In this document: positions 1 to 64,000 of the stretch, piece after piece
How the letters are laid out: the number at the start of each line of letters is the position of its first letter
How positions within the stretch are numbered: position 1 is the first letter of the stretch
Assembly: GCA_964199315.1 (NCBI GenBank)
Contig: OZ116709.1
Coordinates: 1,550,001 to 1,614,000, forward strand
Length of the DNA: 64,000 bases
Direction of reading: 5' to 3'
Source of the DNA: Orbicella franksi
Lineage: Eukaryota
Position numbers and translations under genes: made by a program
Notes under the pieces: generated by a model
Seen by the model: the letters and a program-made list of their open reading frames with translations, nothing else
Databases searched by the model: none
What the model was told of the DNA's origin: nothing

Positions 1-361
1 TGTTCATGTCTATGACACCACTGCCACTGATTATTAAATAAGTAGGGAGGATTTTAAGAAACATTTAAGACTCAATTCAGTTATTGAAAAGTTAAGCCAG
101 GCCACTGCAGATGCTGTTTGTAATGTACAGTCCCTGTTTTGATCTACAGCTGTTGAGGGGTAAAAGCAAGTATAACTGGGGGGTAACTGTGCAAAATATA
201 TTAGGGGAAGGGGAGGGGTGAGATTGTCTTGAATTAGTATCCCATCAAAGTTGAGTAAAGTACCCCTATAGTTCGTCATGCTGTGTAAACCAGAGACAAG
301 CCTTGGCTTGACCAGTCGCTACACTTTACTCATAATTGGGTATGGTTTTCTTTTCCTGCAG

Positions 362-3300
362 ATCCAGGATCACCATATCAGTATATTTGTTCGCACGATA
401 CCGGAGTACACAGCGTTTCATTGCCATGGGCTAAGAAACTACAAAGTTATTGTCTGCAAGGTAATATTTTAGTAATTTTTTTTCCTGAAAAAAAAAAAAA
501 CAATAATTATAATAATATTATTGTGATATGTTATTTGCAAAAGGTTCTTTACAGACATATTCTCATCATGAACTGCATTTTTCTGACTTCCTGTCTGTGC
601 CAGGTTCTGTTAAACGTAAAGTAAAGAAATGATCCTTGCATTTGTGTTTCCAATAAACAAATACAAAGAGACAAAAAAATTAACAGAAAAATTCAGGATT
701 CTTTGCAGATCACATAACTTCATTTGTGGTCACTTACATAAATGCTGCATTACAAAGTATAGCATTCAGTTTTAACTATGACATTGTGATCTCAGCATTG
801 GAAACCTTAATAAAACAAATTAGTTTTCCCTCTTTCTCAGATGGTGAAGGTTCTTTTGATCCTGAAGAAGCTGCCATTGTATATCACATGATATGTACTT
901 CCCCGACAGCAGCAAGGTACATTATCTTATCTTAATTGCATATTTCCTAGTTAAGGAATAAAAATGATTCTCCAATGACCATGTGTAAAACTTATTCTAG
1001 CTTTAAGTAGATATAGATAAATGGGTAGACCTAATTTAAATTCCTCTCAACTTGCTGTTTTCTGACTGTTTATATGTACATGCATCTATATTTCCCTGTT
1101 TCAGTTTGTCATCTCCAATCCTTGGTGTTTGTGTGGTAGACAGCAGAATTCTTGGTTCTTCAATGCTATGTTTGACCTCAAAGATGGAGTGCATTGTTAA
1201 ACCCTTGAGGTAAAATCATTGAAATCAATGTATCATTATAAATTTCTAATTTGTACAAAATGTAAGTCCAAAAGTTACCTAGATGTAATGAATTGAACTA
1301 CAATTTATTTTATTTTCTTTCATTTTGCATCATTCGTGATCCTAGTTTACTGAATAGACCACCCTCTCCATCAACAACTGAAACAGATGAAGAAACCAGC
1401 TATGAAAGGTCAGTTGTCAGCCCTATTCAACCTCAAAAGTATTAAAGCAAGAAATATGTGCTTGTCAGAAAAACAGTGTTAGTAGCGTATGAGTAAAGTA
1501 CCTGACTGTTGACTTTTTCTGTTGGTTGTTTTACTTACAGTGCAGTGTTTTCACCAATCCGACACTTGAATGTGGGATTATTTAAAAGTCAGATTGAGAA
1601 GATATTAACAAGAAACACTTCAACACCTTTGTTAAGGTTAGTTCACCTGTGAACCTGACTTAGTGACATGAGTGATCACAACTCATTGACAGGTTGAAAC
1701 AATAAAATAATAAAAAAATTAACTAATAAGGCAAGAAAAACATCTTAGTAATGGAAAGTACTTCCAAAGCCATAACACATGAAAGGGTAAATGGGCCCAC
1801 TCCACCTATTGCTGCTCCTCAGAATGGGGTCCTAGTGCATCAGAGGCACACCCCCCCCCCCCTCCCTCCCCCATATAATGCATTTAGGATGTAGAGATCT
1901 TTGCTTGTTTGCTGGTTGGTTGGTTGATTTGTTTTTTATTTGGGAAGGGGCTTATATTTGGCAGTTTACTGTTATCAGTAGACCTTCATCAAACCATATT
2001 TACTTGATGACTGAATGTATCAACTTTTAACACTGCCTCCCAACTGTCCCACTAACACATCATGCTCCTTCTTTACTTTGTCTCTCCAAGCACAATGACT
2101 GTTGTGAAGGTTCTTCATGCCAACATGACACTGTTTAAAGTAGAAAAATTGTCTTGTAGAGCTGGCAAAGAATCTGAGAAACTCTCTCAGGAGGACTGTT
2201 ATCAACTGCTTATTCAAGTACAAGAAATATTGAGGAAAGAGTATATTCAAAAACAAAACAAGGCCAGGGAAGAGATTGAAAAAAGGTAACCGCAACAAGT
2301 GTATAGTATAGAATGAAACAGGAAGCCACAGCAAGGACATGTCTATGCCAGAAAAAAAGAAGAAAAATTATAAATATAAACAATTTGCACAAGAGTCCAA
2401 GTTTTAAGTCAGGTGGTGAATCAAAGCAGGGCACCCTTCTGACCTTGCAGTCAAAGTGTTAACAGAAATGTTTTGTCTCAGAATCTCAATCCTCAAAGAC
2501 CAGAAGGAGCAACAGAACCAACACTTGGTAAAACTTCACAGAATCAGTGATGAGCTTAGAGAACAAGCTGTTGCACTGGGAGGAAAGCTGGATGACACAT
2601 CAGAGAGGCATATGGATCTCATTAGAAGGTAGATATTAAATAATTTGGTGACAGTAGCATGTCCAGTGTGTTGGTAGAGTTTGATGACACTTAATATGAA
2701 ATAGTTAGTGATAGGTATTGATTTGCTGCCCATATACAGATCTATACCTGTACCACTTTAATTTTTGATAATTTTGTAAAATGTTTTCCTGAAAATTATT
2801 TTTTCCATGAGAATAACTCTCTCCTTTAGTATAACTTTCCAGGAAATATAATTTGTCTGCCTCTCTGTGTTTGGAGGGGGTAGAGTGGGGTACAAAGTGA
2901 TGACACTAAATTTATCAAATTTGTATTATTTCTTGCAGGCTGGAATCTCTTTTCCGTTTTGTTCACAATGGCATTCCAGTTTTATCCCATGCCGAGAGTA
3001 AAATGAAAAAAGAGTTAGAAGACATTGAAACATTTTTACAATTCCATAGGGAATCACTGGAACAGGTACAAAGAGTGTCATGATGACAAGATCTTTTTTG
3101 TTTTATTTGGTTGTTCTTGTCTATGGCAAGAAAAAGTAGCATGAAAGGCATCCATGTAATGAACATTTTTTTTGGACATCGCATACATTTACAGCTTGTG
3201 TTGTATTGGGTATAACCTGTTTTCAGAATGTTCTATTGTAGAATCAGTGGATTACATGGTTAAGAAGGTCTAATCTTCTGATAACTGTTTCTTTTTTATT

Positions 3301-4346
3301 ACAGATTGAAGTGAAAAATAAGTATTCAAAAAAGAGTCCACAGAAGTCCACATCTTCCAAGTTACCAGTTCTTAATGTTTCCCAGCAAAATAACATTAGA
3401 AAAGTACTTAGTGATGAGTAAGTGCACAGCTTGTTTGTTACCTTTCAATTCTACCTCTCCTTACTGTTTGCTTATTCAGGTGGTGTCTGTCCTTGGTTGA
3501 TATTTTCTTTACATTTCTTATCGCTTGTCCACCTAACCATGTACTGACATCATCATGGAAAATAACAAAACTTGATGAAAAATGCTCCTACACTATAATT
3601 ATGTTATCTATAACATGTACACTCTGAGATGGAAATGGAATCTGAGATGTGTTTGATATGACTTGTGATTGGGACAGCAAGCTGAGCATACAGTTAAGGC
3701 CAAAATGCAGATTGGGTTGTTTGTCAAATTGGATTTTGATTGTATCGCCATCGCTGATAAAGTGATTCCCACAAGAGACTTTTTAAAGTTTATAAATGAA
3801 ATCACCCAAGACATGCAATAATTTGTTTTCATACAGCAATAATCACATTTGTCAATGAAGCACTTCTGAGCTATGTGTATGGTTAGAAAAGCCATAATGG
3901 CTGATTTGCTATTCTTTACTGATGAAAAGAATACTGACCAAACTGTCTTTTCAAGGTCTCAGAAATGTTGCTTTAAATGTCAAGTTTTAAATTTTAAAAA
4001 GCACTATGACCATTTGTCCTGACTTATTGCATTCAAACTAGCCAGCCAGTGCAGATGAATTTCCAGCTTCAATATTTTTTCTGCATCATAACACAACAGC
4101 CAGAATTTATCTGTGTTACATGCTACATTCAAACACTCCCCATATTGCCATGAGGACACTGATGACTTATAAATTGCAAAGATGTCTGATATTATTGTGA
4201 ACCTGTTCAGAAAAAGGAACAGTATTGTGTAGCAACAAATAATATTGCATGTTTTTACTGATGGCTTTGTTTGTTTTTTTAGGAGTGAAATGATTACCGA
4301 CCTTGTAAATCAAGTCAAAGAACTCAAAATTCAAGTTGGATTGTAG
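362..4346 (+). CDS. NUP88: Nucleoporin Nup88, 3' part (5' exons lie outside the window)
   Basis: Ten GT-AG exons in consistent phase: 362-460, 841-916, 1105-1209, 1346-1408, 1541-1636, 2160-2285, 2482-2628, 2939-3065, 3305-3417, 4283-4346 (TAG). The translation (DPGSPYQYICSHDTGVHSVSLPW...SPILGVCVV...MLCLTSKMECIVKPL...CYQLLIQVQEILRKEYIQKQNKAREEIEKR...IPVLSHAESKMKKEL...EMITDLVNQVKELK) follows the Nup88 end-of-propeller plus C-terminal coiled coil as I recall it from human ([38 protein letters not shown]). Confidence 0.93.
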
Positions 4347-5099
4347 TCTTAGTCAATAATCAGAGCCTTCCAAGATACATGTGTCAGATATGATATGAAA
4401 AGACTGAAAGGAAATATATCTAGTGACACAAAGACCACCTTTGTAGATTAGGGTTGGTTCGTCTTCTATAAAAGTGTGAAGTTTATTCTGATGTTGGAGA
4501 ATAATTACTTGTGTTCAATTGCATGTAAATTACTACAGGTTTGTAACAGTTATGAATCTGAATCAACTTTTGTGTTGACTAATTTACTCCATTTTATTTC
4601 AATTGATATTAATTTATTTGGTTTTGCATAGTGTACATGTAAAACTTTACTTCAATACAGCACTGATAATTGGTAGGAAGTTTGCACAGCTTGGGGTTCA
4701 AGATAGATTAAGATTCCTTATCTTCCTTTAGTTTGTTGAGCATGGTCAAGGGAGAAAACAAAGGAGAAAAAATATGAGGAAAAAAAATAGCTTTTACCTA
4801 GCCAATCTTTAGTTTGGTGTTATTAGGTTGTTATAATTTGACTGTATATAGAAATCTACTTTTTATTAAATAACCATTTATTAGCAAAACTGTCTTACTG
4901 TCTTCTGTCTGACGTTACTGCTATGAGTGTGTCATGAGAAATGACAAGTCAATCAAACAATCAATTTTATTCTAAAAAAAAACACTAAAGTTGAACTTGA
5001 CTCCATGACCATCCATGAGACAGAGATAATAATATTTTTGTTATTTCACTTAACAACTATTTTTTATGAATGGAATCTTGACAAGACTGTAGATTGATG

Positions 5100-7985
5100 T
5101 TATGTGGACACATTTTTAAAGGGCAAGCTTCCACCAATGGATAAATTAGGTGGTAAATTGCATGTGTCAATTGATTTAAATGTTCTGGTGTCCTTAGGCT
5201 TTGCTGATGTGTAAAAATTGATGACATCCTCAACAGTGTTCATTTCGTTTAACTGGAAATTGGGTACCAGAAGACCAAACTCTTCATAACATCTGTTAAG
5301 AACCTGAAGGTGGAAAAAAAGGTTATTTAAGGGACTGGTCAAAAGTACAAGGGGGGGGGGGGGTGGGCTGGAGCATTTGAAAATGTGTTGGTTAGAAAAC
5401 ACATGACCCACCCCTTCCATGTGGCACAAAACTAAGTGACCCACCCCTAAATGAAGGTTGAAAATTACGTGACCCACCCTCTATAAAACATGACATTTTT
5501 GGTTGCATAATCTAACAAAATCATATTTTGTGTATGGAATTGAGATATTGTTCACATTTAAGATTTTTTCCTTAACAATAATACAAAACCATCTAAAAAT
5601 AATATTCTTTTCCTTTACTTTTACAACTTTAGGTCATGTCTGTAAACTTTAAAAAAGCTTGACCATAAACCTTTCACACTTGGCCTTTAGTCTCACTACC
5701 CGTAGAACAGTCATCCACCTAGAAAAATTGGCTGTAGTGAGTTCTGGACTCACAAAGCCTGTAAACAATGAGTCCTAGGCCCAAGAGTGTGAGTCCCAGA
5801 TCCATAAACATGTGTACCGTACCCATAGGGACAAATAGCATGTGGACATAAGGTGGCCATTTGGTGTCCTTGAAGACCGGCAAGACGAAAGAGCGCAGTA
5901 TTTTGAAAATTTCTGCCCTGGGACTTCCGTCAGACTTCTTAGCTTTCATACAGATTTTACAATCCATGAAATTTGCATCCCTATTGTACACCAGCTACCG
6001 CTCGAAAATATTCATCCTTTGGAACTGGAAGAAGTTACCTCTGTTGTTGATCATGTCAAAAGTGCGCCAATTCCAGTAATAAAACAAGATGACCCACTCC
6101 CATGGGTAACTGAAAATTGAACACCCCCCCCCCTAACCAAGGTCTCAAAATCTGATGACCCACCCCTTCTCTTCTCCGGCCCACCCAACCCCCCCCCCCC
6201 CAATACTTTTTGACCACTCCCTAATTGTTCTGAGTCTGCCCAATGACCTTCCAAACCAGAGGCTTCTTGTTAATGCAAAGTGTAAATGTAAATTGTAAGG
6301 TAAGTAGCAGATCTTGAAACCCCCTCTTGAGTTTCCCCTAGGCTTTGTTATCTACAGCCCCCTAACCATCAAACTACTGCCACTACATAAGGTTTTGTAG
6401 CAATGCACAATCATTTTTCTTTGAACTCGCCTTATATTTGACAACAAGGTCTTGGACTGACTGATTCTGCCATTCCTGGATGTTAGGTATAGCTTCTGTG
6501 ACAATGTGTTCAAGTTTATTCACAATTTCGTGCGTCTCCATACTGTATACTGACGGATCCTCAGCCTTGACCAGTTGATAATAACTGCAATGAAAGTTTA
6601 AATGTTACTATTATTCATCAGTGTATGACAAGGTGACCTCTAGAAACCACCAGGCTTTTGGTCGAGGCCACCTCGTACATAACAATACAGTTACATAGAT
6701 AGTGCTACAGTGTGCGGCTTTCCCAGTTCAGTAATTATGTTACTTAAAACTCTATCAGTTTTTTTCTTAAAATTGGGAGAACTTGGCAAAGAAGTGATTG
6801 CAACAGGAAGGGAATTCCAGATCTTTGCACCTTGGTAAAGAATACTAAACTTAAAGCTGTCCAGCTCATAGAAACCCAGACTCAATGGGAGGCCTGGGAG
6901 CACTTAAAAGTAATGATTTGAACAAGAACTCTTCCTTTACATTATTTTATTTGACTGGAAGTCAACTTACTTGTTGTTGAGTAGTTGAATGGGTGCTGGG
7001 AATAAAGCCCTAAGTGACTTTTGGAAAATTTAGAGGTACCATAGCCAGGATGGAAATACATGTACCTACTGGCAATTTTCACAGTTTACTCTGATTTTAA
7101 TTCTTGTCTAAAAAGAACTCTTAATTATTACTAGGTCTTTTTAGACAATAATGAAAACCAGAGTTAACCGTAACCATGGCTGGAAGTGGCTGGAAGGTAT
7201 TTTACTGCTGGTTCTCTCAAAGTTTTCCAAAAGTCACTTTCAGCATTATTCCACTCACCCCTTCAGTTGCATTTGCTCTGCTGTGAAATCCTCACTGTCC
7301 TCAGGAGTGTTTGTATTGAAATATCAGGCTTAAGAAGCTGGAATTCCTTGTTATGTAAAACAAATTACAGTACCCCTTTAAGAACTATTGGTTACCTACA
7401 AATCTCTCAAGAAATTGTAAGCTAAGGCACGAATCTTAAAAGGAGTCACCCTCCCTTTGCCTCCCCCCTGCACATTTGAGCATAGTCGTAGTAATTTTTA
7501 ATGGATCTGTCACTGCACTACAAAATCCAAATCCTCAATATTACCAACAGTACTGATGTTCCAAGACCCTTTGGCCGGGTATGCACGTTGCTCTCTATCC
7601 CTTTATAAATCCTTAGTTTATTGCACCTTTCACTCCTCGAAATTCGCAATCTGAATCAATTGTGTTTATGAAAAACAGGAAGTATAGCTTTAAAAATAAA
7701 ACAACAAATTAAGGAAATAAAAATACCAGAATTTGGTTCTAGTCTTAAAATACTTTCACTACAGTTAAGCTCAAAAGTTCTTTGAATCTGAGCCACTTAG
7801 TTCACGAACCTCTCAACTGTTTCCTTTTCTTCAGGCGGTGCTTTCTCGCCAAAGACGAACCTTTTCACCCTTTCGATAAGACGATCTGTTTTTGTAAGAT
7901 CAGTACTAAAATACAATCTACCAACGGTCCGCGAAACTCCTTTGAACTTTGCAAATCCGCACCAACTTCGTGCTACGCCCGCCAT
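5100..7985 (-). CDS. MRPL50: Mitochondrial ribosomal protein mL50
   Basis: Exons 7985-7810, 6584-6431 and 5303-5100 (TAA) give 177 aa. The N-terminus MAGVARSWCGFAKFKGVSRTVGRLYFS looks like a transit peptide. The core EWQNQSVQDLVVKYKVLNRCYEEFGLLVPNFQLNEMNTVEDVINFY...NLPPNLSI matches the mL50 pattern (WQDISL...HVVPNSRLHQM...DVLDFY...NLPPNL). Intron 2 needs a GC donor. Confidence 0.88.
5331..6221. mobile_element. Non-autonomous TIR DNA transposon (TAA TSD, GGGA termini; Zator- or PIF/Harbinger-like) carrying a decayed TTF zinc-finger fragment
   Basis: The left end GGGACTGGTCAAAAGTAC+polyG+GTGGGCTGG is the inverse of the right end CCGGCCCACCC+polyC+AATACTTTTTGACCACTCCC. TAA flanks both sides (5328-30, 6222-24). 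Five TGACCCAC(C/T)CC subterminal motifs are present. The element lies in MRPL50 intron 2. Confidence 0.8.
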
Positions 7986-9696
7986 GTTGTTACCCAACCA
8001 TACCCAGTGTTCTCGCGGTCGCCACGCGTGTGCACCGCCCCGTCTCTCGCGGTCAAAGACAAAAATAAAAGGCTCTTTGAAGACATTCAAAGACATACAA
8101 AGACATACTGAGGGATGCAAAGAAGTCCGATCACAGGATGAAAAGAACTGAAATCGTGACCTTAGAAATCTCAGACCTCTAAAAATAATACGAAAATCGC
8201 AACCGCAAAATCGCAAATTGTGTGACAAGAGAAAGGGACCAATCATATTGTTCAGTCATGACATGATTGAACTGCCATTCACATGTAAATTATTTTGGGT
8301 GTGCTGATTTTAACTTGATGTTTTATTCTAAACAAGTTTAATCGGGGTGGCACGACAGAAACTTTTGGAAAGACAAAAATTTTTTAAAATTTCCTCTTCT
8401 ACTGCATTGTTTCAACGACCAAGATTAAAAAAATTGCAAATCCACCATACACTTGTAATGTAGAAGCTTTCTCCATGATCTTACACTGCGAAGATCAAAT
8501 TGTTTTGGATGTACAATTTCACTTGCAAGTTGACGAGCCTTACGTTAGCGGCCAAGCATGGATGCCATTTCTCCTCAATACTCAGACTTTTTTCAGTGTT
8601 CTTGTGATGCTTATAATCACTAAACTGGGCGTTTTAAGATCCATGAAGATCAGAAGACTGCAGATTCAAATTCAAGTCGACAAAAAACCAGGTAAGACGG
8701 AGTTTTAATTTTGTGAATTCGAAATACAAACCGCATGCGAACATTTGCTCCATGCATATAAGATGCTACCTGCATGGTGACCTTTGGAAATCGTGCAACA
8801 AAAATTCTTTTGATACGGCGTAAAAATTGCTCGTGACTAGATTATCAGGGGTATTATGTTTTTCTTTACGAAATGTGGATAACTTCAACTATTAGTATTT
8901 TGCTATCACTGACAGTGGAAGTGTATAGCCAAGCCCTTTTAGCGTCAGGAAATATAGAAAATGCAAATTTTTGCATCATACGATACGATTCTAGCCATTT
9001 CATTGGCCAAATTATCTGCTTGTTATTTTTGAATGCCTGAAATCTTGTAATAAGTAAAATGAAAGCAGTTTTAGATTCTTACAACTTCCTTGAAATATTC
9101 GAATTTTACAAATGCGGCCGGGAATTCAGACAGTTTATATAGAAAGTAGCTGGTTTAATATAATTACCGTTACTTTGGTGTCGGATGTTAGATTGAGATA
9201 TTATAACGCTAGCCTCGATTTAGTGAGTACACTTCAAACCTGTATACAGAACAAATGCAAATAAAGCTGACATAATGTGTACGATCGTGGAAATTAAAGG
9301 TACCGGTAGCATAGCAGTCAGAAGTTACAAGTGCTGTGTGGCTGAGTTGGTTGTGCAGTCGTTCTGTCGGTGCCCCGAGGGTTTTCTGATAATCAACAAT
9401 CGGTCATGCATACAGAGTGTAAAAGGAATAGCTCATTAACTAAGAGCAAAATATTAATTTACTTCACCTTTACCCTTTGTACGGCAGCTCAATTCTTGAA
9501 GATGAATATTATGCAAAATAATATTTGATTCAAGCGCCTTACGCACAAACGAAGCCTGAAATTTGCATTTTCGAGAACATTTATTGCATTCCTAAGAAAA
9601 ACGGAAAGAATAGCGCGCCAGTCAGCGAAAGGGCATCGCGTGTATTATATATGCATCGCCAGAAGGCATTTCTCTAAGAAAGGCAAATGCTGATTT

Positions 9697-10512
9697 AACG
9701 GTTAGATTTTAATTACAAAAATATGGCAAGATATGTTTATCAAATTTAAGATTTTCTATCACCATTCTTACTAGCTCTAGGGTTGCGCCTCGCATGGGTA
9801 ACTTTATTTTCCCGTTCGCGCAATTCAGTATTGGTCCTTTTCTTCTTTTAATTATATTGTAATTTTGTGACCAATAAAGTTGATAGACTAGACTAGACAA
9901 AACTTTTAAACAGCTAATCAAACGCGAACACTGTCTGGAACAATGACTTTGGGAATAATAATTTTGATAGAGAACCATTTCTTTCTCATGCTAATCGTAA
10001 ACAATCTTTGTTTAACTTGAAGAAATTTTCTCTGTTTACATTAAAATCTTGTTAACTTAGATGAAGATAAAAGTAACAGGATTCAAAGGTTAGATTTAAA
10101 ATTACAAAAGTATGGAACGGCATGTTTATTCAGAACATTACAAAACTTTTAAACAGCTAATCAAACGCGAACACTGTCTGGACCAATGACTTAGGGAATA
10201 ATAATTTTGATAGAGAACCATTTCTTTCTCATGCTAATCGTAAACAATCTTTGTTTGACTTGAAGAAATTTTCGCTGTTTACATTGAAATCTTGTTAACT
10301 TCAGGATAAAGATAAAAGTAACAGAGTTCAACGGTTAGATTTTAATTAAAAAAGTATGGAACGGTATGTTTATTCAGAGCATTACAAAACTTTTAAACAG
10401 CTAATCAAACGCGAACACTGGCTGGACACACGACTTTCTTTCTCTTGCTAATCGTGAGACAATCTTTGTTCAACGTGAGGAAATTTTGGCTGCTAATAAT
10501 TTAAATCTTGTT
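9697..10512. repeat. Tandem array with a ~243-bp unit
   Basis: AACTTTTAAACAGCTAATCAAACGCGAACACT recurs at 9901, 10144 and 10388. The third unit is internally deleted, and a partial unit end lies at about 9697-9740. Confidence 0.9.
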
Positions 10513-10535
10513 AATTTGGATCACGGTAACAATGA

Positions 10536-11208
10536 GGGACTGTGCAATAATTACCTGGAGCGGAGGGAGGGTGGAGGGGAGGGGGGGGGGGGGGCTGAGA
10601 AATGGACTGGACTCTGAGCTTGTGTCGTCTTCGCATGAATTGGGAGATTCCTCATCTTCTACAGCACCTGTTCCCGCGTGCGTGGGTGAGAACTCGACCA
10701 ATCAACTCAGTCTTGCTTCCACTTATCTTAAGACCTTTTTGCTGTAGATACATTTTCAGCTGCTTGCTGGTAAGCGCTTTTACAACTTTTTCAATTGTCC
10801 AAGAAATAAGCGGAAGAGTGTTCCTTTCTCTTACTCTTTTTTTGGCTTTTGCATCCGGGAACTCAAGGTACTGTACATAACTTTTACATGCAGTCTCGTC
10901 CACGTTGTACTGGGAACATACCTCATGCAAAGATCTTTCTTCAGAAGAGGGCAATTTTCCCTCGTTGAACACATGATCTCTTTATCTGGACACTTGGGAG
11001 AAACTTGTCGATCTGGTCTCCAGTGGACGTTACCGTAGTGAATGGTAAATACTTTCCAGGCGAAGTAGCATGCATTAAATTTTATTTTATTTTATGTATT
11101 AAATTTTACATCCAACCCCCCCTCTCTCTCTTGTTGTCATTTTCTCCTATGCCTCCCTCTAATTTTCCACCCCCCCCCCTCTGCTCCAGGTAATTATTGC
11201 ACAGTTCC
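10536..11208. mobile_element. Non-autonomous TIR DNA transposon (GGGACTG termini, TGA/TAA flanks) carrying a SAP-domain coding fragment
   Basis: GGGACTGTGCAATAATTACCTGGAGC at 10536 is inverted at 11183-11208 (GCTCCAGGTAATTATTGCACAGTTCC), with G-rich or C-rich tracts internal to each TIR. Confidence 0.8.
10600..11075 (-). pseudogene. Frameshifted C-terminal fragment of a SAP-domain protein, probably transposon-encoded
   Basis: ORF 10652-10972 contains VKALTSKQLKMYLQQKGLKISGSKTELIGRVL, a typical SAP helix-loop-helix. An acidic tail (EDEESPNSCEDD) and an upstream stretch (HATSPGKYLPFTT...DKFLPSVQIK) lie in other frames. There is no ATG. Confidence 0.7.
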
Positions 11209-12238
11209 TAACTTGACTCTTTGGGCAGATCGTCTGTGTGAGGCTAGCTCGAGTCTTGAAAAGGATTGTTCTACTTATCTTCTTGCCAGGGTGAAAACAA
11301 AACATTAACAGACGATAACATCTCTGTCAATGAAGATAGTTTTAGTCCAACAATAGCATCAGCAAAATTGAAATTGCCATGCACGAGAAAAATCCTGCTC
11401 ATGGTGTTTCCTATCATTATTGGTCCTGAAGAATTTTTCGACGGTATCAGAAACACTAAGCAATCTTTCTTGGAACTGCCTGCGAGACAGAGATTACCTT
11501 TCCTTTCCACTCGGTAAGAGACGAACAGAAAGAGAAGTGAATCGCTGTCTCGCAGGGTATCTTGGAACTCTTTTTAGTAATCAGCTTAGTCAAAAAAAAT
11601 TATCACGTAATGCTATAGATGATTCGCCGTGTTCGGTGCTAACACTCGAAACATTTTATAGCTCGAGAACTATGTACATGATGTACGCAATGGACGTATA
11701 AGTATCAAAAGAGTGGGCGGGGCTGGGGCCGGTGGTCGGGGACGGGGCGGCGTCGCGCGTAGATTGCAAGGAGACATTTTTTGAAGAATGACTAAAGCTG
11801 ATTTTCAAAATGTTTACCCTAAGCATGACAAAGTGTAGCAGTTCAAACTTTGCTTTAATCGTTTTGCCTTCACTACACAACCGAACACACTCAAATTTTG
11901 AGGCATGGGCGCGTTGGTCAGCCAGCCAGCCTTTAATACTTTACTTGAAGAAACCCAAGCCCCAACCCTTCCAGTTGTCTCACCATTTCTGGTCGCCTAT
12001 CAACAGCTCTTCGTTCCCTTTCCGAGAAGCTGCATAATTTTTCCTGAGCAGTGGGCTAGTGTCACATGCTTCTAAGAAAACGGCGAAAAGAAAGTCATTC
12101 TTAAAACTCAGAGAAAAATAAAAGGTCATAAAAGAGATTGGAAGGTAAGAATTTGTCGACAACACTGACAACTCTCCCGAGGAAATAAAAATATTTTCGT
12201 AACGGAGGTCAGGGACTTGCAGCCAAACTAAACTGAAC

Positions 12239-13012
12239 GGGTAACCCGAAAACACTGATCCCCGGTCCGCGGACTACCTATGGACCGGTCCACGGACTAC
12301 CCGTACGGACCCCCTCTACGGACCACTCCCCAAAAATATAATAAAAATTAGAAATAAATACTTCACTCATGGGTTGTCTAATAGATTACTCGTCTCGGCG
12401 AATTTTCGAGTATTACACTGTGCAAATGTAATTGACACCCTTCTTCCCGCCGCCCCCCCGAAAAAAAAAAGCCTATAAGCTTTACTCAGCGTAAGGAGAT
12501 GCCGCTGGCAAAAAGAAGGAAACTTGTTACATTGCATTCGTGGCTCAATCTGACTATGGAAGATGAGTTTTTAGGTAGTTCAAGCTTGTTTGTATCTGTA
12601 ACTGCGCTGAGCAAATTGTGAAGTCTGGAACGAGTTCACGAATCCACGTGAGAATGGGCTGAACAAAATGGTGGAGGGGAAAGAGCACAAATTCCGAGGC
12701 TTCCCGGAGGCTTCCTGGAGGCTTCCTGGAGACTTTCACTGTCTTTCATATACAGTATGGCCACAGCAAAGGAAATGGCAATGTGTAATGATTCAACTTG
12801 CGCCCGAGCTTGAACCCCACGAACGTTGAATTTGCAAAATGTAAAGTTTGAAATTTCGCCGACACGATCTATTAGACAACCCATAACTGAAATATTTCTT
12901 TTTTTTTTTCATTCTAATTTGGGGGGTGGTCCGTAGAGGGGTCCGTAGGGGTAATCCGTGGACCGGTCCATAGGTGGTCCGCGGACCGGGGGTCAGCGTT
13001 TTAGGGTTACCC
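12239..13012. mobile_element. MULE/Mutator-type MITE with long TIRs and a 9-bp TSD
   Basis: Imperfect TIRs of about 190 bp begin GGGTAACCCGAAAACACTGA and end TCAGCGTTTTAGGGTTACCC. An identical 9-bp flank AAACTGAAC is present at 12230-12238 and 13013-13021. Confidence 0.85.
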
Positions 13013-15408
13013 AAACTGAACTGCAAGTTCATTGTTTTAGGAGTGAAGCGGGAAATTACTGTAGATTGGGAAATACATTTCACGCAACTACCCGAAACAC
13101 TGTTGAGAATTTTAACTGAATTTTAATGCGCGTTAAAGACGTTTATAACGCATGGCCTTTGGCCATGGGCCTTAATCATCGAAGTCTTCGAAATATTTGG
13201 AGATTTGGCATATGCCTTTTCTTAGATTCGATCAGTTGTCACGGTAGACGAAACCCAACTGTGCTTGACCGACTGACTCCTTGATCCACTTTCGCAACAA
13301 TTAATATTGGCTCAACTGACCAACCAAAAATGAAACATAGTTGAAAACGCACAAAGCAAAAGCAAAAGCAAAAGCAATCAATCGATGAATTTACACAGTG
13401 ATTCCTTTATTTCTTGGTTTTGCTTTGTTCCGACAAGAATTCGTGACAGGAATAACCTACTTGTCATCGTTTATTATCCATGTTGCATAATCCCGTTACG
13501 TGCACGTGCACACCAGACAGATTTTAGCCGATAACCAATCAGATCATTCCATTTTCCATCAAAAAACTCCCGGATAACATACGATCTAATAAAATATGTA
13601 GAATCTCCTGCTGCTGTCTTTCACGTGAAAGTACACAAGACGTTGTGTTTGTCGTGGATCCCTACTCGAAGGGATAAACGACATTACATTTACTATCCTC
13701 GACTGTACTTAATACTATCGCTTCAAAATGCGGTTACACGCTGATGATGAAATTTCTTTTGCTGGTTATCGCCACCTGAACGATCTGAGACATGATTCCA
13801 CTTGGATTATGTCGTGCGTTCTTTATGCTCATTCCGCGATCTGTCTCGTCGTAGTGGTCGCCTTCGCAAGCTATGGCCTTGTTTGGCCCGTAAGGAATAA
13901 ATCAGAGACCCTTCTACACAGGACGACAAGGAAAGGTACGGTAACGACCATCCGACATCCAGCACGGTAATGTACAAATGTTCAAGTGAATTTGCATTCT
14001 GTCATCACGACCGCTCGACCGTCGCGGCCAAACCGGTTTCATCGGGTTTGTAACCAGTCGAAGCGGTACGTTTCCAGCCTTCTCCACCTTCAATGGAGTG
14101 AAACGTCATGTTCTTTGATAATCATGGACTATTTAGCTCGATATATTTCCAACATACAGTTGGGATTGCCTCGCTGAATCTTGTTTGACCATTTTGCTTG
14201 CCATTTTGCCTGCGGGAGTTGAAAAATTAGGCGTCGACTAGAAAATTACATGTAAATAAAGACTAGATGAGATAAGTGCAAGTGCGGTTGGCGTTAGGTT
14301 TTAGGACAGGAATAAGGCTTGCACTTAAATCCTTTTATCACAGGAGATCGCGAATCTTTTGGCAAATGTTTCGGGGTAAAGTCTTCGCCTAAAACGTCTG
14401 TGGGGGAAAATGTGAAATAATAATTCGCGTATGTCGCGGTACGGTGGAGGTTGCGGATTGGTGGTTTAAAATTCCTTTCTCGAATGTAGGCAACTCGCGT
14501 AAGTCATATGCCTCGCTAACAAAATCGCTGTATTTTCTTTGAATATTCCAGTAATATCTTCTTACATGTAGAAATAAAAGTGTGAAATAAAGTTGTCCAA
14601 GTCCGTTGTAGGGCCCCATTTAAACCAGCCTATGTTGGCTGCAATGGGTTAACCCTGACAAGAATTCAATAAAAGTCATAAAACAGCCCTTGCGAAAAGT
14701 TTAATGATACCGTGTACCGTCTGGTGTTCTTCACTAGTTAAAGTTATCTGAGTAAAACAGGTTTTCCTAGTAACGCGGCTTGGTAATATCACGCCTCTTT
14801 GTAGGGTACTACCACGCTTACATGGGAGTTTAATTTTGACACGATCTAACAGATTTATTTAGTCGGAAAAGTTTTCACCTAAAAAACAACCAAACTGAAA
14901 GCACCTAGTAAGGAGATTATTGATAAAAAAAATGTCAATTTTCCAAAGGGCCGTAAAATTACTTGGCGTGGCTTGGGTGGACTCTATCACGTGATATACT
15001 GGAGAAGAAGAGCTTTGAACTCGGTGTAAAACAAGTGATACATAAGTGTTCGTGCCATAGCATTTAGACAAAGAAAATCTTCGTTCAGCGATGTAAACAA
15101 GAGCTCTATGATTTTGATTTCCGAGATGCACATTTTACCACGGAAATTTTGGCAATCTGCTAGGAAAATCGAAGTTGACCTTTGACGTAGTTCCACTGAG
15201 CACGTGATCGAGAAGTCGAACAATTTTGACGAACCCTCCCCTCCCTAGAGACAAATCAAAACATCCCAGAATTCAGTACGAGTCCTTGATCCCCCACGAG
15301 GCAGCATGGCGCAATAGCTATTGTCAGCTTTTTCGTTATAATGCCTCCTTTTGTTAGGTTAATTCTTGGTTTGAAGAGGTCAGAGAGAAAACGTGATTTC
15401 ATCTTTTT

Positions 15409-18116
15409 ATGATGTATAACATATTACGTGGATCTGCGAAGTCGTTTTTGTACAATTCGTGCATACGATCTTCAGTGACGGTCGTGAAGTCCACGCGTGC
15501 TGTTACAACACGTTCTAGCTTACCTATTCTGTACAGTAAAGTTTTTATCCTTGAATTCTATCCTTGTCGTAGATACCATACAATGAAAGGTAAGCTCGTC
15601 GACTGAAAAGACGTAAACTTCGTTTTCGTGAAATCATTGAGTTTTGCACAAAATTTTTAGCTCGTATTGATAAACAAAGCCAGGCTGTCAACAAGTTTGT
15701 ACAGGTCATGAGTGCTCGCCACCAACATTTCTTTCGATCCACGTATTGTACTATTTAAGCGGGTGAAAATCTTCTCAATGTTGTGTGTGCCGTAATTCCG
15801 TTTGAGTGAAGGCTGAAATGGGTTTCTTGTCCATTTTTAGGGGCGAAGAGACTAGGAACTGCTGTACGAAGCTATTTTGGAACTCTTCGTTGGTTTAGTA
15901 TTCCAGCGAGTGTTGGTTTCGCCTACGTGTGTTATCAGCAATTCTGGCACATCAAGGAGAGAGAAAAACGAAAACTCGAGGCAGGCGAATCCGTTGAACC
16001 AAGTCAATGGCAGGTGAGATTGCGTGACTAACTGTGTGACTAAGTAGTCACGTCACGAAACTTTTGGATTCTACTTACTAATGATTTGTTGCTTTTTTAG
16101 GTTGCATTGTTCAAGAAGTTACCCACAAGAGCTTGTTCTCGCGCTTGGGGCAAAGTGTGTGATGTTGACTTGCCATTGTGGTTACGTAAACCAATTCTTG
16201 GTTCATTTTCATGGTATTTTGCTTGCAATGTTGCTGAAGCAGTTGAAGAAGAACTTGTAAATTATCCAAGTCTTGGAGCATTTTTTAGAAGGCAACTTAA
16301 ACCTGATGCCAGAAAGATCTGTGATGCCAGCTCTGTTGTAAGTATCTGCTCAGATTATGTAATTGAGTTGTGAGGGATGGGTAAAGTACTAGTGAAGATT
16401 TAACTCACTCAGTTCCCTTCTATGTGCACAGTCTGCAGCGCATAACCTGATAACCCCTAGCACAATGTTACCTCTATGCCATTTATGTTTTTAGGGAAAG
16501 CAGACATTCCATTGTCTTGTGTTGACAGGTTTTCTCAGCTGGTTCTCGTTCTTCTGCAAATATCGATATTCTTATTACTCAGTTCCATACACAACTTTAG
16601 TGCTCTGTTAGGAGAATCTGAGGTAGATCTAAAGACTGTTAGATTTACGTGGTGCATTTCTATGCTCAACATCAAATTGATAATTTGTTTTTCTTAGGTG
16701 AGTCCAGCTGATGGGACTGTGCTCCATTTTGGTGAGGTGGAAAATGACATGGTTGAACAAGTCAAAGGAATAACTTATTCAATGAAAACCTTCCTTGGAC
16801 CAGATCAACCATCCAGTTCTACACTAAAGGAATTAGCATCAAATAACAATAAAAGCCTATATCACTGTGTAATTTACCTGGGACCTGGTGACTATCATTC
16901 ATTTCATTCACCTAGTGAATGGAATGTCAAACTCAGGAGACATTTTCCAGGTTAGTCAAACATTTTATTTTCTGTTGTTCTTAATTGATTTTGTAATAAA
17001 AAATAATGATAAAACATCGCGTTTCGACCTCTCCAAGGTCATTTTCAAGTGTGAGAGGTTGAAACATTGTGACTTCATATTGTCACTTTCATTATAAAAT
17101 GAATTTCTATGAAATTACTCATTACTAATTTATTAGTAAATTTCTGTGTAAAAACATGGAAAAGTGTGCTGTAGCAATTTTTCAAGTTTTGCCATAATTC
17201 CTTCACTGCAAAGTTTGTATTACACATCTATTCAGTATCCTGACTCTTGACCTTGTTTTTGTAATTTGCTGAAGTTGAATTTCCCCAATGGAAACTCGTG
17301 TAAACAACCACCTTCATTTATTCCTACACATGCTAAAATCTCTTGTAATCAACCAAATGCCATCAGCACCTTTGTTCTCTTGGCTATTTTCTACCTTGGT
17401 AAACTATCATTCAAAAGTATCCTTAAATGTCTAGGCAATTGAAGACTCAGCTCCACGTGCTTTGTCATTGCAGGGGATTTGTTTTCTGTGCACCCAGGAA
17501 TAGCTCAAATGGTTGCTGGTTTGTTCAACCATAATGAACGTGTTGTTCTCAGTGGTTCCTGGAAACATGGATTTTTCAGTTTCACGGCTGTCGGAGCTTA
17601 CAATGTTGGATCTATTAACCTCAAGTTTGACAAGGTACCTTTGATTATCAGCTTTGTGATCTTGGCTAAAAATTGGTAGTACAAGCCTTTTTCTCAGTCA
17701 TGCAAATGCATACCACCAATGTCTCCCTGTAGCACTGTTTGGATAGTATGAAAACACTTCCTCCTCTCCCACCTTCTTGACAGCCTAAATCCCCATAGAC
17801 AAAGCTTAAATTGGGCATAAGTAAGAGTTATAACTGCAAACTTTTACTTATAGCTTTGTTTCATTTACTTTTGCAGGATTTGAAAACAAACTGTGCAGGA
17901 AGGTATTCTCCAGGCTCATTTCATGAATTAGAATACCTTAACGATAAACCTGAAGGAGTTCCTCTTGTTCGTGGTGAGAGAATGGGAGCATTTAACCTTG
18001 GATCAACTATTGTCTTGATATTTGAGGCGCCTAAAGACTTTGAATTTCATGTTCAAGCTGGACAGAAACTAAAATATGGTGAACCAGTAGGATTATCTAG
18101 AGAAGAAGCAGAATAA
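15409..18116 (+). CDS. PISD: Phosphatidylserine decarboxylase proenzyme, mitochondrial
   Basis: Exons 15409-15589, 15841-16013, 16101-16337, 16698-16950, 17474-17634 and 17877-18116 give 414 aa, all GT-AG and in phase. Motifs include [35 protein letters not shown] and the autocleavage motif [14 protein letters not shown]. The N-terminus is transit-peptide-like, followed by a hydrophobic anchor. Confidence 0.97.
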
Positions 18117-19581
18117 CATAATTTTTAAATGTAAATTAGAGTTTATAGGTACAGTGTTCAATATATAAATTAGAGGTTATCTTTAAGGGTATTGATGCAG
18201 TCTTACGATATTACAATTTAAAGAAAATTTTCTACGGAAGTATTTTGTGGTGAAAATACTTCCTCTTCAAAGGTATAAGGATATACATGTACTACCAAAA
18301 CCACATTGACGTTGTTGATATTGTAACAGCTCAGATTAGTTAAGAACTGTTGTGGATTGAAATTATATAAAAAAAATATATATGGTGTTTTTGCCATAGT
18401 TAATAGAGGGTAATGGTTATGAAACTCAACAAAGTTCTTTATTGTATGTTTTTGTTCTCTTTTTTGCCTTGAATGTGCACAAAGACAATAGTTGTTTACT
18501 CTGTACTGAGGAACTAACCAATAGAAACGTGTTGGTTACGTAATTCGTGCATAGTGTATGAGCGCAAAACAAAAGATTGTGCATGCTCGTGGACCTTCCA
18601 ACATAAATCTTGGCCTCTTTGTTTGCTCCTTTGACTTTTGCCGGGCTTCATAACCAGTCCCCTCTATTAACTATGGTTTTTGCCTTTTACAAAAAGCAAC
18701 TCTTGTATTCATAGTTCTCTTTCTTTAAAACTCTTTCTAGCCCTTACAGTGCAAAACTAATGCACCCGAGAAAATTCAGCTTTTTGCAAAAATTGAGCAA
18801 TAAGATTAATTAGTTAGTTAATTAATTAATTATCAGTTATTGATTAAAATAATAATGGTCACATTTGTTATGGTTACTTCATGTTGGGAATCTATTGGTA
18901 ATATCAAAGGATTTCATTTGTCAATTTACCCAAAATTTGGGCTGGTGGACTTAGTTACAGCGTTAGCACTGTATACGAAAATCAAAAGCTAAAATTAATG
19001 TGGAAAAACAGTCAATGTTCACGTGGTTGAACAATTTGAGTAAAATGTCATCAGCAGTTTCTGCTTGTGTCTGGTTAATTAATTTTGAAATATTAGTGAT
19101 GTCATCATTATTGGCCTCATTTCTTTTGAATGGCTCAAGTGGGGCAAATCAATATTTTCACATAATCATTATTTCTAAATTAAAGTAAAACTCATAAATT
19201 GATACTGTACAAATTGTTGACATTTTCAAATGAAATGTAAGATTTGTTTAAAATCTGTACAAAGGTTATATTGAGAAAATATTTATTATACATAAACTGA
19301 CTATTAATTACTGAGGGAAACCATTTTTAGGTATCAGTCTATCAATGAACCATAACCTACATTAGGTTCTCTAGACATTTAATTTTTACACAAAGTTCAA
19401 AAGCAAATTAAAAAATATAAAAAAATATTTTTGTTAAACCAGGGTTGATTTGACCTTTCACCCTGAAATGTTACTTTCCATGAAAACAAAGTAGATCTGC
19501 TTTTTTGTGTGATTTACAGGTTTGACTCCAGTAGAAGGTTCTTTACACTCATCACTTAAGCTTGTGTTGGGTTTTATGTTA

Positions 19582-19704
19582 AGCCTTAGTCAAAAGCCTG
19601 GCAACACGGTGCATGATAGTCGATGATAGGTGAATGATTCTCCCCGAATTTTCACCGACTATCATCAACTATCATCGACTATCATGAGACGTTTGACCAA
19701 GGCT
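19582..19704. mobile_element. Small palindromic MITE (TTA TSD, Harbinger-like)
   Basis: Termini AGCCTTAGTCAAA...TTTGACCAAGGCT with TTA on both sides. Internal ATGATAGTCGATGATAG and CTATCATCGACTATCAT form inverted arms. Confidence 0.7.
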
Positions 19705-20435
19705 TTAGACAATGAAAAAGACAGCCCACTATTAACCTGACCAACCTAATATTGATATGAACCAAAGGGAATCACTTTTTGCTGAGTAGGTTTGTCTTTT
19801 CAAGTTAGTTCAAAAAGTAATAAAAATGACAAAAAAAAATTAAAAGGTTATCATGCTTTCAACTGGAATTCTTGGCACTATCTTAACACAAATTAGATTT
19901 TATTCTTGACATGCAATGGCCACATTTTTAGGATCAAGCAATTTTTTTTTTAATCTTGTAAAGTTTGCATAATGAACACCCCTTCATGACTTCAGTTACC
20001 ATATTTGCACTGAACTTTCTTGCTTGGTTTCCTGCCTACATTCTAATTTTGAATTCCCAAGTAAAGTATGATCAAGCCTAATGACAAAATGTTTTCGAGA
20101 CTATTTTTAAGCCTGGCAGTGTCGTGTAAAATGAAACAGAAATCCAATATCAACAGGCAGCTTGTTAAGAACGTAACTTTACAATATTGTCAATTGATCC
20201 GCTGGTAGTATTCGGCTAATCTAGGTGGATCAATCAGATTAATTGATGCAACTGTTTCACAACCCTCAAGTTTAGTGGAATTCAGTAGCAGCCTATTATA
20301 TTTGTTGGTTATATAGCTGGATATCGGTACTTCACTGATTGGACGTTCAATTAAGTGTTCTTCATTTTGAAATACTCATAACAGACCTTTTCTTGTGCCA
20401 GAATGTATAATTGTCCATTTTGTACCATGTGAGGT

Positions 20436-20737
20436 AAAAAAAAGGTGCAGTCTGCATATGAGCCAAGTGGCCCATCAGGCCGGAACTTATCTCAGTTTCT
20501 GTAGCATGAAGTGGCTAGGAGTATTTCTACTCCCACCTGGATGGGATGCCAGTCCATCGCAGGGTTACCTCCAGCATTACGTTTGCCAGTACCCATTTAT
20601 GCATCTGGGTCGAGAGAGGCACTGTGAGAGTAACATGTCTTGCCCAAGAACACAACGGAATGTCCTTGGCTAGGGTTCAAACCCGGACCGCTCGATCTGG
20701 AGACAAGCTCACTAACCATGAGACCACCGTGCCTCCC
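20436..20737 (-). mobile_element. tRNA-derived SINE with a CORE-like central domain
   Basis: The head contains A-box and B-box-like motifs. The body TTCTTGGGCAAGACA...ACTCTCACAGTGCCTC...ATAAATGGGTAC resembles the MIR/CORE domain. It is collinear along its whole length with the copy at 61072-61369. Confidence 0.85.
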
Positions 20738-21294
20738 ACACTATGTGAGATAACTGGAGAATGTTTGACATTTAATCACATGCACACGAATCAGGGGCTT
20801 CATTGACATTTTCAGCAAGAGGACAACTGATTTTCACAGGTGGGCAAGACCAGTTGAACTGAAATTCTAAGAAAGAAAAACTTTCCTCTAGATGGTCAAA
20901 CCAGTCAGGCAAAATCTTCCTCACAACCAGTCAATTTGCCCAGTGCCAGGCCCTTCATAAAACCCCTGACATGAATGAAGACTGTGCATGCAGAGACATG
21001 GTCATGGTCACCTGCACCACAGGTTTGGCTTGACATGCAACAAGAAAAGAATATTGCACAACGAAAACCCACCAAAGAGGGAGACTAGGAAACTGAGATA
21101 AAATGGTAGAAGTCGGATTGTTGTCAAAAAATGCAAATATTTATTCAAACACTGGGCTAGCTGTCAATGGTGAAAGATAACAGGTTGATTTTAGTTGTTT
21201 CACAGCATTCATTTTATATTATGACACTCATCTGTTAGTTTTGCAGTTGACTGCACCAGATTAGAGAGAATACTAAATTGATTATGCAGCTTAT

Positions 21295-24200
21295 CTAAGA
21301 TGATGTCTTCTTAGCATCATTGTGATATTTGAGGACATCTTTATACTGTGATGGTGTCTGGTTAGCTTGAGCTTGATGCCATTCTGACCATATGTCAGAC
21401 GATAATTCTGCTAGGCGCTTTTTACGTTTTATTTCTTTGTACTTCATCTCAATCTGATCAGCGATCAATGCTGTGAGAAAGAACACAAGAGGACTAAAGT
21501 TAGCTTTTCCGAAATGAGACAAAGCAAAAAATATCTATGAACCAGTTTCTAGTTGGTTTCAGTAAGCCAAAGTCTTCTATGAGATAATATTCAGTGTGGC
21601 ACAGCAGAGTTGACCGGCAAGGAAAAGTAGTCTAATTACTGTTTTAATTGCCACAATTATAGAAAGCAATTCTAAACTTGCGTTACAATTTATACTAAGA
21701 TGCAATTTTTGGTCAAAATCCATTTTAGCCCAGCATATGTGTCACTGTGTTCTATTAAGCAATTAGATTACGAGCTCGAGATTTCTATTGCGTGATTGTT
21801 GACGAGGATGCACTATCATGCATGGAAATCGAGAGCGAATAATCTAATTGTTTTAGTATAAATCTACAAGTTGTTCAAAACTTTATCTAAATCCTCTTCA
21901 CAGACACTTTGAAAATGCCAAGAAGCAGCTGTCATTTTGTTAACAAGGGTACACTGCTACTCACTATCTATCACAGAATAGATAGTGAGTAGTGTAGCCA
22001 ATCAGAGAACGGCATTTGTGATAGAATGCTAGTAGATTTATACTTACAGATGACACACATAGTAAATGATGAGGGAACCTATCACATTTGCGATTTTTAT
22101 AGTCCATACTCGCTACAGTCTACTCTGTCCTTTCCTATAACAGAAATCATTACACTTCACATGTACAAGTCAGATTGAAAAAATATAACTAGATTGTGAC
22201 AAAAGCCACCAATACAAAACAGAAGACAACCTACTTTCTTTGCAGTGACTGACTGTCAAGGACACACGACCTGAAATCAAGAGAAACAATTAATCAATCA
22301 TTTATTTATTCACCTGACCAGACATGACAAAATAATAAGATCAAATAAGAAGAGAAAATTCTCAGAGTAAGAAATAGCAAGGAGGCCTTTAAGGGTTAAT
22401 CAGTGGACAGATCCATCTTTTCTAATTGTAGTCTACTTACATTGTTAAATATATTCTGTCAAGTGTACACCAAATTATAAACCTGTACTGTGCAGTGCAG
22501 GCTCAGTATTTCTTTGCTAAATGCTTGACAGCTGTCTTGTATTTTTGAAGGAGAGTAAGGTTGGTGAGAGAATGAAATTTCTATGGTGGTTTGGTAAACA
22601 ATCGCCAGCTCATAACACTAGCTTGCACTCCCTTATAAGACGCCTGCACTGCAGGTTACCTAAGTGATTTGATAATCACATCTGGATAAAACAACTACCC
22701 CTCTAAATCATAACAGTTGAGAATGTTTGGTTTATATAACCTAAGCTTGACTCTATGCTACTCTTCCTGCTGTTGAGTAAGGTGACAGAAGGCTTAATCC
22801 AGCTCTAATAAGCTATTCTAACAAGAAATTCAAATTAACTACCCTTACCTGAGACAGATTTCAAAAGATTTACAGCCCTCTCATGATCAAGCCCCTCCAA
22901 ACTCTAAAAAACATTTTAAAAATGGTGTGAATCTAAAAGCATATTAAGTAGTTCATATTGTGTGATCGTCTGGGTCAGTGTGATTATTTTTATCATAATC
23001 TGCACTTGATTATGAAAGGGCGAGTGGTGAGAATGTGGTTATACAATAACAGCTATTTCAAACTCACAGCAGAAAGCAACCTAAAACCAACAGCCAAATA
23101 TGGCATATGGCATAAAAAAAATTTTAACATGCTGCTTAAAAAGTGGAAAATGTAGGCCTTACTCTGTCATTTACAGCAAGAATCTTGTCACCAACAGATA
23201 ATCCCCCATGTCTGCAAGAGGAACAACAAACAAATTCCACTTCAATACTCAGTCTGGTAACAATAACAAATCCTTCCAAGATAATATAGTTGAAAGGTCT
23301 GGAGGTCAGCTTATCCCTTACTGCATGACTTGTGATCACAATATTAACATTATAACTATGGTAGTGTACTGGCCACTAGCAAAGTCAATCCTTGGAAAAC
23401 CTGCTTGTTGGGGCTCATCTGGTACGGTAACCACTCCCTACCTGTCTGCAACACCCCCAGGCACTATGTGTGAAATAAACACAGGGGTTGTATAGTGAAA
23501 CACAAGCCACTTCTCATTCTGTTTTGTCTTCTTTTCACCTCCTCTTATGTGAAAACCAAAGCTCTCCTCTCCCTAAGGATAACACAAAATGTGATATCAG
23601 GTGCTTTTCACTCTAGTCTACAAACTTATGCGAAAAGGTTCTTGGAGCTTCCATTCACACTTAAGAGGGCATGGGATTTATAAGCTGTTGTACAAACCTA
23701 CTACTTCAGATGAATATTGCCACTCTTACACAGCCTACTATACATGACAAGGTGATACTTTCTTATAAATTAAATTTAAAGATTATCATTCTCAGATGAC
23801 ACATCTAAATATTGTGGCTAAACATAAAACAATAGTTTCAAATTCATAAGCTAGCTATTATTACACTTTTGCTATAATCACAATTATATCTTCAAAGATT
23901 TTTGAAGTAATGAAATTTGGTGTTGCTGTATAATTTATTATCTGTGCTGTTAAATGTCAAATATGACTAGTCATGCCACTCCACTCAAGACCTACCATGG
24001 GCATAGTTCTTCCCAAACAAATAATTCTTGTGTGCTGGTAACTCAACACATGAGAAAGAATGCTGACTGGAGTGTATGCATCAGTTGTCCCTCTAATAAT
24101 GTATGATGCAACAGCCTGTCCCAAACTTGACATAGTTTGGTGTATAAAATTTCATGTGCTGCACCAAACTGATTCAAATTATGCTCTTCTGCTGTACATA

Positions 24201-27200
24201 ATTCATTAGTTAGGTCTAGCGCAAGAGTGGAGCAGTATCTGGACATGCCTGATAGGCATTACACAAATCACTGTACCTTGTCCAGTTCCACAACTCGCTG
24301 TTCAGCAACAGTCAAACCAAAATCGATGTTTGCCTCTGTTACAAAATCATCCCGGTCAAGTACTAACTGAAACTTGTTGAATTCATCTGGGTAATGCTTT
24401 GTAAGAGCTTCTTGGCATGCCTGTAATGTGAATTTAATGCCTTGTACAACATCTAATGTAAGGTACACACTCCATTCAATAGGCCATCTTTGTTTTCTTG
24501 GTATTAGAACCAGCTTGCAATTATGGCAGTTTATGGGAATATAATAAATTTAACAGCTTCATTTCATTTGCATTTGAAAAGATTAGCTTGTATTCCCTTT
24601 CATTTCAATCTAATCCAGTTCGGTCAGAGAATACAAAAATGGCCCACTGCAAAATGCTTTCCATAAATAAATCATTATACAAAATGCCAACATTTGTGGC
24701 AGCTGATACATTGCACATGTCATTTTTCTATTTCCTTTATTAAGCTTACATAGCTTATTATAAAATTGCAGGTTAACATACCTTTTTCTCTGCCAAGGAT
24801 AGCGAGTGGCGAGTGGCTGATACATTGTACATGTCATTTTTCTATTTCCTTTATTAAGCTTACATAGCTTATTATAAAATTGCAGGTCAACATACCTTTT
24901 TCTCTGCCAAGGATAGCGAGTGGCAGACCCCTAAAACAGGCAATAAAATGTTAAACCATTAGGACAGTCTAACAAGTGAGGTTTTTAACCCCAAATTACT
25001 TGATACACCTTTTTTGGTTGAATCAGAATGTACATGAATCATGTGATGTGTCTTCAAACATTACAACTGCATAACTCCCTACGATAAAAAGAGCTTCAAC
25101 AATGAGCATGCATATGATAAGATCATGGCATCTTCAGGCCATGTTCAGTCATGAATATGTCTCATTGACCAGAGTGATACTGAAAGAAATTTAGAAACCT
25201 GCTCCAAATACATGTACTGTGGTCATTTAAACATAAATGGGACAACAAGCAACTTGTGAAGCCTTTTTTAATGTAATCATTTATTGCTTTCCATAACAAA
25301 TATAACAAATACAAAATATTACTGTTAAAAATAGTGAAGTATTTGTGCAATAGAAAGGAACTACTTATTTTCCTGTCAGAAGTATCTAATGATTTCTTGT
25401 TGCCTCCATGAAGTCTTGTAACACCCTAGTTTAAACCTTTATAGCCATGTTTCATGGCTGATGGTGGTAACATAGAGAGATGTAAGTCAGTGGAATCATA
25501 CCTTGACTTAGTACTTCACTTTTTTCACCTCGTATAACACTGACAGAATAGATGAATGGATTGTTCAGATGAAGATGAGATTTGCTCTTCTCTTTGGAAT
25601 CAAGTCTAGAAACAACACAAAATAAACCTATTTTTATTTCAATCAAAAGTTGGAAATTTATCAAAAACTTAATGTTAGTTACTTTACAAAACCTTTTTCA
25701 ATGTTCTGTAATCTTATTGGTCAGTTTTGTTTTAGAGACCTTGTTAACTGAAGTCACACTGTGACAACAGTAGACAAAATTTACAACAAATAACTGACAA
25801 TATTATTCACTGCAAGTTTTCTTAGATTACTAATATAATGAAACAAACAAACAGACAAACAAATATCAGTCTTTTTCGACAGCATTCAGGATTCACAAAA
25901 ACTAAAAAAGCACAGCCAAACAAATGATGCTTACTTTGTCTTCAAGGGAAAGTGTCCTACCATATCTGATATACACTGAAGAATGAACTTTGGGTGTTGC
26001 AGTTTTATGAGCTCCTCAATCTTATCATTTGTCAGTTCCGGTACAAGATGCGACCTTACAAATGCATCTGCTTTTTCAGGACTCTAACAAAAAAGAAGAA
26101 AAATTCACAATGAGAGAACTGGTTACTTCACTTTCATGGAGTCACAACAGTTCAAAAGATCAACATTCCTTGAGCATGGTTGTCTCACTTTAGAAAATTA
26201 AAATACCAGCCAAAAACATTTCTGAAATATGCCATCAGTTAACATGACCCTGATGACATATGTACTGCTTTACTGACCTCATGAGTATACACTGCTCCAA
26301 CTAGAGCTAATACAGTTTGCCTCTGCATCAGTTCATGTGGTTGTCTCTAAAACAAAAACAGTATAGAATTGTACAATTTCTGTCTCTGTTTCATTTGCAG
26401 AGTGCAACTCCAGCTACCAAAAAGCAAAAAATTGACATTTATATGTGATAAACTCACAGAAAAAAGAGTCTTTCCTTTGATATTCCACTCCACTGCTTTC
26501 TGCAATACATAATCATCTAACAAAGCATTCTGTATATCCCTGCAACAAATGATCTGAATTAATTATACTACAACTTTCTTGAGTATAATGCAATAATAAT
26601 ATTATTAATTCTTATTAATATAAACTGAGTTATGTCATGTTTCACTCATTCTGCCCATGACGGAAGGACCTATGTTAAGCTGTCTTGTTTGAAAGCAAGG
26701 TGACCACATGTGTGAAAACAGGTCTTGTGATAAGCTTATTATTCACCACGTAGTAAGTAAATTCACATGACTCTCTACTAGTCTTACCAGATCTGTAATG
26801 CTGAAAGTTCAGGAAAGTTGTGATAAAGATACTCTGTGATACACTTTCTTGTGGTCTGTGCACCTAAAGAGACATATTTCAGTCAGAGCTCAAAACAAAT
26901 AAGTTACAACAAATGAACTTAACACAGCTTATAGAAGCCAATTGAAAAAAAGTGCTGAGAAAACCTTGAAAGTATTGAGTAAAAAACCCATCTCATGCTT
27001 AGCTGTTACCAAGAAAGCTTTGCTAACAAATTGATAATATTAAGGTACAAAGATAAAGCTAAGTACGTTCTCTTGCCAGTAACATTAGCAGTCTTTTAGG
27101 GTAAAATTAATATAAATCACAGTAAACTGTATATTTATAACTTACAAACTTACAGTTTCCTACAAGGGGAAGAAATATCTATGTATAATTAGAATTATTT

Positions 27201-29371
27201 GTCAACTTTAAGTCTTACCAAGAAAAGCCAGTTTTTCGTTACATTCATGAGGTTCCATAAGTTTGTCAGCATTTGCTATCAGGTATGACTCGTGAGTGAA
27301 AGCAGCCAAAAGGTCTTTTACATCTGGGATGTTTACATTGAGTTTTGTGGAAAATGAAACAATATTTTCCCTGAAATCTGTTAAAAGAGAAAAATGCTGA
27401 AATCAGGCAAGTATTTAAGTTAACATTTAATACTTTGATCACAAATCTACAAACCCCTTGGTTCATGCATGTACATCTTTACAACAGTGGTGCACTTGCC
27501 AAAAAAACTTTTGATACTACTTCGTTCACAGGCTCACAACACAAAATATAGAACTGTAAAGGTAACAATCTGTGTATGAAGCTTTGGTCAACACTGATAT
27601 TCTAGTACTCCATACTTATTGTCATATAACATGTACTTCTTGCTGTGTTTGGTTCTCAGAATCTGTTACTATATGCTTAAGTGGGTGGTCAATTGTTCCA
27701 CACTGTGCAAAGATTGCTTTTAACATAATAAATACCTGTGTTGCTTAAAAGAGTTTGAGGAGTTTCTACATCCTAGAAAATAAAATTAAAAAGCTTTGTT
27801 TAGCTTTGCTTTGTTTGTAGTAATTAGTGTCTTTAGCAGGCTTTATTATATCTCTCAGTTAGTATGCGCGTTATGATTGGTCAATTTAGTGGACTGTCCT
27901 CTACTGCACGGCCCGCTAAAATTTAAAGCTGTGTTTGTTGCCAAAATGTTTCGTGATTTATCGCGAAGTGCTCTTAACTTTTTAGCAATTACAAGTTTAA
28001 AACTTTCTCTTACTTCTGAAACTGTGTATTAAAACCTGCTAATAACTTGAGAGTCACTTAACAACGGTTTCAAACTGACTTGTATTGCTTTTGAGGTGTG
28101 ACAAAAAATTTGAACCATTCCACGTGAATAGAAATCATTCTTGAACCTGTCAGACACACAGAAGAGATATAATATATATGTTACTAACCTTATTTTCTTG
28201 GTCGGTACTGTAAAGTACGGATCCTTGTTTTTTCCCCCTTCAATTTATGGCCCAAGCGCCTGGGCCATAAATTGATGGGAAAAAACTTGGTCTGAAACTT
28301 ACAGTATGGCCCTTGAACTCGGTTAGTAAGAGGTATGTATTGAAATATATATAATACACCATTATCCTGGCATGATGTCTACCATTAGAGGGTGGTAAAT
28401 ATACCTGATTTATAACTTCTTAGACCAAATCTAATGTTTAATTAATCAAACTTAACTGAACTTAATCAATCTTAACCAAACTTAATCAAACGATTTGGCT
28501 CAATTGACAGAAAGTTTGGCACTCAAAAACAATCAGACCCTTGCAGTAAAATCGAAGTAGTCAAATGCAATTGAACTTCGATTGAGTTTGACTAATTTGA
28601 ATGGTCAAAGTTGGAATATAACATCTGATTTTAAATGGGAGTTATATGAGACAAATGTGGATATTTTCCTGAATGTTCTTGTTTTTCTACAGTGTCTTAT
28701 GAAGAAAGTTGCACTGTTGAACTAGCTTTGTTTAACTTCACTGCATTGCATGGTAAGAGAGATTTTTCAATGTCCAATGAAGTTCAACTGGGTTCAACTA
28801 AGTAAAGAAATTAAACACAATCAAACTCACACACAAATGTTTTGGTTTGATTTTGTTTCATCGCTGAACTCAATCAAAAACAATCATTCCACAAAGTTTG
28901 ATTGCATTCAAGCTGTAAAAAAACACATATATTTTGGTCTGAAATAGGGCAAGGGCTTTCCCAAATTCTGAGAAGTTAATGCACCCTCCTCTGCCAGCCC
29001 CGCCCCCGGGACAATTCCCTTGAAGGTTCTAGGTGAGATCACCCATCAGGAGCATTGACTGAAAAAAAAAAAAAAAAGAAAACTTAAACATTTTTTCTCG
29101 TATTAGGACCACCAAGGTAACGAGCTGTCTTCTATATATAGAAGCTATCATGACTTGTACATACCGGATACTTTTCGGTGCAAAACCAGGACTTTTGTGT
29201 CTTTTTCACGTCAGACCTGTATCTCTGTAACAAGTCACAACTTACACACCAGGACGATGCTGATGCGGGGCGTACAAGCGATTTACTAAATAAGTCATTT
29301 GCAAGTGCCCTTAGAAAAAATGTCCTTGCCAGTGGAAATAAAGTTCTTGAAGAAAATATTACAGAGCTCAT
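21295..29371 (-). CDS. MRPL44: MRPL44-like (RNase III-like + dsRBD) protein fused to a C-terminal LIN7-like PDZ domain, 496 aa
   Basis: Fourteen exons, all GT-AG and phase-compatible: 29371-29165, 27396-27219, 26863-26788, 26539-26458, 26346-26278, 26083-25935, 25605-25502, 24930-24896, 24420-24277, 23572-23442, 23211-23163, 22903-22849, 22270-22235, 21470-21295; 1491 nt with no internal stop. The order is a transit-like N-terminus, the RNase III-like region (LLAAFTHESY, NEKLAFLG, TVLALVGAVY, AFVRSHLVPEL, QHPKFIL), the dsRBD (IYSVSV...SQGVCHSLSLAEKKACQEAL) and then the PDZ. The exon 2 acceptor (27396) was chosen because it restores phase. Confidence 0.85.
22235..24297 (-). other. PDZ domain (LIN7-like) encoded by the end of exon 9 and exons 10-13 of the MRPL44-like gene
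   Basis: The spliced sequence RVVELDKGEESFGFHIRGG...TPVFISHIVPGGVADRHGGLSVGDKILAVNDRSLEGLDHERAVNLLKSVSGRVSLTV aligns almost residue for residue with LIN7 as I recall it (RVVELPKTEEGLGFNIMGG...[57 protein letters not shown]). Confidence 0.92.
24702..24924. repeat. 114-bp tandem duplication that copies most of microexon 8 and its donor site
   Basis: GCTGATACATTG...CCTTTTTCTCTGCCAAGGATAGCGAGTGGC occurs at 24702-24810 and 24816-24924, differing at about 2 positions. Confidence 0.92.
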
Positions 29372-29538
29372 ATTGTCGAAACACCGACTCCCTAGTGATT
29401 ACTCTGCAAAGTTAACCAGTAAATATGCCCTTAAACTTGTTGGTGTGAAAAAGGTGTCTTCGCAAAGGAGAATTTTAGCAAAGCACAGGGTAAAACGGGC
29501 ATAAAACACGTGGTTACGGCCGGCTCCACAGTGCCGCC
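29372..29538. promoter_or_regulatory. Probable bidirectional promoter between the MRPL44-PDZ gene and the CDP-alcohol phosphotransferase gene
   Basis: The divergent ATGs (29371 on -, 29539 or 29695 on +) are only 167-323 bp apart. CACGTG is present at about 29507. Confidence 0.6.
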
Positions 29539-32500
29539 ATGTTGACTGCCATGTTGAAAAAAGTAGCTACAAGTGATGAGTACCCAGTCCTCGCTCCACT
29601 TATTGGTGCCTGCGTTGTCCCGCAGGTCGTGCAGGAGTGCAGGCGTGCAGGACATTGTGCAGGACAAAGTGCAGTAAAAGATGGGGTAGCTGCTATGGAG
29701 CAAACGGCCCACAGAAAAGAAGATGTGCTCCTTTTTGTGCCCAACCTAATAGGTCAGATATTTCTTCTTTCTTCTAGTTTTGCCTTTTTAACTTTTTACC
29801 TTTCTAAATTTTTAAATTTTTAAATCTTACAGGACCCCTTTGATAATAGTACTTTATAGTACTGATGGGTTAATCCTGTCTAAAGATTCGTTATTATTAT
29901 TTATTTTTATTCTCGTCTCCATTGATTTTAGCCCTATGTGATCACGATCTGTTTTGTAAAAGGTGCGTTAGGTGTAAACTGAAAGAAAGACAATGGCAAT
30001 TATGTAACACTTCGTGTAACCAAAAAATTACAAGCTGCCAAAATGATCTCCTTCTATCAGAGGTATTGATATCAATATAACCAGAAGCAGGCACGGTTCC
30101 TTCCTTCTTTAGATTTTTAGGCGGAGGGAAAATATGTTTCTCAGTACACCCAGGTACACCCTGTCCCACAAGCTTGAGATAAAAGTGAAAATCTTCGTGA
30201 TACTCATTGAATTCTACTTGTTTTGTATAAAAACTAATGTCTATCTTTTGTCTCTAAAGGTTACGTACGTCTTGTCCTTTTACTAGCATCCTGGATATTC
30301 TTTACCAATCCAGTCCTTTTCCTGTCTTTTTACACCTCATCAATCTTACTGGATGGTGAGAGCTGTGTACATTGTGATTCTTAAATAAGCTTACATATTT
30401 GCTTGACACGAATTCATGATATTTTCTAAGCTGCATGTTTGCCAGATCAGCTCAGTTTGTGTTATCACAGGAGCCCAAATCAAAGCATCAAGTCTGGTGA
30501 CGACCCCATACTTGATGAACCTCAGGGTGATGGGTTGGGGGGGGGGGGGGAACTCCCTGTAACAAATGGAATATATTGGAAGGCTCTCCCTGAAAGGGTT
30601 ACCTTTTTCAGGCTGGATGTATATAGAATGGTAGGATTTTAACTAGTTGAAGTATAGAAAAGAGTAGAAAACCTGTCTCTCAAGTAGTAACGGACTTCAG
30701 CAAAATGTTTGATACAGGTGTGTTGGTGATAAGGAGTTACAAAGGCCATTTATGGGTTTGAATTAAACAATTTAGAGATTTCTTTTAGGGTGAAATTTTC
30801 TGGTGGACTTTTTTTGGGTAGAGAGGTTTCTAAAGGATTTTTTTTAGAATAAATAAGAGTATACTGTAGTATGTGGAAGGGGTTACATTTTCTGTGCAAG
30901 ATCTTTCATATAGATTCACTATTATTATTTTATTTCAGGTCTTGATGGAATTTTAGCACGGCAGTTAAACCAAACATCTGCATTTGGAGCCTGGGTACTG
31001 AAATTTCTTTGATTCAATTTCATCTTCAACTAAATAATGTCAATGTCGTGGTTTTCTCTCATAACTTCTTGAGAGCTAAAAAGCTCTCAAAATTAAATTG
31101 CAAAAATTGATGTTGTTCCCTTTGAAGCAGAACCAGGTTAAGTCAGTAGATTGAATTGATGGGTCAGGTCTATATTGGTACAAATGAACTTGAACCCAGT
31201 TTTTCAAACTGTCATGACTAAGCTGAGCTTGTAGCAACAGATAAACAAGAGCTTTCCCTTCTGTTGTGCTAAATGTCTCTCAATTTTGCCTTGACCTAAG
31301 TATGTCCTGAAAATCGACATGTACTGGGTGCAGCGGGGTTATTTATTCATTTTTTGTACAGTTTGTTCTTTTTATAGTTAGATGTTGTTATTGACAATCT
31401 TGGCAGAGGAATGCTGTGGACCTTACTTTATAAAGTAATTGTTACTTTGTTGTTGATGATATTTTCAATGTTAATGATATTAATGTAATGTTAGCCCCCA
31501 GGGGAGGGGAAGCATATTTAGAGGGAGACTTTGCCTAAAGGGGGTAGCTTTTTCAGGCTGAAGGTGTATAAAAGAGTACGGAAGGCTGTCATATTTAAAA
31601 GGGCCATTCCAAATAACTCAACAGATGCACCAAATGTTTCAACAATCGATATCTTTTAAGGGGTTAGTGGAGTGAAAAGTTTAGAGAAGGGATGGAGCAT
31701 TTCTGTTGTTACTGTGTGAAAGGGCTACCATTTTATAATAGAAAGTCTATAAATGGTTCCTGTTCCGATCAAAAATGATGTAATTATATGATTAGTGAGG
31801 GTTGAACCTCAGCTGGAGTCCCCCTGTATAAAACTGTGTTGAGTAATCCCTCAGGGATGTTAGCCATTAGTGAGCTTGCTTTGTATCAAGTGGCAATGTT
31901 CACCCTAACCAACTGAAAAGGCATTGTATTCAAGAGGTTAGAGTATGTAAATATTGGAAAAAAATTAATGTTTACCAACTTCTGCCCATGTTTTGATTTT
32001 GCTTTTCTAGTGGTAGTGTCAGACCTCTTTGAAAGGCAGGGGCTCCAAACTTTTTCTGGCCCTTTGGGCCTTAAATTAACACCATCACCCCCCATCCAAA
32101 TATTTTGGCCCTTTGGGTCTTGAGTATTTTTGCATATAACAAGGGCCCCAGGCCCCTTCCTTGGATCTACCACTGTTGTTTGACCAGTTGCTAGTATACA
32201 GCCATTGATTCAACTGTTGGCATGAATGAATTCTCTTTTTTTTAAATAAAAGAAGTCTAATACATGTGTAAGTTTCTATAATTTCTTAATGACTCACTCG
32301 TTTAGATGTTATCTGAGTGTGTAGCAGCAAATATCCAATATTAAAAATCTTCTCACTTGTTCTTGACAGTGGGCATACTTTATTAGTGCATTCGAGTGGT
32401 TGGTATTTGTGTGCACACATACACTAGGAGCACAGTGGAAGAGTACCAAAACAAATCCTCCTTCATGGGTTCAAACTGTCATGGCTAATGGTATGTTGTT

Positions 32501-35489
32501 TCCAGACATGTTCATGAATATGTTATAGTTGAACTTCTCCAAAAAGCCACTTTTGTTGTGGGAAGGTTACCTTTAAATATCTTAAAGATAAAGTAGTCAT
32601 GCCTATAACTTTTATATATGGGAGTTTTCCCCTGCCCCCCCCCCCCCCTACCACCCCCAATCCTGTTTGTTTAGCTTTGACATAATAATCTTGATTGATC
32701 ATCATATTTCAAATTAGTTTCTTTAATTCACTTGTCAGGATTTAAAACACCAGCAGGAGTGTTTGCTGTGAGTGGCCTGCATGTGCTACCTGTGTGGCTA
32801 TATGGACTCAAGTCACACCTGTGGACACCGTTCATGTCACACCATTTACAATTGGGAGTGACTGGTGTTTTAGTTTCTGGCAGAGCTCTTTGTATGGCTG
32901 TTGAAGTAAGTTTGATGATAAGTTGCAGGAATCACAATGAGAAGACCTCTTAACTGGTTTGTTCTTCTGTGGCTTGAAGTTGAGCTGAAACTCTCATAAG
33001 GTCATTAAGAGGATAGGTTTACTCACTCTCTTTCCTCTTACCAATTTCCCTAAGCAAATCAAGTGAACTGCACCATACTAACTTTGGTCAAATGAGGAAG
33101 GAGTACGTGTATTCTAAGCTAATTATATAACAACTAGTTGTACCTATTGGTAAATGCCAACAAACAAATGAACCATTGTCAATGAGGATAATGGTTGTTT
33201 AGCAAGTATTTTACGTATACATCAATGTAACCTATGACTCTGGGAGAAGTACTTTATTTATTTGTAAACCCAAGTGAGCCTCTCTGAACAAACGGAATGA
33301 ACTGATAACTTCACGTAGACACGCAAACAAATTTCTCCTGAAAAATGCTAAATCTTAAATTTTATAAATTTTATAAATTTTATAGCTTCACTTGTCACAA
33401 AATTTTATAGCTTATCTTGTCACGCAATAGTAACGGAGTTTATTTATTTTTAATCTCCTACTTTCCATTGTTTTGTAAAAACGTTCACTTATTGTAGCTA
33501 TCATATTTCCAACAGTTATGTGCGTACTTCAAATCAGTGTTACGATGTAATTTCGCATTTGACAATTTTATCTGATGAGTGCTGCCCACAAGTTGTGTAG
33601 TACCAAACTAGATACAGTCAAACCTCCCATAAGCGACCACCCAAAATGTCAAGCCTAGGTGGTCGTTTATATGAGGTGGTCGCTTACGAGAGCTTAGACC
33701 ATACTGGGTCAAAATTTTGCCTCATTAGCATATGGTAACTGCAGAGACTTACCCTGTGTTTTAAATGCTTTATTCATTGGAAAAGTTAATTTCGAGAAAA
33801 AATCTGATTCTTCCCGTCTAGACATTTCCATCCCCTGTACTATCCAGGAACGCGACAATGTTAGAACACCTTATTATCCAGTTTCCACTCTATTATCTGT
33901 TAAGTGCTCGTCTACGGGAGGTTAAAAACAAAAGAAAATTTCAAACTTTTAGCTCTATAAGTGGTCGTGGTCGCTTATGAGAGCTGGTCATCTACAAGAG
34001 GTTCCAAATATAGTAATTTGACTTGAAAACTTTTGGTATTTTGGAAAACTGGTCGTACCCTGGTCCCAGAGGTTTTTCTTGATTTTTCTTATTTTCGGGA
34101 AGCGGCTAACACAAGTCGCGAATAAAATTCTTGCCGCTTTGCGACTTGTGTTTTCACTGCTTTGCGGCTCTCTTGCAGCTCTCTCATGCAGAGAAAAATA
34201 AAGAAAAACCTCTCGGACCAGGGTAAACTGGTCACTGAGTAGAGGTGGTCGCAACTGGAGGTTTGACTGTAGTAATAAAATGCCAAGTCAAATCTACGTT
34301 TGATCAGTTCGTCATCTGTTATATATATGTGTAGATGTACTGAATTGTTGCCAAGGAAAGGACAGACATGAAATGGTTTTGGTAGAATTTAATTTATATT
34401 TGTTTGAAATGTTTAAAATTTGAGCAATTCTAAATAATGTTTTGGTTTTGTCATGGACAAATTTTTTCAGCTTTGGCATACTATATATTAAAGTTTGGTC
34501 TCCTCACATGGGCATGGTTGTTCAAAAAACCAGATACTTGGCAGTCAAGAATTTTAAACCACGAGCTAGTACTTGACTATTATGAATGTTTTATTGTTTA
34601 AATTCATATCTATTATGAACACACTTTTTTTAAAAAAACTGGCCGTCGAATATTGAAGAAGCTACTTTTTAACAGTAGCTTAGCCAACAGTTCTAAGAAC
34701 TTCAATTCTCTGCAGTCACTCAGTACCTATTGACAATGTCACGCAACCTGGGGTGAACTTTCGTTGTGTTATGTGCTTCCATGCCAAGGTGGTGAATCCT
34801 ATGGTATTTATACACAGAGGTCAAGCAGTCTCAGCAGGTTTGAATGGAAATTATGGTGGAAAAACGAAAATAATTTCTGACTGCTGGGTAAACAGTCAAT
34901 TGAGAAATGCCCATGAGTCACACAAAGCTTGGACAATTTGTGACTTGGAAACCCAAAAATTGGCTCGTCCCAAATGTCAACAACATCGGCCTACATCCTG
35001 ATATGACCAAAAAATCTCACAGCACCGGAAATGTTCACTTACGCAAAATCGAGCTGAGAAAATCTGAGAACTTTTCTGGGTAACCTGCTGCATAAACCTC
35101 CAGACTATGTATGTTGCTTTATAGCTGCCTCCTCGTCAGACTCGTGTTTTCGCCTGTCTGACTTGTTGGCAATAATGTATCCTGTTTGTTTCTTATGGTT
35201 ACTGTATAGACTAATTTATACAAGATTTGTTTACAATACTCATGCTTAAATTAAGTTCATTGTAAGAAAGAACTCTGCAACATCCGTTCCAATGAAGAGT
35301 AAATAATAACTATAGATATGTGTTCAAATATTAGAATATTGATCAGTACTTGTTATGACACTCCTGCTCATAAAAATACTTTTTTGATAGGTTTGGTTTA
35401 TTACAAGCCACATAAAAGATCTGCTAGCAGATCATGAACAGAAAGTACCATCACCAAGTGCAGATCCCTTGATTGAAGATGCTACCTAG
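29539..35489 (+). CDS. CDP-alcohol phosphatidyltransferase family protein (PI-synthase/CDIPT-like paralog)
   Basis: Exons 29539 (or 29695)-29752, 30260-30355, 30939-30994, 31378-31434, 32370-32490, 32739-32905 and 35391-35489 (TAG) are all in phase. The protein has VLLFVPNLIGYVR and the full family motif D-G-x2-A-R-x8-G-x3-D-x3-D (DGILARQLNQTSAFGAWLDVVID). The downstream sequence (DNLGRGMLW, EWLVFVC, GLHVLPVWLY) differs from canonical CDIPT (DRCSTM, SHWLH). Confidence 0.88.
33615..34269. mobile_element. Tc1/mariner-type MITE (TA TSD) with a nested element
   Basis: TA|CAGTCAAACCTCC ... GGAGGTTTGACTG|TA, with repeated GGTGGTCG/CGACCACC subterminal motifs. It lies in the last intron of the phosphotransferase gene. 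Confidence 0.85.
34056..34225. mobile_element. 170-bp MITE nested in the mariner-type MITE, 9-bp TSD
   Basis: TIRs TACCCTGGTCCCAGAGGTTTTTCTT and AAGAAAAACCTCTCGGACCAGGGTA. Flanks are AACTGGTCG and AACTGGTCA (8/9 match). Confidence 0.8.
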
Positions 35490-36395
35490 AGATACATGCT
35501 AAAGTTCTACTACACCAAAATGGCATGATGAAATCTTGGTTTGGCTGGATGGCTGAAATTGAGCATACCTGATGCACTGAAACATGCCTCATGTTTTACA
35601 CTTTCATACCTGTTACTATTATAAAGGAGATGTGATAAACAGTTTATGCCATCATTTTTGTAACATGCACCTAGAAGTTGCAAAGGAAGGCAGCTGCAGC
35701 CTTAACTAAATGTGAAATGAATGTTAATATACTTGACCTACAAGCAAAAAATGCTATATGGTGCAAAAGAATTAAAGGCCAAAACGAAAAGCCTATTACT
35801 GGTAAGTGCTGTACTGTGGTGACAACCTCCTGGGATAAGGCCAGAAAGAAGCATAAATAGGCCATTTTGGTATTTTTGGTAAACTTTAGACTGGAAGTAG
35901 CTTGCAACTGAGGCTAATGTGGGAAGTTTTTTTGTTTTATACCGAGAATGAAAAATGGCCTATTGTACCATTAATAAGCCATTGTGGAGAAAAATGTAGA
36001 AGTCAATGGTTTAAGAGAAAGTATTTTAATTTTATTTAGATATTTTACTGACTTTAATGGTTATCACAACTATTAAAAACTTGAAAAGGATGTTAATTAG
36101 TCCATAACACTTGGAATTTTGAAATTTAGTAGTAGCTCTCAAATGTTGCCTGCCCTGGGCAAGTGTTAGTTTACTCTTCTTTTTATTGAGTCAACAGGCG
36201 ACATGCCTGAACCCTTACCCATTGGGCAAGTGAGAATGAAAAGTCACTTGCCTTGCAAAAAAAATTACTTGTCCCATATGACTGGATGGCACTTGCTTTA
36301 CTGGGACAGAATTAATGGGTTATTGTAGAAAGATGACCTATCTAGGGAGCTGGCCATTAGTAGAGGCTCATCCTGGGAGGCTCAGCTCCTGGTAG

Positions 36396-36827
36396 GGGTA
36401 CTTCTGGGTTAAATAGGTTGTGCAGCCCCGAAGGGTAATGGTTTTTCAGCTGTTTTGGTCATAAATAGGGTATCAATTTTGGCCATTTTGGTCATAAGTA
36501 GGGTATGGTCTTTGCACTCTAGTCTTAAATTGGGTGTGTTTTTAAGGTGAAACTACGTTTTCATCATTATTGATAAGACCATCAACAAAAGCCCTTCACA
36601 AATTATGTTTATGGGAATTTAACATTGGGCCTGAACTAAGGAACTAATAATAAGTCAGGTCTGAAACCGGGTATTGATTTAAGGATCATGTCATAAATAG
36701 GGTATTGAATTTTTGGTCACGTCATAAATAGGGCAGAGAAAATTGCAGATTTTGGTCATAAGAAGAGTGAGGGTTTTGGGAAGTGGGCCACACAACCCCA
36801 CCCAGTTTTTGTGGGAGTACCCACCCC
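36396..36827. mobile_element. Degenerate MITE-like element with GGGGTACT...AGTACCC ends; related fragments at about 30530-30660, 31495-31860, 32570-32650 and 38564-38892
   Basis: Short inverted ends, repeated internal TTTTGGTCATAAATAGGG motifs, and similar termini at several other sites in the window. Confidence 0.55.
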
Positions 36828-37490
36828 GAGGCTCAGCTGTATATCTCACAGTAATTGTTAAATTATCTGCAACTGACAAATCAGTTGTATGCTGTAGAAA
36901 TGCTAGGGGTGGTAAAGGTGTTCTTGAGATTTTTGAATGTGCCTTGTCAAATGATCTTTCCTCCCTTTGGCCTCGTCAGTCTGGCTACTTTTGACATAAT
37001 TTTTTTACAAAAAAAATGTCTTACAAGAAAATCAATACAGCTCCTGGCTCCAATTGTTGAAAGGGTGGATACAGCTATCCATTACACAGCCACAGAATAG
37101 TGATTTAATCTGTAGCATTAGATATGAAAAGAAATAGATGTCCAAATATTAGCAAATAGTTGTACAAACCTTGTGCTACTTTTTCAACCAAATATCAGTA
37201 GTAGATCCATACTAATTCTGAGCAGCTCACACAAGTTTTCCCGTGCTTTGATTTGGCGAAATCGGAATGTATTTGCATGGAGTTCAAATTGTCCTGAGTC
37301 TGACTCCTCTGTGATTGGCCAAAGTGATTACTTTGGTCTTGGTTTTACAATACTTAGTTGAAAAGCATTCTTTAACCCAACATTTTATACATGGTCAATT
37401 TGTGGAAAAGTCGCTAAATTTAGTGATGTTGTTGCTTAGTTCGTGTCAAAAAAGCGAAGCAAAATGTTATAGGCAATCCTGATTGTGCCA

Positions 37491-37498
37491 TATATAAA
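37491..37498 (+). promoter_or_regulatory. TATA box of the ApaH-like phosphatase gene
   Basis: TATATAAA lies 55-62 nt upstream of the strong-context ATG at 37553 (AGAATCATGG). Confidence 0.5.
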
Positions 37499-37507
37499 GG
37501 ATATTTC

Positions 37508-38407
37508 ATGACGCTTATATCACATATTAGACATGTTGGACACGGAAGAATCATGGCTGGGTTGATGAATTTTGCTCTGAAAATCCTCGTCGACTTTTTT
37601 GATAAATTCGGTCTCGTTTACAAAAGAAATGTTGGAACCTTCTTAAGCTACAAGCTTGGTAAAGGCCACACAGTAACCCTTCCTCCGTCAACACCACATT
37701 TGACGATAAGTCCTACTTTTCTTGAAGGCAAGAGAGTTCTTTTCGTGGGAGATGTTCATGGTTGTTTCGACGAGCTCAAAGAGTTGTACGATAAATGTGC
37801 ATATCCTGGCACGGATATTGTTGTAGTCTACGTGGGTGACCTTGTGTACAAAGGTCCGAAGACTTTGGATGTAATTCGCTTTGTGAGAGAGACCGGCTCG
37901 TTCTCTGTCAGAGGGAATCATGAACAGTCGATTTTAACAGAAATCCTTCATAAAAGAAGAAACGAACCCGTTAGAGATAAACGGAGAATTGTTTACGACC
38001 TAACCCTGGAGGATGAAGAATTCTTGGAAAATCTTCCCTTCACGATAAGCATTCCTTCGTTGAATGTGCTGGTAGTTCATGGTGGTTTGCTGCCAGGGGT
38101 ACCCCTGACGGAGCAAGACCCCTTGGGTATGATCTTCATCAGAAACTATAACCCAGAGAAATTTCAAGGAACGGCGAGCACAGGCGATGGTTTTGCTTGG
38201 GCGTCCGTATGGAATGGTCCCCAACATGTTGTATTTGGACATGATGCTCGGCGGGGGCTTCAGTTGCATGCACATGCAACTGGTATTGACACTGGATGTG
38301 TATATGGTAATCATTTGACTGGTATTCTGGTGGAGGATGGGGTATGGAACAACAGAAAATTAATCCAAGTCAAAGCAAAAGAAAAGTACACCCCAAAAGA
38401 AAGCTGA
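37508..38407 (+). CDS. ApaH/PrpE-like metallophosphoesterase (bis(5'-nucleosyl)-tetraphosphatase family), single exon; probable start 37553
   Basis: Intact 299-codon ORF with calcineurin-like motifs in order: GDVHGC, GDLVYKGP, VRGNHE, VHGGL, VVFGHDA, GIDTGCVYG...LTG. Confidence 0.93.
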   Translation: MTLISHIRHVGHGRIMAGLMNFALKILVDFFDKFGLVYKRNVGTFLSYKLGKGHTVTLPPSTPHLTISPTFLEGKRVLFVGDVHGCFDELKELYDKCAYPGTDIVVVYVGDLVYKGPKTLDVIRFVRETGSFSVRGNHEQSILTEILHKRRNEPVRDKRRIVYDLTLEDEEFLENLPFTISIPSLNVLVVHGGLLPGVPLTEQDPLGMIFIRNYNPEKFQGTASTGDGFAWASVWNGPQHVVFGHDARRGLQLHAHATGIDTGCVYGNHLTGILVEDGVWNNRKLIQVKAKEKYTPKES

Positions 38408-40494
38408 AATACTTTGTCTTGACATGCATTTTTCTGTGAAATTGACTTAAACTTGTGTTTCCACAAATGAGAAGGTTGATCAAACCACAGTGATAATGTT
38501 ATATATGTTAGCAATTTATTCATCTCTCATCTGATTGCTCTTCCCTTGTGGAACAATGATATGGGGCGGCGAGGACTCCCATATAAAAAGGACAGGGTGT
38601 TCATCTGAAAATGTTTTGAAATGAACCCCTAGGAGGAACCAAGATCCTGTTTTGTGGGCGTGGCGTGGAGTGGCTTGAAACTTTTTTCACCCCTAAGAGG
38701 TACCAATTCTAAAAAAAAAAAATCATGTCCTGTCATATTTCTTTTCGGTTTGATACCCTAAAAGGTACCACAAAAACTCCTGCTGTGGACCTTTTGAGAC
38801 TAAACACTCTAAGAGGCACCAAATCCGTTTTTTAAACACCTGAAAGGTATGATGAGCACCCCCTTCATCCTTTTAATGGGATTCTTCCCCGGTTTTTTTG
38901 TGAACATGCTGTTGTTATTCAATCTGGGTATTGGGTATCAATTAAAATGTTAAAAACAGAAACATCGACACATGAACCCTCTTCCCCAAGGCACAGGACT
39001 TGCCTACTTTGTACCTAGATGCCTCTCGTTTTGCAAAGAAAGCAGAATGGGCTAGATAAGTTGGTCAATGGCCAAGATGTGTTCTTTATTCAGCCAACAA
39101 AGTCTGGAAAATTTGAATCATGTGGTGCCAGAATGTCAGAGTCAGCAAAGAGAGGGAGCTAAGGAGGCAAAAGTCAAATTGAGGTATTGTTTGTGAAGGA
39201 AAGCGACACCAGTCTCTGGTGATGCCTAACAAAAATATCTTTTCAAAGCCAACACAAACCAAACTAGTAAAAGATTCAAGGCAAATTACAGGGTGTCAAC
39301 TTAACAGCGGAAACCATGTAGACCTACATGTGACCTTCGACAAAACATTTGGTACACCCCACCACAGTCCAACAGCTTTGCTCTACTTAAGGTGGCCGAA
39401 CACAATTTTCACGCATGCTCTCACTTATGTGATTCAGTGTGCGTCAATACAGTGATCATTTTATTTGGTCAATGCCTGTGCTATCTGCTATTTTGTGTTC
39501 AAAATTGAACACAGCATATTTATGGTTTTAGTCTTTTATTAGAAATATATGTAACAAAAGGTAATGATGCAAAAAACCTAGCAATTCAAACTCTTTTCTT
39601 TGTTACCAAAAGAACCCAGTCAAATGCAGCACATGCGTAGCAAGTCAAAAATTATGACTGAAAGTGCGATAACTTTCTCAGAAACACGCCTATTTCTCGA
39701 GAACCAGTCATTCAAGTTTTACGAAAGTTGGCACGAAAATGCTTTGGGAGTATCCTAGATATTCCAGTTAACCTTCCGACAAGGGATAATTAACAATAAT
39801 ATTTGTCTGTTAAATTATTATTAAAATAGTGTTGACTTGTGGGCATCGTTACAAGCTTGTTGCATGCAAATGTTAAAGAAAATCTAATGACTAGATTTTC
39901 TGCAGATAAACAAAACCCATTTTAAAGGCCTGTTTATATTTATTCATGTTGCCATAGCAATGGCACATATGTCAGCTTAACTATCAAAAATCTGAAGTTT
40001 GCGTTGTTAACTTGCATGTGGCCATCTTTGGTGACCTAAGGATCAAGGGTTTTATAGAAAGAGGTGAATGAAACACAGGTATCAAAAATTGTGTTCAGTC
40101 TGGCACCTTGAAAGAAGCTTTTTCTTAGAACACAGCATGTAATGCCCTTCCACGGCATTAATGTGAAACAAAATAGGTTAAGACCATTTTTTTTTAATGG
40201 CAAAGTACAAAATTAATGTTTTGTGCTGTACGTGTCGTGGACCTGTCCAGGTTGTAATCAGATGACGTTTCCAGCAACCAGGAGCACCACATGAATTTCA
40301 TCATGAATTTACCTTGCAGACATGCTTTGCCGCTCACGCATCCAGCCGTCTCTTCTTGGGGAGGAATGTAGACCAGACAAGAGAGCGCCATGGAAATCAA
40401 GCCTATATTTTCCTTAGAGTAAATTTTTTGCTGTAATTTATTCTTTATAATTGAATTGGGAGGTGTGACTACCTAGTAATAGTTTATTGGTACC

Positions 40495-40574
40495 CAGGAT
40501 TCTGGACCATCAGCCAAGCTTTGAGCCCTGGCCATGTGTTGTGTTCTTGGATAAAACACTTTACTCTTACAATG

Positions 40575-40607
<33 letters not shown>
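40495..40607 (+). mobile_element. Truncated SINE fragment ending in a (CT)n microsatellite
   Basis: GAGCCCTGGCCATGTGTTGTGTTCTTGGATAAAACACTTTACTCTTACAATGCCTCTC matches the SINE body at about 61125-61195, and is followed by about 16 CT units. Confidence 0.7.
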
Positions 40608-40611
<4 letters not shown>

Positions 40612-41028
40612 GGTTGGGGGAGTGCTGCTAGGACACTGAAACCTTTACCCTATACCCGGCACCAAAACCCCATTCCCTATCCCAGACTAGCTATTTTCCA
40701 TGCAGAAACCTTTTTACAATAATTAGTCCAACATAAGCTAACTAAACCAACTCATACAAAGTCACTTCCGAGTTTTAAATTTCACTATTTATCACTGGTA
40801 AAGAAGCCTGTTTTAAACTAAATTATTTAAAGACTGGCCACTTTCCGGTAAGTTATACCCTATTCTTGACAAAAACTGTCTGATTTCTATACCCTAATTC
40901 AGACTAATGGGGAACAGCACAACTACTTGCCTAACTCCAAATGAGAATTTTATCACATGGGAGGATGGGTTAATGACCAAAAGGAAGCCTGTTCTCCGAT
41001 AGAGTCGTTGGCTACACCCAAATCTACT

Positions 41029-43190
41029 ATGAAGATAGAAACGTGGAACGTCCGAATGATGTACTGAATAGGGAAAACAGCAGTTGTAGCAAGAGAGATC
41101 AGGAAATACGACATCGATATACTGGGAATCAGTGAATGCAGATGGGCTGGTTTTGGGCATATGAGGGTACAAACAGGTGAAACGTTGCTGCACTCAGGAA
41201 GGGACGATGATGCACACCTGAGCGGTGTAGCCATGTTGTTGAGTAGGAAGGCAGCCAGCTGTTTAATTTCTTGGTCACCTGTGAATGATCGAATTATCAC
41301 TGCATGGTTCAACTCGCATTATATGAGAACTAGCATTGTCCAAGTGTATGCTCCCACAAACGACGCTGAGGAAGAGGCAAAAGATGTCTTCTATGAGCAG
41401 GTACAAAAAGTCCTTGACAAAATCCCAAAACATGATATAGTGATCCTGATGGGGGATTGGAATGCGAAGGTTGGAGATCAACAAGATGGTGAAGGAGTGG
41501 TGGGCCACCACGGACTGTATGGGGAGAGGTCAGAAAATGGGGAATGCTTCCTTGAACTGTGCGCAAGCAACAATATGGTCATCACAACCACTTTGTTTCC
41601 CCATAAGGATATCCACAAGCACACATGGGTATCACCAGACGCCCGCACCAAGAACCAGATCGATTATATGGCCGTGTGTGGAAAGTTTAGATCAGTACTA
41701 GACACCTGTGCATTTTGTGAAGCCGATGTCAACAGCGATCACCACCTAGTCATCGCAAAGATCAAGTTGCGGTTGTGCAGAGTTGAGAAGAACAAAAACA
41801 GATTAAGGAAGTACAACACCGCCAAGCTCAAAGTGCCTGAGGTGGCACAGAGTTTTAAAATCGAACTTCGGGACAGATTTAGCTGCCTAGCAGATGATGA
41901 GGCCAATAACAGTGATGATCATGCTCAAGATGTGGAAAATGACTGGAAGAAGATCAAGCAAACTTACCAAAAAACAGCTGAAAAGGTTCTGGGGTTTTAG
42001 TCAAGGTCAAACAAACCATGGATCAGTGCTGAGAGCTGGAAGAAAATAGATGACAGGAAAGAGTTGAAAAGGAAAATGGATTCCACCAGATCAGAAAGGG
42101 TCAGGGAGCAGCTCAGAAATGCATATTCAATCAAAAACAAGGAGGTGAAGAAACAGCTCAAGAAAGACAAGAATGACTGGGTAGAGAAGGTCGCCAAGGA
42201 AGCACAGAAAGCTGCAGAGCAGGGCCACCTTAAAACAGTTTATGACACTACCAGGAAACTGTCAACCAAGAAGGGCAAGACCATGGATATGATAAAGAGC
42301 AAAGAGGGAGTGCTGCTGACAAAACAAGATGAAATTCAAAAATGATGGAAGGAGCATTTCCTTGAAGTCTTGAATTGTCCAGCACCTGAAGATACAGGAG
42401 AGTTTGATGACCAGGATGTAATTCCTGAATCTGAAGCAATTATTGACGTTGATGCACCAACAAAGGCTGAAATCTATGCAGCCTTTAAGGAGATGAAGAA
42501 CAGAACTGCTGGGGGGGGGGGGTTGATAGTTTGACCGTTGAGATTCTAAAGGCAGATTTGGAAACATCTGTGGATGTCTTACACTACTTCTTGCATAAGG
42601 TGTGGGAGCAAGAACAAATACCAGAGGACTGGCAACGGGGATTGATAGTGAAACTACCAAAGAAAGGCAATCTCACCGAATGCAACAATTGGAGAGGCAT
42701 AACGCTTATGGTGGTTGCAGCAAAAGTTCTAGGCAGAATCATAATTACACGAATACGGGATGGAACTGATAATAAATTGTGCCAAGAACAGGCAGGTTTC
42801 AGGAAGGGCCGCGGTACAACGGAACAAATATTTATACTGCACAATATCATTGAACACTGTATTGAATGGAACGCTAACCTTTAGGTCTGCTTTGTCGACT
42901 TCGAGAAAGCATTTGATTCTGTAGATCGTTCTGTACGATGGAGGATTATGAGGAGCTACAGCATTCCTGAGAAGATTGTGGCGATGGTGAAAGTGATGTA
43001 CAGTCAGAGTGAATGCGCTGTAATTGATGAGTCAGGTGTGCACGATTGGTTCGAGATCAAAACCGGTGTTAAACAGGGTTGTTGTATGTCTGGGTTTCTT
43101 TTCCTGCTTGTTGTGGACTGGGTTATGAGAAAGACCACCAAACATGGTAACACAGGCATCAGATGGAAGTTCAACAACTTCCTAGAAGAA
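41029..43190 (+). mobile_element. Decayed RTE-clade non-LTR retrotransposon (APE endonuclease + truncated reverse transcriptase)
   Basis: APE motifs TWNVR, LGISECRW, VYAPTN, LMGDWNAKVG, NQIDY and SDHHLV. RT motifs LPKKGNLTECNNWRGITL, EQAGFRKGR, DFEKAFDS and GVKQGC. In-frame stops at about 41065, 41998, 42343, 42882 and 42937, and a frameshift at the poly-G near 42515. Homology stops at GIRWKFNNFLE. Confidence 0.93.
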
Positions 43191-46100
43191 CTTTTAAGGG
43201 CTCCCATTTTCATCGTGAAACTACAATCCATCAAAAAAGGCAAAAACCACTCACACTGTCAACAACTTTATTGTACTGTGTGTTACAACTTACATGTTAC
43301 ATATAAGTCAAAAATTTACACAGTAACATTGGCTTACTAATATACATGACTGGATCAATGAAAAGTGTGTTACTTTGCACCAAGGGGAGTGATAACACTT
43401 TGATTATGACTCCTAGAGGCCTGAAAATAACTCTAATAATTTATTGATGAAAATAAAGTAGAAGAGTACCCAAATGTAAGAGAATGGGGGGGAAAGAGAC
43501 TGACATTTCCATGAATTTTTATCTTGTCTACACTCAGGTGAGACTTTCTTTAGCACTGTTTTCATAAATCCAGACATGTATACCTGGGGGATACTCTGTT
43601 ATTTTGGAGGGTCAGGTGTGTGTGCTGATGGAACTCTGAATGCTCTTGTAAAACCCATAGCAAACAATGTTCAGCTGCATTTGCAACCTTGTCCTGGAAC
43701 AGTACCAAATATCACTTTAACTATCAGTATTGCAGTCAGTCGCTCTACTTGTTTGTATTTCCATTTCTGTAAGGTTTAGTCAACTCCAAGAGTCAATTAA
43801 TTCTTAGTGCAAATGGCAATACCTTATTGTAGACCAAAAAACGATTTATAAATGAACATTATCCCAGACTAGACTGCTTGAAAACTCAGCTTGACAAAAC
43901 ATTTAAAATGATTCCATGTTTCCACATCACAGATGTTGTCAAAATACAGTTACAACAAAAAAGTGGCACACAAGGTGATAGCCAAGTCATTCACTGATGT
44001 TCTTACCACAATCTGATGTCTCTGATCTGCCACTGAACAGATGGAATCTATTTGTTTAAAGCAAAAGTGTTCACAATGTCACAACACATCTGTCCTCCAA
44101 TAGATCTTAAGAACCAATCAAAATGGGAGAATACTATGACTTATGTAAATCCAATCCACATAGATTATCTATCGAGTATCCCCCTACAATGTATACATGC
44201 ACAATGTACAGTATTTACACGTTCTTATCAACAATTTTATATCCAATATGTGCAGATTTATTTTTACAAGTCCGACAATATTTTGCAAGTCTATAAAACG
44301 TTCAAGCACAGCTCTAAATGCAGAGGGAAGCATCTTGAATATTTGCTTCACATAAAAGCATAAATTCTTTGTAATGTTTAACTTAAAAAGGTAATAAATA
44401 AGTAAAATTACTCCACAAACAAAAGTCTTGGGATACAAAATTCAAGAGTTATACTCTAGTTTCGAGTTTTTAAAATAACAAATAAATACTCAAGGGTACA
44501 CTACCGTGGCATTTATTAATTTGTGAGGTAATCTTTGGTTAAAGACAGCCTAAATTATGATCGAGCACTTTTGCTCCCACACAATATGTTCCTGGAACAC
44601 CAAGATAAAGATATTAAACAGGAGATTTGTTGAAGAGCAAGTTATGATTAAATTTTAGTAATGTTATTAAACACAACTGACAACAGAACTGGAATAAGTC
44701 TGCCAGACTTTTTCAATTTGACATCACAAATTTGTCCAAGCACAACTTATGCTCACGGCAGTACCCCTAGCATGTTTCAAACACACAGCGTTCACACTAA
44801 TTCCGAACTAATTTAAAAGTACTGTCCATCATTTCCATGCTGTACACCAATAAAATTCCCTTAAAAATTCCCTCAAAAAAGCAATAACACTTTAAGATTG
44901 TTTCTTATGTACATTTAGTTTCTAGAAAGCCATCACACTAAGGACTTCTAAACAGCGATTTTTGCAGGTCACCAGTTCTTACAGGGAACCCTGTATGTGT
45001 GCTCATCATATAATAAAATAAGGCACTAGCATTTGGCAACAAAGAACAAATAACATGCAGAATAATACTCTGCACCTAGTTGTGTAGTTTCATGTTAGTT
45101 ATTGGTTGCCATGGAAACTACAAGTGCACAAAGTTTTCATTCTTAAGGTTACTGTACACCTTTAGAGCACCTTCAGAGGTGTCTTGCCTCCAAGCGATGT
45201 AACGCGTCTCGTTTAAACTGTAGACACCTAAACCCCTATATCAAACTAAAGCTTATAGAGTTGGCTATCACAATAAACCAACCTTTTTGAAATACCGGTA
45301 AGATGAATTGTCAAATATTTATGACCTCTAAATTCAAGCATCCAAATCATCTTTTGCGTCCCTTTTCAAAGCTATAAGTCAAAGGGAATTTGTTCATTTA
45401 GTTTACGCACGCCCAAAGGCCATTTCCGAGTTGCTTTCACCTCTGTTTTAAAATGAGTCTCGGTGCACAACTAGAAGTGGCTTATTGGCTTTTCCCTTGC
45501 TACGCAGTAAGATTCCAAAAATATAAAAATGTCTGGTGTTCACAGTTTTCTTAGTTTCACAGTAAATGTGCAACTGCTGTCATCTGAATGGCTGGACTAT
45601 TGTAAACAGTTTTAGACATTAGTGTCAGATGCCAGAAGGCAGCTGTAAAATGCAACATTTTCAGATTTCTCTGAAGTTTCCTATTAAGAAGATTTAGAAA
45701 TATTCCTTATATTGAATTCATGTTTAATTATTTTAATGACCAAATTTTGGTTAATTTTAATTAGTATCTACACACTCAGAGATCTGATGTTTCAAGCAAT
45801 CTGATTGGTTCACTATCTCTGGCTAATAAACAATTATTATTCACGTCCTATTGAGTTAATAATCCATTCAAACAAAAAAAAAAACAGAATGGCTGGCTTA
45901 AGTTTCATTGCAACAGTGTTTCTGAATCAGAAATCTTATGAATACAAGAAAAAGCTGTAACAGAAAATAAAAAGAAGGCTATGGAATTTGACTTGAAAGT
46001 TTTTAAATGATAGAAAAAACCCACCAACATTCGACTTTTGAGCAGTTTCAGGACATGTCAGTGGCAAATATTACAGATTTCGTGATATAATTTTTGTTTT

Positions 46101-47008
46101 TTGCTCTTCACCCGGCATTAGCAGAAATGAATACTGCAGGGTTTATCGGCAGAAGCATCAAGTGCTATTCAAAGAAGCACCTTCAAAAGTTTTCAGGAGG
46201 ACATCTTTGTGCAATAAAACATCCAGTTTTCATCACAGTCCCCTGCAAACTATATAATAATTATTTCAGGTTGATCCTTCACCAGCTGCTCTTTCAATTT
46301 TCATCTCAAGTGAAAATGGAAACTTTGAATGGTAAAATTGTTTTATAAGCAGACTTTCAATTTAGATTGCTGAATTGAAAGGTGTTAAAAGACCATTTTG
46401 CTGGATTGTGAAGAGGGTTTTTTGGTCAAAGGTTAACTAGATTTTCCCTGTTTGAAGATTCTGTAAATAGTTTAATATGCGCATGCTTCATGCCGCTTGC
46501 ATGTTTTCCATGCATGAATTGAGAGGTCAATTAAATCAACTTTTAATGGTTTCATTTTCGTTTGTTTCTGAGATCACCTCGTGTGTATGTACTAAAACAA
46601 TTATTCTTTTCAATCTCATTGAATAGCAGCAGAATATTTACTGAGCCACTTTGCAGCTCAGCAAATATTATGCACTATTCACCTTGATTTCAAAGAAAAA
46701 TATAGTTAATTATCCCTAAATATTCCAAATGCTGCCAACATTTTGATTACTACAGAAATGTCCTATCCCATCCACAGTTCTGCTCACAGACATTTCCTAG
46801 ATATAATAAGCCTCAATACTACACACATCTTATAACAATGAACTGATATGTATTCTTGCAAGTTGTTTGTATTTGTCACTGTTAGTCCACAACTCATGTG
46901 TAAACAAGGTTTAAAAACGTTTCTTCCCACTTGTATGGTGTCCCAAACTTCTCAGAGACAGCTCAAATCACCTATAAAAACATACCAGATTTAATATACT
47001 TATGATCT

Positions 47009-60075: not shown

Positions 60076-62742
60076 TCATTCCATATAGTCCGGACACTCT
60101 TTTGCGAGAATTCTTTTTATGCTTTCAAAATGAGCATTGTAAAACTTTTCTCTTTCGCCAGGGCCGTCTAGCTGTTGGTGTGATAGCCTGGCAAGGTCGT
60201 CTGGTAATTCAAACAGTTCTTTTCCCGTCGACATGGCGAGAACCTGTGAAAAGGTGGAAACTAAGTTCAGTCCCACTGCATCGAACTGTATGTTAACAAT
60301 TGGGTTACACTCATTTATACCTTGAATACAAGCAAAGGAAACTTCAAAAAAGAAAATTCAGAGATGTCTTAAGCCTGGCACGATGCCTCCACGGCAGTAT
60401 AGTCGGCATCTCCCCGTCAGGGAAGAGTTAGAAAATATATAAATTTAGATTTCGATGAAGTTGAAATTGTGCATCTTGCCACAAATCCATAAGGGATTGT
60501 TCAACTCCGGGGTTCAACCCCTCTCGATTTTCTCACTTTGCTGATATTTTGCAGTATCTTACTCGTCCATCCCCAACCCTGGTACGTTTCATGAACAATG
60601 CCTAACATCAGTTTAATTTCGATAACAAGCCCCAATGTAGCCCCTCTTGAATAGAAGTCCACAAGTGTCTTACCTGTGTCATGCTAGCACGCTCTAAGTA
60701 ATACACATCATCAAATGCTCTAGCAGCATTGGGTGCTACCACCAGTATCCCATGATTACACATGAACAACACTGACTTGTCTCCAAGTTGCTTTGCTATG
60801 CGCATGCCTTCTTCATCATCTGTGCTGAGCCCGCTGTAATCTCGGTCGTAGGCGATGCGGTTATAAAATAGACAAGAGTTCTGGTGGTACATTCCAAGTT
60901 TGGGATTTTTCAAGCTTCCTGAAATTAAAGAAACGTTTCTAAACCAGATTGAGAATGCACATAGAAAGGCTGCTAACATGGAGCAAACACCTGTTTTCTT
61001 TAACAGGTGCTACCTGGAGTACATAGTGAATCATGAATAGTGAAGGACCCAGTGGCCTCATGACTGGTAAAGGACGCGGTGGCTTCATGGTTAGTGCGCT
61101 CGACTCCAGATCAAGCGGTCCGGGTTCGAGCCCTGACCGGGGACATTGTGTTGTGTTCTTGGGCAAGACACTTTACTCTCACAGTGCCTTTCTTCACCCA
61201 GTTGTATAAATGGGTACCGGCGAGCTTAATACTGGGGGTAACCCTGCGATAGACTAGCATCCCATCCAGGGGGAGAAGAAATACTCCTAGTCATTTCATG
61301 CTACAGAAACCCGCGGGATAAGCTCAGGCCTGATGGGCCACTTGGCTCGTTTGCAGACTTGACCTTTATACAATATCAACGATGCTTTTGTTTACTACTC
61401 TTCAGCCCTGCCAATTTATCTTCGTTCAGACTGCAATCCAATATTTAGATTATGCACGACAAAACCTTTATTTCCTCAAAAATTCTCTCTTTAACCCCTC
61501 GGAAATCGATTTAATTCCAACAAACTCTGAAGAAAGTTTCCAACAGTTTCCAACTAAGAGAGAGTCTTCAGCGGACACTCGCAGAGAGAGGGGAAAAAAG
61601 GGCTACAAACAGGAGCCATAATCAGGGACGGAGACTGTAAGCGCGCGCCATTTCAAGTATTGGGGTTGTCCCCATGATATGGGACAATAATTCTATTTTT
61701 AGAACAAATTGCGCCATCACCTGCGGCACACGCGCGTACATGCTGCGAGGATTTTTGCGGATGTCGCGCGGGGGCCGAAATTCCCGAAATGTTTCACATG
61801 ATGTTTTTGCCCCACAACTCAACGCGTTTACGTCTGTTGGAATTTTGCTTAAGTATTTTCGTCGTAAGCTGCTCCAGTTTGAGTGAAGTAAGACAGTGTC
61901 GAATTTAGGTATGTTCCGCTGTAAGCTTATATATATCGCTGACCAAGTTGTGTTCCGACTGATGCTTCTTTTACATGAGCTGTACATTACTCCACTTTAA
62001 ATTTCACATATGTTGAAGATTAACAGCTTTTCCATTACACAGCAAAAAACTAGCTGGATATATTTAGATATAGCAGAGCTTCAGCGGACACTCGCAGAGA
62101 GAGGGGAAAAAAGGGCTACAAACAGGAGCCATAATCGGTTATGGCTCCTGCTACAAATTAACAAAATTCCAGCAGTACCTATGGCTGTAGAATATGGCGG
62201 GTGCAGGTGAAACGCACACACCGCGTCTGGTCGAGCTTGATGAACTCCCGTGTGAATAGTAGAGGCAGATGTTTCCACTTCACCTTTCCCTTCAACCATT
62301 TCACGCTTCTCGTTCAGGCCAACAAATGATGACGCTTTAACCTGAAACGACAGTCGGAAATATACGGTAGAGCAACATAAATAACGAAAATTACTATTGC
62401 TTGGGTGTCGGAATAATGTTGAAAATTTCTTGTACCTCACTCCAGTGCAATCCATAGGGCACGAGGAGCATCACTTGCCCTTCGCCACTAGCCGCTGGAG
62501 CCATCATACTCAAATGATTGCATACTCCTTCATGTAGACTGAGTCTTTCAAAGATACGATAGGAGGCTGCTAAATCAACTCGCCGCCGCCAATTTTCCAG
62601 CCTCGCCTCCTCCTTAGCTGGAAGCACTTTTGAAGCAGTGCTGCTGTGCCGGTATGGCGGGATAACCCGACTTGACACGCTGATAAAATTTGTCCTGACT
62701 TGATTCAGAAGGTTTAGAAAGGAAACGTATCCCCGCAGCCAT
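60076..62742 (-). CDS. Class II aldolase/adducin-head domain protein with a probable mitochondrial presequence; 1-nt frameshift near the start
   Basis: Exons (62742)-62436, 62341-62179, 60918-60674 and 60243-60076 are GT-AG and in phase. Motifs include RVDLAASYR, HEGVCNHLS, VHQARPDAVCAFHLHPPYSTA and LFMCNHGILVV...AFDDVYYLERA, which carry the Zn-binding HxH and NHG. The only nearby ATG (62742) is one base out of frame. Confidence 0.87.
61072..61369 (+). mobile_element. tRNA-derived CORE-like SINE in aldolase intron 2
   Basis: A box TGGCTTCATGG, B box GGTTCGAGCC, a CTCCAGA anticodon-like loop and a CORE-like body. It is the same family as 20436-20737. Confidence 0.87.
61566..62136. repeat. Perfect 58-bp direct repeat flanking a 455-bp insert
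   Basis: CTTCAGCGGACACTCGCAGAGAGAGGGGAAAAAAGGGCTACAAACAGGAGCCATAATC is identical at 61566-61623 and 62079-62136. Confidence 0.95.
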
Positions 62743-62808
62743 AATCTTTGTTCAGCTGCTTAACCTAACAAGACAGAGAACCATAAGATAGTATCAGATA
62801 GGCTTATT

Positions 62809-62816
62809 CATATATA
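62809..62816 (-). promoter_or_regulatory. Candidate TATA box of the class II aldolase gene
   Basis: TATATATG on the minus strand about 67 nt upstream of ATG 62742, preceded by GCCACGCCC and CACGTG motifs. Confidence 0.45.
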
Positions 62817-63035
62817 GGTGACAAGGGCGTGGCCCACGTGGAATGATCACATATTCAGAAAAAGTCTACCAAGCACAAGGCTTGGTAGCACTTATTTTTC
62901 ACCTCAGTGAGGTTTTCTGAAAAGAAAAATCATTAACTTTCCGGGGAACAACTTTTCTTTAATTCTATTAAAATACAAACAATCCCAATCTCCGGTGGGA
63001 TTTTCACGTGACTAAGCGATTTTTCTTTTGGATAA

Positions 63036-64000
63036 GGGACCGTTCATTTTTTATAAGGTAGGGGGGGCTGGTGGGATTTGGGGGGGGGCATGCGAAAAAA
63101 AATGGCTTTCGAGGGGGGGCCATCCCAAAAAAATAAGGGAAAAGGGGGGGTCATGTGAAATATTTTAGTAAAACTTTAAAATGGCATAATGTTTGAATAT
63201 CAAAAAAATTGCTATAGAATAAACATAGAAGGCAGGATACAAATTTATTACAAACTCTCCTTCTGCTTTAAAACAACGTTTGGCGACAAAAAGCATTTGT
63301 AGCTACTGAAAAGAAGTATTTAACACTTATTTTCGAATACAACTTTCACTGGCACTCATCTTCATCTTCGCTGTCGTCGAGTTCTTCGTTGCCTCTTGTG
63401 CTGCTATGGGAGTCTCTTTCACCAATGCTGCAAGAAGCAGCAATGCTTTCCGTCAGAGTGTACTCTTCAGGGTACATGAAGGTGTAAACATAATCTCTGA
63501 CTTCCTGCTCAAGGTTTGTGGTGATTCTGCTTCTTGCAGCATTGGTGAAATAATTCCCTTCCAAGAGCTGTGCGATGTATGGCCCATCTCTTCTAAATAA
63601 CGACGTGGCAACATCCACAACTTTAATACACTCTTCCGGGACGGCCGTTCTAGGAGGGTACACAAGGCATTTTGGAAAATCATTTCCTAGCAGGTTTCCA
63701 ACACAGATTCCATAAACTCGTTGGACGTTGTTTTCAGTCCGCTTTCTCTTTCTTTCATTTGACTTTCTGCGGTTTTCTTTTTTCCTTCTCCTTTTGTTGA
63801 TGTGCTGTTTGAGTATGCCCTTGAATATGCTGTTATAATTGCTCTTCTTATTTTCTAGTGCTTCCATGTCCTGCGTGACCTTCGTCAACTTAGCTTCTAT
63901 ACATTTGATCTGTTTTACATTAAAACTGTGGGCAAATTCTTCGTCCTGCTTCAAAGCAAGCCAATTGGACTGAAAGAGTGTGGAATCGTCTTCCTTTACA
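63036..64000. mobile_element. One end of a TAA-flanked GGGAC-terminal TIR element that continues beyond the window
   Basis: TAA|GGGACCGTTCATTTTTTAT followed by G-rich tracts, the same end architecture as the elements at 5331 and 10536. The other TIR is not in the window. Confidence 0.6.
63346..64000 (-). CDS. C-terminal ~218 aa of an unidentified protein (coiled coil, basic NLS-like run, acidic tail), probably transposon-encoded
   Basis: The frame is open from the window edge (VKEDDSTLFQSNWLALKQDEEF...) to TGA at 63346. It contains KRRRKKENRRKSNERKRKR and ends EELDDSEDEDECQ. The listed start at 63954 is TTG, not ATG. Confidence 0.65.
   Translation of the reverse strand, partial: VKEDDSTLFQSNWLALKQDEEFAHSFNVKQIKCIEAKLTKVTQDMEALENKKSNYNSIFKGILKQHINKRRRKKENRRKSNERKRKRTENNVQRVYGICVGNLLGNDFPKCLVYPPRTAVPEECIKVVDVATSLFRRDGPYIAQLLEGNYFTNAARSRITTNLEQEVRDYVYTFMYPEEYTLTESIAASCSIGERDSHSSTRGNEELDDSEDEDECQ

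Follow-up and report, generated by a model that had tools for sequence, protein, structure and literature searches.

Does a single coral gene encode both a mitochondrial ribosomal protein and a scaffold domain of the kind used in cell polarity? The question is raised by a locus in a 64,000-nt stretch of Orbicella franksi DNA (the window, below), where an earlier note made from the letters alone had read an mL44-like protein fused to a LIN7-type PDZ domain. Mitoribosomes grew through the capture of unrelated protein domains and are known for recruited, repurposed ones; mL44, a dead RNase III, is an example. The PDZ domain is a scaffold module known from the polarity complexes of the cell cortex. 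There the PDZ domains of LIN7, a polarity scaffold consisting of L27 plus PDZ, normally act. We show that a single polyA mRNA encodes a putative presequence, a dead RNase III-like domain, a predicted double-stranded RNA-binding domain (dsRBD), a 20-aa linker, a LIN7-type PDZ domain and a long conserved helix with a tail.

Gene structure and transcription

The gene lies on the minus strand (29371-21295) and was reconstructed from the sequence as 15 exons that join in phase into 1509 nt, an open reading frame of 502 aa (Table 1). Start (29371) and stop (21295) had been placed correctly in the earlier note, whereas its exon count and protein length (14 and 496 aa) were slightly off; the one missing there was most likely either exon 2, with its 37 nt, or the micro-exon of 35 nt (24930-24896). 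The model aligns without gaps and with 94% identity to a 502-aa orthologue from an intronless transcript contig (P0023/L007), the 90% cluster of which contains Orbicella faveolata XP_020607822. P0023 and other orthologues stood in for the spliced window protein as queries in the database searches.

Table 1. Exons and 3' end of the fused gene, in coordinates of the window.
Feature	Coordinates	Strand	Content
Exon 1	29165..29371	-	aa 1-69; ATG at 29371, in-frame stop upstream; aligns gap-free to transcript-derived P0023; N-terminus basic, Ser/Thr-rich and nearly without acidic residues, resembling a mitochondrial presequence
Exon 2	27736..27772	-	37 nt, aa 70-81; counterparts of 43 nt (Pocillopora) and 31 nt (Porites) in the same phase
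Exon 3	27219..27377	-	159 nt; RNase III-like domain begins; degenerate signature NEKLAFLG; length and phase identical in Pocillopora and Porites
Exons 4-7	26863-26788, 26539-26458, 26346-26278, 26083-25935	-	remaining RNase III-like helical domain and dsRBD start (mL44 alignment; AF2 helices at 128-252)
Exon 8	25605-25502	-	dsRBD beta strands (exons 8-9, 24896..25605: AF2 strands at 257-297)
Exon 9	24930-24896	-	35-nt micro-exon; dsRBD beta strands
Exon 10 (junction exon)	24277..24420	-	144 nt, aa 307-354; last dsRBD helix, ~20-aa linker, PDZ strand beta-A (AEQRVVELDK)
Exons 11-14	23572-23442, 23211-23163, 22903-22849, 22270-22235	-	PDZ core: SFGF carboxylate-binding loop, ~12-aa conserved insertion in the beta2-beta3 loop, alpha-B1 His (GLDHERAV)
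Exon 15	21295..21470	-	aa 445-502 and stop; long post-PDZ helix and strongly conserved tail (RKKRLAELSSDIWSEWHQAQAN..PSQYKDVLKYH)
3' UTR	21118..21294	-	AATAAA at 21145-21140; RNA contig end at 21118

RNA evidence comes from a polyA RNA-seq run (X23), in which junction support spans exon 4 to exon 15; at 26864 a loose end of the RNA contigs continues into the end of exon 3. The junction on which a fusion depends, 24277/23572 between exons 10 and 11, had been proposed for checking by RNA-seq: it is spliced, with 23 reads from 20 distinct start places, on par with the adjoining junctions (20 and 25 reads) and with the remaining ten from exon 4 to exon 15 (14-34 reads each). Along the transcript, 14-25 junction reads per intron are found for exons 4-7, followed by 25 at 25935/25605, 34 at 25502/24930, 20 at 24896/24420, 23, 25, 26 and 31 for exons 11-14, and 34 at 22235/21470. 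Read depth falls from 8-16 in the exons on either side to 0.1-2 within intron 10, and the polyA RNA-seq reveals neither an extra start exon nor a depth step in this intron.

The junction exon itself (24420-24277, counted as exon 9 in the earlier note) was rightly described as coding for both the end of the last dsRBD helix (ACQEAL) and the first PDZ strand (RVVELDK). In fold searches the boundary falls within this exon: the Foldseek alignment to human mL44 reaches to about aa 330, and the LIN7 alignments of the Swiss-Prot fold matches start from about aa 342-346. Together with the RNA-seq junctions, full-length intronless transcripts of the fused frame in other corals and a 15-exon structure shared with Pocillopora and Porites bear out the reading as one gene and one mRNA rather than two merged genes.

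Two shortened products were considered; the first was rejected and the second found no support. For an isoform without presequence, many cluster members measure 438-450 aa against 510-522 aa, but the contig of one of them, L003, carries the full upstream reading frame, identical to that of L001, so the shorter forms can be attributed to the gene caller's choice of an internal Met. For an mL44 without PDZ domain, made by retention of the intron after the junction exon, the depth of that intron in polyA RNA is near zero; read-through would meet a stop after 2 codons in the window, a stop that is unconserved in Pocillopora, Porites and two further contigs (L011 and L013).

A very high RNA depth is seen at 21650-22049, between exons 14 and 15. 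A snoRNA or other RNA gene was rejected here (Rfam without match); given the MITE-like inverted repeats and the loose-ended reads, the region is a dispersed repeat.

Identity of the two halves

That the N-terminal part is mL44-like, as the earlier note had stated, holds by Pfam, by the best PDB sequence matches (mL44) and by Foldseek, where human mL44 and the mL44 chains of mitoribosomes rank on top. In the Porites orthologue P0006, Pfam detects Ribonucleas_3_3 (5e-12) and RM44_endonuclase (29.8 bits at a cut-off of 27). A Foldseek alignment pairs aa 28-330 of the fused protein with the full length of human mL44. Sequence similarity to the mammalian protein is weak, at ~20% identity and E values of 1e-6 to 1e-8, and by fold score bacterial RNase III comes close. 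Mammalian mL44 (MRPL44) consists of an N-terminal presequence, a dead RNase III-like domain and a dsRBD, the order of parts that is also predicted for the coral protein. By sequence and fold, no other protein matches aa 28-330 better, and the motifs RQT..A..GA....PE.A..F.R..LI are common to both. The human protein stops at residue 332, directly past the dsRBD region, whereas the coral protein continues for ~170 aa with the PDZ domain and the long helix. The dsRBD itself is modelled by AF2 as alpha-beta-beta-beta-alpha at aa 241-315 (pLDDT 60-75), with Pfam DSRM_MRPL44 and dsrm unmatched at E<0.1.

Class 1 RNase III enzymes (Rnc and Rnt1, bacterial and eukaryotic) share the fold of an RNase III domain followed by a dsRBD, but the signature NEKLAFLGAQ of the window-encoded protein, which we take to be the equivalent of the canonical ERLEFLGD, carries Ala in place of the catalytic acidic residues. 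These Ala positions are invariant among the orthologues, which lack the signature of an active RNase III, and RNA cleavage is therefore not expected. In nine orthologues, 5-8 basic and 1-2 acidic residues lie among the N-terminal 40, and from this composition the putative presequence is called.

The C-terminal part had been interpreted as a LIN7 copy without its L27 domain, and the searches agree. The LIN7B PDZ (2dkr) is the best single-domain match in the PDB sequence search (2.8e-18, 69 bits, against at most 33 bits per DLG4 domain), and in the Foldseek search of Swiss-Prot the top 14 matches are all LIN7A, LIN7B or LIN7C, aligned from just past L27 through the LIN7 C-terminus. Pfam PDZ matches an orthologue at 2.7e-18 and no L27 domain is matched by Pfam in the fused protein. 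The AF2 model of the domain folded alone has the strand and helix order of a PDZ domain, followed at aa 443-480 by a helix that aligns to the C-terminal helix of LIN7; in the full-length model (12-sequence alignment) the region beyond aa 320 is poor, with pLDDT <50 in the PDZ half.

At 35-43% identity, LIN7 (LIN7A/B/C, also Veli or MALS) exceeds other PDZ families by a thousand-fold margin, and the coral protein resembles it both in the post-PDZ helix, aligned through the LIN7 C-terminus, and in the class I features, i.e. the alpha-B1 His and a GLGF-type loop. It differs in three respects: L27 is absent and the mL44 module stands in its place, the beta2-beta3 loop has a conserved insertion of ~12 residues, and the tail has a coral-specific motif, SDIWSEWHQAQAN..PSQYKDVL. 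Because L27 is unmatched and mL44 lies N-terminal to the PDZ domain, we regard the C-terminal part as a LIN7-derived module but not as a member of the LIN7 family. None of the 10-12 orthologues compared departs from the S-F-G-F loop or from the His of GLDHER; the domain thus keeps the canonical features for, and is predicted to bind, class I (S/T-x-hydrophobic) C-terminal ligands.

Conservation and spread

Pocillopora (Robusta) and Porites (Complexa) both have this 15-exon gene, with identical phases and neighbours; the equivalent of exon 10 measures 144 nt and 147 nt there, respectively, with unchanged phase. Fused orthologues are found in Acropora, Montipora, Porites, Pocillopora, Stylophora, Orbicella, Oculina and Desmophyllum, and we conclude from the sequence comparisons that both major clades of Scleractinia are fixed for the fusion. 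The added part is the more constrained one: the mL44 part has a dN/dS of 0.16, PDZ domain and tail one of 0.05. Between Robusta and Complexa, 73% of the PDZ residues and 69% of the tail residues are identical, compared with 60-62% in the mL44 domains, and exon 15 compared with L007 has 0 nonsynonymous and 5 synonymous changes. Judged by these figures, PDZ domain and tail are the best-conserved part of the protein and under strong purifying selection. Expression, fixation in both clades and the strongest constraint on the part that was added together mean that the PDZ domain has some role.

A complete fused gene is also carried by the ENA contig L011. A much more divergent cnidarian-like contig (L012-L014; ctg140589 of ERZ25072724) retains exons 3-10, and because the junction exon is among them, complete with a donor site, the fusion might be older than stony corals; the 16 kb downstream on this contig, in which a LINE is inserted, contain no PDZ exon. 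The word-indexed searches matched only 13 coral clusters and missed even sea-anemone mL44, so that absence elsewhere means little.

Origin, function and alternative readings

We consider it probable that the mL44 gene of stony corals was fused to the PDZ part of LIN7, giving a mitoribosomal protein that docks the C-terminus of a partner through its PDZ domain. An ancient deletion or fusion would have put the last coding exon of mL44 in frame with the PDZ part of a LIN7 copy, which would have retained the PDZ domain and C-terminal helix and shed L27. The product would be imported into mitochondria through its N-terminal presequence and incorporated into the large subunit like mammalian mL44, displaying PDZ domain and helix on the solvent side. 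There the domain could dock a free class I C-terminus (S/T-x-hydrophobic), either of a neighbouring mitoribosomal protein or of a recruited factor of the matrix or inner membrane.

In mammals, mL44 lies in the second layer of proteins encircling the exit-tunnel ring (PMC7700125) and is an early-assembling protein of the body module, needed for recruitment of mL43 (PMC11638073). A more specific and rather unlikely version of the docking model would place the PDZ domain beside the polypeptide exit, as a co-translational dock for the C-terminal tail of an inner-membrane insertase or assembly factor, or for the C-termini of mitochondrially encoded subunits just after their release. If true, this would be a new route for coupling mitochondrial translation to membrane insertion; to our knowledge, such coupling through PDZ docking is not known in any other animal.

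PDZ domain and helix might instead be purely structural: they would hold a mitoribosomal neighbour permanently by its C-terminus or surface, or make up for lost rRNA contacts, with no exchangeable partner. Mitoribosomes are known for recruited domains (mL44 being a dead RNase III), the fusion resembles many lineage-specific extensions, and the strong conservation of PDZ domain and tail suits a fixed contact equally well. The intact class I groove is compatible with the structural and the adaptor model alike, and the data do not separate them; we consider the structural reading rather unlikely.

Less credible still, the gene could be a neofunctionalised paralogue acting off the mitoribosome, as a cytosolic, membrane-bound or dual-localised RNA-binding scaffold, with the canonical mL44 encoded elsewhere. 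Such a role would suit the low similarity to mammalian mL44, the usual place of LIN7 PDZ domains at the cell cortex and the name lin-7 chosen by some annotators. It is made improbable by the presequence-like N-terminus of all orthologues (the shorter forms being gene-caller artefacts) and by mL44 being the top family in both sequence and fold. Moreover, a word-indexed profile search of low sensitivity with the mL44 part returned only fused proteins among corals and no second mL44-like or RNase III-like paralogue.

That an mL44 gene and a neighbouring PDZ gene with its own promoter were merely joined by read-through or annotation can hardly be maintained: no evidence in its favour was found, and it is refuted by RNA-seq junctions and the gene structure shared with Pocillopora and Porites, by a junction exon coding for both mL44 and LIN7-derived sequence, by an exon 10/11 junction used as often as its neighbours, by an intron 10 without start exon or depth step, and by a reading frame kept across the deep split of the coral clades with a dN/dS of 0.05 in the PDZ part.

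The fusion provides a clear case in which domain capture by a mitoribosomal protein can be tested, and a starting point in the search for a mitoribosome partner in corals, whose symbiosis and stress biology depend centrally on mitochondrial function. The author of the earlier note was unaware of any description of this architecture; full-text literature searches likewise gave no paper on it, with nothing relevant on MRPL44/mL44 with a PDZ domain or on a mitoribosome with one, and a scaffold-type metazoan PDZ on the mitoribosome is unreported in the literature searched. In public databases the orthologues are named "uncharacterized", "lin-7" or "L44", and because of these names the coral orthology tables for LIN7 and MRPL44 are probably contaminated.

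Gene structure and transcription across the junction

Rebuilding the gene from GT/AG boundaries on the minus strand (29371 to 21295) yields 15 exons, E1-E15, which sum to 1509 nt and encode an ORF of 502 aa. The earlier note had proposed an mL44 protein fused to a LIN7-type PDZ domain, in 14 exons and 496 aa; its start, stop and critical junction are identical to ours, whereas one very short exon (either E9 with 35 nt or E2 with 37 nt) has to be added. The rebuilt protein matches P0023, an Orbicella-like orthologue encoded on an intronless 1629-nt transcript contig (502 aa), over the full length at 94% identity and with zero gaps. Orbicella faveolata XP_020607822 falls in the 90% cluster of P0023.

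Exons of the mL44-PDZ gene and its neighbouring genes (window positions)
Feature	Position	Strand	Arrangement
E1	29371-29165	-	
E2	27772-27736	-	
E3	27377-27219	-	
E4	26863-26788	-	
E5	26539-26458	-	
E6	26346-26278	-	
E7	26083-25935	-	
E8	25605-25502	-	
E9	24930-24896	-	
E10	24420-24277	-	
E11	23572-23442	-	
E12	23211-23163	-	
E13	22903-22849	-	
E14	22270-22235	-	
E15	21470-21295	-	
CDP-alcohol phosphatidyltransferase gene	29695-35501	+	head to head with fusion gene; also in Pocillopora and Porites
Metallophosphoesterase, single-exon ORF	37535-38407	+	beyond the phosphatidyltransferase; also in Pocillopora
Phosphatidylserine-decarboxylase-like gene	13728-18125	+	converges on 3' end of fusion gene; also in Pocillopora

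Transcript data over 21050-27049 comprised two polyA RNA-seq runs and two metatranscriptome contig sets. In one of these runs (X23), between 14 and 34 reads with many different start points cross each intron from E4/E5 through E14/E15. The E10/E11 junction (24277/23572), for which an RNA-seq check had been set beforehand, is joined in 23 reads from 20 start places, and the adjacent junctions in 20 and 25. Depth falls to 0.1-2 in the intron that follows E10, compared with 8-16 in the exons on either side, and upstream of the PDZ exons the RNA data for this region show neither an alternative first exon nor a depth step. Given these observations, the fusion cannot be explained mainly by read-through or by merged annotation: E10/E11 is used like its neighbours and, as had been claimed, this is one gene rather than two merged. 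At 26864 the RNA contigs have a loose end, which continues into the end of E3. The first three exons, E1-E2-E3, are beyond the region covered; they are based on conserved exon structure and on their alignment without gaps to the transcript-derived orthologue.

Most RNA-seq reads match the window at only 95-99%. At 24930, the first base of E9, another base stands in every junction read and every RNA contig (Gly295Val), giving the residue found in P0023; the mismatch reflects either polymorphism or a difference in species between assembly and RNA samples. A 114-bp tandem duplication at 24702-24924 (2.0 copies, 98% identical) puts a copy of most of micro-exon E9, together with the splice donor, into the next intron. 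The RNA-seq reads use the upstream donor (24896) only and not the duplicate, which would insert 114 nt in frame. Within the last intron, RNA depth over 21650-22049 reaches thousands in the metatranscriptome contigs and many reads continue into unrelated sequence; this segment, with MITE-like inverted repeats at 21757-21853 and 21855-22044, is a dispersed, transcribed repeat family with zero matches in Rfam.

Origin of the two modules

In P0006, the Porites-type orthologue of 511 aa, Pfam detects Ribonucleas_3_3 (5e-12), Ribonuclease_3 and RM44_endonuclase (29.8 bits, cut-off 27). A profile built from the N-terminal parts of 11 orthologues finds mouse and human mL44 chains as top PDB matches (about 5e-8), with bacterial RNase III and Drosha ranking below; when only the RNase III-like domain of P0023 is used, mL44 again comes first (6e-6 against 3e-4), in an alignment containing mL44-specific stretches. 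The AF2 model is confident at aa 75-320 only, showing a helical RNase III domain and then an alpha-beta-beta-beta-alpha dsRBD. With Foldseek, human mL44 is the top Swiss-Prot match (8e-13, aligned over its whole length, residues 1-332) and in the PDB the top matches are mL44 chains of mitoribosomes; bacterial RNase III scores close behind. The mL44 identity proposed for the N-terminal part is therefore supported by RM44_endonuclase, the PDB profile and Foldseek alike. The signature motif in the window protein is NEKLAFLGAQ; compared with the RNase III motif ERLEFLGD, it has Ala in place of the catalytic acids, and on this ground the domain is predicted not to be a nuclease. The first 40 residues of each of the nine orthologues inspected are basic, Ser/Thr-rich and nearly free of acidic residues, a composition compatible with a putative mitochondrial presequence.

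The C-terminal part matches Pfam PDZ (2.7e-18). Among PDB sequences the top single-domain match is the LIN7B PDZ (2dkr; 2.8e-18, 69 bits), scoring about twice as high as any DLG4 PDZ domain. In this alignment the coral domain shows a ~12-residue insertion in the beta2-beta3 loop. The AF2 model of aa 340-502 folded alone has a PDZ fold and, behind it, a long helix at 443-480 (mean pLDDT 68). Its top 14 Foldseek matches in Swiss-Prot are exclusively LIN7A, B or C, at about 3e-11 and with 35-43% identity; PTPN13 is the next family (6e-8). These alignments start at LIN7 residues 86-105, right behind the L27 domain, and end one or two residues short of the LIN7 C-terminus; as they reach this far, the helix behind the PDZ is derived from LIN7 too. 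The L27 domain is absent from the fusion protein, in line with the LIN7 origin without L27 that had been suggested. Both the S-F-G-F carboxylate-binding loop and the GLDHER His (alpha-B1, class I) are invariant among the orthologues compared.

The alignment with human mL44 stops at about aa 330 and that with LIN7 starts at about aa 342-346. Since both limits fall within E10 (aa 307-354), the join lies inside one exon, as the earlier note had stated, which points to a deletion fusing the last mL44 coding exon with a LIN7 exon rather than to exon shuffling at an intron.

Conservation and age of the fusion

Fused proteins of 456-563 aa, all with both Pfam signatures, form 13 clusters in two protein searches and come from the two major clades of stony corals: Complexa (Acropora palmata, A. 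millepora, A. muricata, Montipora capricornis, M. foliosa, Porites lutea, P. lobata, P. harrisoni) and Robusta (Pocillopora verrucosa, Stylophora pistillata, Orbicella faveolata, Oculina patagonica, Desmophyllum pertusum). In the databases the members go under "uncharacterized protein", "Protein lin-7 C", "Protein lin-7-like B" and "39S ribosomal protein L44", and several of them are encoded on intronless transcript contigs holding the entire ORF. Exact proteins mapped to the Pocillopora verrucosa and Porites lutea genomes give 15 exons each, with phases as in the window; exons 3-14 have identical lengths in both, except for two 3-nt indels in Porites. With fused members in Complexa and Robusta alike, a shared exon structure and conserved neighbours (see table), the fusion is older than the split between the two clades.

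The mL44-PDZ and phosphatidyltransferase genes probably share a bidirectional promoter, as they lie head to head with starts ~300 bp apart. Two of the three neighbour genes are phospholipid-synthesis enzymes. ORFs at 41161-43340 (+) match endonuclease/reverse-transcriptase (Exo_endo_phos_2, weakly RVT_1) and look like a LINE-type retrotransposon remnant.

One further ENA contig stretch (L011) holds a complete fused gene with about 50% identity in exon 3. A more divergent mL44-like gene (ENA ERZ25072724, ctg140589; 38% in exon 3) has far longer introns; its junction exon is present, with a LIN7-type first strand (AEQRVVEIRK) and a splice donor, and the 16 kb downstream of it contain an inserted LINE and no PDZ exon.

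In a comparison with the Orbicella-like transcript (dS 0.18), PDZ and tail have a dN/dS of 0.05, from 3 nonsynonymous and 16 synonymous changes, and the mL44 domains one of 0.16. Between Complexa and Robusta, identity is 73% for the PDZ, 69% for the tail, 62% for the RNase III-like domain, 60% for the dsRBD, 48% for the linker and 27% for the presequence. Judged by these sequence comparisons, the added PDZ-tail module is the protein's most constrained part.

Proposed role

The data establish that a single mRNA and ORF encode two modules whose origins can be identified, that the peptide-binding groove is intact and that purifying selection has acted over the long term. The original observation is thus confirmed, and RNA junctions, mL44 and LIN7 matches and conserved gene structure support its structural interpretation. 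Our literature searches found no paper connecting mL44, MRPL44 or mitoribosomes with a PDZ domain; the coral fusion is a new, conserved, so far uncharacterised variant of mL44, and no new kind of system.

In the most likely reading, the fusion protein would be imported by means of its putative presequence and built into the mitoribosome as mL44; less probably, it is a non-ribosomal paralogue. Mammalian mL44 assembles early, within the body module, and is required to recruit mL43 (PMC11638073), and it is part of a second layer of mitochondria-specific proteins extending the exit-tunnel ring (PMC7700125). On the coral mitoribosome, PDZ and helix would be exposed at the surface, gripping a free C-terminus; the candidate ligand may be a neighbouring ribosomal protein (a structural clamp) or an exchangeable factor (an adaptor).
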